Assembly: GCA_963667805.1 (NCBI GenBank) | Contig: OY764016.1 | Location: forward strand, 4,458,998 to 4,522,997 | Source: Candidatus Poribacteria bacterium | Lineage (GTDB): Bacteria; Poribacteria; WGA-4E; WGA-3G | Direction: 5' to 3' | DNA length: 64,000 bases | In this document: positions 1-64,000 of the stretch, piece after piece | Layout: each line of letters begins with the position of its first letter | How positions within the stretch are numbered: position 1 is the first letter of the stretch | Notes under the pieces: generated by a model | Told to the model about the DNA's origin: nothing | What the model saw: only the letters and a program-made list of their open reading frames with translations | Databases searched by the model: none | Made by a program: the position numbers and the translations under genes

Positions 1-238
1 TGTGTTCACCCGTTGGCGACCAAACTGGAGAGATATCGTCTGCGCGATGCTTGGTGAGATTCACCTTCTCGCTACCGTCTGGATTCATAAGGTAAATATC
101 CCGTGTCTTCTGTGCACCGCTTGTTTTGGCAAAGACGATTTTTGCTGTATCTGGTGCCTTTGCGAAAACAGCAGACACTTTCAAACACAACAGAGATACA
201 CCGAGAAAATAAAAGAGAAACTGGACCTTATATTTCAT
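1..238 (-). CDS. TolB-like periplasmic beta-propeller protein, N-terminal part (gene runs off the window start)
   Basis: Reverse-complement ATG at 238..236. Translation MKYKVQFLFYFLGVSLLCLKVSAVFAKAPDTAKIVFAKTSGAQKTRDIYLMNPDGSEKVNLTKH...SPVWSPTGE parallels the N-terminus of the neighbouring TolB-like ORF (signal peptide, FAKAP, DIY.MNPDGS..LT.H...VWSPTGE). The + strand ORF 2..313 is the antisense shadow. Confidence 0.4.
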   Translation of the reverse strand, partial: MKYKVQFLFYFLGVSLLCLKVSAVFAKAPDTAKIVFAKTSGAQKTRDIYLMNPDGSEKVNLTKHRADDISPVWSPTGEH

Positions 239-366
239 GAGAAATACCTCCTTCAAAGCCAACGAGGTGCTAAATATAAAACAATGCTTTACAACATCCC
301 TTTTGAATATTAAAGACACAGTTTTTCTATTGAAGGGTGCCTTATAAGGTAGTTAAATCGAAAAGG

Positions 367-1386
367 TTATTCCTTTTTCATTTTTGCCCATATTGTAGTA
401 AGCAAGTGCGGTTGTGGTGAGACTGGCAACGCATACGCTGGATCAAACCAATCCCCCCCAGCATTCGCTTGGCGACGAGATAAACCGACAATATGCGTCA
501 GTTGTGTCTGGATGCCGTCATTCACGTTAACTTTGAAGACTTGGAACCGACCCTTAATTTCCTGTGTATAGAGAACTTCATCACCATTTGGCGATAACGC
601 TGGATACTGGGCATAGGGACCTGCTTCCTTTATAAGTTGTTTGAGACCGGAGCCGTCTCGATTGACGGTGTAGATCGTCTGCTTTGCCTTCCAAGCGTTG
701 TGCAGATCCGCATCCAAGATGGGGGGTAGCGGATGCTTGTTCCCAGTAAAGGCAAGTCTGTCTCCCGCAGCAGACCAAGAAGGATCGTATTGCCAAATCA
801 GTGCTTTCTTGGGTAGCGGTTTTTCCTGCGCTCGTGTCTGGACGTTGATAAATGTCAGTTGAGACGCGAATGGTTCGTCTACAGAGTAGGCAATTTCAGT
901 GCCATCGGGCGACCATGCGGGATCCCAGCCATACGCAATATATTCATCCTCTTGTTCCCCAAGGCGCGCAATCTGGATATCAGCATTAATACCCACCTGC
1001 CTGTTCACATAAGCGATGTGTTTGCCATCGGGCGACCATGTTGGATGGCTTCTATAAATTCTCGTTTTTCTCTTGAAGACGCGTCGAACGTTTTTTCCAT
1101 CTGGGTCCATCAGGTAAAGGTCTCGCTCCCCCCCGCGATCGGAGATAAAAAGAATCTTTTCGCCTGTAGGTGACCAGACGGCTTGCAGATCATTTCCAGG
1201 ATGTTGTGTGAGTCTCATCTGTTCGCTGCCATCTGGGTTCATGGTGTATATTTCTCTGTTTCCGTCGCGTGCAGAGGTGAACAGGATTTTCGGCGTGTTG
1301 GGTGCTTTTGCGAAAACTGAATAAACATTTGTATTCAGGACCAACACCTTAAGTAGGAAAAAGACTAACAATCTCATCGTTCCCAT
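367..1386 (-). CDS. TolB-like WD40/PD40 beta-propeller periplasmic protein
   Basis: Signal peptide MRLLVFFLLKVLVLNTNVYSVFA. Repeated WSPDG/PD40-like blades (AVWSPTGEKILF, PTWSPDGKHIAY, PAWSPDGTEIAY, ALSPNGDEVLY). Tandem paralogue of the truncated upstream gene. Confidence 0.75.
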   Translation of the reverse strand: MGTMRLLVFFLLKVLVLNTNVYSVFAKAPNTPKILFTSARDGNREIYTMNPDGSEQMRLTQHPGNDLQAVWSPTGEKILFISDRGGERDLYLMDPDGKNVRRVFKRKTRIYRSHPTWSPDGKHIAYVNRQVGINADIQIARLGEQEDEYIAYGWDPAWSPDGTEIAYSVDEPFASQLTFINVQTRAQEKPLPKKALIWQYDPSWSAAGDRLAFTGNKHPLPPILDADLHNAWKAKQTIYTVNRDGSGLKQLIKEAGPYAQYPALSPNGDEVLYTQEIKGRFQVFKVNVNDGIQTQLTHIVGLSRRQANAGGDWFDPAYALPVSPQPHLLTTIWAKMKKE

Positions 1387-1539
1387 AAAGTTTCTCTCCT
1401 AAGATCATCTTATAATTTGAACAATAAACGTAATACGTAAGACCTCTCATAAGTTAAAGACACAATTTTCGGATGAATGGGTGCATAATTTTGCAACATA
1501 GAAGAATCCACCTATTCATTAAATTGTGGATATTTGGCG

Positions 1540-1568
1540 TTGACCGCATCGACCCCATGTGATACAAT
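1540..1568 (+). promoter_or_regulatory. sigma70-like promoter candidate (TTGACC-17 nt-TACAAT) upstream of the AAA-ATPase gene
   Basis: -35 TTGACC at 1540-1545, 17-nt spacer, -10 TACAAT at 1563-1568. The SD AAGGAGAG precedes the ATG at 1602. Confidence 0.4.
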
Positions 1569-1601
1569 CAAGTACCAGGGGTTTAGCGAAAAGGAGAGAA
1601 A

Positions 1602-3230
1602 ATGAGACGTTTTGGAACACAAGGTCCCGTCAATCCTCAAGAGCACTACGTTGTGGCGCGGACCGAGGAGATCGCCGATTTCCTCAAACGCGTTGAAGAA
1701 GGTAAATATGTTGTCTTGTTTGCACCGCGCCAAACAGGCAAAACTACCTTCTTTCAGGCTGCGTTGGAAACGCTCGCGGTCGGTAACGCTGTTTCCTCTC
1801 AAGCTGAATCCGCTTCAAAGTTCACCTACTTCCCTATTCAACTGAATTTTGATGTGTACAAAAACACCGCTGTTGCTGATTTTTATGCCAACCTTTACCA
1901 AGATATATGCGAAGAAATTGAGAACTTGTTCCAACGACGCGGCGGAACACCGCCTGAGGCTTTAATCCAATTTTTAGCGGACACAAAACTAACCGACCAT
2001 CACGCAATGCGGCGGTTTTTTAGAAACCTCGCGCGTTTCCTAACGCCCCAGAAATTCGTCTTAATCATTGACGAGTTTGATGGCATCCCACCCGCTGCCC
2101 TGAGCGATTTTCTTCATACGCTCCGTCATATCTACATTGCTGGGAAGCCCCGGTGTCCGCACAGCGTCGGTATCATCGGGGTTAAAAGTATTGCGCAGCT
2201 CAACTATGACCGGTCTATCTCTCCGTTCAATATCCAAGATGAGTTTCAGCTACCCAACTTTACCCTTGAACAGGTGCAGGAACTGCTTGGGCAATATACT
2301 GAAGAGGTCGGACAACCTTTTGTTCCTGAAGTTATCGCAGCTATTCATAAACAGACTGCTGGGCAACCTGTGCTTGTCAACCGATTCGCACAGATTCTCA
2401 CAGAAGAATTGGAAGTTCCGAAAACCGAGCCGATTACTATGGCACACTTTTCAGAGGCACACACGGAGCTCCTTCATGGACAGAATACTAACATTGAGCA
2501 TCTAACCACTAATATCCGCAGAAACCCGCGCTTTGAAAGCGTTCTGATGCGCATTATGGCACGTGATGAAGGTGTGGACTTCAATATGGACGATGACATT
2601 ATCAGTGAACTCGCCATGTATGGGGTCATCAGGAGAGCTACTGATGGTATGTGTGAAATTCTCAACCCGATCTATCTATATCGTATCATGAGAACCTTTA
2701 AACCGACAGTGAATGGGTTGGAGCATGAGTACCTTTCCAGTGGGAGTAGTGAAGACTTTCTCAAGTATATTACGCCGACCGGACAGATTGATATGGCAGC
2801 GTTGCTTGACAACTTTCGAGATTTCATTGTCCGTGCAGGCTTCAAGATTCTGCAAGTGCCTGATACGCCACAAGAGTCCGTTGGAAGGCATCTCTTACTT
2901 GCATATCTCGACCAGTTTGTTAAACTTATCGGTGGTTTTATGCATATTGAAGTGCAAACCGGCAGGGGCAGGATGGACCTTATCATCACCCACAATCAGC
3001 GAAAGTATATCGTAGAAACAAAAATTTGGAGAGGCGACAATCGTTATCAGGCAGGCAAAAAGCAACTCGCAGCGTATCTCAGCTCTGAAGGTCTAACAGA
3101 AGGATACTACGTTGTCTTTGACCATCGACAGGACCCGGAACCGCAAGTAGAAACAGAAACGGTAGAGGGTTTAACGATTCGGAGTTACATCATTCCTGTG
3201 ATGCAAGAACCGCCTTCAAACGTTCCATAG
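1602..3230 (+). CDS. AAA-ATPase-like domain protein with C-terminal PD-(D/E)XK nuclease-like domain (PF09820+PF08011-type architecture)
   Basis: Walker A APRQTGKTT, Walker B LIIDEFD. C-terminal segment HIEVQTGRGRMDLIITHNQRKYIVETKIW matches the PD-(D/E)XK core (D..E.K) of the DUF1703-like nuclease module. Confidence 0.7.
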   Translation: MRRFGTQGPVNPQEHYVVARTEEIADFLKRVEEGKYVVLFAPRQTGKTTFFQAALETLAVGNAVSSQAESASKFTYFPIQLNFDVYKNTAVADFYANLYQDICEEIENLFQRRGGTPPEALIQFLADTKLTDHHAMRRFFRNLARFLTPQKFVLIIDEFDGIPPAALSDFLHTLRHIYIAGKPRCPHSVGIIGVKSIAQLNYDRSISPFNIQDEFQLPNFTLEQVQELLGQYTEEVGQPFVPEVIAAIHKQTAGQPVLVNRFAQILTEELEVPKTEPITMAHFSEAHTELLHGQNTNIEHLTTNIRRNPRFESVLMRIMARDEGVDFNMDDDIISELAMYGVIRRATDGMCEILNPIYLYRIMRTFKPTVNGLEHEYLSSGSSEDFLKYITPTGQIDMAALLDNFRDFIVRAGFKILQVPDTPQESVGRHLLLAYLDQFVKLIGGFMHIEVQTGRGRMDLIITHNQRKYIVETKIWRGDNRYQAGKKQLAAYLSSEGLTEGYYVVFDHRQDPEPQVETETVEGLTIRSYIIPVMQEPPSNVP

Positions 3231-3287
3231 AGGGGATAAACATTCACTCACCGAATTCTGTTGGCAGAAGTGTAGGGTCATTTTTCC

Positions 3288-3316
3288 TTGATTTAGCTGG
3301 AAATTACCGATATAAT
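3288..3316 (+). promoter_or_regulatory. sigma70-like promoter candidate (TTGATT-17 nt-TATAAT) for hicB-hicA
   Basis: TTGATT at 3288-3293, 17-nt spacer, TATAAT at 3311-3316. SD GGAGG precedes the ATG at 3347. Confidence 0.35.
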
Positions 3317-3346
3317 TGTTGGCAATTATCACAATGGAGGAAAAAG

Positions 3347-3559
3347 ATGCAACAGAACTACACTGCTGTCATCCAACAGAGCGACGGTTGGTGGATCGGA
3401 TGGGTGCAAGAAATCCCCGGTGTCAATTGCCAAGAACGGACCAGAGATGAACTCTTGGTTGCTTTAGAAATTACACTGCGCGAAACGATAGCTTACAATC
3501 GGAAAGAATCTCTCCAGGCAGCAGAAAGTCAACATGAGGAAGTAATCATCCAAATTTAG
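3347..3559 (+). CDS. hicB: HicB-family (UPF0150) type II antitoxin
   Basis: 70 aa. YTAVIQQSDGWWIGWVQEIPGVNCQERTRDELLVALEITL matches the HicB/UPF0150 core (YTAVIE..DG.Y.A.VPELPGC...G.T.EEAL.N..EA). Directly followed by a HicA-like ORF. Confidence 0.7.
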   Translation: MQQNYTAVIQQSDGWWIGWVQEIPGVNCQERTRDELLVALEITLRETIAYNRKESLQAAESQHEEVIIQI

Positions 3560-3596
3560 CTCGTGCTCCGGGAATCGGGCTATTTTGCTTACGTTT

Positions 3597-3788
3597 ATGA
3601 GACGAAGAGCACTCATTAAACATCTCAGAGAACACGGTTGCTATTTTCTTCGGGAAGGCGGTCGACACTCGCGGTGGGGGAATTCCGTGCAGGGTATCAA
3701 AACTTCAACTTCCGTGCCGAGACACAACGAGATTGCCGAGTCGCTTGTCGCGAAAATCTGCAAAGATTTAAAAATCCCAAAACCATAA
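3597..3788 (+). CDS. hicA: HicA-family (YcfA-like) mRNA-interferase toxin
   Basis: MRRRALIKHLREHGCYFLREGGRHSRW....VPRHNEIAESLVAKICKDLKIP is the HicA/YcfA signature (GSH..W ... VP.H.EI...L...I.K.LGI). The track ORF begins at an upstream TTG; the ATG at 3597 is the likelier start. Confidence 0.65.
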   Translation: MRRRALIKHLREHGCYFLREGGRHSRWGNSVQGIKTSTSVPRHNEIAESLVAKICKDLKIPKP

Positions 3789-3815
3789 CTCACGAAATAT
3801 CTCAAGACCGCTTTA

Positions 3816-4464
<649 letters not shown>

Positions 4465-5082
4465 GATAAATTTGCCTGAATATCTTCAAGTATTTCATCG
4501 CGCAGCGGATCCAGTCTACCTGCTTTTATATCCTCGTCAATTTGTCTGTCCCATGCCTCCGAACGGGCCTTTAGGATTTCATGAAGACTGTCTGCTAAAG
4601 CTTCCAAAAGGGCTTGTTGGGTAACGCCTTGACACGTCTTCACTTCAGGCACATCAGGAATCCGTCCACTCCATCCAGTAGATGTTCTTTTTACAGAAGC
4701 CGTATAAGTTTCCTCAAAACGAGGATCGTTCAGCTGGATGGGCCGCGGGTCTCTCTGTTGAACCTGTTGCCCTGGTACGCCTATAGCGAGGATATTCGCG
4801 ACAATGGCTCCCATATCTATTTTCCTCCCGGGACGGTGCCTCTAAACATATCTACATATCTTCTACAACTTGTCTACGATTCTCGTGTCTATGCACAACA
4901 GACAAACCCTCGAGCTCCTGTGGAGTTGTCAGGCATGCTGTATGTTAGTATACCACATTTTTAGATGCGATGCGAATTTATTCTTTATTTTCACTTTTTT
5001 GCAGAATTTTTAGGAATTATGCTATAGTATCGTAAATAAAAAAGTCTTTCAGGTCTACATCTTCCGCCCGCGCGTACCCACT

Positions 5083-5634
5083 ATGAGAAATTATAGCGTC
5101 AGAATGATTCGTGAAAATATGGAGAATATCCCGCAATTCCCGATTCCAGAGGGGTATGCCATCCGGAATTATCGCCGGAATGAGGGGCATATCTGGACAC
5201 GGATTCTCAAAGCAGGCGAACCCTACATGAAAATTGACGACGGGCTTTTTGATCGCGAGTTTAAACACCATCTCTCAGTGATGGAGGATAGAAGTTTTTA
5301 CCTAACAACGGACACAGGCGAGGAAATCGGCACAATCACGGCATGGTGGCAAAATATAAATAAAGAGGTGTGGGGACAGATCCATTGGGTCGTGATTCAT
5401 CCCGACTATCAAGGAAACGGGCTGTCCAAACCGATGATGACCGTGGCGATGGAGCGTCTGAAACAGTCCCATGAACGTTGTTTTCTCGGCACGTCAACCG
5501 GGCGTCCGGCAGCGATCAAAGTTTATCTTGACTTCGGCTTCATGCCCGACCTTTCACATGAGAATAGCAGAGAAGCTTGGACAGAGGTCGCATCCGTTTT
5601 GAAGCATCCCCTTTTGGGGGAGTTTATGAGTTGA
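5083..5634 (+). CDS. GNAT family N-acetyltransferase
   Basis: The acetyl-CoA binding motif HWVVIHPDYQGNGLSKPMM (Q/R-x-x-G-x-G/A) lies in a 183-aa protein. Confidence 0.75.
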   Translation: MRNYSVRMIRENMENIPQFPIPEGYAIRNYRRNEGHIWTRILKAGEPYMKIDDGLFDREFKHHLSVMEDRSFYLTTDTGEEIGTITAWWQNINKEVWGQIHWVVIHPDYQGNGLSKPMMTVAMERLKQSHERCFLGTSTGRPAAIKVYLDFGFMPDLSHENSREAWTEVASVLKHPLLGEFMS

Positions 5635-5667
5635 AACTTACTTGTAAAAAGTGAAGGAGGTTGAATT

Positions 5668-6876
5668 ATGAGCGGGACAGTTACCCCGACGCTCAGCGCG
5701 CAGCAGATCGCCGACTATCATGAGGACGGCTATGTAATTCTGCGGAATCTCTTATCGGCGAAGGAGGCAGATGAACTCCGGCGCGTCGTCCAGAAACAGG
5801 TAAAACGCGATGCCTATCCATCGACGCTCAAATATCCTGAGCCAGCGAAATATACAGTCAGTGGCAATCGTCTTGCCGACCCCGGACTCACCGCAATTGC
5901 CGAACATCCGGGGGTTGTCGGTGCCGTAGAATCCGCACTCGGTCAACCCGCGCACCTCACGGCGTATGTCGCGTATTTGCGGACACCCGGCGATAAAGGG
6001 GGTGGAGCGCACTGTGATTACAAACGCTGGCGACCTGTCGGGTCATCGATGAACTGGGTGTTCGCCATCATCCCACTGACCGATTTCGATACAGAATACG
6101 GTCCGTTTCTCGTGTCACCCAAATCACACAAGTTAACACAGGTGATTGATTCGGACGCACACATCTTAGATCTCGCGCGTCCTGATCCAGAGCAGTTGCC
6201 CGATTTCATTGATCCTGAACTCAAAGCAGGGGACTTACTTGTCGTCAACGAGCATGTGTGGCACGAAGCACCCCCCGGCACCACAACCGAAGATCGGTGC
6301 GGGATTTTCAATAAATATTGTGCGATTGACGCACCACCCGCCGCGGGATATTACCCTTACAATCCCACCGCTTTGGACGCATTGAGCGACGATGGGAAGC
6401 GTCTCATTCCTGTCTGTTTTGACAAGCCGATTACAACGACACGCCTGCTTATTGAGGATTCATCGAGCCAGGAATCGAAATTCCTGCTCCACCGCGATGT
6501 TGAAACAAATTCTTGGGCGTTGCCCGGCGGCGAAGGATGGGAAGAAGAGAAAGGTGTGGGTTGGGATGTCGGTGCGCGGATCGGTTCACTGCAAGATATC
6601 ACCCAAACCCAACTCGGTTTAGAGGTTCCTTGGATGTCCTATATTGAGGATGTTGAAGAGGGAGAGGGTATCTGTCGGATCTACGGTTTTTCTGATGAAA
6701 ACTTAGACATTGATGCACTTGCTAATAATGGTTGTGAATGGTTCACAAAATCTGAGTTAAAACAGCGGCTCGGCGAAAGTGATGCTATTTACGGTGCTGT
6801 TGATACATGGCAGCGATCGGATGTCATCCGGGGTAAAGGGAAGGCGTGTCGTCAAAGCCGACACCAGTTTGCGTAA
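5668..6876 (+). CDS. phytanoyl-CoA dioxygenase (PhyH) family protein with C-terminal NUDIX-like segment
   Basis: N-terminal YHEDGYVILRNLLS and HxD...H context are typical of PhyH-type 2OG-Fe(II) oxygenases. The C-terminal LLHRDVETNSWALPGGEGWEEEKG resembles a degenerate Nudix box. SD GAAGGAGG precedes the ATG. Confidence 0.6.
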   Translation: MSGTVTPTLSAQQIADYHEDGYVILRNLLSAKEADELRRVVQKQVKRDAYPSTLKYPEPAKYTVSGNRLADPGLTAIAEHPGVVGAVESALGQPAHLTAYVAYLRTPGDKGGGAHCDYKRWRPVGSSMNWVFAIIPLTDFDTEYGPFLVSPKSHKLTQVIDSDAHILDLARPDPEQLPDFIDPELKAGDLLVVNEHVWHEAPPGTTTEDRCGIFNKYCAIDAPPAAGYYPYNPTALDALSDDGKRLIPVCFDKPITTTRLLIEDSSSQESKFLLHRDVETNSWALPGGEGWEEEKGVGWDVGARIGSLQDITQTQLGLEVPWMSYIEDVEEGEGICRIYGFSDENLDIDALANNGCEWFTKSELKQRLGESDAIYGAVDTWQRSDVIRGKGKACRQSRHQFA

Positions 6877-6883
6877 ATTTCAT

Positions 6884-6978
6884 CAAACGGGTGTCCCCTC
6901 GCTGGCGAGGTTTCCTAACCTCGCCAAATTACCAAACGGGTGTCCCCTCGCTGGCGGGGTTTCCTAACCTCGCCAAAT
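6884..6978. repeat. two tandem copies of a 46-bp REP-like hairpin element (family A: GCTGGCGRGGTTTCCTAACCTCGCC)
   Basis: aaacgggtgtcccctcgctggcgaggtttcctaacctcgccaaat occurs twice back to back. The core GGCGAGG-TTTCCTAA-CCTCGCC is a perfect stem-loop. The same core recurs four times at 20085-20247. Confidence 0.75.
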
Positions 6979-7007
6979 CACATTTTTTCACAAGTTAGAA
7001 ACCTCGG

Positions 7008-7072
7008 AGGCTTTGAAGATTCTTTTAGGTCTAAACTCTTGTGGGAGGGCTTTGTAAGCCCGATTTTCTGTG
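7008..7072. repeat. approximately 65-bp composite REP-like element (family B core CTTGTGGGAGGGCTTTGTAAGCCCGATTTT)
   Basis: ggctttgaagattcttttaggtctaaactcttgtgggagggctttgtaagcccgattttct is near-identical (inverted) to the copies at 8785-8850 that flank the RAYT gene. It lies in the convergent intergenic space between two PhyH genes. Confidence 0.7.
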
Positions 7073-7074
7073 CC

Positions 7075-7977
7075 TTACGCTCCCATCTCAAGTCGCTTTT
7101 TCTGCTCTTCGAGCATCTTCTGCTGACGCTTGACGCGTTCTGGGACTAAACGTTCCCGCTGTGCCGTCGGTTTGAAATCCGATCTCTCTTTCCCTAATCC
7201 GTGCAGCACGGCTAATTCCACGGGTGAGAAATCGTCTGGATTTTCACGATTGAAATTCATCGGTTCCTTCAGGGAAACTGGCGGGTTCGTGATGAAACGG
7301 GCGCGTCCCGAAGGGTTCTGCGAAGCAGCGTGTAAGATAAACGGATGCAATAGCACAACGTCGCCTGCGTTCCCCGTGATTTCTACAAAGTCTTGGCATT
7401 TGTCAATGAGTTGCCCAAATCCGCCAGGCAACAATCCTTCTGGGTGTTCATACAACCGCTGTGCGACATGTTGGACTGAATCGCACGCCACAAACGTGCC
7501 ACCACTCTGGGGGTAGATATCCGACCAGACGACAATTGTGAGCAAACCCTGCTCCGGGCTATCTAAGAAATGACGGAAGAAATCGCCATCTTTGTGCCAC
7601 CCACCGACTTCTGGAGAAGGCGGTTGCCAGGGGGTGTCCGCGCCTAACCCAAAATTAATAATGAAACCGTCGCCCCATCCCGGTTTTGCGTCGCCCCAAA
7701 AATTGACAATCCTGTCTTCACCGCCAAGGAGATCACAGATGGCATCCCATGCCCTCGGTGCCACATCCTCGATCAAGACCCTATTCATAGAGGGCAGATG
7801 GACTCGGGGTTCTTCCCAAGTCGTCGGATCGTTTGGATCATAACCGAGTCGCTTAAAAGCGAAATCTTGCCATTCTTCTGCCAGTTCGCGCGGAAAGCAG
7901 TCTTTCAGAATAACATGTCCCTTCTCAGTGAAGTGGTTAATATCTTCTTGGGTAAGTGTTCTATAGGTTCTTGCCAT
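7075..7977 (-). CDS. PhyH-like 2OG-Fe(II) oxygenase family protein
   Basis: 300 aa. The N-terminal LTQEDINHFTEKGHVILKDCF resembles the PhyH N-terminal motif. The protein is a paralogue-like neighbour of the PhyH gene at 5668. Confidence 0.45.
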   Translation of the reverse strand: MARTYRTLTQEDINHFTEKGHVILKDCFPRELAEEWQDFAFKRLGYDPNDPTTWEEPRVHLPSMNRVLIEDVAPRAWDAICDLLGGEDRIVNFWGDAKPGWGDGFIINFGLGADTPWQPPSPEVGGWHKDGDFFRHFLDSPEQGLLTIVVWSDIYPQSGGTFVACDSVQHVAQRLYEHPEGLLPGGFGQLIDKCQDFVEITGNAGDVVLLHPFILHAASQNPSGRARFITNPPVSLKEPMNFNRENPDDFSPVELAVLHGLGKERSDFKPTAQRERLVPERVKRQQKMLEEQKKRLEMGA

Positions 7978-8088
7978 TTATAGGTTCCTTGTACTAAAGT
8001 TTGAACGGTTTTAGTTAAGATCAAAAGGAAGAGGCACAGGCTGACAGCCTATGCTACAAAGACAGGGTCATTCAATTGTCCGAAATCT

Positions 8089-8327
8089 CTCTTGTGGGAG
8101 AGGTTTTCAACCTCGATGACTCCATAGAAGATCGGGCTTACAAAGCCCTCCCACAAGAAGTCCATTTTTTCTGTAGGAAAGGTCTCAATCTTGAATCTTT
8201 GTGGGAGGGGTTTCTAACCTCGATACCTCCATCTCAACTTCTTGTGGGAGGGGTTTCCAACCCCGATACCTCCATCTCAACTTCTTGTGGGAGGGGTTTC
8301 CAACCCCGATACCTCCATCTCAAATTT
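8089..8327. repeat. REP array upstream of the RAYT gene: two inverted single copies plus three tandem 44-bp units
   Basis: ctcttgtgggagaggttttcaacctcgat occupies 8089-8117 and the inverted copy gggcttacaaagccctcccacaagaag occupies 8132-8158. Then cttcttgtgggaggggtttccaaccccgatacctccatctcaa is repeated three times across 8196-8327, with the last two units identical. Confidence 0.8.
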
Positions 8328-8789
8328 ACATCGCCAATATGGATAATCCCTTGCCACTTCAACAAGTCCCTTTCTGACAGGGTTCCCATAACAGTAGCGA
8401 ATCATTTCATTCAAAGCGGCCTCCCCTCGAATCCCGGTGTCGTGATACCCATCTTGCCAGAAGGTCCCTTCCTGTTTGAGCAATTTGTTAATCTGCCTTG
8501 CTGTAAAACGCTTGAGCGTATGCATAATGTCAGGTAAAGTATGCTGGGTGCGGAGTTGAATGATGGCGTGCAAATGGTCGGGCATAATCATGATACAGTA
8601 CCACCTGATACGCTCTTTGGTTTCAAGCCATTCAAAAGCATCAAAAATGATTTGGGCGATGCTGTCTTTTGTAAGAATCGGTGTGCGGTTGTGTGTGGTG
8701 GTAGTCAATAGATAGAAGGCTTCTGGCACTGAAGAGCGGCCTTTTCGCAATTGACGATAACCTTTCTTCTGACTATAATGCATTTTCAA
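8277..8789 (-). CDS. REP-associated tyrosine transposase (RAYT; IS200/IS605-like HUH-Y1 transposase)
   Basis: The HUH motif MPDHLHAIIQL and the catalytic-Tyr region GYHDTGIRGEAALNEMIRYCYGNP are present. It is flanked on both sides by REP copies in opposite orientation. The last 13 codons (VSGLETPPTRS) are read from inside a REP unit. Confidence 0.8.
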   Translation of the reverse strand: MKMHYSQKKGYRQLRKGRSSVPEAFYLLTTTTHNRTPILTKDSIAQIIFDAFEWLETKERIRWYCIMIMPDHLHAIIQLRTQHTLPDIMHTLKRFTARQINKLLKQEGTFWQDGYHDTGIRGEAALNEMIRYCYGNPVRKGLVEVARDYPYWRCKFEMEVSGLETPPTRS

Positions 8790-8898
8790 AGCCTTCAGAG
8801 AAAATCGGGCTTACAAAGCCCTCCCACAAGAGATTAGACCTAAAATAATCTTCAAAGCCTTCAGAGAAAATCGGGCTTACAAAGTCTTCCCACAAGAA
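8785..8898. repeat. two direct copies of the family-B REP composite on the other side of the RAYT gene
   Basis: cttcaaagccttcagagaaaatcgggcttacaaagccctcccacaagag occupies 8785-8832 and a second copy with two mismatches occupies 8852-8898, in opposite orientation to the 8089-8327 array. Confidence 0.75.
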
Positions 8899-9004
8899 AC
8901 TATTCTGATTTTTTAGGGGGTTTCTTTAAACAAAAACCCTAAAACTGAATGATCCTGCTGGCGACTTGGGTTATTATAACCTACAAGTATCCAGTTTCTT
9001 CACG

Positions 9005-10213
9005 TTATGTGATGCTATCCAACAGCGTTTTTACGAGTTTTGTTGCGAATTCATCGTCGTTGATGTGAGCGTCCATCTCAATAACCGTTACATTTTCACC
9101 GATGTGTGCCTTCAGATTCTCGGTCCATGCCGTGCGCGCTTCGGGAGAATCAAAGGGTTGTCCTGTTTTGTCAATCGCTGACACGCCTTGCGCCGGAATA
9201 ATAACTGTTGTAGGTCCCTGTGCTTCACTGAGTTTGCGTGCCATGATGCGTCCGAGTTCAGCCGTCTCTTCAGCGGTTGTCCGCATCAGTGTCACAGTCG
9301 GATTGTGCTGGTAGAACAACCGGTCGCTGAACTGCTCTGGCACTGTGTCGGGAGGACCGAAATTCACCATATCCAAGGCACCTGGCGCGACAACTTGCGG
9401 GAGTCCAGATGCGCCCGCGGCTTCCAACCGATCGGGACCGGCACTGAGGACCCCACCGACCAATTCATCAGCAAGTTCGGTTGTTGTCACATCTAACACG
9501 CCAGCGAGGAAACCCCCTTTGACGAGATCCTCCATCGCTTGTCCACCGGTACCGGTTGCGTGAAAAACGAGGACTTCATAACCCGCGGCTTCAAGAATTT
9601 CCATCGCTTTTGTGACACATGGGGTTGTCACACCGAACATCGTCGCCGCGATGAGAGGCTTGTCCGCTGTTGCCTCCGGCATTTCCGCGTTGACCATTCC
9701 AACGATCGCACCAGCGGCGTTGGCGAGAATCTGCCGTGACAATCGGTTAATACCGGCGATGTCCACAACAGAATACATCATAGTTATGTCTTTGGATTGG
9801 ACATACGGACTCGTGTCCCCCGATGCCAAGGTCGACACCATAATTTTCGGGACACCCACGGGGACTGCCTGCATCGCTGTCGTGCCGATGGTAGTGCCTG
9901 CGGAGCCACCGAGTGAGATGATCCCATCGATGTCGCCTGCTGCCTGTTTTTCAGCAACAAGCGCAGCGGCACCTTGTGCCATTACAGCGACACTGTTTCC
10001 TCGGTCGCCTTCATCTCTCAATGCCTGAAGGGATGAACCCCCGGCTTGTGCGACTTCATCCGCGGAAACGTCCGGCGTTAATTGCGGGTCTCCCAATATA
10101 CCCGTATTGATAACACACGTTGAAGTTCCAGTTGCTTCTATCTGCGCTTTGATAAACGCGAATTCCAAACCTTTCGTGTCCATTGTGCCGACAATACAAA
10201 CCGTCTTCGCCAT
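9005..10213 (-). CDS. UPF0261 family protein (Tm-1-like ATP-binding domain protein)
   Basis: MAKTVCIVGTMDTKGLEFAFIKAQIEATG..., approximately 400 aa, is typical of UPF0261. The likelier start is the second ATG (10213), preceded by GGAGG, rather than the track start at 10237. Confidence 0.65.
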   Translation of the reverse strand: MAKTVCIVGTMDTKGLEFAFIKAQIEATGTSTCVINTGILGDPQLTPDVSADEVAQAGGSSLQALRDEGDRGNSVAVMAQGAAALVAEKQAAGDIDGIISLGGSAGTTIGTTAMQAVPVGVPKIMVSTLASGDTSPYVQSKDITMMYSVVDIAGINRLSRQILANAAGAIVGMVNAEMPEATADKPLIAATMFGVTTPCVTKAMEILEAAGYEVLVFHATGTGGQAMEDLVKGGFLAGVLDVTTTELADELVGGVLSAGPDRLEAAGASGLPQVVAPGALDMVNFGPPDTVPEQFSDRLFYQHNPTVTLMRTTAEETAELGRIMARKLSEAQGPTTVIIPAQGVSAIDKTGQPFDSPEARTAWTENLKAHIGENVTVIEMDAHINDDEFATKLVKTLLDSIT

Positions 10214-10258
10214 ACCCGAATTCCTCCACTTGTCCATACATTTCAGACTTACGCTAAT

Positions 10259-10528
10259 TTATTCTCCGTTTGACGCTAAAGCCCTCTGGAAATCCTCTGG
10301 ACTTTCCGCTAAAATTGCGGCGCGATGCAACTGCTTAAGGCGTTGAGAATCCTCAATTGCTTCTAATACCGGCTTGAAAGTGCGTGCCGCATCCGGCTGT
10401 AATCGAAGCTCCAATGCTTCAAGGATATCCTCACGGGCGCGTTCTTTCATGCCTTGTTCAAGTCCCTGTTGGTGTGCTTCTGCCGCTGCTTTCTCTGTCC
10501 AGTATTCGATAATATTAGGTTGCTGCAT
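10259..10528 (-). pseudogene. 3' fragment (DUF4351-like C-terminal domain) of an Rpn/YhgA-like PD-(D/E)XK nuclease gene split by an IS630 insertion
   Basis: NIIEYWTEKAAAEAHQQGLEQGMKE...LKQLHRAAILAESPEDF aligns with the C-terminus of the intact paralogue 21484-22428 (VETAAEERYQQGIEQGTRQ...LKQLNLAASIARSFRAF). Confidence 0.6.
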
Positions 10529-10590
10529 GGTTTCCTCCAGAATAATATTTGAGATCAGTTCCGATTCGTAAACTATAGTAAACTTTAGAA

Positions 10591-11190
10591 TTAAAGATAC
10601 ATGTTTATGACTTCATCAATGGTTATATCGGCATTATACTCTCTGAGACGTTTGATATTCGCAAAGTCGTGTTCAATCGGATTGTAGTCGGGTGAATAAG
10701 GCGGCAAAAACAATACCTCTGCCCCCGATGCTTCTATCAACTCACGGGTTCGACGCGTTTTGTGAATCTTGGCATTATCAAGAACAACGATGTCTGAGGC
10801 AGACAGCCGTGGACATAAATAGGCTTCAATCCAGGCATTGAAACACGCCGCATCGCAGCTTCCATCAAACAAACAGGGGGCCGTAAAAGCCGAACCGATA
10901 CGCGCAGCGACCAACGTTGTTGTTCGTGTCCTTGTGCCTGAGATGAGACCTAAAACACATTCACCTTTCGGAGCATACCCATGCCGTCTAAAACTCTCAG
11001 CACGAAAACCGCACTCATCTACATAAACTATCGTTTTCCCAGTGGCGTGTTTCTCGGTGAGTGTTTGACGATAGACGTGCCGTTTCTCGGCGCACCGCTC
11101 CTTATATCCGAGTGTTTTTTTTTCGCGTGATGCCGAGTTTCCGCAGTCCATATCTGATAGAGGACGCTGAAACACCGAAATGCGAGGCAC
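10591..11190 (-). CDS. IS630-family transposase, DDE catalytic part (orfB)
   Basis: IVYVDECGF, DIVVLDNAKIHK and LFLPPYSPDYNPIEHDFANIK are classic IS630/Tc1-mariner DDE motifs. Confidence 0.75.
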   Translation of the reverse strand: MPRISVFQRPLSDMDCGNSASREKKTLGYKERCAEKRHVYRQTLTEKHATGKTIVYVDECGFRAESFRRHGYAPKGECVLGLISGTRTRTTTLVAARIGSAFTAPCLFDGSCDAACFNAWIEAYLCPRLSASDIVVLDNAKIHKTRRTRELIEASGAEVLFLPPYSPDYNPIEHDFANIKRLREYNADITIDEVINMYL

Positions 11191-11422
11191 GCTCGTTTTG
11201 CGTCAAGTCCGGGAAATCAGCGACATGTTTCTTCAGTGCTGCCTCGTCAAGACACCTCATGTTTTTCGGACCCGGTTTTTGGGGCGCAAATGGGGTTTTA
11301 GCCGATAACCATCTATAAACCGTTGACCGATCCACGGAAAAACGACGCGATGCTTCGGATTTTTTACCACCCGTGTGAATAAAATCTAAGACGCGTTTAC
11401 GTAAATCTGTTGAATATGCCAT
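11102..11422 (-). CDS. IS630-family transposase, N-terminal HTH part (orfA)
   Basis: MAYSTDLRKRVLDFIHTGGKKSEASRRFSVDRSTVYRWL matches the IS630 N-terminal HTH. It overlaps orfB across an A9 run (T9 on + strand at 11115-11123). An A8 run would fuse the two ORFs into ...ITRKKTLGYKER.... Confidence 0.7.
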   Translation of the reverse strand: MAYSTDLRKRVLDFIHTGGKKSEASRRFSVDRSTVYRWLSAKTPFAPQKPGPKNMRCLDEAALKKHVADFPDLTQNERASHFGVSASSIRYGLRKLGITRKKNTRI

Positions 11423-11476
11423 AATAGAAACATTCTATCATAAAACAGAAAAATGTCTCTTTAATTCTAACGGTCA

Positions 11477-12070
11477 CTATAAATTTCCTAAAACCGCAAG
11501 GCTCCCAAGATATGCAGATTTGTTTGGGACATCAACGCTATCTGCGGTTTGGACACAACGGCGTAACCATTCATCAGCCGCTACACCTTCAGGACGTTTC
11601 ATGAGGGGTGTGAATGGAAGCAAACCCGTGGGTTTCGTCTCAAGAATCGGCTCACCTTCCATGTCAATCAGCCGCAGGACTTGATATTCAATGAAGACCT
11701 GATGTCCAACTATATTTTGTTCGTAAACGCCACGATCCCGCCGTCCCGCATTCGGACGCAGATAAATGACACCTGAATACACCGGCAACCGATAGGTCTC
11801 CATCAACCGAACGATGTAGCCTGCCATGCGAAGTGACATCTCAGGATCATAACTGTCTGTCGTCTGAAATTCCAGATGGACCAGGACCTCTTCACCGTTG
11901 CGTTCCACTTTGATAACGATATCTGCTTGGTGCATTTCAACTGTAGGTTGTTCGGGAACGATCAATTCAACAAAAGTAACATCGCCTCCCTCAAAGTTTA
12001 GGCAGTGATTGACGAAGTCCATGGGGTGCGTTTGTGCTTGTGTTTTGCTAACAGTATCAAAAATCGCCAT
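11477..12070 (-). pseudogene. 5' fragment (PD-(D/E)XK nuclease core) of the IS-disrupted Rpn/YhgA-like gene
   Basis: VLVHLEFQTTDSYDPEMSLRMAGYIVRL...VIYLRPNAGRRDRG is collinear with the paralogue VLVHIEFQVSDSAPIDMVRRNVGYLGRC...VIYLRPNAGQRDPG. The stop codon TAG is created by the IS end. Confidence 0.6.
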
Positions 12071-12340
12071 TCTGTTCCCTTTCCCAGTTCAGCACATTAT
12101 ACCATACATTTGCAATGCGAAACAAATTTTTATTATATGGAGTGCCGTGAAGTCTGTCAAGAGAATTTTGCCCAGATTCCTGCCACATCACAGGAATGGA
12201 TTAGGAGAACGGTAGAATTTTGAGGCACCTGCAGGACCCGCAGCAGTCATAAATTTCGCGAACGGGTTATATACCTTAATATATAGAGCAGAAGAAACAA
12301 GGGGTGTTGAAGGTTGAAGCATCGTAAATATCGCGTTTTT

Positions 12341-12460
12341 TGCAAATATCTACAATTTTTTGCAATTTTACGAGAATTTCACGTTTTTTTATTAAATATA
12401 TGCAATTTTTCTGTAATTTTTGAATTTTTTGGCAAATATATGCAATTTTTTGTAATTTTA
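12341..12460. repeat. three approximately 28-bp AT-rich direct repeats (AAATATMTRCAATTTTTYTGYAATTTT), iteron/operator-like
   Basis: Copies lie at 12341-12368, 12393-12420 and 12433-12460. A TATAAT-like box follows at about 12488. They precede a small HTH gene. Confidence 0.5.
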
Positions 12461-12544
12461 ATTTGAAAAATGGCGTTATATAGTGTATAATTAACGTGTA
12501 ATGGGTTGAAACGCGAGATTTTTACACAATTACGCGAGGAATTC

Positions 12545-12757
12545 ATGAGACGCCGCTTGAACACAAAGACGATTTTGACTGCGTGTGAGATGTCTTTCAA
12601 CGGGAAAACAGACAATGAGATAAGTACTCTCTTAGAGACATCTGTCTCCAATGTGTCTCGTTGGCGAAAAAGTGAAGTTTGGAAAGAGTTTGAACAGGAA
12701 CTCATCTCCGAACACAAGCAGTCGCTTTTAGCAGCGCATCGCTCCACAACCCGATAG
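12545..12757 (+). CDS. small helix-turn-helix protein (transposase-OrfA/sigma-region-4-like HTH)
   Basis: DNEISTLLETSVSNVSRWRKSE is a typical HTH. 70 aa from the ATG at 12545 (the track starts at an upstream TTG). Confidence 0.4.
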   Translation: MRRRLNTKTILTACEMSFNGKTDNEISTLLETSVSNVSRWRKSEVWKEFEQELISEHKQSLLAAHRSTTR

Positions 12758-12857
12758 CACACCTTCAGGTGTGCGAAACATAGAAAAGGTATAAAAGGTT
12801 AGGTTCAGATAAGGAATGGATTTATTAATCCCTGGATCCGTTCTTGATTTTGAAAGA

Positions 12858-12947
12858 GTTAGCAGTTAGCCGTTAGCCGTTAGCAGCAACAAAAGAATTT
12901 ATCAACATTCTCTTTAACTGACAACCGACAACTGACAACTGACAACT
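12858..12947. repeat. two heptanucleotide microsatellites: (GTTAGCM)x4 and (TGACAAC)x4 (imperfect), in the 5' region of the LTD surface-protein gene
   Basis: agttagcagttagccgttagccgttagcagc occupies 12858-12888. ctgacaaccgacaactgacaactgacaact occupies 12918-12947. Confidence 0.6.
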
Positions 12948-12965
12948 CTAAAAGGTTTTAGGTTT

Positions 12966-15755
12966 ATGTTTACAATTTTATTCCATAAGAACAAGGAGAT
13001 AGAACGAATGTTGTCAAAGAAAATGGCATTTTCGTTAACAAGTCTAATAACAATACTTGCGCTCGCTTTCGTGGTGACTCCCGCGATGGCTGGAGAGTTT
13101 GGCGTGTCGCTTTACCAGGTCCAAGACGCGGATGGTACCGACGCTACTGATACGTTAATGGATGTCAGTCATGCCGATGGGTTACAAGTATCACCTCCTG
13201 CTACGGACACGGCTATCCGAGTTACTGTTAAGTTTGATAGGGCAGTTGTCTTGGCAGCTACAAGCGTGAGCATCGGTGGTTATGATAAAGACGGAGTTTT
13301 ATTGCCAGCTGTTGCCCTCGCTGCTACAACTCCTATCGCACCCACTACAGCTGCTAAGATGATCACGCTATCGATTACCCTTGGGGCGGGTGGAGATGCC
13401 GCTGCGATGGTCAGAAAAGTCACTCTCAAGATAGCAAAAGGCATTGGTTCTGCTGATCCGTTTAACGATGATACGAGTAAAGAGTTCAAGACGGATATCC
13501 ATTTGCTTCCGGCGGATCGAGCAGGCGGACCTGATGTATGGAAGATCGCGTTAGTCGGTGAACCTTTCTCACCCATCACGACTGCTACCTTCCAAACGCA
13601 CATCCTGCTGAGTGAAGAGCCGATGGGCGGCTTTAATAAAGATCATATTGAAGTCTCTGATGCAGATGTGGCATCCGTTGTTAAGTTAGTTTCACCTATG
13701 ACCGCACCAACCGGACTCATACAGCGTGATACTACTGCAGTGCCAGGAGAGATTACACCCACGGATCGTAGCACTGCGGGTCTTGCGACTTGGCGGGATG
13801 ATAATATCCATCTCTACCTCGTCACGTTCAACACCGTGGAAGGCGAAAAAGACGTCAAGATCAAGATCAAAAACTTCGCCGGGAATGAACGTCCAACAGG
13901 TGCTCTCACACAGCAAACCTATGTCCGTGCGGCTGACAGTCAGCTTACCGAAGGCAGAGATCTTCTGACGGTCAAGACCAAACGTGCCGTTACTACAATC
14001 AAAGCGGCGGGGGTTGCGGAAACCCACTTACCACACGGCGATGCGCCTGAGATTCCTGCGGATGGGTTCTACCTTCTCGTGAGAGATGCCGGGGATTCTG
14101 GGATCATCATCTCTGGTGTAGGTGATGAAAATGACTCGACAAAGCAAACACCTGCACAGTTGAAATATAACGCTCGGGCGGGTGGTTCGGTGAACCTTGA
14201 GCAGTTCCTCGCCAATGGTGGCACGATTGACCTGACGACGACGGAAACTGGTATAGCGATGGGCGATGTTGTCATCAGTGAGATTATGTGGGGTTCAAAC
14301 CTCGCGGTGGCAGATTCATCCCTTAGTCAATGGATAGAGATTCACAATACGACTGCGAGCAAGATCGTCGTCGCTGAGAAAGAGTGGACGCTGAAGTTCT
14401 ATGGTGCGAACGAAGTGCTTCCGACGACGGGTTACATTGACCGTGTCGGGACGCGTGATGAAGCGTCAGGAACGTTCTGGTCACTTGCGGGTAAAGGTCA
14501 AAGCGGTAGGACGGATCTCGATCCGACTGGAGTAGCCGCGGCATCGAGTTTTCCGATTATCTCCATGCAGCGCGCCCGTGCTGCGGATGGCACGTATGCC
14601 GATGGGACAATGGCAAGCAATTGGAGCCAGTCCGTAGGCCCCGCTGTGAACTTCGCAGTCGGTATTGAAGGCTCACGGATCGGCACACCCGGTGCGTCCC
14701 CCGTGACGCTGCCACAACCGACACCGCCTGCTGACCCACCCGTCGTCGTGACCATTCCGGCTGCGGTCCTCGGAGACATCCTGGTTACCGAAATCATGGT
14801 TGACACCGGCAACGGGAGACTCCCGCAGTGGATCGAACTCGCGAACTTCAGTGGCAAAGAAGTCACCCTCGACGGTTGGTCTGTTGAGATCACGAACCAC
14901 GCTGACGATGCCGATGTTGAGCGTAAAGTGAGCATTGACCTCACGGGGCAGACGCTCGATGTCCGTGAAGGTGCTAACGGCACCCGCGGCGAAGCCCTCC
15001 TCTTGGCGGCTTGGGGCGGTCGAAGCTCCGGCAACCTAAGTGATCGGGTTCTCAATGTCTCCAGCCAATTGAACAAAACGGGACGGTATACCCTCCTCAG
15101 TTCGATGGGTTTCATCATCGAACTCCTCCCACCGCTTGATTCGGGCATTGTGGTGGCGAGTGACGAGGCTGGCAACCTCCGTGCCGAGGAAGCATGGGAG
15201 ATCGAGATGGACGAAACCGGTCGGAGTTCACTGATCCGTAAGTTTGCTGCGGGTGTAGCAGCGGACGGAGAGGAAGCCGATGGATGGACTCTCGCCTCCA
15301 GCACATCGCTCCTCCAGGCTCCCGCAAGCTGGTATGGCAGTGATGAAGACGCAGGAACTCCTGGTGTTATCGGTGGTGGTCCGCTACCCGTCGAACTCTC
15401 ACACTTCCGTCCCGCACGCGATAAAGCCACCGGTGCAGTCGTGATTACCTGGGCAACCCAATCTGAGCTGAACAACGCTGGATTCTTTATCAAGCGCAGT
15501 CAGCAACGCAACGGTGAGTTCAAGGTCATCAACGCAACTATGATCGCCGGTGCTGGCACCACTTCGGAGAAGCAGTTCTATACCTACACGGATACAACTG
15601 CTCAACCTAACGTCGTATACTACTACCAAATTGAAGATGTTTCCCTCGATGGGAATCGTCAGACGCTGACCCGTGGTATCCGCCTGAAAGGGCATATCGG
15701 AGCCGCCGGCAAACTTACCTCCACGTGGGGTGAATTGAAGTCGTCCAATGAGTAG
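12966..15755 (+). CDS. large secreted protein with two lamin-tail (LTD) domains and a C-terminal KLTSTWGELKS tag
   Basis: Signal peptide MAFSLTSLITILALAFVVTPAMA (likely start at the ATG at 13008). The LTD signatures are GDVVISEIMWGS...QWIEIHN and GDILVTEIMVDTGNGRLPQWIELANFSGKEVTLDGWSVEITN. A C-terminal module PVELSHFRPARDKATGAVVITWATQSELNNAGFFIKRS precedes the terminal tag. Confidence 0.7.
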   Translation: MFTILFHKNKEIERMLSKKMAFSLTSLITILALAFVVTPAMAGEFGVSLYQVQDADGTDATDTLMDVSHADGLQVSPPATDTAIRVTVKFDRAVVLAATSVSIGGYDKDGVLLPAVALAATTPIAPTTAAKMITLSITLGAGGDAAAMVRKVTLKIAKGIGSADPFNDDTSKEFKTDIHLLPADRAGGPDVWKIALVGEPFSPITTATFQTHILLSEEPMGGFNKDHIEVSDADVASVVKLVSPMTAPTGLIQRDTTAVPGEITPTDRSTAGLATWRDDNIHLYLVTFNTVEGEKDVKIKIKNFAGNERPTGALTQQTYVRAADSQLTEGRDLLTVKTKRAVTTIKAAGVAETHLPHGDAPEIPADGFYLLVRDAGDSGIIISGVGDENDSTKQTPAQLKYNARAGGSVNLEQFLANGGTIDLTTTETGIAMGDVVISEIMWGSNLAVADSSLSQWIEIHNTTASKIVVAEKEWTLKFYGANEVLPTTGYIDRVGTRDEASGTFWSLAGKGQSGRTDLDPTGVAAASSFPIISMQRARAADGTYADGTMASNWSQSVGPAVNFAVGIEGSRIGTPGASPVTLPQPTPPADPPVVVTIPAAVLGDILVTEIMVDTGNGRLPQWIELANFSGKEVTLDGWSVEITNHADDADVERKVSIDLTGQTLDVREGANGTRGEALLLAAWGGRSSGNLSDRVLNVSSQLNKTGRYTLLSSMGFIIELLPPLDSGIVVASDEAGNLRAEEAWEIEMDETGRSSLIRKFAAGVAADGEEADGWTLASSTSLLQAPASWYGSDEDAGTPGVIGGGPLPVELSHFRPARDKATGAVVITWATQSELNNAGFFIKRSQQRNGEFKVINATMIAGAGTTSEKQFYTYTDTTAQPNVVYYYQIEDVSLDGNRQTLTRGIRLKGHIGAAGKLTSTWGELKSSNE

Positions 15756-15822
15756 TAGCAACAAAGAGGTTATTTCAGGGATAAAATTTGTTTGAACTAA
15801 CCTTAACCAAACGAAGCCGGGG

Positions 15823-15860
15823 TGTCTTTGATGCCTCGGCTTTCGTTTTTATGATTACTT
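15823..15860 (+). terminator. rho-independent terminator candidate after the LTD protein gene
   Basis: gaagccggggtgtctttgatgcctcggctttcgttttt forms a GC stem (AAGCCGRGG ... CCTCGGCTT) followed by a T run. Confidence 0.5.
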
Positions 15861-15981
15861 GGCGGATAGGGGTCTCAACGGGGTGCATTCTGTATCCCGT
15901 CCTATCCAACCTTTGAGACAGGTACATGCCAAGTTTGCCAAGTGAGACTTTAAAGGACAAACACGCAAAAGGAGAGAAACC

Positions 15982-18900
15982 TTGAAAAACCAACTTTTTA
16001 CACGAAACGTCTTGCTCGGCATGTTGATGACCCTCGTGCTGGCGTTCAGCGTGCAGGGAAACCTCGCAGACGCTCTGAGTTTCGGAGATACAAGAACAAA
16101 CGATTTACAAACTATACTCCGCGGAGCGGACTTTTCGGTTACATTTGCTGTAACTTTGGTGGATGAAGCCCGAAAGTCTGCCTACACCGCTTACACCAGC
16201 GAGTATACAGATACTAATGGTGTTGTTTATGTTTATGAGGATAAAGATAGTAGTGGTGATTATAATAGCGGTGACCGCAGGGCAACTAAATCCAGTGCTT
16301 TCCATTACAACAATGAAGCGGTTCGTATTAGTGTCAGTGGTGCTGGTGCAAAGATTACAAGTATAGGAAACAATACTATTACACCCGCGTCTTCCATCAC
16401 AGTGAAGGAAGGTGGTAGTGGCGCGGAAGCCCTAACAGCGGGGGATATTGTTGTGAATTGCAGTACTTCCAGTTACGGAGAAGTTACCATAACTGCAAGT
16501 GACGCAACGCCGAGTGAGGACTATCCTTCGGGAGTTCGCAGAGCACCAAACTTTGTTCTTACGACTTATGTCACACAGTACAACCAAGCTGTTGGTACTA
16601 CAAGAACCATCCGTCTCGTTGGCGTGACGAATGGAGTTGCAATCGGGTACGACGATCAAAGGGATCAACCCATTTACAATGGCGACTCCAGTCATTATCC
16701 GGTTACGTATACCGCAGCAGGCGGTGGAATGCTCCGCATACAAGAGGGTAGTCGTGAAGGGGCAGAAGCGGCCTCTCTTTCTACATCAAGTGCCGCTAAG
16801 GTTCTTCTCAACATGGAGGGCGCGACTAATACAGTGACTGCACAGCTTGGGGGTTCATTTGAGACATCTCAGGGTATCTATATCTTTGGAAACCCTCAAT
16901 TAAGCATAACGAGTGGGAACAATCAGAGCGGTAACCCTAATGCTCCACTTACGAATGCCTTACAAGTTACGTTACAGGATAATGCGTCAGCACCCGCAGG
17001 TGTTGTAGGGGTCCCAATCAAGTTTGATGTCACAGATAAAAGCCCGAGTGGTGGCATCTTGAGCCAAGCAGATGAAAGCACCGGAGTCACTATAGTTGAT
17101 GCTTCAAATGAAGTGGTAGATAGTCCGAGTCCTGGAAGCACAATGTACGTCCGAACTGGAACAGATGGTGTCGCTAATATTGACTTCCAACTCGGAACCA
17201 TTCCCGGGGAACAAACGGTTACCGTGAGTGCGCTGAATATAGCACGATTGACGAAGACGATTAAGGCTACAGCGACGGGGACAGCAGCTACAAGACAACT
17301 CTTTGCAGAAGACATTGACCGTCAAGGAACCACGAATATCTATACTTTAGTGGCTCGCGTTGAGAACGGTGGGACCGGAGATCCGGATGAGACAGTGACG
17401 TTCACAACTACTAAAGGGTTCTTGACGAGCGGCGGGACCACGGCTAAGACAGTAACAGCTACAACTAATGCGGCAGGTAAAGCGCGCGTCACTTACAACG
17501 CAGGCGATAGTTCGGGTACCTTAGAAGTCGTCGCGAGTATCTCTGTAGTAGCTCAGAATATAACTACTCAGCTGCAAGAGGTAACTTTTAACGTCAGAGG
17601 TGGAAGTTCCGGTGGTGACGATTCGGCTCCTTCGTCCCCCATAACAAGAGGCAGTCTGAATATTTCCGTTTCAGGCACAGGGAGCACGCGCAATATTACG
17701 GTAGACGCACAGAATGCAGATGGCGATGGCGCACACGGCATCTCTGTCCTCCTGAACGTCACCAATGGGGCAACGCTTTCGCGAACAAGCGGCGGAACTC
17801 CGCTCACCAGCACGCTCACGCTCCCAGCCACTGCGGGGGATTATGTCCTTACCGCGACAACGACTGCAGACTTCACTGGCGATACAGAGACGATTACTGT
17901 AACCTTACCCGGCAACCTTGGACTCGCGCTCATTGGGGACCAAGTGAACGGCTCCCAAACCATTCAAGTAACCGCCCGAAACGCAGCAGGCACGCTTGAA
18001 ACAACCCCTGTGCTGGTATCACTCACGGGAGCTGGGCTCTCCAGAACAGTTACTGTTACAGGTTCCCAGAATGTTCCGATCGTGTTACCGACTGCATCGG
18101 GAACATTGACTGCCAGTGCCACGGGATATAATGAAGGGTCGGTTACATTACCGGCGCGCTCGACAACAACAACGACGACGACCACCACAACGCCAACCAT
18201 ACCAACAGGACCTGCAGGCGGGGTTCCCGATAGCATTGTGATTGACGGGTCACGTACCCTTGACGGCACATTGGCTGAAGCGTCCCGGCTCCGTGTGAGG
18301 GTTCTTGATGCCAACGATAACGGTGTTTCAGGTGTAGGCGTGACGTTCCGGGTTCTGTCCCCTGGACGCGGCACTTTTGCAGGTGCTCGCGGTTCTGGAC
18401 GTGCGATCCGACTCGATACAGATCAAAACGGCTATGCAACGGTGAACTTCACTCCCACAACGGAGGGCGATGTCATCGTTGAGGCAAAAGCCGCGAAGGT
18501 TACAGCGGGTGTCACGTTCATCCTGGATGTCGGTGAATCCGCCACAACAACGACCCCCGACACAACGACTCCAGACACAACAACTCCTGATACAACGACC
18601 CCCGCGCCAGCGGATGTGACGCTAAAAGTCGGTGCCGCGAACCGTCCCGTGATGTATTGGATCACAGGGGGAGCCTTGTATCGTCAGGCGACCGGAGACG
18701 CGACGCAGATCACAGCGAGTGCGAAGGATGTCGTCGTGGATACAGCTGGCGGCAAACTTTACTGGATAGAGCAGACCAGCGAGCGAACGGGTGCGATCCA
18801 TAGTGCAAACCTTGACGGCTCAAACGCCAAAGTCGTAAAGACGCTGACGAGTGCGCCGATGGGATTGGCACTTGACACCGCCAATAAGAAGCTCTACCTC

Positions 18901-20049
18901 ACCAACGGCTGGGGCAAAATCCAGCGGATCAACGTAGATGGTACACGGTTTGAAACCAACTTCATCACGGGTTTGACGGGTCCGATGGATATTGCGGTCT
19001 CTTCGGGTCGCGTCTATTGGACAGACACCGGTGGAAGCATTCATTTTGTGAACCTCAGCGATCCCAAGGACATTCGGACGATTGCGTCAGATTTGGGTGC
19101 GCTGGGTGGTATTGCCGCCGATGCCAAGAACGTCTACTGGACAGAGACGACGGGTCAGAGAAGTGGCAGGATCCGAGCCGCGAATCTCAACGGTTCCGGT
19201 GTCAGGGATATGTATACCATAACAGCTACGGTGCACGGACTCGCAATCGATCCCGCAACGAACCGACCGTATTGGACGAATGGCTGGGGCAAAGTCCAGC
19301 GCGGACTCAGCAACGGCAAGATCCAAGATGTCGCCACTGGACTCAGCACACCGACGGCACTGGCGATCGGCGGTGCGAACGACGCGACCGATGCAACACC
19401 CACAAAGTCCTCTACCCCGAAAACTGCCGCCAACAAGTATGATGTCAATGGCGACGGTTCCGTGGATAGTAAGGATGTGGATACACTCCTCCTCGCCGTC
19501 TTAGCCGAGCTCACGGCTGCGAAGTATGATGTCAACGGCGACGGGACAGTGGATGTCAAGGATGTCAGGGATGTCAACAAGAATCTTGACAACGGCGCAG
19601 CAGGCGCACCGACGCTCCTCGGTATGAAGTTCAGTGTGCTTGAAGTCGGCCGACTCCAAGAACAGATTGATCTGTTAATCGCAACCAACGACCGGTCACC
19701 CGCTGCGATGCGGACGTTGGTGTATCTCCAGCAGCTCATCGTCATGGCGCGTCCAGAGCAGACACAGTTGCTTGCGAACTATCCGAATCCGTTCAACCCA
19801 GAGACGTGGATTCCGTATGCGTTAGCAACCGACACGGACGTGCGACTCACGATCTACAACGCTCAGGGTGTTGTCGTCCGGACGTTGCAGCTCGGGCAGC
19901 AATCTGCTGGCTACTACACGGATCGCGAGCGTGCGGCGTATTGGGACGGTCGGAATGCCCTCGGTGAACAAGTAGCGAGCGGAATTTATTTCTACCAGTT
20001 AGAAACCGACGACCTGTCGTCCCTGCGCAAGATGGTAATTTTGAAGTAG
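15982..20049 (+). CDS. giant multidomain cell-surface protein (Ig-like repeats, Thr/Pro-Thr linkers, YWTD six-bladed beta-propeller, dockerin-like repeats, T9SS-type C-terminal sorting domain)
   Basis: Signal peptide MKNQLFTRNVLLGMLMTLVLAFSVQG. The linkers are a poly-Thr run and TTTPDTTTPDTTTPDTTTPAP. YWTD blades are KLYWIEQT, RVYWTDTG, NVYWTETT and RPYWTNGWG. Dockerin-like pairs are KYDVNGDGSVDSKDVD and KYDVNGDGTVDVKDVRDVN. The C-terminus LANYPNPFNPETWIPYAL...LTIYNAQGVVVRTL...SGIYFYQL matches the Por_Secre_tail/T9SS type A consensus. Confidence 0.75.
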   Translation: MKNQLFTRNVLLGMLMTLVLAFSVQGNLADALSFGDTRTNDLQTILRGADFSVTFAVTLVDEARKSAYTAYTSEYTDTNGVVYVYEDKDSSGDYNSGDRRATKSSAFHYNNEAVRISVSGAGAKITSIGNNTITPASSITVKEGGSGAEALTAGDIVVNCSTSSYGEVTITASDATPSEDYPSGVRRAPNFVLTTYVTQYNQAVGTTRTIRLVGVTNGVAIGYDDQRDQPIYNGDSSHYPVTYTAAGGGMLRIQEGSREGAEAASLSTSSAAKVLLNMEGATNTVTAQLGGSFETSQGIYIFGNPQLSITSGNNQSGNPNAPLTNALQVTLQDNASAPAGVVGVPIKFDVTDKSPSGGILSQADESTGVTIVDASNEVVDSPSPGSTMYVRTGTDGVANIDFQLGTIPGEQTVTVSALNIARLTKTIKATATGTAATRQLFAEDIDRQGTTNIYTLVARVENGGTGDPDETVTFTTTKGFLTSGGTTAKTVTATTNAAGKARVTYNAGDSSGTLEVVASISVVAQNITTQLQEVTFNVRGGSSGGDDSAPSSPITRGSLNISVSGTGSTRNITVDAQNADGDGAHGISVLLNVTNGATLSRTSGGTPLTSTLTLPATAGDYVLTATTTADFTGDTETITVTLPGNLGLALIGDQVNGSQTIQVTARNAAGTLETTPVLVSLTGAGLSRTVTVTGSQNVPIVLPTASGTLTASATGYNEGSVTLPARSTTTTTTTTTTPTIPTGPAGGVPDSIVIDGSRTLDGTLAEASRLRVRVLDANDNGVSGVGVTFRVLSPGRGTFAGARGSGRAIRLDTDQNGYATVNFTPTTEGDVIVEAKAAKVTAGVTFILDVGESATTTTPDTTTPDTTTPDTTTPAPADVTLKVGAANRPVMYWITGGALYRQATGDATQITASAKDVVVDTAGGKLYWIEQTSERTGAIHSANLDGSNAKVVKTLTSAPMGLALDTANKKLYLTNGWGKIQRINVDGTRFETNFITGLTGPMDIAVSSGRVYWTDTGGSIHFVNLSDPKDIRTIASDLGALGGIAADAKNVYWTETTGQRSGRIRAANLNGSGVRDMYTITATVHGLAIDPATNRPYWTNGWGKVQRGLSNGKIQDVATGLSTPTALAIGGANDATDATPTKSSTPKTAANKYDVNGDGSVDSKDVDTLLLAVLAELTAAKYDVNGDGTVDVKDVRDVNKNLDNGAAGAPTLLGMKFSVLEVGRLQEQIDLLIATNDRSPAAMRTLVYLQQLIVMARPEQTQLLANYPNPFNPETWIPYALATDTDVRLTIYNAQGVVVRTLQLGQQSAGYYTDRERAAYWDGRNALGEQVASGIYFYQLETDDLSSLRKMVILK

Positions 20050-20084
20050 GCATAACCCCCATTGAGGACTATGATGCTCCAAGT

Positions 20085-20247
20085 GCTGGCGAGGTTTCCT
20101 AACCTCGCCTTGCTCACCATCTCCGCGCTCCTCTGCTGGCGGGGTTTCCTAATCTCCCCGTTCCCCCTGCTGGCGGGGTTTCCCAACCTCGCCTTTTTTG
20201 TCAGTATCAGGATTTGTCTAACTGCTGGCGGGGTTTCCGAACCTCGC
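20085..20247. repeat. four same-orientation REP family-A hairpins in the intergenic region
   Basis: The copies are GCTGGCGAGGTTTCCTAACCTCGCC at 20085-20109 and variants at 20134-20158, 20168-20192 and 20223-20247. Confidence 0.75.
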
Positions 20248-20313
20248 CATGATATTCTACTTGATAAAAGATAGGGGTTTTGCTAAAATTATCAAAACAA
20301 AGCACATGCCGGC

Positions 20314-21261
20314 ATGGATACGGAGGAGATTATGGAGACCCTAAACGATTTTCAAAGTAAACAACGAAAATATATGCCTGTCTTTCCAAACGCGAGCGGG
20401 AAACCGACCGTTTATATCGAAGGCTACCCTTCCGAGGATGAAGACCCCATGCCAGCAGGTGAATTTCATGGGATGCAGATGCATACCTTATTTGACCAAT
20501 TCTTACGATATTTTCAGGCACACCCGCATATCCATGTGAGTATGGACAACTTTATCTACTACCGTGAAGGCGATCTGAGAAAGGTCGTTTCTCCCGATGT
20601 GTATGTCGTCTTGGGGGCTGCGAGACTTCCCTTGCGAAGGAGTTTTTATACGTGGGCAGAAGGCACTGTGCCAACGGCAGTTTTTGAGTTTCTTTCGGAT
20701 GCGACAGGGGCTCAGGATCGCGATGAAAAGATAGAGGTATATCTACGGGATATAGGGGTTGCGGAGTATTTTATCCATCAACCCGATATGAATCGCCCGA
20801 TAGAATTTCGGGGATGGCGGCGGGATGCGGTAGGCACCATCATTGAGATTGAACCGGATGAAGCGGGTGGTATTTTCAGTGCGTCCTTAAATCTGTATTT
20901 GCGATGGGAACTCCATGAGGCGTGGGAGCTGCGGCTTTTACGTCCGTATCTGCCGGATGGCACCCCGATAACGACTTCTATGGAGGAGGAGCACCTTCGG
21001 CTGGAGGAGCGACGCCTTCGGCAGGAAGAGCAACGCCTTCGGCAGGAAGAGCAACACCTTCGGCTGGAGGAGCAACACCTTCGGCAGGAAGAGCAACGCC
21101 TTCGGCAGGAAGCGGAGACGCGCGCGGCGGAAGAGGCACAACGCAGAAGGGAAGCGGAGACGCGCGCGGCAGAAGAAACACAACGCAGACGCGAAGTAGA
21201 AGCCGAGTTAGAACGGCTCCGGGCACAATTGGTGAACTCCCGAGATAGCGATATGTCCTAA
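20314..21261 (+). CDS. Uma2-family (DUF820) PD-(D/E)XK endonuclease-like protein with C-terminal coiled-coil octad repeats
   Basis: The Uma2 core is GEFHGMQMHTLFDQ...PDVYVVLG...FEFLSDAT...KIEVYLRDIGVAEYFIHQPD. The C-terminus is (EEQRLRQ/EEQHLRL)n followed by ETRAAEEAQRRREAETRAAEETQRRRE. Confidence 0.7.
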   Translation: MDTEEIMETLNDFQSKQRKYMPVFPNASGKPTVYIEGYPSEDEDPMPAGEFHGMQMHTLFDQFLRYFQAHPHIHVSMDNFIYYREGDLRKVVSPDVYVVLGAARLPLRRSFYTWAEGTVPTAVFEFLSDATGAQDRDEKIEVYLRDIGVAEYFIHQPDMNRPIEFRGWRRDAVGTIIEIEPDEAGGIFSASLNLYLRWELHEAWELRLLRPYLPDGTPITTSMEEEHLRLEERRLRQEEQRLRQEEQHLRLEEQHLRQEEQRLRQEAETRAAEEAQRRREAETRAAEETQRRREVEAELERLRAQLVNSRDSDMS

Positions 21262-21362
21262 ATCGCCCGACGACTCCTGTTTCAAGTTTGAACCATAGGT
21301 GTCAATTTAAGGTTTTCGTAGGTTGGGTTGAACGATGTTAAAGTAGGAGTCCGTTAAACACA

Positions 21363-21450
21363 TTAGGGCAGCCACAAGGACTGCCCTTACATCATATTCT
21401 TTTTTCAAACAAACACAGGCGCGGTGCCCAAACCGCGCCCTTTTCCTTTT
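21363..21450. terminator. two hairpin plus T-run terminator candidates between convergent genes
   Basis: gggcagccacaaggactgccc is followed by ttacatcatattctttttt. aggcgcggtgcccaaaccgcgccc is followed by ttttcctttt. Either could serve the flanking gene on the opposite strand. Confidence 0.4.
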
Positions 21451-21483
21451 CCTTACCTAACCTATTTGTTGATAGGTGGGCGG

Positions 21484-22428
21484 TTATGCCTCTAATTGTT
21501 CTCGGAAAGCACGAAAACTTCTCGCGATCGAGGCAGCAAGGTTCAACTGCTTGAGCCGGTTGAGATCCTCAATGGCTTCAAGGAGCGGCTTGACCGCAGG
21601 GACATCCGCATTTGGGAAACGTTCGGTGAGAATCGTCAAGGTGCTTTCAATACTCGTTTGCCGTGTCCCTTGTTCTATACCTTGTTGGTATCGTTCTTCT
21701 GCCGCGGTTTCTACGAGATGTTGGTAGACTGAAGATTCTTGCATAACTGCCTCCGATAAAAATCTCCCAATCGCTTGATGGGGGTGAATCAGACCGCTCA
21801 GAACCCACTGTGATACGAGCAGATTGCTGCGAGTCTCCGTGGGTAAGGAGAGGCTCTTTGTGCGTTGGTTACACGCAATCGCCCATTCGAGGGGTGGCGT
21901 GCCAGGTGGGGGTTGCATCAACGGAGCGAAGGGCAGCAACCCTGTGTTTTCCGCCTCCAGCACAGATTGCCCCTGAAGTTCACTAAGACGGATCACTTTG
22001 TATTCCACGATGAACCGGTAGCCCGGCACTTCTTGCGAGTACCCGCCCGGATCCCGCTGTCCCGCGTTTGGACGGAGATAGATGACGTGGGAAAGGACCG
22101 GCAAACCGTATTTTTCATAACATCTACCGAGATACCCGACATTCCGGCGCACCATGTCTATAGGGGCACTGTCGCTGACCTGAAACTCAATGTGCACTAA
22201 AACGAGGACATCACCGAGCCGGACCTTGATCAGGCTATCGGTTCTCCGAACTTCCACACGCGTCAACTCACTTTCCTCAAATCCGAGGAACTGAAAATTA
22301 CTGTGGCCCAAGACTGTCCGCAAAATATCTTCTGGAAACTGATGCAGCGCATCCTTGGTCACAATATCGTAACGGTCCCGCGGGAGAGACGCAACATCTG
22401 GATCGGGCGACTGACGAATCTGAACCAT
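21484..22428 (-). CDS. Rpn/YhgA-like PD-(D/E)XK nuclease/putative transposase with DUF4351-like C-terminal domain (intact paralogue)
   Basis: The hallmark HIEFQ motif is present, followed by VIYLRPNAGQRDPG and the C-terminal QQGIEQG...LKQLNL domain. It is collinear with the IS-split copy at 10259-12070. Confidence 0.65.
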   Translation of the reverse strand: MVQIRQSPDPDVASLPRDRYDIVTKDALHQFPEDILRTVLGHSNFQFLGFEESELTRVEVRRTDSLIKVRLGDVLVLVHIEFQVSDSAPIDMVRRNVGYLGRCYEKYGLPVLSHVIYLRPNAGQRDPGGYSQEVPGYRFIVEYKVIRLSELQGQSVLEAENTGLLPFAPLMQPPPGTPPLEWAIACNQRTKSLSLPTETRSNLLVSQWVLSGLIHPHQAIGRFLSEAVMQESSVYQHLVETAAEERYQQGIEQGTRQTSIESTLTILTERFPNADVPAVKPLLEAIEDLNRLKQLNLAASIARSFRAFREQLEA

Positions 22429-22497
22429 GGTTACATTCTAACCGATTTTCGCAACGACTGTCAAGCCTTTTTCCGAAACTCAATTTTGCTTAAAAGG

Positions 22498-22532
22498 TTG
22501 ACACAATTCAAAGGCTATGATACACTTAAAAA
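22498..22532 (+). promoter_or_regulatory. sigma70-like promoter candidate (TTGACA-17 nt-TACACT) upstream of the pseudopilin gene
   Basis: ttgacacaattcaaaggctatgatacact. The GGAGG SD precedes the GTG at 22652. Confidence 0.35.
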
Positions 22533-22651
22533 ATGGCTGTCAGCAGTCGGCTGTCGGTTAAGAGGCTTTTTGAAGGGTCTTAAGAGCACCCGCTGATGGA
22601 AACCGAAAGTCGATGGCCAATTTGCTATGTCAGATTAGCGGAGGAAAATGC

Positions 22652-23104
22652 GTGAAATCAATCGATTCTAAACAAGCAGGATTAACGTCCATACAGATCT
22701 TAGTTGTCGTCATCGTTCTGGGAATTGTTGCGGCTGTCCTTTTGGCGCCTCGGTTACTCGGACAAGCCGGTCGGGCTTTACAGGCACAAGCCGCGGAGGA
22801 CATTGAAACATTGGGTATCGCTCTTGATAGATACGCCAAGGATAATGGCGATTATCCCTCGACTGAACAGGGCTTAAAGGCACTTTGGGAGATACCTGAA
22901 GCACCCCCAATACCTATAAACTGGGTAGAACCGTATATTCAAATCCCAATCACCGAAGATCCGTGGGGGAATCCCTATGTCTATGTTCGTCCCGGTAACC
23001 ACGACCGATACGGATACGATCTCATCTCTTTCGGCAGTGATGGTGTTGAAGGCGGGACAGGTGAAGCGGAGGATGTCGTGAGTTGGATCCGGCGTGATGA
23101 GTAA
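22652..23104 (+). CDS. gspG: type II secretion major pseudopilin GspG-like protein (orphan)
   Basis: Prepilin leader VKSIDSKQAG|LTSIQILVVVIVLGIVAAVLL, then ...GDYPSTEQGLKAL...DPWGNPYVYVRPGNHDRYGYDLISFGSDGVEGGTGEAEDV, the GspG signature. Position +5 is Gln instead of the near-invariant Glu. No other T2SS or T4P genes lie nearby. Confidence 0.65.
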   Translation: MKSIDSKQAGLTSIQILVVVIVLGIVAAVLLAPRLLGQAGRALQAQAAEDIETLGIALDRYAKDNGDYPSTEQGLKALWEIPEAPPIPINWVEPYIQIPITEDPWGNPYVYVRPGNHDRYGYDLISFGSDGVEGGTGEAEDVVSWIRRDE

Positions 23105-23130
23105 TTTTAATTTTTCCTTTAAGTAAAAAT

Positions 23131-24135
23131 ATGAAGATCACTCAGATTGACGTTATCAAAGTAAGAGTGCCGTATCATCAAGGCATTTATGAACTCATGA
23201 CCCGTCGTAATCTTTACCAGATTGATTACGTCTACAGGGTACACACCGATGTAGGGCTCGTCGGAATTGGCGATGGCGCACTTCAGGCGGATGAAGTCGT
23301 TCAACGCTATATCGGTAGAAATCCATTTGAGTTTATAAATGGCTGGGCACCGACCCCCCTCCAACAGGCTTTTTACGACATTATGGGGAAGGCTCTTGGC
23401 GTGCCGGTGCATCAACTTTTAGGCGAGAAGGTGCACAGCAAAACGCAATTCGGCTACTGGTCGATTGATATGACCCCAGAAGAATGGGCAGCAGAAGCGC
23501 AGCACGCGTATTCGCTCGGCTACCGGCTCCACAAAATCAAAGCCCGCCCGTGGTTTGAAGTGCTGGAGCAGGTGGAAGCAATCACGTCGGTTGTGCCAGA
23601 TGATTATAGACTCCGCGTCGATGCAAATGACTCGTTTGAAACCCCAGAGCGGACCCTCGAAGTTGTGCGTCAACTGCAAGATTACAATATAGAATCATTT
23701 GAGACCCCGATTCCACAAGCCGATATTGCCGGATACAAAGAGATCAAACGACACACCGATATGCCGATAACTATTCACTTCGGCAACCCCGATCCAATCG
23801 AAGCGATACGGGCACATATGAACGATTCGTTTATTATCGCTTACCCGGACTCACGCGCTGCCAATGCTATACAGGAGGCGGTCATTTCAAATGCCGCACA
23901 TCTCCCAGTCTGGATACAGATTGTCGGGCTCGGTATTACGACCTGTTACGTTATGCATCTCGCCGCAGTGATGCCGAATGCAACCATGCCTGCGATTACG
24001 CTGAATGCGTTGCGGGCTTTTGACCTTGTTACGCCGTCAACGATTCCGCTTGTTGATGGATACGCAACTGTTCCAGATAAACCCGGATTAGGCGTTGAGT
24101 TGGATGAGAACGCCCTTGATAATTGCCGAGTCTGA
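23131..24135 (+). CDS. mandelate racemase/muconate lactonizing enzyme (enolase superfamily) family protein
   Basis: The KIKARPWFEV lysine motif and RLRVDANDSFE are present, with metal-ligand Asp/Glu spacing typical of MR/MLE (sugar-acid dehydratase or cycloisomerase-like). Confidence 0.65.
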   Translation: MKITQIDVIKVRVPYHQGIYELMTRRNLYQIDYVYRVHTDVGLVGIGDGALQADEVVQRYIGRNPFEFINGWAPTPLQQAFYDIMGKALGVPVHQLLGEKVHSKTQFGYWSIDMTPEEWAAEAQHAYSLGYRLHKIKARPWFEVLEQVEAITSVVPDDYRLRVDANDSFETPERTLEVVRQLQDYNIESFETPIPQADIAGYKEIKRHTDMPITIHFGNPDPIEAIRAHMNDSFIIAYPDSRAANAIQEAVISNAAHLPVWIQIVGLGITTCYVMHLAAVMPNATMPAITLNALRAFDLVTPSTIPLVDGYATVPDKPGLGVELDENALDNCRV

Positions 24136-24169
24136 GGAGAAGGTATAATTAAAAAGGAGAAAATGCATT

Positions 24170-25588
24170 ATGCAAATGCACGTAGGTGGAGAATGGATTG
24201 ATAAATCCGATAAAATTGACGTCCTGAGTCCTTTCGACGGTTCAGTTGTTGACACTGTTCCCAGAGGGGACGCAGCCGACGTTGAAACCGCTATTCAAAC
24301 CGCGGAACGTGGCGCGAAGGTCATGGCGGGGATGACCGGCTATGAACGCTACGAGATTCTGCGTAAAGTTGCGGACTTGATGGTGGAACGGGCAGGCGAA
24401 CTCGCTGAGGTTATCACTCGCGAAGAGGGAAAAATCCTCGCCGAGGCGACAATTGAAGCAACACGCGCCTCCGAGATTATCGCCCTGTCTGCCGAGGAGG
24501 CGAAACGGTTAACGGGTGAAACGATCCCCCTTGAAGGCGCGCCTGGTGTCAAAGACAAACTCGGCTTTACAGTCCGCATGCCGTGTGGTATCGTCGCCGG
24601 TATTAGTCCTTTCAACTTCCCACTGCACCTTGTTTGCCACAAAGCGGGTCCCGCAATCGCGGGTGGAAACGCTATTATCATCAAACCCGCCACGGACACA
24701 CCGCTCTCCGCCCTGAAACTGGTGGAACTCTTTTTAGAAGCGGGGACACCCCCTGAGGCGATTCAGTGTGTCACAGGTCCCGGTGGCGAAATCGGGGATA
24801 CGCTCTGTGCGGATCAGCGCGTCCGAAAGATTACCTTTACGGGGAGCCGTGATGTCGGCGAGCATATCTGTAAGGTCGCAGGATTAAAGCGTGTCACAAT
24901 GGAACTCGGCTCGAATTCACCGCTCATTGTCATGCCCGACGCGGATCCCGAGAAAGTCGCGAAGGCAGCGGCGGCATCCGGTTATTCTAATGCAGGGCAG
25001 GTCTGTATCTCAACGCAGCGCGTCATCGCGCATGAAAAAATCTACGGTGATTTCTTAGATGCATTCCAGTCAGAGGTCGCTCAAATCAGCACTGGCGACC
25101 CCCTCGTAGAAGGAACACGGATGGGACCGATGATTCGAGAAGGCGATGCCACGCGTGTTGCAGAATGGATTCAGGAGGCAGTCACAGATGGGGCAGAACT
25201 CCTTACCGGTGGCGATAAGCAGGATCAATTTGTTACGCCTGCCATCCTTGCCAACGTCAAACCGGAGATGAAGATCTCCTGTGATGAGGTCTTCGGACCG
25301 GCTGTCGGTGTGACGCGCGTCAACGACATCGACGAAGCGATCGCCCTCGCCAACGATACGAACTACGGACTCAGTGCCGCGATCTTCACGCAGAACGTCG
25401 ATTGGGCAATGAAGTTCGTCCGTGAAGTCGAATCTGGCAACCTGATGGTGAACTGGGGGACGCAGTGGCGTGCGGATCTAATGCCGTATGGCGGTGTCAA
25501 AGAGAGCGGTATGGGCAAAGAGGGTCCGAAATATGCCATAGAAGAGATGACCGAATTGAAGATGGCAATCTTCCATTTGGATAGCTAA
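24170..25588 (+). CDS. NAD(P)-dependent aldehyde dehydrogenase family protein
   Basis: MELGSNSPLIVMPDAD is the Glu active-site motif and GQVCISTQR carries the catalytic Cys. 472 aa. Confidence 0.8.
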   Translation: MQMHVGGEWIDKSDKIDVLSPFDGSVVDTVPRGDAADVETAIQTAERGAKVMAGMTGYERYEILRKVADLMVERAGELAEVITREEGKILAEATIEATRASEIIALSAEEAKRLTGETIPLEGAPGVKDKLGFTVRMPCGIVAGISPFNFPLHLVCHKAGPAIAGGNAIIIKPATDTPLSALKLVELFLEAGTPPEAIQCVTGPGGEIGDTLCADQRVRKITFTGSRDVGEHICKVAGLKRVTMELGSNSPLIVMPDADPEKVAKAAAASGYSNAGQVCISTQRVIAHEKIYGDFLDAFQSEVAQISTGDPLVEGTRMGPMIREGDATRVAEWIQEAVTDGAELLTGGDKQDQFVTPAILANVKPEMKISCDEVFGPAVGVTRVNDIDEAIALANDTNYGLSAAIFTQNVDWAMKFVREVESGNLMVNWGTQWRADLMPYGGVKESGMGKEGPKYAIEEMTELKMAIFHLDS

Positions 25589-25707
25589 TCGCGAGCATTG
25601 AATTTAAACGCAAACCCGCTGTTGATTTGTATCAGCAGCGGGTTTATCTTTTGTCTGTATATACGCTCTGGAAGGAAGCGGAAACCGACGATGCGATTTC
25701 CGGTCGT

Positions 25708-27780
25708 CTATTCTTCCTCTTCGGTTTTCGATGCAGTGATGACCTTCTGCGCAACGTCATCGGGTGTGATCTCGTAATGCGAGAACTCCATGATGAAGGT
25801 GCCACGCGCACTCGTCATCGACTTGAGATCGATCGAATACCGGAGCATCTCCGAAAGCGGGACGTTTGCTTGAATGACCTGCTTCTTTCCCATCTGTTCA
25901 ACACCCATTACCTGTCCACGCCGTCCGTTCAAATCGCCGATAATGCTGCCCATAAACTGTTCAGGCACCGTAATCGCGACGCTCATGACCGGTTCAAGCA
26001 AACATGGATCGGCTTCTTCGGCGGCAGCAGAAAAGGCGATAGAACCAGCGATCTGGAACGCCATATCCGAAGAATCGACTGGGTGATACTTTCCATCATA
26101 GAGGTCAATTTGGATATCGACGATTGGGAAGCCTGCCATCAAACCTCTGTCCATTCTCTCACGGATGCCTTTTTCGACAGCCGGAATATAGTTGCGCGGG
26201 ATCGCGCCGCCGACGATATTGTTAACAAACTCAAAACCATCACCGCGTTGCAAAGGGGCAAGATTAATCGTGACATCGCCGAACTGCCCTCTGCCACCGG
26301 ATTGACGTTTATGTCTACCTTGGATGCCTTGGACTCGCCTACGAATTGTTTCCCGATACGGCACTTTTGGCGGTGAGAGTTCCGTTTCGACGCCGAATTT
26401 ATCTGCCATTCGTTCCCGATTAATGTTAATGTGCAGGTCTCCAAGCCCGGAGATGAGAAGTTGTTTCGTAACTTCGTTCCGCTCAATCCTAAACGTCGGA
26501 TCTTCTTCGGACATCCGAGTGAGTGAGGTCATCAACTTTTCGTCGTCGCCTTCGCGCGTCGGGTGGATGGCGTAGGAGATAACGGAGTTTGGGAAATCAA
26601 CACCTGAAAGTTGAAAGGAGGCATCTCTGTCGCAGAGCGTGTCCCCGGTCTGGGTCGCAGCGAGTTTCGTGAGTGCGCCAATGTCGCCTGCTTCTACCTG
26701 TGGTGTGCTGATCGCCTCGTTACCGTTCATAAACGCTGTTTTTCCGAGGCGTTCAATTTGTCCTCGCGTTGAATTACTGACCTGAGTATCCCCTTGTAAT
26801 GTGCCGGAGTAGACCCGGAAGAAGCTCAATTGTCCTGCAAACGGGTCGGCAATCGTTTTGAAGACAAGAGCGGACATCGGGGCATCCAATGATGGTTCGC
26901 GACTGTCCTCTTCATTCTCTGCAGATGTAACTGCGCCTACGTCGACCGGAGATGGACAGCCAGTTAACAGTGCATCCATCAATTGTTGCACGCCGATATT
27001 GTTCAAGGCAGCACCGCAAAGCACAGGGGTAAACTGGTTCTCGAAAATCCCAAGTTGCAAACCATTCTGAATCTCTTCGTCCGATAGCTCACCTTCAAAA
27101 AACTTCTCAATGAGTTCATCGTCGCTTTCTGCGGCGACTTCGACCAGTGCTTCGCGAGTTTCTTCAACCTCTGTCTCCAAGTCTGCGGGTATTTCGGCTT
27201 TTGCAGCGCGCTTGCTTCCATCGGGTTGCAAATAAGCCGCCATCTGTATGACGTCGACGACACCGGCAAACTGGTCCTCTTTACCGATTGGGAGTTGAAT
27301 AGAGACCGCCCGAGTCTCTAAAATTTCTTCAACACTTGCGAGTGCATCTTCAAAACTGGCGTTCTCTTTATCCATTTTATTGATAAAGATGAGGCGTGGC
27401 AATTCGTATTTGTCCGCGACCTCCCACACCTTTTCGGTTCCACCTTCGACACCGGTTGTTGCATCCACGACGACGACAACAGCGTCAACGACTCGGAGGA
27501 CACTATGCAGGTCGCCATAAAAATCTTCTGCACCCGGGGTATCAATCAGATTTAGTTTATGTCCTTCCCATTCTGCGATACAGACTGAACAGTTGAGAGT
27601 CGTTTTGCGTTCAATCTCGTCAGCGGCATAGTCAGCTACAGAATTTCCGCTATCGACAGCCCCCATTCGCTCAATGGCACCCCCGTTGTAAAGCATGGCT
27701 TCAACGAGTGATGTTTTGCCGGCTCCTGAATGCGCGATAATTGCAATGTTTCGGATCTGGTCTGTTCTGTATTGTTTCAT
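25708..27780 (-). CDS. elongation factor G family GTPase (EF-G paralogue, not in a str-operon context)
   Basis: The G-domain is IAIIAHSGAGKTSLVEAML, DTPGAEDF, NKMD. Full-length five-domain EF-G. The start is at the ATG at 27780 (MKQYRTDQIRN), preceded by AAGGAG. Confidence 0.85.
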   Translation of the reverse strand: MKQYRTDQIRNIAIIAHSGAGKTSLVEAMLYNGGAIERMGAVDSGNSVADYAADEIERKTTLNCSVCIAEWEGHKLNLIDTPGAEDFYGDLHSVLRVVDAVVVVVDATTGVEGGTEKVWEVADKYELPRLIFINKMDKENASFEDALASVEEILETRAVSIQLPIGKEDQFAGVVDVIQMAAYLQPDGSKRAAKAEIPADLETEVEETREALVEVAAESDDELIEKFFEGELSDEEIQNGLQLGIFENQFTPVLCGAALNNIGVQQLMDALLTGCPSPVDVGAVTSAENEEDSREPSLDAPMSALVFKTIADPFAGQLSFFRVYSGTLQGDTQVSNSTRGQIERLGKTAFMNGNEAISTPQVEAGDIGALTKLAATQTGDTLCDRDASFQLSGVDFPNSVISYAIHPTREGDDEKLMTSLTRMSEEDPTFRIERNEVTKQLLISGLGDLHININRERMADKFGVETELSPPKVPYRETIRRRVQGIQGRHKRQSGGRGQFGDVTINLAPLQRGDGFEFVNNIVGGAIPRNYIPAVEKGIRERMDRGLMAGFPIVDIQIDLYDGKYHPVDSSDMAFQIAGSIAFSAAAEEADPCLLEPVMSVAITVPEQFMGSIIGDLNGRRGQVMGVEQMGKKQVIQANVPLSEMLRYSIDLKSMTSARGTFIMEFSHYEITPDDVAQKVITASKTEEEE

Positions 27781-28095
27781 ACGTCCAAAATTTTCTCCTT
27801 TTACTATTAGCCACACGGAATAGAGCGAGCTACGCCGTTTAAAACTAAATCCTAACACAATATGGCAAAAATGTCAAGAAATTTTTTAATTTTCCTTGCG
27901 GAGGAACAATGAGCGTTAAGACTATAACGTGCGTTCCTTAGATCCGCCTGCGTGTTTTTGATAGGGTATTTCTGTGTATTGTTGCAGGCTCACATTTTTG
28001 ACACTATGTCTGATCAAGCAATGGATGCTTCCAAACTACCTCAAGCAAAAACGCCTAACATAACGTGTCGGATTTAAGGTATAATTAATTCAATT

Positions 28096-28131
28096 GTCAA
28101 AATCTCTGTTGTGGGAGGGGTTTGTAACCCC
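28096..28131. repeat. solitary REP family-B copy
   Basis: ctgttgtgggaggggtttgtaaccccgatttatgc. Confidence 0.7.
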
Positions 28132-28235
28132 GATTTATGCGGCCAGAGGCATTCAATTATCACAAATCTCGGCTCTGGAGAAATGAACTGCAAAGTTCAA
28201 ACTTCCGTGCCTTATCCGCAAGGTAAATTAAAAAT

Positions 28236-28604
28236 ATGCAAAATCTTTTCTTCGCATTGGGTTCAGGTTTAAGTCTGTTGGGTGTCGTTTTTGGAGCGTT
28301 TGGAGCACATGCGTTGCGATCAAAACTCTCACCAGAGATGCTTGAGACGTTTGAAGTCGCAGTTCGCTATCAGATGTATCACAGTCTCGGACTGATTGCT
28401 GCGGCGTGGGCGGTATCACAGTGGCAGAACCAACTCACGGCTGCATCGGGATGGTGTTTTTTGGCAGGTATCCTGATTTTTTCGGGAAGCCTTTATGTGC
28501 TGAGTCTCACAGGCATTCGGTGGCTCGGCGCAATTACACCCATCGGTGGGTTGGCATTTATCGTGGGGTGGGGATGTCTGACACTCGCTGCGATTCGCGC
28601 GTAA
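28236..28604 (+). CDS. DUF423 family membrane protein
   Basis: GAFGAHAL and a four-TM 122-aa architecture are typical of DUF423/YgdD. Confidence 0.6.
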   Translation: MQNLFFALGSGLSLLGVVFGAFGAHALRSKLSPEMLETFEVAVRYQMYHSLGLIAAAWAVSQWQNQLTAASGWCFLAGILIFSGSLYVLSLTGIRWLGAITPIGGLAFIVGWGCLTLAAIRA

Positions 28605-28770
28605 AGCGTCTGTGTTTTAGTCTGTTTGGGGTTGACAGTTGTGACATATTGGTGTAAAATAAAGGGAACGAAAAGAGCGTGACCGATCCACTTTGTGACG
28701 ACCGCGAGCGTCCTTAACTCGAAAAATGAAATATTCGATGCTCCGGCTATAAATCTAAGGAGAATCTTTC

Positions 28771-29445
28771 ATGAGAAAGCTGAATATCCAATGGGTTTAC
28801 GCGTGCATTTGCTTGTGCCTGATGCTGATTGGGCACACCGCACAGGCGATTCGTTATGAGTTTGATAGTGACAAAGAGATTGCGGATTGGGAATTGGGAC
28901 CGCAGGCAACCGCGGAGGTGAAAGACGGTATGCTTGAGCTTACCGTTGCCGGTGGACAGAATTCAGGTATCTACTTTGGGGAAGAAAACTGGACGGATTA
29001 CCGAATGGAAGTCAAGGCACGAAAAATTAATGGACCCTATTTCCATCTGTTCGTTCGGACGCAGGAACCCGCTGTAGATTTCTATTTCATGGAAATCAGT
29101 TACAACTCGCATACAACTTCGGTTTTCATGTTTAGCGGTGGAGCCGCGAATGAGATTACCGGTGGTCCGCGCCCACAACGTCCCGATTCAAAGGATACAA
29201 AAGGCGGCGATGCGTATACCATCGTCTTTGAAGTAGAAGGGCTAACCCTCAGGACCTACATTGATGGAAAACTGATGGTTGAAACCGAGGATAAAACCTA
29301 CGATAAAGGGCGTCCCGGTTTAGGTGGCAGGGATTCAACCGTTGCGTATGAATATGTTGAGATTAATGGTGAGGGCGTCCCGCCAACGGCAGTTGAACCT
29401 GCGGACAAATTAGCTACGTTGTGGGGTGAATTAAAAAGTAAATAA
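28771..29445 (+). CDS. secreted DUF1080/LamG-like jelly-roll domain protein with C-terminal KLATLWGELKSK tag
   Basis: Signal peptide MRKLNIQWVYACICLCLMLIGHTAQA. DGMLELT..GGQNSGIYFGEENWTDYRMEVKARK fits the DUF1080 (3-keto-disaccharide-hydrolase-like) pattern. Confidence 0.5.
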   Translation: MRKLNIQWVYACICLCLMLIGHTAQAIRYEFDSDKEIADWELGPQATAEVKDGMLELTVAGGQNSGIYFGEENWTDYRMEVKARKINGPYFHLFVRTQEPAVDFYFMEISYNSHTTSVFMFSGGAANEITGGPRPQRPDSKDTKGGDAYTIVFEVEGLTLRTYIDGKLMVETEDKTYDKGRPGLGGRDSTVAYEYVEINGEGVPPTAVEPADKLATLWGELKSK

Positions 29446-29493
29446 ACGTGAGGCGGGTCGGCGTGCCCGCCTACAATATATAGGAGGACAACA

Positions 29494-30342
29494 GTGAAAA
29501 GACTGGCTATTCTTTTTCTCACGGTTTTAATTTCTACGCAGGTTGAAGCCAATTACAATTTTGCGCTTCACACCGATTCACACCCTTGGGCGCGTGAAGA
29601 CCCAAAAGGGGCTCAAGAGGAAATTGATGCCTTGATTAAGATTATTGATAACAAGGTAAACCTGACGGCTTTTGATCCCAAGGATATTAACGGATTAGGA
29701 GAGTGGGTCAAGGCACACACAGCAGGGGGTGGGAATACCCTGATTCTGACCGGTATCACGCCTTCAACGATTTATCCGATCAATAACGGAAAACCTGATG
29801 GCTCGCCGCTTGAAGAGTTCCTTGATGCTGGCAACACGATTTTCAATACGGGTGAATACACCTTTTACACATCGGAAGGCCCCGATGAAACGAACGGACA
29901 AGCTGCACTACCCAATGTCATTGACGTTCCAAAAGCGTTCGTGTGGATGAATAGAGGTCCAGACGCTTGGGCAGCCAATCCCGTTGAAATGACCCCGACA
30001 CAGGAAGGTAAAGACCTTATACCGAGCCTGAAAAAGTATAATACGTCTTATCCGTTCCATCTTGATGATTACGACAGAAGCCCCTGGGAGTTAGAGATCG
30101 CGCTTGCTGAGAATGATGATGCAGATCCGCGGGTTGACCCGGCTGTGCTATATAACAAAGACACCGGTGGCCGCCTCGGGATCTTCGTCCAGACCTATGT
30201 GGGGGATGTGCCGCATCCGGGTGTCTCATGGGGCAATATTATGGGTGAATTCATCGTTAACTATTACCTACCAGAGGTTTTATCGGTTGAACCGATCGAT
30301 AAATTAACGACAACTTGGGGAAAACTGAAATCCTCAAAATAG
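29494..30342 (+). CDS. secreted hypothetical protein with C-terminal KLTTTWGKLKSSK tag
   Basis: Signal peptide MKRLAILFLTVLISTQVEA. No recognisable catalytic domain. Confidence 0.5.
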   Translation: MKRLAILFLTVLISTQVEANYNFALHTDSHPWAREDPKGAQEEIDALIKIIDNKVNLTAFDPKDINGLGEWVKAHTAGGGNTLILTGITPSTIYPINNGKPDGSPLEEFLDAGNTIFNTGEYTFYTSEGPDETNGQAALPNVIDVPKAFVWMNRGPDAWAANPVEMTPTQEGKDLIPSLKKYNTSYPFHLDDYDRSPWELEIALAENDDADPRVDPAVLYNKDTGGRLGIFVQTYVGDVPHPGVSWGNIMGEFIVNYYLPEVLSVEPIDKLTTTWGKLKSSK

Positions 30343-30422
30343 CCATTAGATAATTGGAGGAAAAGTGTGAGGGTGGCACTACAGATGCGCATGTCTGTGT
30401 GCCGCTTTCACACGCAATAAGG

Positions 30423-31193
30423 ATGAAAAAATTAACATATCTTTTAGCGGTTGTGGCGTTCCTAATGAGTTGTGTACTCGCGCATGCAGTCGATCCAGAT
30501 AAGGATTTACTTATCTATCTACCTTTTGATGAAGGTCAAGGTAACAAAGCGGAAGATGTTGGGCCGAATGGATTCGTGGGTGATATAAAGAACGCAAAAT
30601 GGGTAGAGGGTGTCTCAGGTCAGGCACTCCAATTTAAGGGGGGGAGTGTCAACTTCGACCCACTCAAAATTGATCAACCCAAGGAAATGACGATCGAATT
30701 CTGGTTTAAACCGGACGAGAAAATTGACAGTGGTGCCCGAATTGATCTGCTCTATCGTTTGCAAGGTGGTGGACGACCTCATGTTACGTTCAACCGTGGT
30801 GGCATTTTATTCGGGTACTACTTTGCGACGCAAGGTGTGGAATTACCGATACACACGACTTATGATGCGTTTGAATCGGAATGGTATTACTTCGTTGGGA
30901 CACAGAGCAAACAGACGGGATGGATGTATATTAACGGGGAGCTTGATGCTGAGACGGATGCCGGTGGTGATGCCCGCATGGATTTCGGTACCCAAGGGAT
31001 GTGCATCGCAGCGAGTCAGGGCAACGCTAACTTCTTCAACGGCATGATTGACGAATTTAAGATGTGGAGTGTCGCCTTCACTGCTGATGATGTTAAAGAT
31101 AGTATGGAAAAAACCCTTGCTGTGCAAGCGGAGGGTAAGTTGACCACGACGTGGGGTAAAATTAAGTCTGGTTCTGATGGAATCAGGTTTTAA
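30423..31193 (+). CDS. secreted concanavalin-A-like lectin/LamG_3 domain protein with C-terminal KLTTTWGKIKSGSDGIRF tag
   Basis: Start at the ATG at 30423 (MKKLTYLLAVVAFLMSCVLAHA, AAGGA SD) rather than the track start. GQALQFKGGSVNFDPL...TIEFWFKP...WYYFVGTQ...MYINGEL...IDEFKMWSVAFTADDV matches the LamG_3 pattern. Confidence 0.55.
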   Translation: MKKLTYLLAVVAFLMSCVLAHAVDPDKDLLIYLPFDEGQGNKAEDVGPNGFVGDIKNAKWVEGVSGQALQFKGGSVNFDPLKIDQPKEMTIEFWFKPDEKIDSGARIDLLYRLQGGGRPHVTFNRGGILFGYYFATQGVELPIHTTYDAFESEWYYFVGTQSKQTGWMYINGELDAETDAGGDARMDFGTQGMCIAASQGNANFFNGMIDEFKMWSVAFTADDVKDSMEKTLAVQAEGKLTTTWGKIKSGSDGIRF

Positions 31194-31211
31194 GCGTCTT
31201 ACCTAACACGC

Positions 31212-33770
31212 CTACCGAATCACTGAAATATGGAGCGGACGGGTTGCTGAGCGACCCTCCGCATCCACGCACGTTAGCACATGTTTTCCCCTGGCAGGCG
31301 TAAGCCAGTATTGCTCTCCCGCATTTCCTTGAAAAATTAACTCACCATCCAAAAACCAGAACAGTTCCTGCGTCCGACTGGAAGCCGAGGCGGTCAACCG
31401 AATCTTTTGGTTTTCCAGTGGCACCCCCTCCCGAATGTAATAGGTAGTGTCTTCTGCTGGGGATAAAATAATCGGGACGTTCCCTGCAATTGTGCCGGTA
31501 CACAAGGGATTATGCGCCGGTAGGACAGACACAGCAAAACCATTCTCTGCCAACCACGTCGCCGCATCGGCGGGCCACTCCTCAAATATTTTTTTATAGG
31601 GTCCAGTTGACCCATCATTATTTCCCCAACAATGGGAACAGAGACTGTATCCTGTCGATTCGTCAACATAGATAGGTTTATGAATCGCGCAAACCGCTAC
31701 AGACGAAACACCGGGTATATACACGTCCTCCTTATGGGTGGGACAGTGCGGCGAAACCGGTGCGCCACTCAGGGTACACACTTGTCGTGTTTTCAATTGT
31801 TCTGGTTTGGTAAACCAGTGGTGTGTGTCTTGTCCTGTCAAGGCAGTGAAGAGCGCGAATAGGATCGGAGTTGCTGCATCTGTGCCGCTCAGCATGGGTG
31901 TCCCCTTTCCATCGAAATTACCGAGCCATACACCGATTGTGAAAGTCGGGGAGTACCCGATGCACCATGCATCTCGGTGTCCATAAGACGTCCCAGTCTT
32001 CCACGCAATCTTTGGTAGGTTCATTGTCCTTTCAAACGCTTCTGGATTTTTAACCGTGTTGGTAGGGAGTTGTGAGTTTGTTAACATCTCGGTTATGATG
32101 AAGCTGGTCTCTTGTCGGAGTAAACGTTTGGAATAGTTTTCAGTTTTCGGTTGATGAGGCTTTGTCAATTGATAAGGTCCAAATTCTCCCATATTTGCCA
32201 GTCCAGCGTAAAGTGTTGTCAATTCGAGTAGATTCACTTCGCATCCGCCGAGAACCATAGAGAGTCCGTATTTCTGGGCAGGCGCGAGTGTAGAGATACC
32301 GGCTTTTTTGAGGAAGGCGTGTAGTGTCCTATTTTTCAAGCGTGCATTAAGATTAACGGCGGGGACATTGAGAGAACGTGCGAGGGCTTGACGGGCAGTG
32401 ACATAACCGTTATATTTCCCATCATAGTTCACCGGTGTATAGTCAGCATAGGTAACGGGGACATCGAATAACAGTGTTTCGGGTGTAATCAAGCCCTCTT
32501 CCATTGCCAGGGCATAGACGAAGGGTTTGAGTGCAGAACCCGGAGAACGCGGGGCGAGCGTCCCATTTATTTGTCCTAATGCCTTCCGGTCGAAAAAGTC
32601 GTGGGAACCTACCATTGCTAAGATATGGCGGTTTTGGGTATCCATGACGATGATTGCGCCTGTGCTGGTGCTATGAGACCCGCGCAAACTCGGCTTACGC
32701 GCTGCGTCCACCAGATATTCGTTAAGGATGCGTGTCGCGATATCCTGAACCTTGGCGTCTATTGTCGTGTGTATCCTGCCATTTGTTATCCGTGAGTGGG
32801 AGGGGTTTCTAACCCCGGATTTCTTCCGGTTTTCTTTAATCAATAGGCGTGAGAGGTGTGGTGCTTTAAATGGAAGTGAATAGCGTTTATGCGGAATCGG
32901 TTCTTGGACTGCCTCCTGCCACTGCTGTTCGGAAATTTGTCGGCGTGCCAGGAGACGATTCAGGACTTTTTCGCGTGCCTTTCGGGCGTTTTCTGGGAAC
33001 CTGTCAGGGCGTAAACGTTCTGGAGCGTTCGGAATGGCGGCGAGAAGTGCGGCTTCCCCAAGACTAAGCGTATGCTGGGGTTTGTTGAAGTAGAACCGCG
33101 AGGCTGCCGCTGTTCCGACTATATTCCCACCATACGGGAGCATGTTAAAATAAAACGTTAAAATCTCTGATTTGGAATAAGCGTGTTCAAGTTGAAAGGC
33201 ACGGAACATCTCAATGAATTTGTTCGGAATGTTACGCGCCTTAGGTTCCATCAATCGGGCGAGTTGCATGGTGATGGTTGAACCCCCGCGGACAACTTCA
33301 CCCGCTTTCAAATTGTCATAGATGGCTGTTGCAATCGATACAGGATTGATACCGTAATGATAGTAGAACCACCTATCTTCTGATGTGAGTATTGCTTGGT
33401 GGAGTAAGGGGGAATAGGTATCGGGTGTTCCGTTTGTCTCGTGGTGAGAATCTTGGGTTAAGGAGGGGACTGATTTATTGAAGATCTGTTGTGATTGATG
33501 ACTAAATCGCCACATGCCATCGTCGGCTAAAAATGCTCGAAGCCACTCGCCGTTTCTGTCCAACACAATCTGAGATACAGGGGGATGGAGACGTGCTTTG
33601 GGTAGCGGGAAACACCAGTTTGCGAGCATAAAGAGGATGACAATCAACAAGAAAGATAGCATTACAGTCATCAGTCCTCCGAAGAGGGGGTGTCGGTTAT
33701 AAGAGGGGCTTGTTAGACGAAGACCTCTTAACTGAAAATTGAAAACTGAAAACTGAAAACTATTCATCAT
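31212..33770 (-). CDS. pbpC: penicillin-binding protein 1C (PbpC-type bifunctional transglycosylase/transpeptidase)
   Basis: GT51 motifs are EDRWFYYHYGINP, GGSTITMQLARL and KSEILTFYFNMLPYGGNIVG. A transpeptidase domain and the PBP1C C-terminal domain follow. Its start overlaps the upstream A2M gene stop by 4 nt (ATGA). Confidence 0.8.
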   Translation of the reverse strand: MMNSFQFSVFNFQLRGLRLTSPSYNRHPLFGGLMTVMLSFLLIVILFMLANWCFPLPKARLHPPVSQIVLDRNGEWLRAFLADDGMWRFSHQSQQIFNKSVPSLTQDSHHETNGTPDTYSPLLHQAILTSEDRWFYYHYGINPVSIATAIYDNLKAGEVVRGGSTITMQLARLMEPKARNIPNKFIEMFRAFQLEHAYSKSEILTFYFNMLPYGGNIVGTAAASRFYFNKPQHTLSLGEAALLAAIPNAPERLRPDRFPENARKAREKVLNRLLARRQISEQQWQEAVQEPIPHKRYSLPFKAPHLSRLLIKENRKKSGVRNPSHSRITNGRIHTTIDAKVQDIATRILNEYLVDAARKPSLRGSHSTSTGAIIVMDTQNRHILAMVGSHDFFDRKALGQINGTLAPRSPGSALKPFVYALAMEEGLITPETLLFDVPVTYADYTPVNYDGKYNGYVTARQALARSLNVPAVNLNARLKNRTLHAFLKKAGISTLAPAQKYGLSMVLGGCEVNLLELTTLYAGLANMGEFGPYQLTKPHQPKTENYSKRLLRQETSFIITEMLTNSQLPTNTVKNPEAFERTMNLPKIAWKTGTSYGHRDAWCIGYSPTFTIGVWLGNFDGKGTPMLSGTDAATPILFALFTALTGQDTHHWFTKPEQLKTRQVCTLSGAPVSPHCPTHKEDVYIPGVSSVAVCAIHKPIYVDESTGYSLCSHCWGNNDGSTGPYKKIFEEWPADAATWLAENGFAVSVLPAHNPLCTGTIAGNVPIILSPAEDTTYYIREGVPLENQKIRLTASASSRTQELFWFLDGELIFQGNAGEQYWLTPARGKHVLTCVDAEGRSATRPLHISVIR
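32795..32828. repeat. REP family-B copy embedded in frame inside pbpC (encodes KSGVRNPSH)
   Basis: gtgggaggggtttctaaccccggatttcttcc lies within the open reading frame, in the TG-TP linker region. Confidence 0.6.
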
Positions 33771-36700
33771 TCTGGGACCACTGTAATGCGCATGCTACCC
33801 GTTACAGCGGATTTTGTTGTATCGTACATCGCCTCGGCGGCAATGGGAGGTAAGGTAAATTCGCCTTGTGTGACGGCGCGTAGCGCGTAATAGAATTTAC
33901 GTTCGCGTTGGCGGGGAAACGTGCCGAAGAAGATTAGCCTGTCATCGCGAATATCAATATAATCCGGTTTGAAATCTTGTGTTTTCAACCATGAAATACC
34001 TGCTCGGGATTCTAATCTCGGATTCTCAATTTCGAATCCCGTAGGCAGCATATCTACGACGACAACATTTTCAAGGTTGGCGGTGAGAGCTTTAACGTTT
34101 ATCTCAGCGATGATGAGTTCTCCGTGTGCGAAGGGGCCTGTCCGTTCTTCACCGTCTTTGTTAAAATAGCGTCTGCGGACCTGTAATTCGTGCTCGTATT
34201 CTTCGATGAAGGAATCGCGTTGGATGCCAAACGCGCTCCAATAATAGTAGCAACTGCCCTCACCTTTAACAGAAAGTTGGACACGCATCCCATCCCATAT
34301 TTTATCGGTATAACGGGTCTCCGTTGCGTCGAAGTCGGCGAAATGTTCGCCATTAAGCGTTAGGGTACCCGTGTAATTTCTATCCATCTGTTTCTTCAGA
34401 ATCTTGCCGAGTGCCAGAAACGCAAAGGCGTTTTCTTGTGTTGTTGCCCATCGGTTCCCTTCAGCTGCTGCAGCACTTAGGTTTTGGACGAGCATTGGGA
34501 TTGACGGGTGGTTTTTGTTAACTTCAGCAAGAACGTCTAACATGATGGCTTGGGCTCGAATAGGGGAATCAAGCGTTCCGCCTGTCTCGCGATGTCCGTT
34601 GCCTTTATTAAAATTGGGTGATACTGACACGGGTAGCATTGACAGGGCGGTTTCCAGTTCGCCGCTGAGAGCGAACGCACCTGCGAGTTGGAAATGGCTA
34701 TAATCGCTGAGTCCGCTCAAACCTCTGTTTTTCAGATAGTGCATCGTGCCTCGGTCGGGATGTCCAGCAGCAGCTAAGACGTAAGCGGCATAGGTTGCTA
34801 ATGAAATCTTCTTTCTTATCTCTTGGGCTTCGTTTTCTGTGTTTGGCGAGAATTTCGCTTCCGTTCTTAGACCTTCCAGCATTGCGTCATAAACCCGGTC
34901 TGAGACCTCGTAGCCTGCCTTTCGTGCCTCGACGAGGAAGTGAGACGCATAGATACTGCTCCATGGGTTCACGTAAGTGCCGCCGGGCCAATAAGCGAAA
35001 CGATCGTCTGACTTCAACATACTTTCGATTTTTGTGATACCCGATGTGATGTAGTGATCCACCGAGTCTTCTGCTGCCAGCATCGGTTCAACACTTCGTG
35101 CCAAACCGCTGAAGTAAAGCAGCGGAAAAACCTTGCTCGTTGTTTGTTCGAGACAGCCGTGCGGGTAACGTATAAGGTAACGGAGACTGTCCGCAAACCT
35201 AATATTGGGGAACGGAGATAACGTGAGGCTAAACTCTGACGAATCGGGTATTAAATTTGACGGGAAAATAAAATCAGCAGGTTCACCTGCGCGGACCACG
35301 CCCTGTCCGGTTTGTGTAACAGGTGGAGCCACGGAACGCAGTGGGATTTTAACGTCTAATTGTGTTGTTTGTGTCTTACCGTGCGCCGAAAGATTGAAGT
35401 TGGCTTCCCCGATTGCGTCCTGAACGAGAAGATCGAAAAAAACTTGTGCTTCTGCGCCTGCGTCGACCTTCTGGTTTATACTGAGTTTGTCTGCTGTATA
35501 TTGGCTATCGGAAACCATCGGAGACTGTTGGTTTTCAGCAGAGCGGTGCTCTTGTTGATCACTGGCTATTGATGGATCGTTATTGGCAGCCATTGCTGAA
35601 AGGAGTTGCACGTCGCCTGATGCTTGCAATTCGACCGTAAATTCCTCTTCCGCGCCCGTGCCGTTAAAGAGGGTAACCGGGACCCGAACCTTATCACCAC
35701 CCGCAAGGAATCGTGGAAATGTCGGGGTTAAGACAATAGGTTCGCGGACAGTCAGATGTGCTTCTGTGCCACCGTAATCGCCACCCGCGAATGCGACTGC
35801 CATCAACCTGAGTGTCCCATTGAACTGCGGGATTTTGAATTGAACAGTACCGCGACCATTTCCATCGGTTTTCACGAATCCTGACCAGAGTGAAATCGGT
35901 TTTACGCGCCGGATGCTGCCTGTGCTCAATCGCTTCCGCAGTTCCGCCTGTCGTGTCGTGGCTGCATCTCCCCCCGTACTTGAGTTGTCGATAACATTTG
36001 CGATTTCGGGGAGGATCCCACTATACACGTCGAAGGAGCGCGTCTTAAGCCCACGCTGTCTATAGAAGTAAGCGTGTGGGTTGGGTGTTTTGAAATCGGT
36101 TAACACGAGGATCCCTTCATCAACGGCTGCAATACAGACATCATATTTTTGCCAAGAACGTCTACCGTGAACTTGGAACGCTATAGTCACCTCGCTATTC
36201 GGTAGGACTGTCGCTGCGCTTTCTATATTCTTTTCTGGACTGGCGAGTGGAATCTTCTCCATATCACCAGCATCGTTTCTCTGATTGAGCGACATTTCTA
36301 TCGAAAGTTGTCTCCGTGTTTCATCTATTTTGAGTGGAATTACCCCAAACGCGCGCGCCGGGAGCGGCGACTTCTTAGCAGTTGTAGGAGGGGTTTGTAA
36401 CCCCGATTCCATCGGGATGGCGCGCGTCAACGTCGCAGAGAGATACACATTCGGTCTATAGGCATAACGGATTGGGATTGATAAAGTTGTGGTGTTATTT
36501 TTCATCACGACTGTCCGGTAACTCAACACCTTTTCCCGTTCGATCGTCAGCAGGAGTGTGCCCGGAAACGGTGCCTTAACATATAGTTTTGCTGTTTGTC
36601 CGGGACGGTAAGCAGGCTTATTAAGCGTCAGTTCCAGTCGAGTGGGATGTTCCATAGAAACTGGAATGTTTCCCCATCCGCTGACATAAAATCCGAGTTC

Positions 36701-39466
36701 TGCTGTCGCTGTCGAGGCGATGTCCTCAAGACGGACGCGGTATTCACCATAATCTGAGGGCGTTAAGGTCACTGTCTGGACTGTTTCTGCTGAAGTTAGT
36801 GTGACCGTTTCCACTTCTGTTGTTTGAGGTTCCGAGACGTACGCATAGCGCCCGGCACCGTTCTGACGGAGTATCGTGTTCCAGTGGACTTTGTGGAGAC
36901 TGAGTTTGAGGTCTCTTCCGGGGGCAACTGCCATTGTATCGTTAACAGCAATGTAATCGAATCGGAGCGGTTGGTTGATTTTTACATCCCCGGTCTTTGT
37001 GCGTCGGAGTCCAACGTAATGCGAATAGGGATGGATCACAACGCTGTGAGAAGCGGTGACGGCTCTGCCGCCGACTTCGCTAACGGTCGCTGTCAGCGTG
37101 CCGTTTAGCAGAGAAGGTGCTTTCAGCGTTTCAGGGATCGTGAATTGATAGGACGCTTTACCCGCTGCATCGGTTTTAACTTCTCCCAATCCAATTCTTT
37201 GTTTTTCAAAATTGGAACGCGCATTCCCGAAGACAAACGAGTTCCACTGTGTTGCACTTGCGTTGGCTGCTGAATTTACAAACGAGACTGCTTCCAATTC
37301 GCAGGAAGCTTCCACCGTGCGCCCTACTGCTGGGGGACCGAATAGATTGATAGCGGACACTTCAATACCGAGTTCCTCTCCAAGTTTATAAGTGGATTTA
37401 TCCGCTGTTACAGCGACTTTTATCCGATCAGGCATAAATTCTTCGACCTGAAATTGGACTCTTCCAACGACCCGATCAGCGATCCGCATCTTGGCAATAT
37501 AATTACCAGTCAAGGCGTAGGTAGGGATAGGAATTTCTACATCGCAGGCACCGCTTTTGTTTGTTTGTAGTCTTAACTCCCGCATAATTCTGCCGTTTGG
37601 GGAGAGCACTTCAATCTTGGCAGGGAGCGGTTGTGGTGTTACCTGCTTTGGTCCTCGAACAATTCCAGCAAGTTGGACGGTTTCACCCGGACGATAGACC
37701 CCTCTGCTTGTGTAGAGGAACGCTTCATAACCTTTTTGCAGGTAGGCAGAACCGGCAATGTTGAAATCTGCTGTTGCGATTTCGTGTCGGTCGAGTTGAA
37801 CGAAAGCGAGATCGTCCCGTTTCGCGGCGGTGATCATAAACGGTGTGAAGTCTTCAGTCTTCTCCACAACGTCTGTGAACTGGATGTATCCTGCCCAGTT
37901 GGTTGTCCCATCGAGGAGTGTTTGGTTATTATCGCTGATGAGTTTAACGCGCGCCGCTGGGACTGCCGAACCCGTCGCGAGTGATTTCACCCAAACGTAT
38001 AGGTTATCTCCTAAGCGTTTGGCAGTGATACCCAAGTCTGTGATGAGCACCCATTGATGCGCACTATCCCACTCCCGCTCTGCGTTTCGCGCCACGACCT
38101 TAAAGATGCCGACATGTTCGTCTGAGAGATATTCTTCCAAGGAGATAGGTGTTGTTACCTCTTCGTTCAATTGGGACGGAATATCGAGTTCTTCTGTCCG
38201 AATCGGTTTACCTAAGTTTCTGCTCCAGCGACTCCATCGTTCTAATTTTGATATGTAGATAAGGTTGTTCGCGAAAACTTTTTCGATATTGAGTTTCACG
38301 CTTTTAACATTGATTGTTGCGAGACCTAAATTCAGATGCCCCTTTCTCGCGAGGAAGAAACCGTCGCCAAGGAATCGAAGTTGGGGTCGGATATCTGGGA
38401 TTCTGAGGCGCGTCCTGTAATCTTGTTTTAAAACGGCATCGTTTCGGGCTGTGAGACCGCGTCGGATCTTTAGCGTGTAGGTCGTGCGCCGTTTGAAGTT
38501 GCCGTGAATCTGCACGTTTCGATAGTCGGATGTCACTTGATGTGCTACTGCGGGGGTCAGTTCTATATACGGCTTGATGGCATCGCTGAGTACCGGCGCG
38601 CTGAAGCTCACCGAGATATACGGCGTTCCATCACTTTCCCAAACGTCAGCGTATGTCACACCGAGTGTGCCTCTCCCGCGGAGTATGACCGGTGTAACAC
38701 TCGCTTTTTCTAAACCAATTTTCCCACCCGTACATTTGAACCCTTTTTCAATCTTAATCTTTATCTCTTGATCTGCGTTGCCGCGTTTTATACGCTGCGT
38801 CTCGAATGTTACTGTCCGCGCTGTTGCTGTGTTGGTTTGAATCTGGTATGGAATTTCTGTTTCGTCGTCCAGTTCAATAGAGAGGTGTGCCTTTAAATCG
38901 ACAATGGTTACAGGATAATTAAATGCTATCGTCCCAAAACCTGTTGCGTGTTCGCGGGCATCATTGGCGGTAAATTCCATACGTGCCTGCTGCACTGCAA
39001 AAGGATCCGTAGCAAATTTAAACTCTTTTTGTCCAGTGAGTAGAAATGTCTCAGATGGGTTGAGTTCTGGGGTGAGTTGAACAGTATATTGTGCGGAGGG
39101 TGCTAAGGGTGCGTCTAAAAAGAAACCGACTCTGTCCCGCGCGATCCAACGGGCAGCGCCTTGGACAGCTGGTGTGAACCGAAGTGCCTCTGCTGGAACT
39201 TCGGTCCCGACACGCGACTTATCAATAACCGCTTCCGAGAACGTAATCGACAAATCAACCCATTGTGGAACCTCACCTTGTGGGCTGAAGGTCTTGACAC
39301 TGTATCGTGTCCGAGCACGCATGGGCCCCTGTACAATATAGACGATACAGGCAGCAAGGAGTAAGGACATGAGTCCGATCACACCGATTAAGCTTTTTAA
39401 GAGCAAATTTCGACTTCCGGGTTTCGCCGAAAGATTTGTGGAGAGTTTGGCTGCCATCAGACGCAC
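33767..39466 (-). CDS. bacterial alpha-2-macroglobulin family protein with intact thioester motif (YfhM-like)
   Basis: 1899 aa, N-terminal membrane anchor, MG-domain repeats. The thioester CLEQ lies in YLIRYPHGCLEQTTSKVF. It is cotranscribed with pbpC as in the classic yfhM-pbpC pair. Confidence 0.85.
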   Translation of the reverse strand: MRLMAAKLSTNLSAKPGSRNLLLKSLIGVIGLMSLLLAACIVYIVQGPMRARTRYSVKTFSPQGEVPQWVDLSITFSEAVIDKSRVGTEVPAEALRFTPAVQGAARWIARDRVGFFLDAPLAPSAQYTVQLTPELNPSETFLLTGQKEFKFATDPFAVQQARMEFTANDAREHATGFGTIAFNYPVTIVDLKAHLSIELDDETEIPYQIQTNTATARTVTFETQRIKRGNADQEIKIKIEKGFKCTGGKIGLEKASVTPVILRGRGTLGVTYADVWESDGTPYISVSFSAPVLSDAIKPYIELTPAVAHQVTSDYRNVQIHGNFKRRTTYTLKIRRGLTARNDAVLKQDYRTRLRIPDIRPQLRFLGDGFFLARKGHLNLGLATINVKSVKLNIEKVFANNLIYISKLERWSRWSRNLGKPIRTEELDIPSQLNEEVTTPISLEEYLSDEHVGIFKVVARNAEREWDSAHQWVLITDLGITAKRLGDNLYVWVKSLATGSAVPAARVKLISDNNQTLLDGTTNWAGYIQFTDVVEKTEDFTPFMITAAKRDDLAFVQLDRHEIATADFNIAGSAYLQKGYEAFLYTSRGVYRPGETVQLAGIVRGPKQVTPQPLPAKIEVLSPNGRIMRELRLQTNKSGACDVEIPIPTYALTGNYIAKMRIADRVVGRVQFQVEEFMPDRIKVAVTADKSTYKLGEELGIEVSAINLFGPPAVGRTVEASCELEAVSFVNSAANASATQWNSFVFGNARSNFEKQRIGLGEVKTDAAGKASYQFTIPETLKAPSLLNGTLTATVSEVGGRAVTASHSVVIHPYSHYVGLRRTKTGDVKINQPLRFDYIAVNDTMAVAPGRDLKLSLHKVHWNTILRQNGAGRYAYVSEPQTTEVETVTLTSAETVQTVTLTPSDYGEYRVRLEDIASTATAELGFYVSGWGNIPVSMEHPTRLELTLNKPAYRPGQTAKLYVKAPFPGTLLLTIEREKVLSYRTVVMKNNTTTLSIPIRYAYRPNVYLSATLTRAIPMESGLQTPPTTAKKSPLPARAFGVIPLKIDETRRQLSIEMSLNQRNDAGDMEKIPLASPEKNIESAATVLPNSEVTIAFQVHGRRSWQKYDVCIAAVDEGILVLTDFKTPNPHAYFYRQRGLKTRSFDVYSGILPEIANVIDNSSTGGDAATTRQAELRKRLSTGSIRRVKPISLWSGFVKTDGNGRGTVQFKIPQFNGTLRLMAVAFAGGDYGGTEAHLTVREPIVLTPTFPRFLAGGDKVRVPVTLFNGTGAEEEFTVELQASGDVQLLSAMAANNDPSIASDQQEHRSAENQQSPMVSDSQYTADKLSINQKVDAGAEAQVFFDLLVQDAIGEANFNLSAHGKTQTTQLDVKIPLRSVAPPVTQTGQGVVRAGEPADFIFPSNLIPDSSEFSLTLSPFPNIRFADSLRYLIRYPHGCLEQTTSKVFPLLYFSGLARSVEPMLAAEDSVDHYITSGITKIESMLKSDDRFAYWPGGTYVNPWSSIYASHFLVEARKAGYEVSDRVYDAMLEGLRTEAKFSPNTENEAQEIRKKISLATYAAYVLAAAGHPDRGTMHYLKNRGLSGLSDYSHFQLAGAFALSGELETALSMLPVSVSPNFNKGNGHRETGGTLDSPIRAQAIMLDVLAEVNKNHPSIPMLVQNLSAAAAEGNRWATTQENAFAFLALGKILKKQMDRNYTGTLTLNGEHFADFDATETRYTDKIWDGMRVQLSVKGEGSCYYYWSAFGIQRDSFIEEYEHELQVRRRYFNKDGEERTGPFAHGELIIAEINVKALTANLENVVVVDMLPTGFEIENPRLESRAGISWLKTQDFKPDYIDIRDDRLIFFGTFPRQRERKFYYALRAVTQGEFTLPPIAAEAMYDTTKSAVTGSMRITVVPE
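36384..36411. repeat. REP family-B copy embedded in frame inside the A2M gene (encodes ESGLQTPPT)
   Basis: gtaggaggggtttgtaaccccgattcc. The protein reads ...IPMESGLQTPPTTAKK.... Confidence 0.55.
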
Positions 39467-39620
39467 CTCCTGTGCTTCTGAAGATTCTGTATTTAACTAA
39501 CACGCATAATAGGGCAAAAGAGACTTAAGTTCCAAGGATTTTATAAGAGCAATTTTTATGCCAACTGTCTATTGTTATTATCTTAAACGTTTAAGGTGTA
39601 GTGGTCAAGTTTGACGGTCC

Positions 39621-39650
39621 CTGAAAAGGGTGAAAAGGGTGAAAAGGGTG
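39621..39650. repeat. (GAAAAGGGT)x3 tandem nonamer
   Basis: ctgaaaagggtgaaaagggtgaaaagggtg in the 3' region of the cytochrome-porin gene. Nearby hairpins gggacggatgtggagatccgtccc and cggcacctgggtgccg are terminator candidates. Confidence 0.5.
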
Positions 39651-39763
39651 TCTTTAAGTGACGTTATGTGTAAATATAAACACATTAGGGACGGATGTGG
39701 AGATCCGTCCCTATGTAAAGCAGTTTAAATGGAATCGGCACCTGGGTGCCGATGCAAAAGTCT

Positions 39764-40999
39764 TTAGAACCAGAATCGTGACATCAAAATAATCTGGTCT
39801 GTCCCCTGAAGTTGGCGGAGTGTGCCTTTGTCTTTAATAGCGTCATCGGCATTGCGGTCAGCATTGGCGAGGTTCGCCCAGTAAAAGAGAGAAATTGCCC
39901 CGTTTTCGATAAAATTGTACTGGGCACTGAGTGTAACCCGTTGGCTTGCATCTCCCTTAACCGTTCGATCTGGGTCAAACAAACCGTATCGACCCGCGAC
40001 GGTGAATTGGGGAAGAATGCGATATTTTGCCCCAACGTAATACCCCTTTGAATCAACAGCATCCGGTGTGAAAGCGGCGACCTCTCCGCTATTTCCAAAA
40101 TTGAATTCACCCTCAATACTCACCCCTGCGTAGGAAGCGGTGAGAAATGCACCGATGAGTCGTTCCCAGTCTTCGGTTGATTTTTCAAGGATTGCGGACG
40201 CCCCTGCTCGAATCGGTCCGAGTTGTGCACCAAAGGTCCCGAGTCCACCTTTCGCTGCGCTGGTGTTGGCATTAAAAAAAGCTGCGTTATAGAAAATCTT
40301 CCCCGCACTTCCACCGATTTCAACCCCGACATCCCGTTTATTAGAACCGAGTCCATACCCTTCCCGAACAAGAATGTTATGATCTTTCTGTTTGATAGCG
40401 AAGGGCAGTCGAAATTGTCCGACTTTGACATAGAGATGCTTTGGAATCGCGTCTACCGTTGCAAACGCATTCATCGTTGTCCCAGCGTTGTTGGAAAGGG
40501 TAAGCCGGACGTGTTCAGAGGCTTCTGCGTTGAACGTTACTTCCGCTTGCATGAGCAGAAATCTGTCGACGGAAGAGTGGCATGAATTACATCCAGCGAT
40601 CGCATTCTCGGCTTCGTCGACATGTGTTGTTTTGATAAAAGCCGTCTGGAAATCCAGGGAGGTTGTGAGTCGCTTAACGACCTCCTTGACTTCTTCCGTC
40701 ACGGCTTCCGCGTCGAAATCTTCGGGGAATTCGAAATAGTTCTCTTCAAAAATTTCGCCGACCCGATTTCGGGGTCCACCGCCAGCCGGGTCAAGATGAC
40801 AGAAGCTGCACTCTTTATCAAGTTCGGTTGCAAACTCAGGTCGTGCCTCTACAGTGGTCGGGAAAAAAAGACTGAGCGAGACACTCGCTATAAACGCGAG
40901 CCATAAAAACAGTGATATACCTCTGGATATATCCGACGATTTTGGGAGTAGAGTGATATTACTCAGGTATCTCGTCCAGTCGTTAGCGTATGAATTCAA
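39764..40999 (-). CDS. putative outer-membrane cytochrome c-porin fusion (Cyc2-like), two CXXCH motifs plus beta-barrel
   Basis: Signal peptide ...GISLFLWLAFIASVSLSLFFPTTVEA. CSFCH sits 12 residues into the mature protein and a second GCNSCH lies about 70 residues later. The C-terminal 270 aa show alternating-hydrophobic beta strands and end in ...LMSRFWF (terminal Phe, an OMP signature). TTG start. Confidence 0.45.
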   Translation of the reverse strand: MNSYANDWTRYLSNITLLPKSSDISRGISLFLWLAFIASVSLSLFFPTTVEARPEFATELDKECSFCHLDPAGGGPRNRVGEIFEENYFEFPEDFDAEAVTEEVKEVVKRLTTSLDFQTAFIKTTHVDEAENAIAGCNSCHSSVDRFLLMQAEVTFNAEASEHVRLTLSNNAGTTMNAFATVDAIPKHLYVKVGQFRLPFAIKQKDHNILVREGYGLGSNKRDVGVEIGGSAGKIFYNAAFFNANTSAAKGGLGTFGAQLGPIRAGASAILEKSTEDWERLIGAFLTASYAGVSIEGEFNFGNSGEVAAFTPDAVDSKGYYVGAKYRILPQFTVAGRYGLFDPDRTVKGDASQRVTLSAQYNFIENGAISLFYWANLANADRNADDAIKDKGTLRQLQGTDQIILMSRFWF

Positions 41000-41016
41000 A
41001 AGATGCTCCTTATCTT

Positions 41017-41577
41017 TTAATCAAGTTCCGTAAAAACGTAATCAATATCTTCGACTCGGGCATGACATCCCCAGCAGATCCGGTCTTGTGCTATGACGCT
41101 GAATTCAGCATCTGGCGCGTTTCGGACATATTCAATAAACTGCCAATCGTTGTGATCGGGGTCGGTGCCTGCTTTTTTCCGCATAATCGCGATAAGCCCG
41201 ATATAATCCTTACCCGGACGAATCGCATCTTTTACGACGATACTTCCATCCGGATATGGGAACTGCTGGGTCCCGTTCGGTGCGATGGTGTCCCGTGTTT
41301 GATTGACGTAAACGTTTTTTGTCCCGTTGTGTGGGTCGCCACCGGGCGCAGGTGGGATAGGTTCTGCGTTTAATTTGAGCCATTGTGTGTAACCTGCCAC
41401 ATCATCGGGTAAGCCGGGGAGTGCGACTACCGGTTCTGTAGGTTGAACGGGTTCTTCTATGGTCATGGTTTCTTCTTCAGATTTTTCAATGATTTCTTCC
41501 AATTGTTCGCTGGCACAGGCAGTGAAAAGCAGCGCTATTGCCAGGATAGCCAGCAAGTTTCGTGTGTACGTTTTCAT
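41017..41577 (-). CDS. cytochrome P460-like haem lipoprotein
   Basis: Lipobox LLFTAC. Single CWGCH near the C-terminus followed by DIDYVF. Size of about 170 aa mature. The AIMRKK...DWQFIEYV context resembles the P460/cytochrome c'-beta fold family. It lies 17 bp upstream of the cytochrome-porin gene on the same strand. Confidence 0.5.
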   Translation of the reverse strand: MKTYTRNLLAILAIALLFTACASEQLEEIIEKSEEETMTIEEPVQPTEPVVALPGLPDDVAGYTQWLKLNAEPIPPAPGGDPHNGTKNVYVNQTRDTIAPNGTQQFPYPDGSIVVKDAIRPGKDYIGLIAIMRKKAGTDPDHNDWQFIEYVRNAPDAEFSVIAQDRICWGCHARVEDIDYVFTELD

Positions 41578-41723
41578 GATAAATACCTCATTTTATAAAG
41601 AATAGATGCGTTTTTATTTTTCTGGTGAGATTTCTTGGGAAACATCCCAGCAAAACACTTCATCCTTTTCCAATCTAATTTTACAAAATAATATTTTACT
41701 GGTTCAATATGTAATGTAAAGGA

Positions 41724-41748
41724 AAATTGTATCTTAATGATACAATTT
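41724..41748. promoter_or_regulatory. perfect 10-5-10 palindrome AAATTGTATC-TTAAT-GATACAATTT, operator candidate about 150 bp upstream of the P460 gene
   Basis: Seen directly in the sequence, in an AT-rich 470-bp divergent intergenic region between the P460 operon and ftsY. Confidence 0.3.
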
Positions 41749-42047
41749 AGTATACAACAAAATAGTGAAGGTTTCAAGGGAATCTACATGCCTCTATTAT
41801 CACAGATCCCTTATATTGAAGCAGATGTTGTGAAGAAACTAAATTTGTGAGATTTTTTGAAGTCTTTGGGGTTGCGAATCGTTTCCAAGAGGTGTGATTC
41901 TAATGTATACCATTTATTTCCGTCATTATGGTTATCTATACCATTTTCGTTTGCCTTTTTGCTTGTTATTGTTGTATTATATGACAGGAATAGGCAAGGT
42001 TTCTGCTGAAAGTTAAAGACAGAAAATAAGGAAAAAAAGGAAAGATA

Positions 42048-43058
42048 ATGCTCAGAAATTTATTCAAAGGTGGTGATAAAAGCCACGATGAATCCGAGGG
42101 TGTAGATGAACAGAGGAGTTGGTTTGATCGGCTCAAGTCCGGTTTGACGAAAACCCGGGACCAGTTCCTATCCCAATTATCGGGACTCCTACGGGTTGGA
42201 AGAAGAATCGACGAGGATTTGATGGAAGAAATCGAGGAGATTTTGATCCAGTCAGATGTGGGGGTTGATACAACCCTGACCCTAATGGATAACGTTAGGG
42301 AGCGGGTGAAGTCGGAAGGCTTAAGCGATTCTTCAGAGTTGGCATCCGTCCTAAAATCGGAAATTCTCAATTTGCTTGGAGCGGATGTGCCGTTGCAAAT
42401 TAAAGATGAAAAGCCGTATACGATTTTAGTGTTGGGTGTGAATGGTGCGGGCAAAACGACAACTATCGGCAAGCTCGCCAGTCGCTTTATCGCGGACGGA
42501 CACCGCGTGCTTGTTGCCGCGGGGGATACGTTCCGTGCAGCAGCCGAGGATCAGCTCGGTATTTGGTGTGAACGTGCTGGAGCAGAACTCATCCGGGGCG
42601 GCGAAAATGCTGAACCCGCCTCTGTCGTCTTCGATGCGATTCACGCCGCGAAACATCGCGATGCCGATGTACTCATCGTAGACACTGCCGGTAGACTGCA
42701 TACCAAAAAACCGCTGATGGATGAATTGTCGAAGATTGGACGTGTGATGGGACGCGCGCATACCGGGGCACCCCATGAGGTACTCTTGGTCGTTGATGGG
42801 ACGGTTGGTCAAAATGCGCTGATGCAGGCGAAGATTTTCAATGATGCAGTGCCGATTACAGGGGTAGTCGTTACAAAGCTTGATGGCACTGCCAAAGGAG
42901 GGATTGTCATCGCCGTGAATGCGGAAATCGGCGCGCCCGTCAAACTCATCGGCATTGGTGAGAAGCTCGACGATTTGCGAGATTTCGCGGGGGCGGATTT
43001 CGTTGAAGCCCTCTTTGCAGAGGAAACAGCAGGCACAACGGAAAGTTTGCAAGTGTAA
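42048..43058 (+). CDS. ftsY: signal recognition particle receptor FtsY
   Basis: NG domain with GVNGAGKTTTIGKLA, DTAGRLH and TKLDGTAKGG motifs. A short acidic N-terminal region is present. Confidence 0.85.
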   Translation: MLRNLFKGGDKSHDESEGVDEQRSWFDRLKSGLTKTRDQFLSQLSGLLRVGRRIDEDLMEEIEEILIQSDVGVDTTLTLMDNVRERVKSEGLSDSSELASVLKSEILNLLGADVPLQIKDEKPYTILVLGVNGAGKTTTIGKLASRFIADGHRVLVAAGDTFRAAAEDQLGIWCERAGAELIRGGENAEPASVVFDAIHAAKHRDADVLIVDTAGRLHTKKPLMDELSKIGRVMGRAHTGAPHEVLLVVDGTVGQNALMQAKIFNDAVPITGVVVTKLDGTAKGGIVIAVNAEIGAPVKLIGIGEKLDDLRDFAGADFVEALFAEETAGTTESLQV

Positions 43059-43131
43059 CTAAAATTGCGAAGTCCGTAAAGTTGCTAAGAACTTCCTAAC
43101 TTTACGGACTTTAGAACACTTTCTAACTGTC

Positions 43132-43743
43132 TCAATCTGTTTCTCGTAGATAGGGGCGGAGATGTTTGCGAAGGTTACGATGCGCGTGGAGCAGATGGGC
43201 TTTGACTGTTCCATCGGATCGTCCAACGGTCGCTGCAATATCTTTAAGTGATAACCCGTCCCAGTGCCGTAAAATGAAGATTTGCCGCTGTTTTGGCGGA
43301 AGCCGACGGACGGCTTTCCGGATATGAGCCCTCAACTCCTTATTTTCCATTGCTTTTGCGGGTGATTCTGAGCGGGGATCCGGGATATTGGACATCGGCA
43401 GTTCCTCGGAATCCTCGGAGTCGTATAGGAGGACTTCCGATCTTGCTTTTTTCCGTAGGAAATCGATACAGAGATTCACCGTGATTCGGTAAAGCCAACT
43501 GTAAAACTGACACTGACTCTTGAAGTCGCCTAATCCTTGATATGCGCGTATGAAAGCGTCTTGTGTCAGGTCCGATGCGTCTTCTGGGTTTGGGACGAAG
43601 CGTTGCACCAAACGATAGGTGCGTTTTTGGTAGCGGGTAAAGAGCATGTCAAATGCGGCGGTGTCGCCTTGTTGAAATCGCTCAATTAGTTCAACATCCT
43701 CGTTACATTCTGGAGGGATGCTTTCTGGGCTTTGGGACTGCAT
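43132..43743 (-). CDS. ECF-type RNA polymerase sigma-70 family factor
   Basis: Region 2 is DLTQDAFIRAYQGL and SWLYRITVNLCIDFLRKK. Region 4 is LSLKDIAATVGRSDGTVKAHLLHAHRNLRKHL. Confidence 0.8.
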   Translation of the reverse strand: MQSQSPESIPPECNEDVELIERFQQGDTAAFDMLFTRYQKRTYRLVQRFVPNPEDASDLTQDAFIRAYQGLGDFKSQCQFYSWLYRITVNLCIDFLRKKARSEVLLYDSEDSEELPMSNIPDPRSESPAKAMENKELRAHIRKAVRRLPPKQRQIFILRHWDGLSLKDIAATVGRSDGTVKAHLLHAHRNLRKHLRPYLRETD

Positions 43744-43881
43744 GTTCTCCTCTTAAGCGTCATTGACCGGGAAAGGGGTTTCTGACTTTGTTAGGTGCTG
43801 GCAGCGAAGTTTGCTATACGAACATCGCTAAACCCCATTATTGGAAGTCAGAAACGCAAGTGGTCATTGACAAAATCGAAG

Positions 43882-44760
43882 TCACTGATTCGTTTGTTTG
43901 TGGATACTGCGAAACCAACGTTTATATCTCTGGCTATCTTGAACCATCTGTTGTAGGACAATTAATTCTTCGTCTTCTTCGACATGTGGATTTGTCTCGA
44001 GCAACGATAACAATTCCTCATAGACCAGGGCATCTTCGTGGGTGAGTGATGAGAGCAGTCTCTCAAAATTCTCACCATGCCCGAGCATTGCCAACAGTTG
44101 GTTCGTATGACGTATCTCCTCAGAAGCAGCTTGGTTCAGGTACGCTGCAAGTTCATGTTCGTTGCGTTTTTCGGCGATCTGTGCGAGAATCAATCGCATC
44201 CCGACAAGTTTGAGTTTTGCTTGTGCCAGTTCGTCCAAATCCGCTTCAAACCGTTTTTGGAGATGGTCTGCATCCCGTGGATGTAACTGGGCATAACTTG
44301 GCCACACTGGCTTTGCCATCACCTGTTTCAACCGTTGTAGGCTGTCAATCAGGGTTTCCTGCTCTTGTGGGGATAATTGTCCGAAAGTGCTTTCCCAGAA
44401 GTTTGTCTCGTGGACGACGCGTTCTCGGAAAAGTTTTTCAGACTGCGGGGTGAGTTGAATCCGTGCACGTCTCCGATCCTTATCACATTTACGACGGACG
44501 ACCCAACCGTGCCGTTCAAGACGACTCGCTAAGGCGGATGTTGTATTATGGGCAAGACCCAAATGCTCACCGAGTTCACTCACTGACATACCCGCCTCAC
44601 GCCCATACCAATGAAGATGTTGGAGAGCGTTGAATTGGACAATCGTCAGGCGATTGGGGACGACTTCCTGAATAAACCTGGATTTGACAGCCGCTTGCGC
44701 ATGACGCATCACACGCATCACGACATCAATTTCATTATGGAATTCCTGGTCTTTAGACAT
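43882..44760 (-). CDS. MarR-family winged-helix regulator with extended C-terminal domain of unknown function
   Basis: LTIVQFNALQHLHWYG...MSVSELGEHLGLAHNTTSALASRLERHGWVVR is a MarR wHTH. It lies adjacent to an ECF sigma gene and is not a classic anti-sigma factor. Confidence 0.5.
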   Translation of the reverse strand: MSKDQEFHNEIDVVMRVMRHAQAAVKSRFIQEVVPNRLTIVQFNALQHLHWYGREAGMSVSELGEHLGLAHNTTSALASRLERHGWVVRRKCDKDRRRARIQLTPQSEKLFRERVVHETNFWESTFGQLSPQEQETLIDSLQRLKQVMAKPVWPSYAQLHPRDADHLQKRFEADLDELAQAKLKLVGMRLILAQIAEKRNEHELAAYLNQAASEEIRHTNQLLAMLGHGENFERLLSSLTHEDALVYEELLSLLETNPHVEEDEELIVLQQMVQDSQRYKRWFRSIHKQTNQ

Positions 44761-45024
44761 ATTTTGGCGATACTTTTAAGCCAAACTTACTGTTGAGTGA
44801 AAGTCGGCGGTGTAGAGGGGTGCTTTCAAACTCCTGTTAAATCACAAAAAGTTATTATATCCTATATTGGATACATTTTCCGTCGTATGCGATAGAATAA
44901 TTATACACCGACTTTATCCAGATGTCAAATTAAACTGCAAAAAAATGGTAATTTTCGAGGATTTTTCGTCCAAACTCGGTGTTTGACTAAGAATTATCTG
45001 CATTTTTTCCGAAATTGGCGGTTT

Positions 45025-46758
45025 TTAATTGCTGCCAACGAGGCGTTGTGCCTTCATTTTTCGCTTTCTCTTCGATTTTGACTTAGGTTTCGATGCGTTC
45101 GTTTGACTGTGCTGCGCTTCTTGGTTATTTGTGGTCGGTTGATTCACCTGAAGGACTTGTTGCTGCTGTGCCACATACTCGGCGTAGTTGCCTTTAAAAA
45201 GTTCCGCAGTCCCTCCGGGTTTACCGTCAAAAATTAACAGTTTTGTGGCGAGATTGTTCAGCAGGTACCGATCGTGAGAAATAATAAAGAGCGTTGCTGG
45301 ATATTCCGCCAGTGCTGCTTCCAATGCCTCGCGTGCCGGGATGTCGAGATGGTTCGTTGGTTCATCAAGGAGGAGGACATTCGCATTCGCTAATAGTAAC
45401 TTCGCGAGTAGCACGCGGCTCTGTTCTCCGCCGCTTAGATTTCCAATCCTTTTGAACACGTCATCACTGGAAAATAGAAACTTACCCAAGAAGTTACGTA
45501 TTTCGCCTTGTGTATGTTTCGGTCGAAGTGCCCAGATTTCGTCAATAATTTCGTTGTCTGGGTTGAGTCCCTCCAATTCCTGCCCATAGTACCCAAGCTT
45601 AAGTGTGGGACCTATCCACATTTCTCCCTCGGTTGGTACTTCATCGCCTAAGATCATTCGGAAGAACGTTGTTTTTCCTGTGCCGTTCGCCCCAATAATT
45701 CCGATAACATCGCGGCGGTATACCTCAAAATTCAAGTCCGTAAAAATGAGCTTATCGCCGAATGATTTGCCAACCTTTTGGCATCGGAGGATGTCGTTTC
45801 CACCGCGGGTTTCGGGCGTGAAACTGAGACTGAGGGTCGGCGCATCAGATTTCGGTTTTTCGACTCTTTCCAAGCGGTTCAGTTTTTTCTGTCTACCTTG
45901 TGCCTCTCGTGTGCGTTGCCCCGCCATGTTACGGCGGATAAAGTCCTCTTCGTGTTCAATGAACGCCTGCTGTTTTTTGAATGCTCGTTCTGCGACTAAT
46001 TGTTCAACCCTTTTCGTTTCGACGTACTTGGAGTAGTTTCCACGATAAATTTTTATCTGGTGTTCTTCGAGTTCCCAAACCTTGCGGACGACCTTATCTA
46101 AGAAGTACCGATCGTGAGAAACAACGAGGACTGCGCCGTTGTATTCAACGTTGAGATAGTTTTCGAGCCACTCAATTGCGTTGATGTCGAGGTGATTTGT
46201 GGGCTCATCAAAAAGCAGGAGATCTGGCTTTTCAAGGAGCAGCTTTGCGAGTGTCGCTCGGCTTTTCTGTCCACCACTGAGGACACGAATCGGGAGATTG
46301 AAGTCGAGTTCACTAAAACCCAAGCCACCGAGGATACGATTGATCTCGTATTCATAATCGTAACCCCCGAGTTGTTCGTGCTGTTCTTGAATCCGAGCGT
46401 ATGCTGCTAAAAGGTCGGGTGCCTCTTCTGTTTCCATCTCCTCTGCGAGCAAGAGCATCTTGTCTTCAAGTGTCCGCCGTTTTTCAAAAACCTTGAGCAT
46501 CTCTTGCCTGAGGGTGCAATCATGTGCGAGATCCGGTTCTTGACTGAGGTAACCGATACGTAAGCCCTTCGCTGAGACAACTTTCCCTTTAAAATTAGCA
46601 AGCAGACCGTTTATAATCTTAAGTAACGTTGTTTTTCCTGTTCCGTTACGGCCAATTAATCCGATTCGGTCTCCATGCTCAATTGAAACCGAAATATCGT
46701 CGAGAATCAGGTCTGGATCGTACAATTTGGTGATGTGTTCTAATCGTATTAAGGACAT
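45025..46758 (-). CDS. ABC-F family ATPase (tandem ABC domains, no TMD; translation-factor type)
   Basis: Two Walker A sites (GRNGTGKTTLL, GANGTGKTTFF). Two LSGG signatures (LSGGQKSRATLA, LSGGEQSRVLLA). Confidence 0.8.
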   Translation of the reverse strand: MSLIRLEHITKLYDPDLILDDISVSIEHGDRIGLIGRNGTGKTTLLKIINGLLANFKGKVVSAKGLRIGYLSQEPDLAHDCTLRQEMLKVFEKRRTLEDKMLLLAEEMETEEAPDLLAAYARIQEQHEQLGGYDYEYEINRILGGLGFSELDFNLPIRVLSGGQKSRATLAKLLLEKPDLLLFDEPTNHLDINAIEWLENYLNVEYNGAVLVVSHDRYFLDKVVRKVWELEEHQIKIYRGNYSKYVETKRVEQLVAERAFKKQQAFIEHEEDFIRRNMAGQRTREAQGRQKKLNRLERVEKPKSDAPTLSLSFTPETRGGNDILRCQKVGKSFGDKLIFTDLNFEVYRRDVIGIIGANGTGKTTFFRMILGDEVPTEGEMWIGPTLKLGYYGQELEGLNPDNEIIDEIWALRPKHTQGEIRNFLGKFLFSSDDVFKRIGNLSGGEQSRVLLAKLLLANANVLLLDEPTNHLDIPAREALEAALAEYPATLFIISHDRYLLNNLATKLLIFDGKPGGTAELFKGNYAEYVAQQQQVLQVNQPTTNNQEAQHSQTNASKPKSKSKRKRKMKAQRLVGSN

Positions 46759-46774
46759 TTTTTTTCACTGACCG

Positions 46775-47739
46775 CTAATTGCTATTTCTGTGACGGGTTT
46801 CTGTCAACAGAGCGTTTTTATGCAGTGTAAATTGAGCACTGCGGGTAATCATTTCCTGATATGTGTTGGCGCGGTCTGCGTCTGGACGACGGATGTTAAA
46901 TTGCCTGAATCGCCAGAACGCTATGGAGAGGGCGGCATACTCAACAAAGCAGTCTAAGGACTGCCACTCACTTTCTGTCAAAGGACGCACTGCGTTGTAA
47001 GCGTCTAAAAACCGCTGTGCAGCCCCAAGATTTAGCCGATCCTCCGGTGTATAACAACAACCGATAAGCGTCATTCCAACATCGATTAACAATGTATCAT
47101 AACAGCCCTCCTCGAAGTCGAGGATCGCGACCATCTGATTGCCGTCGAAAAGGGTATTATCCAAAAAAAGGTCTCCGTGGAGAAGTCCCATCGGAAGTCG
47201 CGCATTGAGTTGGGATTCCATTGACGCCAATTGCGATTTCAACGATTCAACGAAGGGGTGCGTGGCGAAGGGTGTGCCTTGGACCTCCTCGAAAAAAGGG
47301 ATCATTTGTGAGATTCCCATTGCGAATCGGGGCAATTTCGCAATCGGTGGAATACAATGCAGCTGCGCCAACGCTTCACCGAGGTGTGCCAGCGTATTCG
47401 GTGAGGAGCGTGGTTGTTCCCCTTGCAGGAAAGGATAGAGCATTACGCTGCCGAATGTCTCGTGGATGAGGTATTTCCGGTCTTTCGTTGGGATAGGGTA
47501 TACCGTCGGATAAGCGTATTGTGGTGGAGATGTTGCAACAGTTCGATTTGCATGTTAAGTTCTGCTGGATCTTTTTCATCGCAAATTTTAAGCAGAAACG
47601 CCCCCGCTGTGGTTGTTAGTTTAAAGTTGCTGTTCCCGAATCCACCGGGGATCTCTTCAAGTTTCAGCGGTGTGCCAATCGAATATTGTGAGACAATACG
47701 CGCGAGTTCTGTAGGTGAAAGGGTTGTGTAGCGTGCCAT
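46775..47739 (-). pseudogene. homoserine kinase type II/aminoglycoside phosphotransferase (APH) family gene with two frameshifts
   Basis: The N-terminus MARYTTLSPTELARIVSQYSIGTPLKLEEIPGGFGNSNFKLTTTAGAFLLK is ThrB2/APH-like. The C-terminal part carries LLHGDLFLDNTLFDG. The reading frame changes twice within about 100 nt (frame A ...HLHHNTLIRR, frame B DGIPYPNERPE..., frame C LYPFLQGEQP...). Confidence 0.5.
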
Positions 47740-47759
47740 ATCTTCCGGCTGTGGTCTTG

Positions 47760-48296
47760 CTAATTCGATTCAGTGTTTTTCTCTAATTCTCGAAATTCTG
47801 GAGAGTTACGAATGTTATCAAAGGCAGGTTCCGTTTTCGCTGCGGAAAGTGCTGCCTTGTCCACGCGAATTGCCTCACGCAACGAAGCGATTGAGAGTCC
47901 TTTTTCTGCCTTGTGTGAATAGGCGACCGCGAGGTTGTAGTGTGCCTTCGCGAAGTCAACATCTAACTGCGTGGCGCGTTCCCATGCTTGAATCGCTTTG
48001 TCGAGTTCGCCCAAATTTCCATAGACAACACCTAATGTGAAAAACGGCATGACCCACCCGGGTTCATTCTCGATTGCCAAGCTGAGTTCCATGATGGCTT
48101 GTCCAAAGTCGCCATCATTGGCATACGCCATGCCCCAATTATAGTGTGCGACGGCAACGGGGTTCGGTTCAGGGACGTCTGTGCTTTGTGAATAAGGGAT
48201 CGCTTTCGGACCGCATGCAATGAAACAAAGCATCGAGCCTACAATTAACATTAACCCACCAAAGCGTAATTTGTTCAGTCCGTATAGAAAAGTCAT
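47760..48296 (-). CDS. tetratricopeptide-repeat lipoprotein
   Basis: Signal/lipobox ...MLCFIAC. TPR units are AHYNWGMAYANDGDFGQAI, FFTLGVVYGNLGELDKAIQAW and AHYNLAVAYSHKAE. Confidence 0.6.
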   Translation of the reverse strand: MTFLYGLNKLRFGGLMLIVGSMLCFIACGPKAIPYSQSTDVPEPNPVAVAHYNWGMAYANDGDFGQAIMELSLAIENEPGWVMPFFTLGVVYGNLGELDKAIQAWERATQLDVDFAKAHYNLAVAYSHKAEKGLSIASLREAIRVDKAALSAAKTEPAFDNIRNSPEFRELEKNTESN

Positions 48297-48346
48297 AGTT
48301 TTCCCTCCATCACTTCGTTAAATATTAGCAAAAGATGGGATTGGAA

Positions 48347-49804
48347 TCAAGGTGTCTCCGATTTTTCCACGTAAATGGCATAGACTTTCGGGTCTTCTGG
48401 GCGGATTCCGGTGTAATTCAGTCTGATTCGGATTGTTCCATTTCTCCCGTCAATCCGTTTCCCTTTTTTCCATGCCACCGTCTGCTGAAACCCCGATGTG
48501 AGAGGCAGACAGTCGTCTCTGGTGTACCCTTCGATGGGTTGAAAACGCTCGTCTAAGATGTCAAGTGTAACCTGACCGTATTCCGACAAACCATCAACAT
48601 TCAGTGCCACCGTGCAAGACTGTCCTTCAAGGTCAATGGGTGTCGAAATTACGTGGTGCGGTTGTTCTGTTTGTCGACGCATATCCGTCGCCTGAAAATA
48701 GCCGAGTCGATCCCGCTGCCACGTTGCGATCCGAACCCCGTTACTCAGTTGCTCCGGCCACGGGGCATACCAAAAAAGTGTTTCATCACCAACGTTCTCA
48801 AAACCTTGTCCCTGCATAAGTGAGGCATGTTTGAAATTCATCGGTGTTGGCAAGTGTTCAAAATCGTCTTCCGCCGCTTCTACCATCTGAAAATCTGGAA
48901 TCGGTTCACGATAATGCAGCGCGTCGTTGCTGACAACCAAACCGAGATCCATCGTCACGTGCCGACGATCGTTGTTCTCCGGTCCGTGCCACTGTCCATA
49001 AAAACCGAGAATCACATTCCCACGGTTCCATAGTGCCGCACCGAGATGGACCTGTTCCCCTTGGTGTGCCCCGTAGACTACAGGTCTTGGTGGGATATTG
49101 CCGCGTCTGAACCCCAAGCACGATGCCTCGCTCCAATGTTCAAAATCGTAGGACGCATACATCACCATCTGCCGTGTAGGACCGATGTGGCTTCCACCGT
49201 GGGCACTCAGATAGTAGCATCCGTTGAATTTCGTAACACCGGACATCTCACAGGAGGGGGGATTGGGGTGCCGTTCAGCTTCTCGCCATCGGAGTCCGTC
49301 TTCACTGAACATGACTGCGAATTTTGGGGAATATTTTGAAGTCTCAATAATGGCTTTGAACCGGCGTGCGGGATCGGGGTCGTCTGGCTCATAGTAGACA
49401 ACGCAGGCCTGGATGTGATATTGTCCGCCTTGTATATCGACGAGATTGTTTCGGGTAGATCCGTTATATGCTACCAGTCCGAGTTCCGGTTTTTCCCAGT
49501 TGTATCCATCACGGCTTTTTGCGAAACACACCCGTTGGTGCCAACTCTCGTCGTCTCCGTGTCCGAGATACCACATCCAGAGTTCGTCGCCAACGCGATG
49601 GACCGACCCGTAATAGATGACGCAGGCACTGTCTGGCGCGCCGGATGGACCGGGACGCACCACAATTTGCGTCCGATCAACCCCGGCTCTGTAAGGCACG
49701 AGTTGTAGACGGACACAGTGTTGAAACGGGATGCTGTAGTCATCGAAAGGGAAAAGCACTATCTGATCTGTACTGACGTGTTCGGGATTGTTTTTGATAA
49801 TCAT
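48347..49804 (-). CDS. putative beta-propeller glycoside-hydrolase-like protein (GH43/GH32/GH130-clan-like)
   Basis: LWMWYLGHGDDESWHQRVCFAKSRDGYNWEKP and a repeated W..DG pattern suggest a 5-bladed propeller hydrolase. The family was not identified. Confidence 0.3.
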   Translation of the reverse strand: MIIKNNPEHVSTDQIVLFPFDDYSIPFQHCVRLQLVPYRAGVDRTQIVVRPGPSGAPDSACVIYYGSVHRVGDELWMWYLGHGDDESWHQRVCFAKSRDGYNWEKPELGLVAYNGSTRNNLVDIQGGQYHIQACVVYYEPDDPDPARRFKAIIETSKYSPKFAVMFSEDGLRWREAERHPNPPSCEMSGVTKFNGCYYLSAHGGSHIGPTRQMVMYASYDFEHWSEASCLGFRRGNIPPRPVVYGAHQGEQVHLGAALWNRGNVILGFYGQWHGPENNDRRHVTMDLGLVVSNDALHYREPIPDFQMVEAAEDDFEHLPTPMNFKHASLMQGQGFENVGDETLFWYAPWPEQLSNGVRIATWQRDRLGYFQATDMRRQTEQPHHVISTPIDLEGQSCTVALNVDGLSEYGQVTLDILDERFQPIEGYTRDDCLPLTSGFQQTVAWKKGKRIDGRNGTIRIRLNYTGIRPEDPKVYAIYVEKSETP

Positions 49805-49850
49805 GTTGTAGTTGTCGGTTATCAGTCTTCAGTTTGCCTCGCAGTGAGAG

Positions 49851-51206
49851 TTAAAGAGGTTTCTGGTGTACATCAGGCGTTTCTTTTAAAATTGCGGCGT
49901 AGATGAGCGGTTTTAGGGTCTGGCTCAATTCGGAAAATGGGATATGTTGTGCAAGGGTGATTGCCACCAATTCATCTCGCGGTGAAATCCAGAATTCGGT
50001 GCTTGTCCCGCCAATCCAGCCGTATTCATCCACTTGGGAAGCGGGTATCCAGTCCGTCTGCTGGACGCGAACCGAGACACCGAGTCCGAAACCGAGTCCG
50101 GCGTAACGTTCATCCGGTTTTTTATCCAACGGTATCAAATGCGCTGGTAAATGATTGCGCGTCATCAATTCGACGGATTCAGACTTCAGGAATTGTTTTC
50201 CCTCAAGTGTGCCTCTACCTGAGAGCATCAGACACAATCGGGTAAAATCAGCAGCGGTAGAGACCAAGCCACCACCGGCAGATAGGAATTTCGGTTTCTG
50301 TCTAAAACTATTTTTGGATACATGACCCGTTCCGCCCTCCGGAGCATCAATCGTTTGCAGACCTCCGCCCGGTTTTGGACCGTACATATTTGCAAACCGA
50401 TCTATCTTCTCCTTTGGTACGTAAAATCCGGTATCGGGCATACCTAACGGTTGGAAGATCCGATCGGCTAAAAACACATCAAAGGGGTGACCGGAAACCA
50501 CCTCAATCAATCTACCCAAGACATCTGCGGCGATGCTATAGTGCCATTTCGTTCCGGGTGGGTACAACAACGGAATCCCGCCGAGCCTCTCAACCATCTC
50601 CTGTAGGTCGCACGCATGCAGACGGTGCAGACCTGCCTCGCGATAACGTTTGTCGACCGCGGTTTGTCCTGCCATATATCGTGCGGCACCCGGCAATCCA
50701 GCCGTATGACGCATCAGATCTCGGACGGTCATATCCCGATCTGCTTCAACCAACCTGAGTGATTCTCCATCTGCATCCACTGCTACTTTCAATCCATCTA
50801 ATTCGGGTAGGTAGGTCGAAGTCGGAGCATCCAGTTGTAGTTTTCCTTCCTCACAGAGCATCATCACTGCCACTGCAGCGATCGGTTTGGTCATTGAATA
50901 GATACGGAAGATCGTATCTTTTTGCATCGGCTTATTCGCTGCAATGTCCATCATACCGGATGCCTTAAAGTATGCCACTTTACCACACCGTGCCACAACT
51001 GTGACCGCACCGGCGAGTCGCTCTTTGTCGATGAACTCTTGCGAAATCGTGGAAATACACGCAAGTCGTTTTGCTGAGAGCCCCACCTCGTGCGGTGCCG
51101 CGGTTAGATTGGGATTTAATTTTACGGTGTCCATGATAGCGCACTTCTTTTTCTGGAAAGTTTCGAGTGCTAAGGATTTATGGATTTCTCCCGTTAAGGA
51201 TACCAC
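49851..51206 (-). CDS. serine hydrolase of the beta-lactamase/DD-peptidase (class C-related) family
   Basis: S-x-x-K motif IYSMTKPI. The length and context are typical of the esterase/beta-lactamase family. The start may be the GTG at 51206 or the ATG at 51134. Confidence 0.65.
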   Translation of the reverse strand: MVSLTGEIHKSLALETFQKKKCAIMDTVKLNPNLTAAPHEVGLSAKRLACISTISQEFIDKERLAGAVTVVARCGKVAYFKASGMMDIAANKPMQKDTIFRIYSMTKPIAAVAVMMLCEEGKLQLDAPTSTYLPELDGLKVAVDADGESLRLVEADRDMTVRDLMRHTAGLPGAARYMAGQTAVDKRYREAGLHRLHACDLQEMVERLGGIPLLYPPGTKWHYSIAADVLGRLIEVVSGHPFDVFLADRIFQPLGMPDTGFYVPKEKIDRFANMYGPKPGGGLQTIDAPEGGTGHVSKNSFRQKPKFLSAGGGLVSTAADFTRLCLMLSGRGTLEGKQFLKSESVELMTRNHLPAHLIPLDKKPDERYAGLGFGLGVSVRVQQTDWIPASQVDEYGWIGGTSTEFWISPRDELVAITLAQHIPFSELSQTLKPLIYAAILKETPDVHQKPL

Positions 51207-51252
51207 ATCAGCGATAGAATGTCACATTTTTTGAGCAATATGTCTTCTGAGG

Positions 51253-52491
51253 CTACACAAGTGCATTCAGGATTGGGAGTAAGGTGCGTATGGTTGGGAC
51301 CTCTCGAAATATGAAGCCAAACTGTGAGAAATACGCAGAGGCCGCGAGTGCATCAGCGATAAGCGGCTTTTTTTCCAACGCCTTTGAGACACCGAGAATA
51401 AGGGACACATGCGTCTGTTCAGCGAGTGTATTGAGTCGCGCGATGAGATGTCCTTGATGCCACGGATGAAATAACTCAATAGCAGTCTCTACACCACTTT
51501 TGTGAACGAGTTGATAGTCTGGGAAGCAGTAGAGCTCGCCCGGTAAAGGGAGGAACTGACTGCCGGGACGGATCTGCCAGTCATCGGTTTTGTTACCCAG
51601 CATTGTCTGAAAGAGTTGAATGTCTTCAGGGATATACGCGAGGAACTGTTGCGAAATCGGCTTAATCCCGCACGATTCATCGAGAGATAACCGCCAGCCA
51701 GTATTTTTGGACTGCGTATTTCGGAACTGGATCTCCGCAGTGAGTTCCCATTTGGGTTGATGCAGCACGGCGACGAAGAAATTCGCTAAATTCATGCCGT
51801 ATCGTTTTGTTTTGTAAAAGAGGTTGAGCGGTCCGTCTACCGTAATCTGATAGCGTTCTTCTTCTTTCCGAATCGTGGAGAGGAGTTGGTTGAATCTGAG
51901 ATACTTGAACAGTTGACGGAGTTCGGCTGTCATGGCGTCGGCGAGTTTTAACGTGAGACTGTTGCTGTGGAGAAGTAACCCTTGGACCTGTGCGGTGTTA
52001 TAGCGGTGGAGCAAGTGTTCAGCAGAAAGCGTCTTGAATGTCAAGACCTGTTGATGACTCGGTAGATCTGCGTAAAGTTTGGCAGTTAGGTCCGCTCCGT
52101 TTGTCGGAGCAATTTCTGGTTGCGATTCCGCCAACACTTTACCCTGGTAATCGGCGTAATTCTCGAACGTTTCTTGTGAAAGTAAGCGGCTTGTCTCCGT
52201 GAAAAGTTTTTGTCGAAATGCGATCAATGCTTCGTTGGGCGTCGTATCAAACTCTGTCCGATCTAACAGGAGTTTTTCGAGTCCGCGCTTGACAATAGGT
52301 GTTCCCGGTGTGCTGTCAATAATGTGCTTGCTGCTTTCCAAGAGCGTCGCGCGTGGCTTGTCTCGCGATTCTTCAAAAACAGCGATTAATTGCTCGGCGA
52401 TTCCCAATAACCGATTATCTGCTGGATTCACAAACTGTGGTAAAATCTGCCCGTTCTGGGTTCTGTAACGGAGTAGATCTTTGGTAAGCAT
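51253..52491 (-). CDS. DUF790/Bax1-like nuclease partner of XPB helicase
   Basis: N-terminus MLTKDLLRYRTQNGQILPQF (DUF790-like LL..R..G.I.P.F). About 410 aa. Immediately downstream of, and co-oriented with, an XPB-like helicase gene. Confidence 0.5.
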   Translation of the reverse strand: MLTKDLLRYRTQNGQILPQFVNPADNRLLGIAEQLIAVFEESRDKPRATLLESSKHIIDSTPGTPIVKRGLEKLLLDRTEFDTTPNEALIAFRQKLFTETSRLLSQETFENYADYQGKVLAESQPEIAPTNGADLTAKLYADLPSHQQVLTFKTLSAEHLLHRYNTAQVQGLLLHSNSLTLKLADAMTAELRQLFKYLRFNQLLSTIRKEEERYQITVDGPLNLFYKTKRYGMNLANFFVAVLHQPKWELTAEIQFRNTQSKNTGWRLSLDESCGIKPISQQFLAYIPEDIQLFQTMLGNKTDDWQIRPGSQFLPLPGELYCFPDYQLVHKSGVETAIELFHPWHQGHLIARLNTLAEQTHVSLILGVSKALEKKPLIADALAASAYFSQFGFIFREVPTIRTLLPILNALV

Positions 52492-52690
52492 CTTTTAATT
52501 GTACCTTGCGGTTAAATGGTATGATTTTGGACTTTAGCATTGTTTTCTCGAATCCGCTCTCCAAATGTAAAGCAAAGACAAATTATGCCATTTAAGGCAT
52601 AATTTCATTACGAGCTACGCAATTTTAGGCTATACGAATTTTTTAATTATACCTTTTGCCCGTCCGGGACGATGTGCTGAAGTCGATTAT

Positions 52691-54070
52691 TTACGAAAGT
52701 TGGTAGGCGTGGTGTTGTCTGCGCCGCTTGTTGACATAGTGTTCGCCGGTCTGTTTGGAGATGAGTTCGTAGAGCACGGCTTGTTTGCCTTCTCGCTTGC
52801 GGAGGATGCGTCCTAACCGTTGGACGTGTTCTCGGACACTGCCACTGCCAGAGACAATGATGCCGACATTCGCTTCCGGAACATCTACGCCTTCGTTGAG
52901 GACTTTAGAAGTGACGAGGATGGAATAGGTGCCATCGCGAAACCTGTTCAAAAAATCATTCCGTTCCTTGAGTTTCGTCTGATGCGTTAGCACTGGCAGA
53001 AAGAAACGCGTGCCGAGTTGATACGCCGTATTGTTGTCCTGTGTAAAGATGAGGATCCGATCCCCGCGGTGCCGCTGAATGAGTTTCCACACCCATTCCT
53101 GCTTTGTCGTTGAGGCAAAACTGAGCTGCTTCTGAGCGAGATACGCTTTAAAGACGGCGCGCCCTTCTTCCGTTAGAGAGGCTTTCCAGAGAAAAGTGTG
53201 CCAGCCGCGCGGTGTCCCCATATTAATGCGCTCCTGTTTAAGGAAGTTTAAATAGGTGCGCCGGGCTTCTTCGTACCGAACCCGCTCCGTGTCTTCCATC
53301 TCAACCGCAATCGTGACAACTCGGTACTCGGAGAGCGTTTTCCCAGAGAGTTCTTGCACCTTCGCCTCATAACACGGTTCACCGATAAGTGTATAGAGCC
53401 GACTTTCTTTTCCATCGGTCCGTTCTGGTGTCGCTGTCAATCCGAGGCGAAAAGGAGCGATGCTGCTGATAGCGGCATATTGATACTGATCGCTCGGTAG
53501 GTGATGGCATTCATCGAAAATAGCAAAGCCGAACCGATTTCCGTAATAGGGTGCATGCATGACAGCGGATTGATACGTCGTCACAGTGAGATCTTTCAGT
53601 TCATGATAACCACCGCCATAAAGTCCTACCTCTTGTCCGAAGTGTTCTTTCAACACGGTATACCATTGCTGCATTAGGTCGATTGTCGGCACGTGCACGA
53701 GTGTGGGACGTTGCGTGTCGGCGATGAGCAGAATCGCGATAAAGGTTTTACCCGCACCCGTAGGGAGGCTCACTACACCCCGTTTGCCGTTGGCGTGCCA
53801 CGCGTCTATTGCCTCGGTCTGATAAGGGTAGGGGGCCATCGTGTGTTGGTGCGTGAAGGTTTCGACTGTAAACTGCCGCGCTGTGTCCTGATACGCGATG
53901 TCGTGTGCGCGCAACTGTGAAACGATATGCCGGTAGCGATAGGCGGGCGCACGAAAGGTGAGGGTGCGTTCATCCCAGCGGAGGTCTGGCAATCGGGTTT
54001 CGAGTGTCTCTGGAACGTTCTGTAAGATGAGAGTGCCTTTGTCGAAGTTGATTTTTAACGGTGTTTCCAT
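52691..54070 (-). CDS. XPB/Rad25-like superfamily-2 DNA helicase
   Basis: N-terminal damage-recognition-like domain. Helicase motifs are LPTGAGKT, FDECHHLPS and LGLTATPER. RED-like FLNRFRDG. Motif VI QRLGRILR. Confidence 0.7.
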   Translation of the reverse strand: METPLKINFDKGTLILQNVPETLETRLPDLRWDERTLTFRAPAYRYRHIVSQLRAHDIAYQDTARQFTVETFTHQHTMAPYPYQTEAIDAWHANGKRGVVSLPTGAGKTFIAILLIADTQRPTLVHVPTIDLMQQWYTVLKEHFGQEVGLYGGGYHELKDLTVTTYQSAVMHAPYYGNRFGFAIFDECHHLPSDQYQYAAISSIAPFRLGLTATPERTDGKESRLYTLIGEPCYEAKVQELSGKTLSEYRVVTIAVEMEDTERVRYEEARRTYLNFLKQERINMGTPRGWHTFLWKASLTEEGRAVFKAYLAQKQLSFASTTKQEWVWKLIQRHRGDRILIFTQDNNTAYQLGTRFFLPVLTHQTKLKERNDFLNRFRDGTYSILVTSKVLNEGVDVPEANVGIIVSGSGSVREHVQRLGRILRKREGKQAVLYELISKQTGEHYVNKRRRQHHAYQLS

Positions 54071-54176
54071 AAATCACACCTTTACTTCAGGAGGGCGGTG
54101 CGTGAGATAATCGGCGTATCTAAGCGTTTAGAGAGTAGGGCGTGCGGTTCTTGAAATATTGTTTTTTATTTTTTAC

Positions 54177-54224
54177 CTTTTCGCAGAATTTGTCAAGGAG
54201 GAATTTGACATTTCTGCGGAAAAG
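54177..54224. promoter_or_regulatory. imperfect 20-bp-arm palindrome (TTTTCGCAGAATTTGTCAA ... TTGACATTTCTGCGGAAAA) upstream of a small ORF
   Basis: It is centred on GGAGG and contains TTGACA. Operator/promoter candidate for the 81-aa ORF at 54269. Confidence 0.3.
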
Positions 54225-54268
54225 TGTTAAAATTCTGAAAAGATTCGTTTTAGCCTTTTAATAGAGAG

Positions 54269-54514
54269 GTGTTAAGCATGGACAATCAAGAATTCCAAAG
54301 ACACGTCTTAAATTGGATGGAACGCGTGGATGCTCGCCTCGAACGCGTGAATGCTCGCCTTGGTTCACTTGAACAGGATGTAAGTTGGATAAAGGGAAAA
54401 ATGGAAGGTCGCTCTGAGTCATCATCAACGCACCGAGCGAACCTTGCTATCGGTATTAGTATTGTTGTTGGTATTGGCAGTCTCCTCGGACTCATTGTTA
54501 GTTGGATGAAGTAA
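54269..54514 (+). CDS. small hypothetical protein with C-terminal transmembrane helix
   Basis: 81 aa. It has a coiled-coil-like N-terminus (ERVDARLERVNARLGSLEQDV) and a C-terminal TM helix (LAIGISIVVGIGSLLGLIVSW). Confidence 0.3.
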   Translation: MLSMDNQEFQRHVLNWMERVDARLERVNARLGSLEQDVSWIKGKMEGRSESSSTHRANLAIGISIVVGIGSLLGLIVSWMK

Positions 54515-54663
54515 AAAACAGATGAGTTCCCTGTCAAAAATGAATGTATCTCATCCTATTCCATTTCTCTCCAATAAACTGCCGGTGGTTTGAAAATGAG
54601 GCCACTTTCCCTGCTAAAATGGACGTATCTTTGACATAAAATCTACAGAGAGGAACAGAACCC

Positions 54664-55629
54664 ATGCCGAAACTCATAATCATGCCGCCACAGGACGCGG
54701 AATCACACGAATGGGCTGAACGTCTCCAGAACGAATTGCCCGCATACACCGTCGTCTTACCAGAGACAGATGAAGCGGTGAACGAACACCTCCCCGATGC
54801 AGATGCTGTCTACGGTTGGGTGTCCCCGGAACAACTGCCGTTAGCGAAAAATCTGAAGTGGCTACAGAACCCCGCTGCGGGTCCCTTCCCCGGCTACTAT
54901 TATCCAGCGTTGATCGAACATCCCGTCGTCGCCTGCAACCCGCGTGGTATTTACAACGACCATATTTCGCAACATATCATGATGTTCGTGCTTGCCCTTT
55001 CTCGTGGGCTGCCTTACTATATGGATGCACAACGTGAAGGTGTTTGGGAGAAAGATGCCCGTAAAAGTGGATACATCGACCTCGCACAAGCAACAGCGTT
55101 AATCGTTGGTGTTGGCGGTATCGGGCATGAAACCGCACGCCTCTGCGATCAATTCGGGATGAAAGTGATCGGTGTGGATCCGAGGTGGGAGTATGAAGTG
55201 CCTTTTGTAGAGAAGCACGAACCCGCGGAACTTGACGCACTCCTCCCGCTCGCCGATTTTGTGATAACGACGACACCACACACACCTGAAACAGAAGGAA
55301 TGTGGGGCAAAGACCGTTTCACCCTGATGAAACGGACGGCTTACTTCATTAACATCGGGCGCGGCAAGACGACAAAACTCGCCGACCTTATTGACGCACT
55401 CGAGCAGGGAAGTATTGCGGGCTGCGGCTTAGATGTGTTTGAGGTTGAACCTTTACCGGCTGAAAGTCCATTGTGGCATCTGCCCAATGTGTTAATAACA
55501 CCACATATCGCTGTGAAAGATGCGGAAAACCTTCTGGGACGGCGGTTTGAGATTCTCTTGGAAAACGCACGTAGGTTTGCCGAAGGGGTGCCGTTGCAGA
55601 ACGTCGTCAATAAGGCGGCATGGTATTAA
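54664..55629 (+). CDS. D-isomer-specific 2-hydroxyacid dehydrogenase family protein
   Basis: NAD-binding GVGGIGHETARLCDQFGMKVIGVD. Catalytic R/E/H region ...FINIGRG...LITPHIA. Confidence 0.8.
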   Translation: MPKLIIMPPQDAESHEWAERLQNELPAYTVVLPETDEAVNEHLPDADAVYGWVSPEQLPLAKNLKWLQNPAAGPFPGYYYPALIEHPVVACNPRGIYNDHISQHIMMFVLALSRGLPYYMDAQREGVWEKDARKSGYIDLAQATALIVGVGGIGHETARLCDQFGMKVIGVDPRWEYEVPFVEKHEPAELDALLPLADFVITTTPHTPETEGMWGKDRFTLMKRTAYFINIGRGKTTKLADLIDALEQGSIAGCGLDVFEVEPLPAESPLWHLPNVLITPHIAVKDAENLLGRRFEILLENARRFAEGVPLQNVVNKAAWY

Positions 55630-55681
55630 AGCATTTCAGAAGGTCGTAGGCACACGCCGTTGTGCCGTGAGAAAAAGAGGT

Positions 55682-57625
55682 ATGAAATTGACAAACAGCA
55701 CCGTTACATCTCAATATTTGCTTGGAGATGAACAGATTCGCCATTTTATTGTGAATGGGTATGTCAACGTCACCGCCGACATCCCGACGCACATCCACGA
55801 AACCATCTACGACAAAACCGACGAACTCTTTGAGGATTCGACGGATTTCCGAGGTGATAGACAACACAACCCACTCAATAACATTTTACCGTTAGTGCCG
55901 GAACTGCAGGTAGTTTTAGAATCGCCAGAGGTGCGCGGCGCACTCACCAGCATTTTGGGGAACGGATACGTCATGCACCCGCATCGGCATTGCCATCCCA
56001 ATTTTGCCGGAAGTACACCGAGCGGAAAGGAAGATGAAGAACGGTTGATGATGCCGCTTCATAAAGATGGGCACGCCGGTGGAAAACGACCGCGGCACCG
56101 AACGCCTCGGTGGGCAATTCTTTTCTATTATCCGCAACCGTGTCTTGCCGAGCAGGGACCGACCTGTATCATCCCCGGAACGCAATACCTCCGAGAATTT
56201 ATGCTCGGAGGCGAGCGTCAACGGCACGAGATACATGCGGCGGGTGGAAACGGGACACGACGCCTTTCCGAAGATTTCCTGAATCGCAATCTTGTCCCGA
56301 TGTCCGGTGAACTCGGCACGGTGTGGATTATGCACTTTGATATGGTGCATTCGTTCCTGCAGAACTATGTGCCTCTGAATCGCTACGGCATGAAATTCGT
56401 CTTTATGCGGACCGAGCAGCCGACAGCACCTTCGTGGAACAGTGAAACCTCTCTGTGGCAACCGCCTGAAGTCAACCACGTTCCTTACGATGCGGAGATC
56501 CTCTGGACGTATATCTGGAATTGGATGTCCGGCAAGACGGATTTGTATGAAACCGCTCGTCCAGATACCACGATAGATACAGCATCAGCGATTGCAGCAT
56601 TGAAAGCAGACGATCCGAACGAGCGTATGAAAGCCGCCAACGAATTGGGTTTTTGGCGTAGCTTGCAAGCCGAAACTTGCTCTAAAAATATGGGAACAGA
56701 TGCCGCGGCGGTTGTCTCAGCACTCGTAGATGCCCTCGAAGATAGTTATGAACCCGTCCGTCGGAACGCCATCTATGCCCTTGGTGCGATCGGTGAACCT
56801 GCTGTTAAACCCCTCGCTGACGCACTGGATTCAGAAAAGGAGGCGTTTGATATGGAACCGATTCTCCATATCTGTGATGCCGCACACGGACTCGCGGCAA
56901 CAGGAGCACCCGCTGTGTCCGAACTCATAACAGCTCTACAGGACGAACGCGAAAACGTGCGTGCCTCAGCAGCGTATGCATTAGGCGAGATGGGTCCCGT
57001 CGCAGCAGAGGCGGTTGATACCCTTATTGCGTTGTTAAGGGATGAATCGGCGGAAGTGCGGCGACATGCCACCTCCGCATTGGGCATGATTAAGGTGCCA
57101 GTATCAAAGACAGTCCCGGCGTTGGTTGCGGTTCTGGAAGATCGTGAAGACACGGATTTAGCGTTTTTTGCGGCGCAGGCGTTAACCCGTATTGGACCGG
57201 ATGCAACGGAGGCTATCCCGGCGTTACGAGAAGCGTTGACGAGTGAGTCGGCGTATGTGCGTGGCTTCTCTTCGGAGGCATTGGGTCGGATTGGCACTGC
57301 TGAAGCATTGCAGGCGCTCGTGCCGTTCCTACGGACCGCGCGTTGGTTTAACTACGTCAAGAAGACCATGCCGGCTTTCAGTATTGCGTTGAAGGACGCA
57401 AAATCTGCACCGAGTGATGCCGATTCCCTCACGAAATTGATTCAAGAGTGGGCGAAACAGAAAGACATCCCGTTGCCGGAGACGGAGGCGGTCTCAAAGG
57501 ACTCAGATACACAATTTCAGGTGACCTTCAGCGATGGCAGGCAGGTGAGTGCACGGGTTGAAGGGAACGTGCTAAACCTCTACCGTAAAACGCGTGTGGA
57601 AGCTGGATTTAAGACGTATCGTTAG
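55682..57625 (+). CDS. PhyH-like dioxygenase domain fused to a C-terminal HEAT-repeat (PBS-lyase-type) domain
   Basis: Start at the ATG at 55682 (MKLTNS...). The track's 55520 start overlaps the upstream gene. N-terminal IRHFIVNGYVNV...HPHRHCH resembles PhyH. The C-terminus has at least five HEAT units (VRRNAIYALGAIGEPA, VRASAAYALGEMGPVA, VRRHATSALGMI, FFAAQALTRIGPDA, VRGFSSEALGRIGTAEA). Confidence 0.55.
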   Translation: MKLTNSTVTSQYLLGDEQIRHFIVNGYVNVTADIPTHIHETIYDKTDELFEDSTDFRGDRQHNPLNNILPLVPELQVVLESPEVRGALTSILGNGYVMHPHRHCHPNFAGSTPSGKEDEERLMMPLHKDGHAGGKRPRHRTPRWAILFYYPQPCLAEQGPTCIIPGTQYLREFMLGGERQRHEIHAAGGNGTRRLSEDFLNRNLVPMSGELGTVWIMHFDMVHSFLQNYVPLNRYGMKFVFMRTEQPTAPSWNSETSLWQPPEVNHVPYDAEILWTYIWNWMSGKTDLYETARPDTTIDTASAIAALKADDPNERMKAANELGFWRSLQAETCSKNMGTDAAAVVSALVDALEDSYEPVRRNAIYALGAIGEPAVKPLADALDSEKEAFDMEPILHICDAAHGLAATGAPAVSELITALQDERENVRASAAYALGEMGPVAAEAVDTLIALLRDESAEVRRHATSALGMIKVPVSKTVPALVAVLEDREDTDLAFFAAQALTRIGPDATEAIPALREALTSESAYVRGFSSEALGRIGTAEALQALVPFLRTARWFNYVKKTMPAFSIALKDAKSAPSDADSLTKLIQEWAKQKDIPLPETEAVSKDSDTQFQVTFSDGRQVSARVEGNVLNLYRKTRVEAGFKTYR

Positions 57626-57756
57626 AGCAAGGGAGCACGCCGAACTCGTGAGCGTTAAACAACATAGTGATGGAACGAGAGGCCAGGCATGAGCGGTAGC
57701 AGCACGTGAAAGACGTGCGAATTGACGACGCGAAGAAGACTGGGATTCGTGTCGTT

Positions 57757-57783
57757 TAACCGCAAGGAAAAGTAAAAAAATGG
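57757..57783 (+). promoter_or_regulatory. short copy of the conserved CCGCAAGGAAAAGTAAAAAAATG leader/RBS element
   Basis: taaccgcaaggaaaagtaaaaaaatgg immediately 5' of the HIT gene ATG. Confidence 0.45.
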
Positions 57784-58187
57784 ATTGTATATTTTGTTCC
57801 ATAGTTGCTGGTGACATTCCAGCGACCACAGTGTATGAGGATGAAGATGTCTTGGCTTTTATGGATATTGCTCCCGCGAACCCGGGACATACTCTCATTA
57901 TACCGAAGCAACACTATCGAAATATCTATGATATGCCTGCAGAAGTAGGCGGTAAAATTATGCAAGCTGCGGTTTCACTCGCAAACGCGATCCGAACCGC
58001 ATTGAATCCTGATGGGCTTAACCTCTTTCAATCGAATGAAGCCGCAGGATTCCAGACCGTTTTCCATTTCCATCTCCACCTAATCCCGCGATGGGAAGGC
58101 GACCCGATCCGGTTGCCGTGGCGACCGAGCGAAGGGGACATGGAGGAAATCGGCAACATTGCAGCAAAAATTCGAGAAGCCTTGTAG
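57780..58187 (+). CDS. HIT-family (histidine triad) nucleotide hydrolase
   Basis: Histidine triad HFHLHLIPR. 135 aa. Confidence 0.8.
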   Translation: MDCIFCSIVAGDIPATTVYEDEDVLAFMDIAPANPGHTLIIPKQHYRNIYDMPAEVGGKIMQAAVSLANAIRTALNPDGLNLFQSNEAAGFQTVFHFHLHLIPRWEGDPIRLPWRPSEGDMEEIGNIAAKIREAL

Positions 58188-58296
58188 AACTGGTCTACAG
58201 GAATACTACTCCTACGGAACTTCGTCGAAAGGACATAATTCGTTGGTTGGGTAGGTCTAAGGAAACCGTAGCCTGCAACACCGGCGCAGGCGGATA

Positions 58297-58360
58297 TACG
58301 TAAAGGAACTTCAAATCTGAAATCCACCTGACCGAACCGCAAGGAATAATTAAAATTATG
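58297..58360 (+). promoter_or_regulatory. long copy (about 60 nt) of the conserved leader element ending in GAACCGCAAGGAATAATTAAAATTATG
   Basis: acgtaaaggaacttcaaatctgaaatccacctgaccgaaccgcaaggaataattaaaattatg. Confidence 0.45.
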
Positions 58361-59059
58361 AATATCTTGATTACCTCCGCTGGTTCTGAACTGGCGCGCA
58401 ACGTAACGGGAGCATTAGCGGGGGAACACACACTCCGCTTGACGGAGCTGTATCCTGTTGACACTGTTGAAGGGACGTTCGTGCAAAGCGAACTTGGGCA
58501 CGACGAGTCAACCAATGAACTGGTGCGGGGCATAGATATTATTATCCACATCGCTGAAACACCGCCTAATCTTCTTGCTGAAGCCGACCAACCCGACAAT
58601 TACGCTATCGATTATCAGACGCGCTGCACTTATAACCTCCTGATGGCAGCAGCGGAAGAAGGCGTGAAACATGCCATTTATGCAAGCACGCTCCGCCTCT
58701 TTGAGCAACACGGTGAAGACTGGACGGTTACAGAGAGTTGGCGACCTCGTCCTTCTGTGGATAGTTTCGTGCTTTCAAAGCATCTGGGTGAGTTCACATG
58801 TAGAGAATTCGGGCGTGAAGGCAAACTCAACGTGACGTGCCTTCGTCTCGGTAACCTCGTTACTGCTGATGCCGCGGCAACCGCCGAACCAGATTCAATG
58901 TGGCTTGAGATGAAGGACGCAGTCACCGCGTTTCAGGGAGCACTTGAATCGTCCTCGCCGTGGCGGATCTTTCACATCCAGTCAGAGTTCCCCGGTTCTC
59001 GTTTTTCGATCGGGAAAGCCAAGGGGCATCTAAAGTTCGAGCCGCAATTCGTACCGTAG
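58358..59059 (+). CDS. atypical NAD(P)-binding Rossmann/SDR-like (NmrA/epimerase-like) protein
   Basis: MNILITSAGSELARNVTGAL is a degenerate glycine-rich loop. It is a paralogue-like neighbour of the next gene and has the same architecture. Confidence 0.5.
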   Translation: MNILITSAGSELARNVTGALAGEHTLRLTELYPVDTVEGTFVQSELGHDESTNELVRGIDIIIHIAETPPNLLAEADQPDNYAIDYQTRCTYNLLMAAAEEGVKHAIYASTLRLFEQHGEDWTVTESWRPRPSVDSFVLSKHLGEFTCREFGREGKLNVTCLRLGNLVTADAAATAEPDSMWLEMKDAVTAFQGALESSSPWRIFHIQSEFPGSRFSIGKAKGHLKFEPQFVP

Positions 59060-59149
59060 CCGATAGGTAGCCATCCCTGCCGTTCCTGAACCAAAATTGT
59101 AGCCCGTAATGTAATGGAGGGGTTTTTGCTTGGGCGTTTCCTCTGGATA

Positions 59150-59232
59150 TACGCAAAGGAACATCAATACCAAGTCCTACCTGACCGAACCGCAAGGAAA
59201 AATTAAAAGACCGCAAGGAAAGTTAAAAGATG
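59150..59232 (+). promoter_or_regulatory. long copy of the conserved leader element with duplicated CCGCAAGGAAA core
   Basis: acgcaaaggaacatcaataccaagtcctacctgaccgaaccgcaaggaaaaattaaaagaccgcaaggaaagttaaaagatg. Confidence 0.45.
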
Positions 59233-59955
59233 AAAGTTCTTATTTTAGGGGGTAATGGGTATCTCGGACCGCATGTCGTCAAGGCGTTGGAACCTTACTA
59301 TACGTTGCGCGTCACAGACATCAACGAGATTGAAACGAAACATGAGTCGATGCACATTGATGTCGGTTCACTGGATCAGGTGATGCGAGCGACTGAGGGA
59401 ATGGACGCGATTCTCAATTGCTCCGTCCTACGACACGATCGGCAACTCGCTTTTGATGTGAGCACGCGTGGATGTTACAATATGATGCGCGCCGCTGTCG
59501 AACACGGTATCCGTCGCGTTATCAACACAGGACCCCATTTCACCATCCAAGGGGACGACTATACCACCTACGATTACGAGATTAACCCGGATGTTCCACC
59601 GCACACCAGCACTGGACTCTATCCGTTAACCAAGGGGTTAGGACAGGAAATCTGTAAAGTCTTCACTGAACATTATGACCTCTATGTTCTCTGTTATCTG
59701 TTCCTGAGTTTCCGAGAGCAGGACGATCCTGCAGAAGGCACCGATCTCAATCCCTTTTCTGTCAGTTGGCGGGACGCAGGTGAAGCCTTCCGACTGGGTT
59801 TGGAGATCGATTTGGAAGACCTGCCATCACGCTGTGAGATTTTCAATATTTTCGCAGATTTACCGCATCAGCAATTCTCGAACGTCAAAACGAAACGGAT
59901 TTTAGGTTTCGCGCCTCAGGATAACTTTGAGCGGATGTGGCATAAAACGGAGTAG
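59230..59955 (+). CDS. NAD-dependent epimerase/dehydratase (SDR/NmrA-like) family protein
   Basis: MKVLILGGNGYLGPHVVKAL is the Rossmann GxxGxxG motif. 241 aa. Confidence 0.65.
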   Translation: MKVLILGGNGYLGPHVVKALEPYYTLRVTDINEIETKHESMHIDVGSLDQVMRATEGMDAILNCSVLRHDRQLAFDVSTRGCYNMMRAAVEHGIRRVINTGPHFTIQGDDYTTYDYEINPDVPPHTSTGLYPLTKGLGQEICKVFTEHYDLYVLCYLFLSFREQDDPAEGTDLNPFSVSWRDAGEAFRLGLEIDLEDLPSRCEIFNIFADLPHQQFSNVKTKRILGFAPQDNFERMWHKTE

Positions 59956-60009
59956 AACATCAATACCGCAAGGAAAAGTTAAAAAGCCGCAAGGAATAAT
60001 TAAAAAATG
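59956..60009 (+). promoter_or_regulatory. copy of the conserved leader element with duplicated core
   Basis: gaacatcaataccgcaaggaaaagttaaaaagccgcaaggaataattaaaaaatgg. Confidence 0.45.
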
Positions 60010-60777
60010 GAGATTAAACTCTTGGCACATCGAGGCGGCATGGGGCGTGCCCCCGAAAATACCCTTGCTTCCTTCAGACAGGCGTTGGTGGACGGTGCCG
60101 ATGGATATGAGTGTGATGTCTGTCTCACCCAAGATAAACAACCCGTCCTAATTCACGTTGGCTTCAACCGATACAGTATTCAGAAAGCGACGGGATGCTC
60201 AAGATCCCTCAGTGAACTTACGTGGGAAGAGGTCCAACAACTCACGATGGAGGCATCTGATGAACCTGTTGCCCACCTTAACGATGCCCTTCATTTCGCA
60301 CGAGAAAACCAAATGCCGTGCTTCATTGAACCGAAGACGGACACGCCAGAATTACTCCCCATCATCGTAGAACAAATCCGCCATTTTGAAGTCGTTCATC
60401 TTGTCAATATTCTCACGTTTTACTTTCGCAAGCATTTGCTTGTGGAGGCTAAGCGTTTAGAACCAAAGTTGCAGACGAGTGCGATTCTCATTAATCCGGC
60501 GGCGAACTTCCTCAAGGCAGCGGCGGCTATTGATGCAGACCGCATCATCTTAGGCTGGAGTGGGATTAATCACTTTGGGCTTTATAACGCTTTCACGCAG
60601 ACTGTTACACGCCAGGTTAAGCAGCTCCAGGCAAACGGGATTGTTGTAGATGCCGGGTTCATTCAGACGGCGAAAGATGTCGATTGGGCGGTCTCACCGC
60701 GGAAAGCTGGGGGTGTTGATGGCTTATGGGTGGACGATGTGCCTTATATCAGACGTTGTCTCCGAGAGATGTTTTAA
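60007..60777 (+). CDS. glycerophosphodiester phosphodiesterase (GDPD) family protein
   Basis: HRGGMGRAPENTLASF...DGYECDVCLTQD...FIEPK matches the GDPD motifs. Confidence 0.7.
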   Translation: MEIKLLAHRGGMGRAPENTLASFRQALVDGADGYECDVCLTQDKQPVLIHVGFNRYSIQKATGCSRSLSELTWEEVQQLTMEASDEPVAHLNDALHFARENQMPCFIEPKTDTPELLPIIVEQIRHFEVVHLVNILTFYFRKHLLVEAKRLEPKLQTSAILINPAANFLKAAAAIDADRIILGWSGINHFGLYNAFTQTVTRQVKQLQANGIVVDAGFIQTAKDVDWAVSPRKAGGVDGLWVDDVPYIRRCLREMF

Positions 60778-60787
60778 ACTATTAACT

Positions 60788-61417
60788 TCAAGTTTCCGTG
60801 TACCATGCAATAGGTTCGTTTTGTAAGTAGGGAAGCAGCATTCTCCGAAGTTTCCGACGGGCGTGATGTAAGTACGTTTTAACCGTGCTCTCCGACTTGC
60901 CCAAGCGTGATGCAATCTCTTTTATTGGGAGTCCTTCCCGGTGCCGTAGGTAAAAAACACTGCGTTGGGTAAGAGGGAGCTGGTGGGCGGCTTTACGGAT
61001 AATCTCTTCGAGTTCTTTCCTTTCGAGAAGTGCACACGGTGAAGGTTGCACCTCGGCCATTTGAAGTGTATCGTCTGCGTTCTGCGGTAATTCCTCGAAT
61101 CCTATAACATCGTGTCTATTGCGCTTACGGAGAAAGTCAATGCTACGATTGACAGCAATTTGGTAAAGCCAACTGTAAAATACGGATTGCCCCTTGAAAT
61201 TTGGCAATGCCTGCCACGCCTTCAAAAACACCTCTTGGCAGAGGTCTTTCGCTGTCTCACGATCACAAACCTTGCGATAAATCAGATTATAGATTTTTTG
61301 TTGATATTTGTACACGAGTGGATTAAACGCCTCTGTATCACCATTTTGGGCGCGTGCGACAAGTTCCTGCTCATCGAAATGGTTGAGTTCAGTATGTGTT
61401 GTTAAAGCATTTCTCAT
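60788..61417 (-). CDS. ECF-type sigma-70 family factor
   Basis: Start at the ATG at 61417 (AAGGAG SD). The track's extension overlaps tolC. Region 2 is DLCQEVFLKAWQAL and SWLYQIAVNRSIDFLRKR. Region 4 is LPIKEIASRLGKSESTVKTYLHHARRKLRRML. Confidence 0.75.
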   Translation of the reverse strand: MRNALTTHTELNHFDEQELVARAQNGDTEAFNPLVYKYQQKIYNLIYRKVCDRETAKDLCQEVFLKAWQALPNFKGQSVFYSWLYQIAVNRSIDFLRKRNRHDVIGFEELPQNADDTLQMAEVQPSPCALLERKELEEIIRKAAHQLPLTQRSVFYLRHREGLPIKEIASRLGKSESTVKTYLHHARRKLRRMLLPYLQNEPIAWYTET

Positions 61418-61451
61418 ATTTTTCTCCTTGCAAATATCTTTAGTGCGTACC

Positions 61452-62855
61452 CTATTCGATCCATTGCATTGTTTCTCGGAGCTGTTCCTTTGCTTTGGCG
61501 TAATCTCGACGTGCCTGATAAAAAACACGTTGCGCCTCTGTAAATTGTGCTTGTGTTTGAAACGCATCGTTATAAGTCATATTTTGATACCCGGGTATTT
61601 CAACCGTGACTTCATCAAGCACACGTTCTATTGTGCGTAACCTTTGCTCAAAAATTCTCACGCGTGTTTCTTCGATCTCCGCCCGTTCTTTGGCATTCGC
61701 CACGGCACGGTAAGCCCGTCGCACCTCTACACGGATTGACTTTGTTGTTTCGACGTATTCCAACTGAAGTCGTTCGAGTTCTGCGAGTTCTACGGCGCGA
61801 AGATGCTTCGTTTTGTTCCCATCGTATAACGGAATATTGAAGTTAAAACGCACTTCCCACCCATCTTGTGTCCGCGGACGGGTTTGAAAGATACTGGATG
61901 TATCTCGTTCCCGATCGAGTATCACTGGATCGTAGAGTGCCTTTGCATCCCACGTTTGCCCCCTGGCACCTACACTGGGTTCGTGTTGTTCCAGCAGCAC
62001 ATGAAGGTCTTTGTAACGTGCTTCAGCAGAGAGTTCGGGAAATCGGTTCCAGATTGTCTCTGCGGCGAGACGTTCTTGACGCACGATATTGCCTTGTAAG
62101 TCGCGTAAATCGAGATTGTTTGCGAGTGCGAGTTCAACTGCATTCTCTAATGTCAGGTCGTCCTCAGGGAGTGGGTGTGACAGCGTAACTTGCGCCAGCG
62201 GATCAAGTCCGGTAAGGCGGATGAGTTCCGCGGTGTCTACATCCAGTCTGCGCTGCAGCTCATTGAGGGCAAGCTGCTGCTCGGAGAGTTCAAGTTCCGT
62301 ATTGAGGCGGCTAAGGAAAGGGATCCGTTTTTCTGCGTGTTTGATTTGTGTGCCTTTCAGTTTTTTATTCAGTTCGACCTCGATCGCACGACGTTCCTGA
62401 ATCTCTTCCTGTGTCAGGACGATGTTGTTCCAAAGATTGCGGACATCGTGAACGCTCTGCTTTTTCGAGCGTTCATATTCAATCTCTGCCTTACGGACAT
62501 CTTCCTGTGCGGCGTCAAGACCTTCGGGGATTTCGCCAAATTGGACAAGGAGCATACTCGCTTGTGCGCGGGTGAGATAGTCTCTGTCATCAATATCGCC
62601 ATCTTTTTGGCGTTGATATTCACCGGTGACCCCCACCTGTGGTAGGTAAATGGCTTTGGACACTCGGAGGTTCGCTTTGGCGCGTTCCACCACTTTTTCT
62701 GCCTTTTTCACGGCTTCATTGTTCTGTAGCGCGAGTTCGATGGCGCGTGCTGGCTGAAGTATGACCAGCCGCTGCCCTGAGACGACGCTCCCAATGGTAA
62801 AGAATAGGCAGATCGCTAATATTTTTGTTAACCTCTTGTTCACTACTATCTCCAT
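61452..62855 (-). CDS. TolC-family outer-membrane efflux protein
   Basis: Signal peptide. The two-repeat OEP architecture is present (ALELALANNLDLR..., ...VELAELERLQLEYVETTKSIRVEVRRAYRA). Confidence 0.75.
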   Translation of the reverse strand: MEIVVNKRLTKILAICLFFTIGSVVSGQRLVILQPARAIELALQNNEAVKKAEKVVERAKANLRVSKAIYLPQVGVTGEYQRQKDGDIDDRDYLTRAQASMLLVQFGEIPEGLDAAQEDVRKAEIEYERSKKQSVHDVRNLWNNIVLTQEEIQERRAIEVELNKKLKGTQIKHAEKRIPFLSRLNTELELSEQQLALNELQRRLDVDTAELIRLTGLDPLAQVTLSHPLPEDDLTLENAVELALANNLDLRDLQGNIVRQERLAAETIWNRFPELSAEARYKDLHVLLEQHEPSVGARGQTWDAKALYDPVILDRERDTSSIFQTRPRTQDGWEVRFNFNIPLYDGNKTKHLRAVELAELERLQLEYVETTKSIRVEVRRAYRAVANAKERAEIEETRVRIFEQRLRTIERVLDEVTVEIPGYQNMTYNDAFQTQAQFTEAQRVFYQARRDYAKAKEQLRETMQWIE

Positions 62856-62985
62856 TTTAATAGTTATCAGTTAACAGTTATCAGTTAAAGCGGGTGTTTC
62901 CCTGCGATAGTTCTAACGCCTCTTGGAACTGATAACCGACCACTGAGAGGAAAACCCGAAGGGTTTCCGGACTGACGGTTATTCT

Positions 62986-64000
62986 TCAACGCCGACTAAT
63001 ACGGACTGTGACAATAACAATCCCAATCATCAAGAGTATCAAGGCACCGAACAGGAGCGTCGTCACCGACATTTGCGTCTGAGACTCGACTTGCACCGTT
63101 ATTGAACGGTCGCGTGCCTCAAACTTACGGTTGTCGACAGTGACTTCTGCGTTCAACTTCGCTTGGTATTCACCCACGCCGATGTCCACAGGTGGACTCA
63201 GCGTCAGTTGAATGTCTGTCTCCTCGTTTCGTTCCAATGCGCCGACAACTTCAGGGATAACGGTGTATTTCCAATCCGTGTTGACATCGACAAGCATACG
63301 AATGTCCACGAGGTCGCGAGTGCCTATGTTCTTTAGCGTCGCTGTCATGTTGACTTCTTCGCCTATCTTGATCGTCTGGAAGGCGTTCGGCACGAATACC
63401 TCAATCTCCGGCACACCCTTTGGAATCAATTCAAACCGCTCGACACCGCCCTGTATACTCGCAATCCTATCGGCAGGTAAATCCAAGCGATTGTTGACAC
63501 CCCCGAGTTCATTTGCCTCCGCCTCATCAATCACAGCTACATAGAACTCAAGCGTGTTATCGAGGTAGGACGCATCCAGTTCCTCCGGGAGATAGACAAT
63601 CAATGACAGATTCCGCTTTGACTGTTCCTGCGTAAATTTCACCTGAGACTGCCGAGATGTCGTCTCTGGGTCTTGGAATTCAAAGGAGAGACGGTTGAGG
63701 AGGTTAATGACGCGGAGTTGGAAGGTGTTCTCCGTTTCTGCCAACCGATCGAGCGTCAAATCGTAGGTGACACTGCTTCCCAAGTTCCCTTCCTGTGAAA
63801 AGCGGAGCGAGCTGACGTTTACCACATCCAACGCAGATTCTTTTTGCAGATAGATGAGTCGCGTTTCGGGTTCGTCAAGTTCGGGGTAATCTAACGATAC
63901 CTTCAAACTCTCGACATCTTTCTGGAGTTGGAACGTCAATTCTGCGGTTTCATTGTAGCCAAGAACCGGGATCTTCTCTTCATACGGTTTAACGATGTTC
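62986..64000 (-). CDS. membrane-anchored protein with CARDB/DUF11-like beta-sandwich domain, 5'-truncated by the window end
   Basis: The reading frame stays open upstream of the track's TTG start to position 64000 (NIVKPYEEKIPVLGYNETAEL...). VNMTATLKNIGTRDLVDIRMLVDV is CARDB-like. A C-terminal TM helix TLLFGALILLMIGIVIVTV is present. Confidence 0.3.
   Translation of the reverse strand, partial: NIVKPYEEKIPVLGYNETAELTFQLQKDVESLKVSLDYPELDEPETRLIYLQKESALDVVNVSSLRFSQEGNLGSSVTYDLTLDRLAETENTFQLRVINLLNRLSFEFQDPETTSRQSQVKFTQEQSKRNLSLIVYLPEELDASYLDNTLEFYVAVIDEAEANELGGVNNRLDLPADRIASIQGGVERFELIPKGVPEIEVFVPNAFQTIKIGEEVNMTATLKNIGTRDLVDIRMLVDVNTDWKYTVIPEVVGALERNEETDIQLTLSPPVDIGVGEYQAKLNAEVTVDNRKFEARDRSITVQVESQTQMSVTTLLFGALILLMIGIVIVTVRISRR

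Follow-up and report, generated by a model that had tools for sequence, protein, structure and literature searches.

A probable REPtron in Candidatus Poribacteria: a RAYT gene set among copies of its cognate REP

A small gene surrounded by short hairpin repeats in a Candidatus Poribacteria genome raises the question of whether it is a REP-associated tyrosine transposase (RAYT) among its own REP elements or the transposase of an insertion sequence. RAYTs are HUH/Y1 single-strand DNA endonuclease-transferases related to the TnpA proteins of IS200/IS605 elements, and RAYT-REP systems have been described since 2010. Poribacteria are a phylum of uncultured sponge symbionts, and full-text literature searches found no papers treating RAYTs or REPs in this phylum. 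A canonical IS200/IS605 element would carry a TnpA gene with its own left-end and right-end (LE/RE) hairpins and optionally TnpB, would move by single-strand peel-and-paste, and would account for the repeats as insertion sequence ends or MITE derivatives. Here we describe the locus within a 64-kb stretch of DNA (the window, to which all coordinates refer). We conclude that it is very probably a REPtron, that is, a single RAYT gene set among copies of its cognate REP.

The gene occupies 8277..8783 on the minus strand and encodes 168 amino acids from the ATG at 8783 to the TGA stop at 8277-8279. The mechanically called open reading frame (ORF; 8277-8789, minus strand) opens at a TTG at 8789, and alignment places the start of the homologues at the ATG at 8783. 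It is the sole ORF within 7950-9030, a region bounded by the UPF0261 (Tm-1-like) gene at 9005-10237 and the PhyH-like dioxygenase gene at 7075-7977, both also on the minus strand. No TnpB or other transposase gene adjoins it among the ORFs and annotated neighbours, and tblastn found no second RAYT in the 64-kb window.

The protein scores 134.2 bits against the NCBIfam equivalog model for REP-associated tyrosine transposases (NF047646, REP_Tyr_transpos; cutoff 80) and 39.7 bits against the IS200/IS605 equivalog (NF033573), which is under the cutoff of 55. The Pfam match is to the generic Y1_Tnp domain only, and a single-sequence search of PDB sequences puts an ISDra2-type TnpA first, above TnpAREP. 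When a profile of 30 relatives is compared with the PDB, the top match is TnpAREP of E. coli (4ER8, E = 3.7e-13). Protein homologues already carry the label 'REP element-mobilizing transposase RayT' from one source.

The translation contains the HUH motif (MPDHLHAII) and the tyrosine motif (RYCYGNPVRKG). In 170-residue numbering, the HUH motif is H72-L-H74, the catalytic tyrosine is Y132 and NPVRKG spans 136-141. In the profile alignment Y132 coincides with the catalytic Y115 of TnpAREP, and PDHLH with PEHMH; the catalytic residues named for TnpAREP are Y115, H59 and H61 (PMC3479197). RAYTs are distinguished by an NP(L/V)(R/K)xG motif beside the tyrosine and by a conserved threonine near the N-terminus (Nunvar et al., PMC2817692). 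Both are found here, the first as N136-P-V-R-K-G141, thus NP(V)(R)xG, and the second as T29, which aligns with the threonine of FFTVN in 4ER8. This threonine varies among the Poribacteria relatives and is an isoleucine in the clade of the relative P0047. The alignment of 30 relatives shows no variation at H72, H74, Y132, N136, V138, R139 or G141, and almost none at P137.

An AlphaFold2 model built on the alignment has a mean pLDDT of 85.3, with residues 21-160 mostly above 90. A Foldseek search of the PDB with this model returns 4ER8 first (rmsd 2.2 A over 137 columns, 18% identity), while the TnpA proteins of IS608 and ISDra2 superpose at an rmsd of 7-8 A. Of the solved structures, that of TnpAREP, a Group 2 RAYT (PMC5581495), is the closest, at low identity. 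The core of the gene has a dN/dS of 0.05-0.26 in six orthologue comparisons and of about 0.1 in the informative ones; because of these low values across orthologues, the gene is taken to be kept by selection. The ORF at 8277-8783 (minus strand) encodes a RAYT whose active site is intact and which is under purifying selection.

The repeats around this gene follow a single plan. The cognate REP is (TCTT)GTRGGA, a 6-bp stem, a 3-nt loop and GAT, in which the two 6-mers of the stem are complementary. A search for GTGGGA-6-3-6-GAT with up to 3 mismatches found 11 matches in the 64-kb window, whereas shuffled sequence gives an expectation of 0.05. The stems in the window are GGGGTT/AACCCC, GGGCTT/AAGCCC and GAGGTT/AACCTC, and the copies carry a GTGG tag, except one with GTAG. 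Pairing was assessed on 251 copies of GTRGGA-N15-GAT, with the stem unconstrained, in about 1 Mb of collected loci. Each of the six positions of the stem is Watson-Crick in 92-97% of copies. The fourth occurs as G-C (147 copies), A-T (51) and C-G (32), and is Watson-Crick in 231 of the 251 copies (92%), against a shuffle mean of 112 (45%); none of 2000 shuffles reached this count. A near-identical REP, with A-T as its fourth stem pair, is also present in Chloroflexia (Ca. Chloroheliaceae) genomes.

A single REP hairpin is weak as DNA (-4.4 to -5.7 kcal/mol), and for two of three variants the fold is no more stable than in shuffled sequence. Because single REPs do not stand out by folding energy, the structure is argued from covariation, essentially at one stem position. 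Across the loci the tag is GTAGGA in 125 copies and GTGGGA in 110, with the GA after the tag unpaired; the 3' GAT is present in 216 of 243 copies and TCTT 5' of the tag in 105 of 243. The REP therefore has what marks the GTAG-tagged REP superfamily: a short, G+C-rich hairpin whose 5' foot carries an unpaired tetranucleotide resembling GTAG.

Seven copies surround the RAYT ORF, at 8094 (+), 8131 (-), 8201 (+), 8244 (+), 8287 (+), 8804 (-) and 8870 (-). Read along the gene, a pair of forward REPs comes first, then the RAYT ORF, a tandem array of three reverse REPs and finally an inverted REP doublet. The forward pair occupies 66-bp modules on the 5' side of the gene (8785..8898, minus strand); the core at 8804-8827 is intact and that at 8870-8893 is degenerate, with 2 mismatches and a broken stem. 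The array at 8197..8326 (plus strand, reverse relative to the gene) consists of three head-to-tail units with cores at 8201-8224, 8244-8267 and 8287-8310. TRF reports 8199-8323 with a period of 43, 2.9 copies and 97% matches, and in a repeat search neighbouring 43-bp units are identical. The doublet at 8090..8158 pairs cores at 8094-8117 (+) and 8131-8154 (-) across a 13-nt spacer, with the GTGGGA tags outside, and 8088-8162 folds as a single long DNA hairpin (-17.6 kcal/mol, z = -5.1). This inverted pair with its short spacer and joint hairpin has the form of a REPIN.

With forward REPs on the 5' side of the gene and reverse REPs on the 3' side, the GTRG tags face outward, and the gene is flanked by mutually inverted REPs with at least two on each side (8804 and 8870 on the minus strand; 8201, 8244 and 8287 on the plus strand). 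Regular alternation of the kind that defines a BIME is not seen: both arrays are head-to-tail, with periods of 43 and 66, and alternating orientation is confined to the doublet 8094/8131.

The 3' end of the gene is itself made from a REP. Reverse-complemented, the REP unit at 8283..8318 (plus strand) gives the final 11 codons, VSGLETPPTRS, and the stop. Most relatives are 157 amino acids long and end in YPYWRCKFEME. The relatives P0001-P0013 (77-98% identity) instead read into the abutting REP (SGLETPPT, SGLKTPPT, SRLETPPT and similar) and stop after a further 11-15 residues; P0015, at 76% identity, is without such a tail. The overlap is common to all of P0001-P0013, so it arose a single time and was retained. 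In this one subclade the abutting REP took the place of the original stop codon and added a tail of 11-15 residues, which is predicted to be disordered (pLDDT below 50). Overlap of a REP with the 3' end of a RAYT gene has been recorded elsewhere as '3'ov' (PMC3733652), and E. coli TnpAREP has a C-terminal tail that is inhibitory to its active site (PMC3479197). By analogy, and speculatively, the REP-encoded tail could act as an autoinhibitory tail.

A preliminary description of this DNA had recognised a RAYT flanked by oppositely oriented cognate REPs, with both motifs in the ORF and a 3' end read from a REP, and the features it described do lie at the coordinates it gave. The family model, the profile and fold matches to TnpAREP, the motifs, the layout in relatives, and the lack of TnpB and of IS200-type ends all bear this out. 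Some details of the layout are revised. The tandem array does comprise three units, but of 43 bp and not 44; the sides called 'upstream' and 'downstream' are right as plus-strand terms, the gene itself being on the minus strand; and the arrangement said to be BIME-like is one in which each array is head-to-tail and only the two sides of the gene are mutually inverted.

Several features near the REPs resemble transcription terminators. A hairpin with a T-rich tail lies beyond the REP arrays at 8034..8054 (minus strand) and is probably the end of the RAYT transcription unit. Each forward REP hairpin 5' of the gene is followed by GATTTTCT, which is terminator-like, and GGGCTT variants with GATTTTCT in forward orientation fit the terminator pattern. 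Given these patterns at the REPs and at 8054-8034, the REP elements may also shape transcript ends, and the hairpins probably serve in addition as terminators. An Rfam search of 6500-10500 with E up to 1 gave no match, and a promoter scan of the RAYT gene strand found nothing beyond shuffle expectation.

The same pairing of gene and repeat is found in related genomes. A 98%-identical RAYT on the scaffold L003 sits at the syntenic UPF0261/PhyH site among cognate REPs. The 85%-identical (L001) and 78%-identical (L123) RAYTs sit at another, mutually syntenic site, between VTT_dom and GFO_IDH genes. The order forward REP, RAYT, reverse REP is shared by L001, L003 and L123, and hence by two different gene neighbourhoods. 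On the 5' side of the gene L001 has three forward REPs and L123 six, those of L123 forming a 43-bp array. At both loci the gene's 3' end is overlapped by a reverse REP, beyond which more reverse REPs lie. The layout is not universal, since L002, with a 71%-identical RAYT, has four REPs that are all forward and all 3' of the gene. In the collected loci, which had been picked by REP content, head-to-tail neighbours (55) outnumber inverted ones (28). Related genomes hold 22 doublets with the tags outside, 19 of them with spacers of 19-22 nt.

More distant RAYTs are accompanied by different repeats. L127 (62% identity) has six forward and three reverse REPs of the form GTAG-C-CGGGGCA-TCT-TGCCCCG, and L128 (44%) has a flanking REP of the form GTGGGA-GGGGCA-TTCC-TGCCCC-GAT. 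Inverted flanking REPs are present at L127 and also at L124. The clade of P0025 has GTAGC-CGGGGCA arrays, that of P0096 has GTGGGA-GGGGCA, and that of P0047 has the GCTGGCG family. In all, four diverged RAYT clades are each flanked by a distinct REP of their own.

The GCTGGCG family is represented in the window as well. Six copies of GCTGGCGRGGTTTCCTAACCTCGCC start at 6901, 6950, 20085, 20135, 20169 and 20224 (in 6901-6974 and 20085-20248), with a stem of 9-10 bp (-11.7 kcal/mol). In L124/L125 (OX638351.1) a 154-aa RAYT of about 60% identity has GCTGGCGRGGTTTCCTAACCTCGCC 21 nt before its ATG and an inverted copy just past its stop. Because it flanks the RAYT there, GCTGGCGRGGTTTCCTAACCTCGCC is taken to be the cognate REP of the P0047 clade; tblastn found no RAYT of that clade encoded in the 64-kb window.

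Copies of the cognate REP are also dispersed. In the window, a copy of the 66-nt module with its REP core at 7041-7064 lies at 7000..7071 (plus strand), between convergent genes and adjoining two REPs of the GCTGGCG family. A second copy is intergenic (28111..28134, plus strand). Two others lie inside genes. One, REP-like with 2 mismatches and the tail GGA (32796..32819, plus strand), falls in the transglycosylase-transpeptidase interdomain linker of a PBP1C gene (31212-33770, minus strand). The other, a GTAGGA variant (36384..36407, plus strand), is in frame in the bait-region domain of the adjoining alpha-2-macroglobulin gene (33767-39466, minus strand), where it is read as SGLQTPPT. Orthologues of this gene have unrelated sequence of similar length at the REP position, and in one 92%-identical relative the REP unit is duplicated in tandem, in frame (36 bp), between identical flanks. 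The earlier count of at least eight other places in the window holds only when two cores are pooled, as four cognate copies and six copies of GCTGGCGRGGTTTCCTAACCTCGCC; the cognate REP alone accounts for four, and the second core, which had been read as the same REP, belongs to a different family that flanks a P0047-clade RAYT elsewhere.

A scan with GTRGGAGGGNTTNNNAANCCCGAT of one genome per species (596 Gb), for which about 9 chance matches are estimated, matched at least 119 separate 8-kb stretches, and nearly all of the matches listed are from Candidatus Poribacteria. Matches are spread along chromosomes, falling for example in at least 12 8-kb bins over 5.4 Mb in OX638351.1. Taken with the names attached to the protein homologues, these matches place the source of the window in a Poribacteria genome. 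With the four additional copies in the window, the at least 119 stretches and the four clades, the REP belongs to a dispersed family that co-varies with the RAYT.

A mechanism can be proposed by analogy with E. coli TnpAREP, the model system for these proteins (PMC3479197, PMC3333891). The RAYT would bind the folded REP hairpin on single-stranded DNA (TCTTGTGGGAGGGGTTTCCAACCCCGAT) and read the 5' GTRG tag base-specifically. The third and fourth bases of the tag (A/G and G) would select a CT cleavage site. Tyr132 would cut at a nearby CT, which is available in the conserved TCTT 5' of the tag, and would form a covalent intermediate with the DNA. Strand transfer would then copy or move REPs and REPINs, building both the flanking arrays and the dispersed copies.

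Evidence of change at these loci is of three kinds. In three genomes (L130-L132) whose UPF0261 proteins are 95-96% identical, the PhyH-like gene is directly next, with a spacer of 36-188 bp. No RAYT gene was called in these three spacers, and no REP was seen on reading them. The whole RAYT-REP unit of about 0.9 kb is thus present or absent at the UPF0261/PhyH site; insertion and deletion are not separable there, since divergence of the intergenic flanks obscures the junctions. Secondly, the length of the REP array differs between the window and the near-identical L003, a comparison that is unreliable because the short-read scaffold has an N run in the array 5' of the gene. Thirdly, the REP duplication in alpha-2-macroglobulin is a cleaner case of copy-number change than the L003 array. 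Head-to-tail arrays with identical units can grow by replication slippage, without a transposase. The data show recent whole-unit changes and do not prove transposase-driven activity. The suggestion in the preliminary description that the family is active or recently expanded finds only partial support, in array copy numbers that differ between near-identical strains; slippage or an assembly effect, and not transposition, could explain these differences.

Among other explanations, the one that survives best is that the whole REPtron is a still mobile or horizontally acquired cassette and not a fixed, vertically inherited gene. The unit is at the UPF0261/PhyH site in the window and in L003 and missing there in the three genomes, and the 78-85%-identical relatives are at the different VTT_dom/GFO_IDH site. 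Deletion, or differential loss of old paralogues, would explain this distribution equally well, and the diverged flanks allow no target duplications to be defined. Inverted REP ends misfit the single-strand excision chemistry of the family, and surveys find RAYTs to be mostly single-copy and vertically inherited (PMC5581495). We regard a mobile cassette as unlikely. Two non-standard readings, one in which the whole cassette is still relocating in Poribacteria and one in which REP units are being co-opted as coding sequence, are distinctly improbable. The second draws on the conserved RAYT tail and on the in-frame, copy-variable REP in the hypervariable bait region of alpha-2-macroglobulin. If true, relocation of the cassette would go against the idea that RAYTs are fixed and domesticated genes present in single copy.

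There is only a slim chance that the RAYT is a relic or has an unrelated role, with the REPs being host elements (terminators or mRNA stabilisers) that spread by slippage or recombination and an adjacency that is historical. The identity of adjacent 43-bp units, the whole-unit tandem nature of the strain differences, the fit of forward REPs with the GATTTTCT tail to terminators and the decay of one flanking copy agree with such an origin. Against it stand the strong purifying selection with all catalytic residues intact, the four clades with REPs of their own, which are hard to explain without specific recognition, and the single copies at unrelated loci, some in genes, which slippage cannot make. 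Membership in the IS200/IS605 insertion sequences is scarcely credible: the generic Pfam match, the first place of ISDra2-type TnpA in the single-sequence search and the absence of the unit from the same site in related genomes would suit it, but the score against the IS200 model is below its cutoff and that against the RAYT model far above its own, TnpAREP is first in the profile and fold searches, the RAYT-specific motif is present, TnpB is absent, the neighbours are UPF0261 and PhyH genes, only one gene copy is in the 64-kb window, and the hairpins are mutually inverted, not on one strand, and are REPs of 24-28 nt found singly at many places.

The REPtron reading can be set beside the known systems. 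E. coli TnpAREP (YafM, PDB 4ER8; PMC3479197, PMC3333891) has its HUH motif and catalytic tyrosine at the same positions, and its gene likewise lies between oppositely oriented REPs, which are short hairpins with a 5' GTAG-type tag and a CT dinucleotide near the tag. The two proteins share only 18% identity in the structural alignment. The E. coli enzyme needs a bulge in the REP stem, whereas the Poribacteria stem is a perfect 6 bp, and the tag here, unlike that of the E. coli REP, is GTGG or GTAG with an unpaired GA after it. The E. coli arrays are alternating BIMEs, whereas those of Poribacteria are head-to-tail. TnpAREP has a long autoinhibitory C-terminal tail; the canonical Poribacteria RAYT of 157 amino acids ends about 8 residues after YPYW, and the subclade of the RAYT described here has a REP-encoded tail in place of a TnpAREP-type one.

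The REP itself shares its design with the GTAG-1 and GTAG-2 families of Pseudomonas and relatives (Di Nocera et al. 2013, PMC3733652), in which two unpaired bases separate tag and stem and the stem is followed by a conserved motif of 3 bp. As here, their stems are 6-9 bp with loops of 2-3 nt and complementary stem variants, and the same survey accepts GTRG and GTGG tag variants and reports both REPs within genes and 3'ov REPs. Candidatus Poribacteria are absent from that survey. Unlike in GTAG-1 and GTAG-2, GTGG is as common as GTAG here (110 against 125), and head-to-tail dimers, rare in most of the surveyed genomes, outnumber inverted ones. The doublets resemble the REPINs of P. fluorescens (Bertels and Rainey 2011, PMC3116915), which are also inverted with a fixed spacer (19-22 nt in the related Poribacteria genomes). 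The TnpA proteins of IS608 and ISDra2 share the HUH/Y1 fold, the chemistry and the recognition of single-stranded hairpins, and their poor superposition would be expected if the RAYT is a cis-acting monomer like TnpAREP. The unit described here differs from IS200/IS605 elements in its lack of same-strand LE/RE hairpins as well as of TnpB and in its sub-cutoff score.

The locus is an ordinary but well-preserved RAYT/REP pairing by the features that define such systems. It leaves existing knowledge unchanged, because RAYT-REP systems are known and annotation models already recognise the protein. It is of use as a clean and thoroughly documented example from a phylum of sponge symbionts, in which several RAYT clades, each with a distinct REP, occur side by side. 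The public long-read Poribacteria genomes form a natural panel for studying the co-evolution of RAYT specificity with REP sequence. The same panel is suited to following array change between near-identical strains and the entry of REPs into coding sequence.

Three related genomes (L130, L131 and L132) have an empty site: UPF0261 is the direct neighbour of the PhyH-like gene, no RAYT gene is called between the two, and the spacer that separates them (L130 5210-5397, L131 5210-5397, L132 5210-5245) showed no REP. The genome of L130 appears to carry a RAYT of the same clade instead at the VTT_dom/GFO_IDH site, the location occupied in L123.

Copies of the cognate REP are also found inside coding genes. 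One lies at 36384-36407 in the alpha-2-macroglobulin gene (33767-39466, minus strand), where it is in frame within the bait-region domain and is translated as SGLQTPPT. The orthologues of this protein have unrelated sequence at that position. In a 92%-identical relative (L133 1640-1830) the REP unit is tandemly duplicated, with a length of 36 bp, in frame and with identical flanks; the gene on that contig is called in several pieces. The adjoining PBP1C gene (31212-33770, minus strand) holds a degenerate REP-like copy, GTGGGAGGGGTTTCTAACCCCGGA, at 32796-32819, which falls in the linker that joins the transglycosylase domain to the transpeptidase domain and is translated in a different frame as SGVRNPSH.

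The window ORF at 8076-8537 (plus strand) is REP-derived and spurious. In two RAYT homologues from the databases (P0008 and P0015) the N-terminal extension MWEGFVSP... is the translation of forward REPs upstream of the gene, and the start codons of both were probably mis-called. A REP nearly identical to the cognate one, GTAGGAGGGATTTCYAATCCCGAT, occurs in many copies, some of them in tandem, in Chloroflexia / Candidatus Chloroheliaceae genomes (L012, L027, L028, L034, L040, L041, L061, L064, L068, L070 and L083).

Several other repeats are present in the window. A 17-nt inverted repeat with perfectly adjacent arms (TTTTAGGGGGTTTCTTT/AAACAAAAACCCTAAAA, 8911-8944) lies between the UPF0261 stop codon and the first REP and may form the transcript-end hairpin of that gene. 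The 20-nt motif CCGCAAGGAAAAATTAAAAG occurs seven times (27882-27901 and 52492-52511 on the minus strand; 57760, 58337, 59190, 59966 and 59987 on the plus strand) versus 0.01 expected. At six of these sites it is 0-22 nt upstream of an ATG, which it abuts directly at three, and twice it is found as a tandem pair. It also precedes the PhyH-like gene in L130 and L131, and is probably a shared ribosome-binding leader. Short tandem heptanucleotide arrays of four to five copies (12857-12886, 12916-12947, 33730-33761 and 62857-62888), one of them at the 5' end of the PBP1C gene, have the units AGTTAGC, AACTGAC, AACTGAA and TTAACAG and recall the heptamer repeats of filamentous cyanobacteria. Tandem repeats of 21, 42 and 63 bp (CACCTTCGGCAGGAAGAGCAA and related sequences, 20992-21196) within the ORF at 20314-21261 (plus strand) presumably encode a repetitive protein segment.

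A second REP family, GCTGGCGRGGTTTCCTAACCTCGCC, has a 9-10-bp stem and lacks the GTAG tag. Its six window copies form two intergenic clusters (6901-6974 and 20085-20248). In another Poribacteria genome (L124) this family is found at 2956-2979 and 3470-3495, on either side of a RAYT of 154 aa that belongs to another clade, so the transposase of the second family is expected elsewhere in the source genome.

Follow-up and report, generated by a model that had tools for sequence, protein, structure and literature searches.

A 15-residue peptide, V-E-P-x-G-K-L-T-T-T-W-G-x-L-K, forms the C-terminal end of hundreds of unrelated exported proteins of Poribacteria. We interpret this tag as a module, specific to the Poribacteria lineage, that serves as a C-terminal signal for sorting or anchoring and would act after Sec export, a reading to which we assign a probability of about 0.6. 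The tag is most likely previously undescribed. No published description was found in the literature searched, including work on Poribacteria, and there is no Pfam or NCBIfam model for it: five tails and a module-plus-tail query matched 0 families at E ≤ 10, in searches where the HMMER filters drop most matches above about E 0.1.

The Tagged LTD-family Protein and Its Surroundings

The window is the whole stretch of Candidatus Poribacteria DNA that was analyzed, 64,000 nucleotides in length. The gene of a tagged LTD-family protein and its surroundings contain the following features.

12966..15755, + strand: LTD-family exported protein, 929 aa as listed (Pfam LTD)
13008..13091, + strand: Sec-type signal peptide, MLSKKMAFSLTSLITILALAFVVTPAMA ahead of GEF, read from sequence
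13092..14165, + strand: hypervariable N-terminal region with no family match (pairwise identity and Pfam search)
14256..14408, + strand: first LTD-like region, sub-threshold, residues 431-481 (PF00932, E 5.2e-4, 20.8 bits against a cut-off of 34.3)
14763..14972, + strand: second LTD domain, clear (PF00932, E 2.8e-12)
15381..15689, + strand: VELSHF...YYYQIEDVSLDG module, a predicted FN3/Ig-like β-sandwich spacer (AF2 model, Foldseek)
15690..15752, + strand: C-terminal tag GHIGAAGKLTSTWGELKSSNE, with the core I911..K925 at 15696..15740 and the stop codon at 15753..15755
15813..15853, + strand: intrinsic-terminator-like hairpin and T run, 60 nt downstream of the LTD-gene stop
15982..20049, + strand: conserved downstream neighbor, 1355 aa, with Big_1, propeller and dockerin-like parts and a T9SS type A C-terminal domain
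19780..20040, + strand: T9SS type A C-terminal domain of the 1355-aa neighbor (TIGR04183, 28.6 bits, cut-off 23; FlgD_ig)

The true start of the LTD protein is probably M15 (13008), because orthologues begin MLSKKIAFSL.... The open reading frame ends in ...YYYQIEDVSLDGNRQTLTRGIRLKGHIGAAGKLTSTWGELKSSNE*, and the span 15690..15755, which an earlier note on this DNA had flagged, consists exactly of GHIGAAGKLTSTWGELKSSNE and the stop codon. That note counted two LTD domains. Searched against the whole protein, PF00932 scores 47.4 bits (gathering threshold 34.3) with its best stretch at residues 601-644, and a sub-fragment search placed the second LTD domain at stretch 12-81 of the fragment. This domain stands, whereas the other, at residues 431-481, stays below the threshold.

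An alignment of the LTD family was made from 76 members of 850-1200 aa, paralogues and orthologues from Poribacteria loci. The N-terminal region has a mean pairwise identity of 19-32%, and its hypervariable head (19-26%) contrasts with the conserved C-terminal module (74-79%). The N-terminal 400 residues of the LTD protein have no Pfam match even at E = 10, and the label "adhesin-type" that had been given to the protein is not borne out by any family. The hairpin is the sole terminator-like site in 12000..16100. The 1355-aa neighbor belongs to a family of 22 members found in 21 LTD-centered loci, and its dockerin-like part is an EF-hand pair.

Other Tagged Genes in the Window

The window contains five tagged genes. 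The other four are as follows.

28771..29445, + strand: 3-keto-disaccharide-hydrolase/DUF1080-like protein, 224 aa; tag at 29392..29442; ends in ...VEPADKLATLWGELKSK*
29494..30342, + strand: 282-aa protein with a weak ThuA-like α/β fold match; tag at 30286..30339; ends in ...VEPIDKLTTTWGKLKSSK*
30354..31193, + strand: LamG_3 protein, probable start 30423; tag at 31122..31190; ends in ...VQAEGKLTTTWGKIKSGSDGIRF*
367..1386, - strand: PD40/TolB-like β-propeller; diverged tag VSPQPHLLTTIWAKMKKE at 370..423

The C-termini GHIGAAGKLTSTWGELKSSNE, VEPADKLATLWGELKSK, VEPIDKLTTTWGKLKSSK, and VQAEGKLTTTWGKIKSGSDGIRF confirm the claim that the LTD protein shares its tail with the trio of genes at 28.7-31.2 kb. 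The resemblance of the 282-aa protein to a ThuA-like fold is weak (E 6.8e-4, TM 0.42), and all named members of its family are from Poribacteria. A six-frame scan of the window with the pattern [KR][LIVM][ATS][ST][TLSA]WG.[LIVM]K matched only at the C-termini of the LTD protein and the trio, four places in all, each 2-8 residues ahead of a stop. The propeller gene at 367..1386 is absent from the earlier note. Its orthologues read LLTTVWGKLK at the tag, and two orthologue fragments, P0175 and P0184, end in LLTTVWGKLKTRD and LLTTIWGKLKRE, respectively. When the contig collection was searched for exact copies of the window proteins, no record was returned.

Sequence, Position, and Conservation of the Tag

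The core of the tag, about 15 residues, reads [A/S]-V-[E/D]-[P/A]-x-[G/D]-K-L-[T/A]-T-T-W-[G/A]-x-[L/I/V/M]-K. Beyond this core, 0-5 variable polar residues precede the stop codon, and a flexible linker joins the core to the preceding folded domain, whatever the type of that domain. No hydrophobic run is present in the K-L-T-T-T-W-G-x-L-K that comes after V-E-P-x-G or in the polar residues beyond. In the sequence logo, the tryptophan and both lysines are near-invariant (85-100%), the T-T pair reaches 64-78%, and the last conserved residue is Lys or Arg in about 100%. Most tags have 2-4 residues beyond the last lysine, and these are variable and look dispensable.

The tag is strictly C-terminal. 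In 1.34 Mb of Poribacteria DNA (8186 stop-to-stop segments, 1.02 million residues), the strict motif gave 102 matches at most 12 residues from the stop and 0 elsewhere. In metagenomes, all 121 exact DNA-pattern matches are in frame and lie 0-11 codons ahead of the stop; 4 of them finish exactly at ...WGKIK*, and 24 have one residue beyond. There are 85 distinct DNA versions of the tag, in which Gly, Leu, Thr, and Lys each use several synonymous codons and the Trp is invariant. This synonymous variation indicates that selection acts on the peptide, and a DNA element as the explanation was rejected on the same grounds. The conservation check on a possible chance resemblance was passed: of 98 intact relatives of the LTD protein that bear the module, 95 retain the tag, and in the 282-aa family it is kept at 28-50% identity, although the protein body has diverged.

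Predicted Structure of the Tag and the Preceding Module

In AlphaFold2 (AF2) models of two unrelated carriers, the tag lies outside the folded domain. The pLDDT of the module model falls below 60 over the last 30 residues, and the model of the 282-aa protein has a mean pLDDT of 82 but values below 50 for the last 17 residues. A helix is drawn over the tag in both models, at residues 142-148 (module) and 269-280 (282-aa protein), with a pLDDT below 60. Only about 17 residues extend beyond the catalytic or binding domain in the trio. The proposal that the tag is independent, and not a shared enzymatic C-terminus, is thus upheld by unrelated carrier families, a position that is never internal, and a location outside the predicted fold.

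The VELSHF...YYYQIEDVSLDGNRQ module of the LTD protein is present as described earlier. Its AF2 model has six strands with a block-mean pLDDT of 69-91, and Foldseek with this model returned generic FN3, CBM, and Ig matches only, none at E ≤ 1e-3. The module has no Pfam or NCBIfam match (E = 10), and its profile has no PDB sequence match. A profile of the module plus the tag matches 25,897 representative clusters; from the LTD family alone, strong matches to it come from at least 634 clusters at 50% identity. The module occurs in 4 and 9 tandem copies in proteins of other lineages, and in P0379 four copies are followed by a T9SS type A C-terminal domain. As modeled, it is a spacer of a generic FN3/Ig-like kind. 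Module and tag are found together, as had been proposed, but the module was rejected as part of the signal: the trio is without it, and elsewhere it is an internal tandem repeat.

Carriers and Distribution of the Tag

Tag carriers span at least 11 unrelated Pfam families (LTD, LamG_3, 3keto-disac_hyd (DUF1080), PD40, Kelch, CBM9_1, F5_F8_type_C, DUF4960, Beta_helix, Peptidase_S8 (subtilase), and CBM96) and fall into 33 sequence clusters, one of which is a false positive (~32). Most are single-domain proteins of carbohydrate-binding type, 215-310 aa in length, and the tagged genes are grouped in arrays of 2-5. Signal-peptide-like N-termini, called by a crude heuristic and not by SignalP, are present in 85-89% of the carriers and in 17-24% of other genes.

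Every carrier with an organism name is from Candidatus Poribacteria. Contigs from lake, groundwater, and sediment metagenomes also carry the tag, and the identical proteins that have names are again from Poribacteria. In 0.63 Mb of metagenome contigs, 167 of 581 genes bear the tag, a proportion that is enriched by design, the contigs having been fetched with the tag pattern. A profile search of a 5.8-billion-protein database with 45-aa C-termini returned fragments shorter than 80 aa only, which confirmed the consensus and the Poribacteria naming, not the distribution. The tag thus combines a strictly C-terminal position, many families, exported proteins, and an apparent restriction to a lineage, which is the operational definition of a generic C-terminal sorting signal. 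There is an annotation gap, in that NCBI names tagged proteins by their passenger domain only, as "LamG domain-containing," "DUF4960 domain-containing," or "hypothetical."

A Proposed Role in Sorting or Anchoring

For a sorting or anchoring signal, we infer recognition by a partner, a destination, and any cleavage of the tagged proteins along the following lines. The N-terminal signal peptide would direct the protein through Sec and over the inner membrane into the periplasm, where a putative Poribacteria-specific partner would read the exposed C-terminal peptide. This partner would then carry the protein through the outer membrane or onto it, or else fix it to the envelope; cleavage near the tag may accompany this step. 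In the LTD family, a conserved stalk (LTD, LTD, FN3-like module, and tag) would then stand beside the cell, with the hypervariable N-terminal head directed outward. The 0-5 variable residues after the last lysine argue against a simple pocket for a free C-terminus.

Across 190 loci, the surroundings of tagged genes yielded no candidate for a processing enzyme, a receptor, or a translocon, and no non-cargo gene family recurs beside these genes. The recurrent neighbors are sulfatases, transposases, the T9SS-domain protein, and oxidoreductases of the Gfo/Idh/MocA type, the last recognized only by reading the sequence.

More tentatively, the tag may mark the substrates of an undescribed export or surface-attachment pathway, apparently confined to the phylum Poribacteria. 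What such a pathway would recognize is a linear peptide of about 15 residues at the C-terminus, without a transmembrane anchor or a folded domain. We know of no precedent among diderm Sec-dependent sorting signals for a linear signal so short that lacks a hydrophobic anchor, and known systems therefore offer no mechanistic template. If it exists, the pathway would account for the display of a large set of lectin-like, LTD, and other binding proteins toward the sponge matrix by these symbionts. It would be notable because the classical T9SS core genes (Por secretion structural genes) have been reported as not found in poribacterial single-cell genomes (PMC3909097).

Alternative Functions

The tag could instead be a non-covalent docking peptide. 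As a short ligand or a donor strand, it would attach many small modules, lectin-like or enzymatic, to a common scaffold or receptor. The models for this are dockerin-cohesin assembly and donor-strand complementation in pili, as opposed to a translocation or sortase-type machine. The small, single-domain, arrayed carriers of carbohydrate-binding type speak for such an assembly, and conservation of specific residues (K, T-T, W, G, K), not of physico-chemical character alone, fits protein-protein recognition. The large multi-domain neighbor of the LTD-tag gene, with its T9SS-type C-terminal domain and dockerin-like EF-hand pair, also points in this direction, but it accompanies the LTD family only and not the other carriers. 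Docking modules need not sit 0-5 residues from the C-terminus, yet the tag is never internal, and no protein with repeated receptor-like domains was identified. We regard docking as unlikely.

A membrane-binding amphipathic helix is rather improbable. In such a helix of three turns, L(-4), W(0), and L/I(+3) would share one face, flanked by lysines, and the helix would hold periplasmic proteins at the membrane surface, as do the C-terminal helices of PBP5/6 or MinD. By our own reading of the logo, the Leu, Trp, and Leu/Ile cluster within about 60 degrees when plotted on a helical wheel, and the lysines lie at the edges, and AF2 places a helix over the tag in both models, but the low pLDDT of these helices, the Thr-rich segment and conserved glycine, both poor helix formers, and the presence of only three or four hydrophobic residues speak against it. 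Such helices also keep their character and not their identity, in contrast to the conservation of the Trp and both Lys at 85-100% and of the T-T pair at 64-78%.

Slightly less probable still is an envelope tether or a protease handle. The near-terminal lysine would be cross-linked to peptidoglycan after trimming, as in Braun's lipoprotein, or a periplasmic protease that processes C-termini would use the tag as its recognition or propeptide site. The near-universal Lys or Arg at the last conserved position, the 4 of 121 matches that end at ...WGKIK*, the 24 with a single extra residue, and the dispensable-looking residues that follow are in line with this. However, most tags would need an extra trimming step for their 2-4 further residues, the 10 conserved upstream residues are not explained by a terminal-lysine mechanism, and tagged genes are not linked to any gene for an L,D-transpeptidase or an S41 peptidase.

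Finally, the tail might have no function as a peptide and be a chance match, the final structural element of a domain common to the carriers, or a DNA repeat that happens to be translated (a terminator, a REP-like sequence, or a recombination site). This reading is favored only by the shortness of the tag and by the multi-copy LTD family, whose 3' ends could therefore be homogenized by gene conversion, and it can be dismissed given the position counts (102 versus 0, and 121/121), the 85 DNA versions with free synonymous variation, the unrelated carrier folds with the tag outside the predicted fold, and the separate terminator hairpin 60 nt downstream of the stop.

Significance

Earlier C-terminal sorting signals (LPXTG, PEP-CTERM, and the T9SS domain) each led to a new envelope machine, and such signals allow the surface proteome of an organism to be listed from sequence alone. 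Poribacteria are dominant, uncultivated sponge symbionts, and their host-facing proteins are of central interest. With the tag, a simple regular expression picks out the probable envelope or surface cargo of Poribacteria, and the tag itself provides a concrete handle for finding the partner.

Comparison with Known Systems

The T9SS type A domain (TIGR04183/PF18962, Por_Secre_tail) resembles the tag in that it occupies the extreme C-terminus of many unrelated Sec-exported families and is attached in modular fashion behind Ig/FN3-like spacer domains. The two coexist in the same genomes, including the adjacent gene at 15982..20049. The T9SS signal folds into an Ig-like domain some 70-100 residues in length, in contrast to the tag, which is linear, about 15 residues long and predicted to be unstructured; neither AF2 model has the folded C-terminal Ig-like β-sandwich of a T9SS domain at the tag. 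TIGR04183 and PF18962 have no match in four tagged window proteins, and the tails alone have none at E = 10. The 1355-aa neighbor matches TIGR04183 (28.6 bits), so the HMM test works in this genome. In one further protein (locus L027, 4729-6702), an N-terminal region homologous to the LTD family, with 40% identity to residues 15-241 of the LTD protein, belongs to a chain that ends not in the tag but in a T9SS type A C-terminal domain. This interchange with a known sorting domain speaks for a sorting role of the tag, although it shows equivalence of position, not of destination.

The signals of PEP-CTERM/exosortase, LPXTG/sortase, and GlyGly-CTERM/rhombosortase are, like the tag, short, lineage-restricted, and C-terminal on dozens of unrelated exported proteins per genome, with a small signature motif, and were found through a genomic pattern of the same kind. 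The "VEP" that opens many tags is a loose echo of "PEP." In those systems, a hydrophobic transmembrane helix and then a basic cluster come after the motif; the tag has no hydrophobic stretch, and the NCBIfam CTERM models (including MYXO-, IPTL-, and VPXXXP-CTERM type signals) do not match it at E = 10.

Dockerin-cohesin systems likewise place one common terminal tag on many small catalytic or binding modules. Unlike the tag, dockerins are calcium-binding domains of about 60-70 residues that are not necessarily terminal, and no cohesin-like partner was found for the tag. The anchors of PBP5/6 and MinD are also short C-terminal peptides without a transmembrane helix, and a helix is weakly predicted for the tag, but these anchors keep an amphipathic character and not exact residues and are not common to dozens of families in one phylum. 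With neither a transmembrane helix nor a folded domain, the tag differs in architecture from the T9SS, PEP-CTERM, and LPXTG signals; by analogy, it probably stands, in functional terms, where other bacteria have a T9SS C-terminal domain or a PEP-CTERM or LPXTG signal.

A C-terminal tag shared by five genes of the window

The lamin-tail-domain (LTD) protein ends in a peptide of about 15 residues, here called the tag, which the earlier note had also seen at the ends of three other genes, the trio. This is borne out by the translated ends and by a regular-expression scan of the window in all six frames, in which the motif matches at four sites only, the LTD protein and the trio, 2–8 residues from the stop. 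A fifth carrier, missed by that note, was found with a looser motif scan of the window. Its orthologue fragments contain LLTTVWGKLK, and fragment ends read LLTTVWGKLKTRD and LLTTIWGKLKRE.

Tagged genes of the window, with C-terminal residues up to the stop codon
367..1386, minus strand: PD40/TolB-like beta-propeller, fifth tagged gene, tag at 370..423; VSPQPHLLTTIWAKMKKE
12966..15755, plus strand: LTD protein gene, 929 residues; YYYQIEDVSLDGNRQTLTRGIRLKGHIGAAGKLTSTWGELKSSNE
15690..15755, plus strand: flagged span, the final 21 codons and stop of the LTD protein gene
28771..29445, plus strand: trio gene 1; VEPADKLATLWGELKSK
29494..30342, plus strand: trio gene 2; VEPIDKLTTTWGKLKSSK
30354..31193, plus strand: trio gene 3; VQAEGKLTTTWGKIKSGSDGIRF

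The tag is conserved and strictly C-terminal

The VELSHF module, the domain directly ahead of the tag in the LTD protein, has 498 confirmed relatives in a GTDB scan that covered each species by one genome. The best 80 of these, in 70 loci, are all from Candidatus Poribacteria MAGs, some genomes having at least 10 copies. The window thus comes from Poribacteria, and the LTD protein is one of a large multi-copy family. Its last 139 residues match 277 database proteins at 67–96% identity, mostly fragments, with the tail retained. Among 1.84 billion representatives, a profile search picked out 634 clusters at E<=1e-30; among the 150 clusters listed, all are strong matches and nearly all stop no more than a few residues short of the protein's C terminus. 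In 76 members the head (residues 50–400; 13092..14165) is hypervariable, with a mean pairwise identity of 19–26%, and the C-terminal part is strongly conserved (module, 74–79%; module plus tag, 15381..15752, 66–79%). Such a contrast would be expected if the family were surface proteins anchored by their conserved end.

The earlier note had made its claim depend on conservation of the tag in relatives of the LTD protein, and the tag is indeed retained in 95 of 99 module-bearing ORFs, as the strict form in 91 and as close variants (WS, WA) in 4; three have another ending and one is a frameshifted piece. A short LTD-plus-module subfamily (ORFs of 416–419 aa in the loci L044, L045, and L048, and also the protein P0105) ends in RLKGHIGGSRRFEEAPFWWKDFNW, which might represent a second type of C terminus or derive from a frameshift.

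The positional rule was examined in 1.34 Mb, the window plus the 70 loci, comprising 1.02 million residues in 8186 stop-to-stop segments of 60 aa or longer. All 102 occurrences of the strict motif [KR]xxxxWGx[LIVM]K, one of them in a spurious 69-aa ORF, lie no more than 12 residues from a stop. A 30-nt degenerate DNA pattern encoding K-[LF]-[TA]-T-T-W-G-K-[LIM]-K was run against JGI metagenomes and matched at least 120 contigs; all 121 matches listed are in frame, with a stop 0–11 codons downstream. The tag occurs in 85 distinct DNA versions. Because synonymous codons are used freely (Gly GGT/GGA/GGC; Leu TTG/CTC/CTG; Lys AAA/AAG), it is the peptide that is under selection and not a DNA element.

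Anatomy of the tag

Residues were counted position by position in three separate sets, namely the LTD family, other poribacterial carriers, and metagenome tails not matching the search pattern. The core common to all three is [A/S]-V(-10)-[E/D/S]-[P/A]-x-[G/D]-K(-5)-L-[T/A]-T-T-W(0)-[G/A]-x-[L/I/V/M]-K(+4), followed by 0–5 variable polar residues. An aliphatic residue at position -10 is 86–96% conserved, mostly valine, with valine or isoleucine in the LTD family, whose tags have H-[V/I]-G-A-A-G in their upstream portion. The tag contains no hydrophobic stretch.

AlphaFold2 models were made of two unrelated carriers. In the model of the last 150 residues of the LTD protein, the sandwich has block-mean pLDDT values of 69–91 and the last 30 residues fall below 60; in the 282-aa product of trio gene 2, the mean is 82 and residues 266–282 fall below 50. 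In both models, the tag is predicted to lie outside the folded domain.

Tagged proteins are diverse and probably exported

The carriers include the Pfam families LTD, LamG_3, 3-keto-disaccharide hydrolase/DUF1080, PD40, Kelch, CBM9_1, F5/8 type C, DUF4960, right-handed beta-helix/NosD, subtilase S8, and CBM96, and several have no Pfam match. Carriers from the metagenome loci alone fall into 33 sequence clusters, one a false positive. By a crude hydrophobic-window heuristic, signal-peptide-like N termini are present in 85–89% of carriers, compared with 17–24% of other genes, and carriers scored without one are mostly wrong start calls.

Tagged genes are often arranged in arrays of 2–5, of which the trio is an example. 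The order of a DUF423-like gene, the trio, and an 852-aa gene is kept in two metagenome contigs (L136 and L172). The trio is flanked by two large ORFs of 852 and 1899 aa (31212..39466, minus strand), which, from a reading of the sequence alone, resemble a PBP1C-type transglycosylase and an alpha-2-macroglobulin. The 282-aa protein has no Pfam match, and its named relatives are all from Poribacteria; its model has a weak likeness to a ThuA-like fold (4jqs, E 6.8e-4, TM 0.42). The tag is still present in a family member that shares only 28% identity with the window protein. Tagged proteins with DUF4960 and at 5474–6250 of contig L150 look similar to it in sequence.

The VELSHF module is not part of the signal

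The VELSHF module is a beta-sandwich of six strands whose structural neighbours are generic FN3, CBM, or Ig folds only, with no sequence match in Pfam, NCBIfam, or PDB. Its profile matches 25,897 representative clusters at E<=1e-3. It is ruled out as part of the signal, because the trio lacks it and because tandem copies occur in P0379 (670 aa; four VELSxF modules, then a classical T9SS type A C-terminal domain) and P0371 (895 aa; nine). Both proteins, which came from the search of representatives, look non-poribacterial. We read the module as a spacer or stalk domain, commonly ahead of a C-terminal sorting element.

Possible exchange with a T9SS-type domain

The gene directly downstream of the LTD gene is
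15982..20049, plus strand: 1355-aa protein, C terminus matching TIGR04183 (T9SS type A C-terminal domain) above threshold

Its family (about 1360 aa; Big_1, YncE-like propeller, dockerin-like EF-hands, T9SS domain) recurs beside LTD-tag genes, with 22 members across 21 of the LTD-centred loci (L001–L070), and the two genes look like a duplicated two-gene cassette. In locus L027 (4729–6702) and its orthologue in L028 (10503–12458), an N-terminal region of about 500 residues is homologous to the LTD family, with 40% identity to residues 15–241 of the window protein. In this chimera, the two LTD domains, module, and tag are replaced by a terminal T9SS domain that shares 78% identity with the one in the 1355-aa protein. 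Homologous passengers therefore take either ending, and the sequences suggest C-terminal cassette exchange between the two families.

Region upstream of the LTD gene

10591..11422, minus strand: DDE_3 transposase gene, possibly with a separate N-terminal ORF just upstream of it
11477..12070, minus strand: 197-aa ORF, no Pfam hit
12463..12491: sigma-70-like promoter-like site preceding the 83-aa ORF, 11/12 match
12506..12757, plus strand: 83-aa ORF

The first two lie directly upstream of the LTD cassette, and the 197-aa ORF resembles an Rpn-type nuclease. LTD loci repeatedly contain TnpB-like and related mobile-element ORFs. The 83-aa ORF, by eye a possible helix-turn-helix protein, is 45–90% identical in 24 sequences (window and 23 loci). 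In a single genome, OZ243935, four paralogous loci (L009, L021, L023, and L026) carry the segment of about 600 bp with this ORF and the promoter (~12203..12806 in the window) in inverted orientation with respect to the LTD gene, and about 21 bp (12786..12806) are common to both junction alignments. An old inversion that was duplicated afterwards may explain this, as may an invertible switch.

Interpretation

The strictly terminal position, the wide range of exported cargo, conservation of the peptide beyond that of its passenger, the unstructured linker plus peptide, and the interchange with a T9SS domain are all consistent with a C-terminal signal for sorting or anchoring that is recognised once Sec has exported the protein (probability about 0.6). 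A partner reading the tag, the destination of the tagged proteins, and any cleavage are inferred; the gene neighbourhoods of tagged genes contained no linked candidate enzyme. The earlier note's observation is confirmed, and its interpretation of a shared tag rather than, for example, an enzymatic C terminus is supported.

Non-covalent docking of the peptide onto a common scaffold is an unlikely alternative. A short interfacial amphipathic helix appears improbable; AlphaFold2 draws a low-confidence helix over the tag, and L, W, and L/I fall on one face. We give slightly less credence to a lysine-based peptidoglycan tether or protease handle. Chance, a DNA repeat, or a shared fold element is already contradicted and highly improbable.

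Returning to the sorting or anchoring signal, the tails have no match at E<=10 in Pfam or in NCBIfam release 20.0, which includes curated C-terminal sorting-signal models, HMMER speed filters restricting hits above about E 0.1. In NCBI, the only names given to exact or near-identical carriers are "LamG domain-containing," "DUF4960 domain-containing," or "hypothetical" protein, and full-text literature searches with tag strings, or with Poribacteria and relevant terms, returned nothing on the tag. Carriers with an organism name are all from Candidatus Poribacteria, including proteins identical to those on lake contigs and on low-G+C contigs. Many TIGR04183 proteins in Poribacteria were already noted by Kamke et al. 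2014 (PMC3909097), who reported finding no structural genes for Por secretion. The tag is best classed as a C-terminal sorting signal specific to this lineage, with an architecture that matches none of the described classes.

Follow-up and report, generated by a model that had tools for sequence, protein, structure and literature searches.

Many otherwise unrelated secreted proteins of Poribacteria end in a common tail of about 16 residues, …V-E-P-x-G-K-L-T-T-T-W-G-K-L-K…, which is most likely an address label for a putative surface-sorting or docking system. The tail is terminal, sits on unrelated folds and on proteins with signal peptides, is under selection as protein, is present in high copy number and is restricted to one phylum. 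On balance, we favor the view that this 'KLTTTWG tail' serves as a recognition peptide specific to the phylum, which is read once its carrier has been exported by Sec and directs sorting to the cell surface or docking there.

In the 64-kb stretch of Poribacteria DNA analyzed here (the window), five ORFs carry the tail (Table 1). An earlier note on this DNA had located four of them, and translation confirmed their coordinates and quoted endings; its total missed the fifth, a reverse-strand ORF with a divergent tail. ORF 1 has a signal peptide (MRKLNIQWVYACICLCLMLIGHTAQA) and a 3-keto-disaccharide hydrolase/DUF1080 domain (Pfam PF06439, E=1.5e-9); its orthologues occur at 10 loci, with the tag in 9 of the 10. 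ORF 2 (signal peptide MKRLAILFLTVLISTQVEA) adopts a GATase1/flavodoxin-like fold without a Pfam hit, for which Foldseek returns GH164 C-terminal and GATase domains; a search for contigs that encode exactly this protein gave no match. Its homologues form 74 clusters; every cluster with a source name is from Poribacteria, and the tail ends nearly all full-length members. In an alignment of 45 members of this family, which diverge to 29% identity, W275 is among only 13 invariant columns. ORF 3 (signal peptide MKKLTYLLAVVAFLMSCVLAHA) is a Laminin_G_3 (LamG) protein (PF13385, E=5e-20) of the commonest tagged family, in which 90 of the 102 ORFs in the loci carry the tag; the longer extension ending in F recurs in the ORF 3 orthologues L017 and L043. 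ORF 4 (signal peptide …MAFSLTSLITILALAFVVTPAMA) is a large lamin-tail-domain (LTD) protein (PF00932) whose C-terminal domain is an Fn3-like β-sandwich, with the Fn3-like protein 3mpc as best fold match, and its hundreds of relatives, 900-2200 aa long, have the same kind of ending. ORF 5 combines a signal peptide and PD40-type β-propeller repeats with the divergent tail …ALPVSPQPHLLTTIWAKMKKE; its PD40 cluster has 22 members, most of which end in tail variants, and the Pfam match was obtained on relatives within the cluster. Tandem arrangement, as at 28771-31193, is frequent among tagged genes.

Table 1. Tagged ORFs of the 64-kb window and the position of the tag in each.
Feature	Coordinates	Strand	Description
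ORF 1	28771..29445	+	224 aa; ends …ADKLATLWGELKSK
ORF 1 tag	29389..29442	+	A-V-E-P-A-D-K-L-A-T-L-W-G-E-L-K-S-K; 10-residue motif 29407-29436
ORF 2	29494..30342	+	282 aa, GTG start; ends …IDKLTTTWGKLKSSK
ORF 2 tag	30283..30339	+	S-V-E-P-I-D-K-L-T-T-T-W-G-K-L-K-S-S-K; motif 30301-30330
ORF 3	30423..31193	+	256 aa from ATG; ends …EGKLTTTWGKIKSGSDGIRF
ORF 3 tag	31119..31190	+	A-V-Q-A-E-G-K-L-T-T-T-W-G-K-I-K, then SGSDGIRF; motif 31137-31166
ORF 4	12966..15755	+	929 aa; ends …AGKLTSTWGELKSSNE
ORF 4 tag	15693..15752	+	H-I-G-A-A-G-K-L-T-S-T-W-G-E-L-K-S-S-N-E; motif 15711-15740
ORF 5	367..1386	-	339 aa; ends in divergent variant …VSPQPHLLTTIWAKMKKE
ORF 5 divergent tag	370..423	-	V-S-P-Q-P-H-L-L-T-T-I-W-A-K-M-K-K-E

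The tail is a C-terminal element throughout the DNA that we surveyed. Translated in all six frames, the 64-kb window contains the motif at four places only, each 2-8 residues before a stop codon, and the degenerate back-translated DNA pattern matches the window 4 times, against 0.00 expected from 100 dinucleotide-preserving shuffles. Across about 1 Mb of Poribacteria DNA, all 128 strict and all 185 broad motif occurrences lie no more than 11 residues from the stop codon, the broad ones 1-11 residues before it. Even the minimal core W[GAS]x[LIVM][KR] is found 189 times at the terminus versus 19 times internally, where uniform placement would give a terminal share of 4.7%. The tail is not the beginning of a longer known C-terminal domain, being always terminal in homologues down to ~30-40% identity.

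Searching 185,579 GTDB species genomes with the DNA pattern gave at least 120 matches, ~111 of them in records labelled Poribacteria; by our own estimate from the pattern's ~39 bits, roughly 2 would be expected by chance. The tail occurs in more than 100 independent assemblies, closed chromosomes included, and reaches a density of 5 tagged ORFs in the 64-kb window. In a library of 1.84 billion proteins, a tail profile retrieved 497 representative clusters (E<=1e-3, 50% identity), and the tail was C-terminal in 144 of the 145 matches inspected. A homologue search with a 41-residue tail alignment returned nothing but tails, on 36 short gene fragments, and a search with the LTD C-terminal domain returned short Poribacteria-like fragments only. 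Tails resembling 'SWGxIKxxYR' may occur in other candidate phyla. Among the genome matches are the MAGs NP41 and UWMA-0232 and a Guaymas-basin bin, which, judging from their names, we take not to be sponge-derived; their presence weakens the idea of a sponge-specific host-interaction epitope.

The conserved unit extends beyond the 11 residues, from K-L to K-S, that had been proposed. It reads x-[LFT]-[ASP]-V-[EDS]-[PA]-x-[GD]-K-L-[AT]-T-T-W-[GA]-[KE]-[LI]-K and is followed by 1-11 variable residues. Four residues, K, L, W and K, never vary across unrelated families, and V(-5) and T-T hardly do. The residues after the motif are often basic (R 101, K 54), and often the segment is not; the last residue is variable (R 45, K 35, Q 22, F 18, and others), being R, K or Q in most tails and aromatic (F/Y/W) in 29 of 185. 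Every motif position uses the full set of synonymous codons, which places selection on the protein, and all three stop codons occur after the tail.

Structure prediction suggests that the tail lies outside the fold that it adjoins. AlphaFold leaves it unpacked on either of the two domains modelled, ORF 2 and the C-terminal 132 aa of ORF 4, while the adjoining domains exceed a pLDDT of 90. The ORF 2 model has a mean pLDDT of 85.9 and falls below 50 at tail residues 267-275; in the ORF 4 model the β-sandwich is above 90 and the tail at 49-65. AlphaFold draws a weak short helix over W-G-x-L-K-S, not a strand. The β-type periodicity of LAVEAQGKLTTTWGKLK is in the top 1% of shuffles, versus a helical hydrophobic moment μH(100°) of 0.34-0.39 that 22-29% of shuffles equal or exceed. 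Mean hydrophobicity of the tail is negative. No transmembrane-like stretch is present in the last 30 residues of the 146 tagged proteins, over which the 15-residue Kyte-Doolittle mean has a median of 0.27 and a maximum of 1.48.

The carriers are exported proteins. A Sec-type (SPase-I-type) N-terminal signal is found in 134 of 146, the remainder being mostly start-calling artefacts, and only 4 of 146 have a lipobox-like site. One dubious exception, L092, is a tagged ORF fused to an NtrC-like cytoplasmic regulator and is probably a gene fusion, a pseudogene or an assembly artefact. The three observations by which the earlier note would have dismissed the tag (no enrichment at C-termini, continuation into a known CTD family, occurrence on cytoplasmic proteins) were each looked for, and the tag withstood all three. 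The description of the carriers as otherwise unrelated holds at the level of sequence, where BLAST sorts the cores into 25 clusters, giving at least 25 that are unrelated. At superfamily level, however, the DUF1080 (3keto-disac_hyd) and LamG proteins go together, both being concanavalin-A-like. Pfam assigns LamG, DUF1080, CBM9-like, Kelch, PD40, FGE-sulfatase and LTD domains to the cores, and more than 10 families have no Pfam hit. In all, the tail sits on at least 5 different folds, GATase-like and Fn3-like among these. Most of the cargo consists of lectin-like or carbohydrate-binding modules, β-propellers and giant adhesin-like proteins of the LTD/Fn3 type; single-domain binding modules of 220-370 aa, attached by flexible linkers, predominate. 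The tail thus shows the terminal placement, unrelated cargo, signal-peptide carriers, restriction to a lineage and many copies per genome that characterize the generic class of modular C-terminal sorting or anchoring tags.

These features lead us to propose the following scheme. A carrier would pass the inner membrane via Sec, and signal peptidase I would then remove its N-terminal signal peptide. The peptide at the C-terminus, …[LF]-A-V-E-P-x-G-K-L-T-T-T-W-G-K-L-K followed by a short basic stretch, would project from the folded cargo on a flexible linker. There it could be bound, as an extended β-strand or β-hairpin, by one dedicated receptor or enzyme specific to Poribacteria and encoded elsewhere. 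This machinery may move the cargo across the outer membrane, hold it on the cell surface, or both; we infer the existence of the machinery and the destination of the cargo from the properties of the tail and its carriers. The tail might be cleaved, for example near V-E-P, or might be retained. Tentatively, and with more doubt than conviction, we also suggest a new diderm export or surface-attachment pathway, whose label would be a soluble peptide of ~16 residues, likely a β-hairpin (V-E-P-x-G-K-L-T-T-T-W-G-K-L-K), and whose reader would be unrelated to sortases, exosortases and the T9SS.

The earlier note did not recognize the tail as a described sorting signal and saw no cognate sortase or exosortase gene nearby, and our searches bear it out on both counts. 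No model of NCBIfam release 20 matches the tail, whether the query is the full protein (E<=0.1) or the tail alone (E<=10), nor does Pfam have a model for it, and literature searches with motif strings and on Poribacteria sorting, exosortases and C-terminal motifs found nothing relevant. The 64-kb window contains no sortase, exosortase or rhomboid gene. Clustering 852 neighboring ORFs from ~1 Mb revealed no recurrent sortase-, protease- or transporter-like partner. The untagged neighbors that do recur (PhyH, Gfo/Idh/MocA-like, methyltransferase, TPR, LarA-like, FG-GAP/ASPIC, PAP2, DUF6785 and an A2M+PBP1C pair) have the appearance of general synteny and not of cognate machinery.

Other functions of the tail can be envisioned. 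It could be a docking peptide that is never cleaved and does not direct transport, attaching many lectin-like modules and giant adhesins non-covalently to a common scaffold, S-layer or outer-membrane protein, either in the manner of a dockerin or by β-strand augmentation. The abundance of small binding modules on flexible linkers would suit such a role, as would the β periodicity and the conservation of the putative strand on both faces (T-T-T, W, K), which is expected of a peptide buried in a groove. The variable extension of 1-11 aa is also compatible with docking and implies that the free carboxylate is not read. However, the ~1 Mb of neighborhoods holds no scaffold candidate with repeated receptor modules, and the giant LTD proteins are not obviously receptors because they carry the tail themselves. 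A simple ligand, moreover, would not need to be placed within 11 residues of the end. We consider docking of this kind unlikely as the whole function of the tail; it overlaps the anchoring half of the sorting-or-docking explanation that we prefer.

Alternatively, the tail could be a proteolysis or quality-control tag, read by a Prc/CtpA-like PDZ protease in the periplasm or by a cytoplasmic protease that controls maturation or turnover. Degrons and processing at the C-terminus are both well established, and this strongly conserved, unstructured end could be a target of either. PDZ and tail-specific recognition, however, involves the last 3-4 residues with their carboxylate in a fixed register, whereas the motif lies 1-11 residues from an end whose last residue varies. 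These ends are polar or basic, unlike the non-polar C-termini that Prc prefers, and a single degron on hundreds of lectin-like proteins would be hard to explain. This makes proteolytic control improbable.

More improbable still is a tail, rich in Lys and Trp, that tethers proteins non-specifically to anionic membrane, LPS or exopolysaccharide, as does the amphipathic C-terminal helix of E. coli PBP5. The basic residues, the invariant Trp, the short helix drawn by AlphaFold and the i, i+4, i+7 spacing of L(+1), W(+5) and L(+8) are consistent with such a tether, but the μH of ~0.35 is no better than that of shuffles, mean hydrophobicity is below zero, and Glu occupies position +7 in 27 of 133 tails. 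Amphipathic anchoring tails usually conserve a pattern across unrelated proteins, not residue identity. Here it is the identity of K, L, W and K that is conserved, and generic amphipathicity would leave the conserved T-T, G and V(-5) unexplained.

A tail without function, whether a DNA-level repeat, the boundary of a cassette or recombination event, a product of misassembly or the intrinsic last strand of one fold, might fit genes that are often in tandem, but it is refuted by the codon data and the diversity of folds, and the variety of stop codons, the number of independent assemblies and the unpacked state of the tail in AlphaFold models leave its probability close to nil. We also considered two classes of targeting peptide. 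Poribacteria possess microcompartments (PMC3909097), and together with the short AlphaFold helix this raised the possibility of a BMC encapsulation peptide, which we rejected in view of the Sec signal peptides on the carriers, the lectin-like cargo and a helical amphipathicity no higher than that of shuffles. Eukaryote-type terminal signals such as KDEL and PTS1 were rejected because the extreme terminus is variable.

Surface sorting or docking by the KLTTTWG tail would matter well beyond this window. Few uncultivated sponge symbionts are as abundant as Poribacteria, and we know of no description of how they display proteins to the host matrix. If the new export or attachment pathway that we tentatively suggest exists, the tail would mark much of the surface proteome shown to the host by these dominant symbionts. 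Searching for the tail is easy and at once yields an in-silico list of what is probably the surface proteome, with exported proteins of lectin-like, carbohydrate-binding, propeller and giant adhesin-like types in at least 497 clusters at 50% identity. The tail also offers phylogenetic profiling a clean starting point from which to trace the cognate machinery, and it would justify a curated HMM for proteins that are now annotated plainly as 'hypothetical' or 'LamG domain'. With neither a transmembrane helix nor a folded domain, the tail possibly represents a new architectural class of bacterial C-terminal signal.

The tail had been likened to PEP-CTERM, LPXTG, GlyGly-CTERM and T9SS C-terminal domain (CTD) signals. 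As a terminal tag on exported proteins it deserves the comparison; structurally, the analogy with the first three fails because the tail has no transmembrane helix. Like the PEP-CTERM/exosortase, LPXTG/sortase, GlyGly-CTERM/rhombosortase and MYXO-CTERM/myxosortase systems, it forms a short region of homology confined to the very end of unrelated signal-peptide proteins. CTERM signals are tripartite, with a signature motif, a transmembrane helix and a basic cluster (PMC11980579, PMC1569441). The tail shares with them dozens or more copies per genome and restriction to a lineage, and its V-E-P faintly echoes 'V-P-E-P'. Its last 1-11 residues, rich in R and K yet often not basic, may recall their basic cluster. 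Unlike them, it has no hydrophobic segment and no match to an NCBIfam CTERM model (e.g. TIGR02595), and we found no cognate enzyme for it in the window or ~1 Mb of neighborhoods.

Type I secretion signals are uncleaved C-terminal regions of ~50 residues on proteins without an N-terminal signal peptide, often with RTX repeats; the 134 carriers with Sec-type signals differ in this respect, and Pfam gives no RTX/HlyA-like hits among them. Dockerins, as part of dockerin-cohesin pairs, are likewise C-terminal appendages on diverse carbohydrate-active or carbohydrate-binding modules, and assembly on a scaffold is conceivable for the tail. However, dockerins fold into modules of ~60 residues that contain duplicated Ca-binding loops (PF00404), whereas the tail is far shorter and lacks a Ca-binding-loop motif, and we found no cohesin-like partner. 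The β-signal of outer-membrane proteins (OMPs), read by BamA, resembles the tail as a short, β-prone, extreme C-terminal peptide of diderms. The β-signal ends in F, Y or W, usually Phe, on a β-barrel protein; only the 29 aromatic tails end in this way, and the carriers are soluble globular domains, not β-barrels. One window ORF, at 39764-40999, ends …SRFWF, which is of the β-signal type.

Like the tail, the T9SS CTD (Por_Secre_tail, TIGR04183/PF18962) is a C-terminal element on Sec-exported surface or secreted proteins of Gram-negative bacteria. It is a folded, Ig-like 3+4 β-sandwich of seven strands, whose last strand is essential in cargo proteins yet tolerates short extensions (PMC11285876). 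The KLTTTWG tail similarly tolerates 1-11 extra residues, but its conserved unit of ~16-25 residues is unfolded in AlphaFold models and has no HMM similarity to the CTD. The window ORF at 15982-20049 matches the Pfam/NCBIfam models of T9SS-type CTDs, so these models do work in this genome. Tag and T9SS-like CTD never occur together (none of the 4 ORFs with such a CTD in the loci is tagged). Given that it is unpacked, has no transmembrane segment and has neither a Pfam/NCBIfam model nor a literature record, we conclude that the tail is not a PEP-CTERM- or LPXTG-type signal, a T9SS CTD or an OMP β-signal. T9SS-type sorting domains have been noted before in Poribacteria, with no T9SS structural genes reported (PMC3909097). 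If a dedicated tail-reading pathway exists, the same machinery might explain these 'orphan' T9SS-type CTD proteins in T9SS-less Poribacteria.

The KLTTTWG tail is a conserved ending of exported proteins. Six-frame translation of the 64-kb window places K-[LIVM]-[TAS]-[TSA]-[TSLA]-W-G-x-[LIVM]-K at four sites, each with a stop codon 2-8 residues on, and at no others; the back-translated degenerate DNA pattern matches four times, against 0.00 in 100 dinucleotide-preserving shuffles. An ORF check of the window bears out the four tagged genes and the protein ends quoted in the earlier note, which overlooked a fifth carrier (see table). The family of this fifth carrier has 22 members in the loci, about 1 Mb of Poribacteria DNA around tail-pattern matches from a GTDB genome scan, and most of them end in tail variants, e.g. 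LLTTTWGDVKSEDRK and NQATLWGRMKLER. The consensus first proposed is present but too short. The fuller unit is x-[LFT]-[ASP]-V-[EDS]-[PA]-x-[GD]-K-L-[AT]-T-T-W-[GA]-[KE]-[LI]-K, with K, L, W and K invariant, V(-5) and T-T near-invariant, and GKAATTWGSLKKAYR, NQATLWGRMKLER and KKFTMWGWLKQINR as divergent variants. Each motif position draws on all of its synonymous codons, and tails run into any of the three stop codons; the tail is thus conserved at the protein level and is not a DNA repeat.

In six-frame translations of the loci, every motif occurrence, whether by the strict definition (128 of 128) or the broader one (185 of 185), lies 1-11 residues before the stop (mode 3). Among 852 called ORFs, the minimal core W-[GAS]-x-[LIVM]-[KR] occurs 189 times at the terminus and 19 times internally; uniform placement would give a terminal share of 4.7%. 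Searching 1.84 billion representative proteins with a profile built from diverse tails retrieved 497 clusters at E<=1e-3. Of 145 new sequences that were inspected, 144 have the core within 14 residues of the C-terminus, and most are giant LTD-type proteins (900-2200 residues) with ends …YYYQIQDVSLDG…HLRGNVSAAGKLTTTWGELKALQ. The DNA pattern carries ~39 bits, from which ~2 chance matches are estimated for 596 Gb; a database of one genome per species (185,579 GTDB species) yielded at least 120 genome matches. Among the matches listed, ~111 bear a Candidatus or uncultured Poribacteria label; of the others, 8 are MAGs with no label beyond 'uncultured bacterium' and 1 is a 3.7-kb contig from a 'Deltaproteobacteria' bin. 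Two IMG/VR contigs classed as viral, UViG_3300021791_000527 (L121, ~13661-13690) and UViG_3300048642_000110 (L123, ~6386-6415), encode LamG-type proteins (~315 aa) that have a signal peptide and finish in …KLKLTTTWGEVKK. They could be pieces of Poribacteria genome wrongly called viral, or else phage or prophage genes borrowing a host tag.

An N-terminal hydrophobic signal-type region precedes the tail in 134 of 146 full-length tagged ORFs, only 4 of which have a lipobox-like site; those without such a region are mostly start-calling artefacts. A clearly cytoplasmic N-terminus occurs in just one tagged ORF, of 624 aa (locus L092, CAZOAL010000043.1): here an NtrC-like response regulator carrying a σ54 AAA+ domain runs in frame into the C-terminal portion of a protein that resembles an α/β-hydrolase and bears the tail …VVQPHGKLATTWGEMKRGR. 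This ORF probably reflects a gene fusion, a pseudogene or an artefact of assembly. Stripped of signal and tail, the carrier cores form 25 BLAST clusters. The largest is LamG (87 members); others are DUF1080, CBM9-like, Kelch and PD40 propellers, FGE-sulfatase and LTD, and more than 10 have no Pfam match. Homologues of window protein 2, the tagged 282-aa ORF, form 74 clusters at 90% identity, few with a source name, all of these labelled Poribacteria. Nearly all full-length relatives, down to ~30-40% identity, keep the tail at the extreme end; a few divergent or truncated ones (e.g. P0036 and P0070) do not. W275 is among only 13 invariant alignment columns.

AlphaFold2 models window protein 2 (45-sequence alignment) as a domain of mean pLDDT 85.9, which fold matches identify as GATase1/flavodoxin-like α/β, with tail residues 267-275 below 50. 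In the LTD protein, the C-terminal 132 residues form an Fn3-like β-sandwich (pLDDT >90; best fold match 3mpc) followed by a tail at 49-65. Confident domains with low tail pLDDT point to a tail on a flexible linker, off at least five different folds. The last 30 residues of tagged proteins contain no TM-like stretch, and helical amphipathicity of the tail does not exceed that of shuffles. For β-type periodicity, LAVEAQGKLTTTWGKLK ranks in the top 1% of shuffles, which, taken with the x-[GD] turn ahead of K, suggests that the tail forms a β-hairpin or an extended strand.

Tagged genes and selected neighbours in the window
Feature	Position	Strand	Annotation
Tagged carrier	28771-29445		3keto-disac_hyd/DUF1080 (Pfam)
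Tagged carrier (window protein 2)	29494-30342	+	No Pfam family
Tagged carrier	30423-31193		Laminin_G_3 (Pfam)
Tagged carrier (LTD protein, 929 aa)	12966-15755	+	LTD (Pfam)
Fifth carrier	367-1386	-	PD40-type β-propeller; signal peptide; divergent tail …VSPQPHLLTTIWAKMKKE / …ALPVSPQPHLLTTIWAKMKKE
Secreted protein, 1355 aa	15982-20049	+	T9SS type-A C-terminal sorting domain (TIGR04183, E=1e-6); FlgD_ig
PBP1C-like transglycosylase/transpeptidase	31212-33770	-	Family assigned by eye from translation
Bacterial α2-macroglobulin (A2M), 1899 aa	33767-39466	-	Pfam-confirmed; adjoins PBP1C-like ORF
ORF, 411 aa	39764-40999	-	No Pfam match; signal peptide; CxxCH haem motif; ends …ILMSRFWF
DDE_3 transposase fragment	10591-11190	-	
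Paralogous ORF 1	11477-12070	-	Motifs 'VHLEFQ…YLRPNAG'; no Pfam match
Paralogous ORF 2	21484-22428		Motifs 'VHLEFQ…YLRPNAG'
ORF, 315 aa	20314-21261		C-terminal EEQRLRQEEQ repeat
PhyH (phytanoyl-CoA dioxygenase) family	5668-6876	+	
PhyH (phytanoyl-CoA dioxygenase) family	7075-7977	-	
Isolated T2SS GspG-type pseudopilin	22613-23104	+	PF08334, E=1e-32; no other T2SS genes nearby

Immediately downstream of the tagged LTD gene lies the gene for the protein with the T9SS-type domain, which also has Big_1, LDL-receptor-class-B/YncE-like propeller and dockerin/EF-hand-like segments. Mobile-element-like genes flank this pair (10591-12070(-), 20314-22428); by eye, the two paralogous ORFs appear to resemble Rpn/PD-(D/E)XK transposase-like proteins. 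The genes at 31212-39466(-) correspond to the known, conserved A2M+PBP1C pair, which is syntenic with the LamG-tagged gene in ~10 Poribacteria loci. Among untagged neighbours of tagged genes, PhyH-like ORFs are the most frequent (21 ORFs, 18 loci), in keeping with the PhyH expansion known from Poribacteria. A terminal aromatic, as in ILMSRFWF, is a classical OMP-type signature, and the 411-aa ORF with this end indicates that the ordinary β-signal of the organism is unlike the tail.

The tail is terminal and modular, sits on Sec substrates, keeps its residue identities, and is phylum-restricted and present in many copies. These are the classic hallmarks of a modular tag for sorting or anchoring that one dedicated partner reads. 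To that function we give slightly better than an even chance. Cargo would first be exported by Sec; a Poribacteria-specific receptor or enzyme would then bind the tail, probably as a strand, and move the cargo across the outer membrane, keep it on the cell surface, or both. Surface display would fit the cargo, mainly lectin-like modules, CBM-like domains, propellers and giant LTD/Fn3 proteins. The earlier note's sorting signal is partly supported: the tag is real and held up against all three refutations which that note had set out (no C-terminal enrichment, membership of a longer known CTD, cytoplasmic carriers), while its function and machinery stay putative. The window holds no sortase- or exosortase-like gene, as that note had it, and no rhomboid either; its genes include FtsY, the GspG-like pseudopilin, a TolC-like OEP, ECF sigma factors and the A2M+PBP1C pair. 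Across ~1 Mb of loci, we found no candidate machinery among recurrent neighbours, which are metabolic or general.

Alternatively, the tail could be a docking ligand for a scaffold and never be cleaved, an unlikely reading but the first of the alternatives. A proteolysis tag is more doubtful still: the extension beyond the motif varies over 1-11 residues, a sign that recognition does not involve the free carboxylate, and this counts against reading by a PDZ domain or tail-specific protease as well as against an OMP β-signal. We think it slightly less probable again that the tail is a non-specific Lys/Trp tether. A DNA-level or fold-intrinsic artefact is refuted by codon usage and by the AlphaFold2 models of both tailed domains, and we regard it as highly improbable.

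A sorting or anchoring tag of this kind would be functionally akin to the PEP-CTERM, LPXTG, GlyGly-CTERM and MYXO-CTERM class and to the T9SS CTD, and the tail probably acts in a similar manner. It lacks the defining features of each known system and therefore belongs to none of these families. The tripartite architecture of the CTERM and LPXTG signals requires a TM helix (PMC11980579, PMC1569441), whereas the tail has none. The T9SS CTD is a folded β-sandwich (PMC11285876); the tail is not predicted to be one. Unlike the OMP β-signal, the tail has no terminal aromatic as a rule (F/Y/W last in only 29 of 185), and, unlike T1SS substrates, its carriers have signal peptides. No Pfam or NCBIfam (June 2026) model matches it, whether in full proteins or, at E<=10, as the tail alone, and we found no description of it in the literature searched or in these curated HMM libraries. 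Poribacteria carry T9SS-type CTDs, yet no T9SS structural genes have been reported in the phylum (PMC3909097). In the loci, none of a small sample of four T9-like ORFs has the tail, so the two elements do not co-occur there. The tail is a second C-terminal element in Poribacteria, distinct from the T9SS-type CTD, and we rate its minimal architecture as unprecedented among C-terminal sorting or anchoring tags.
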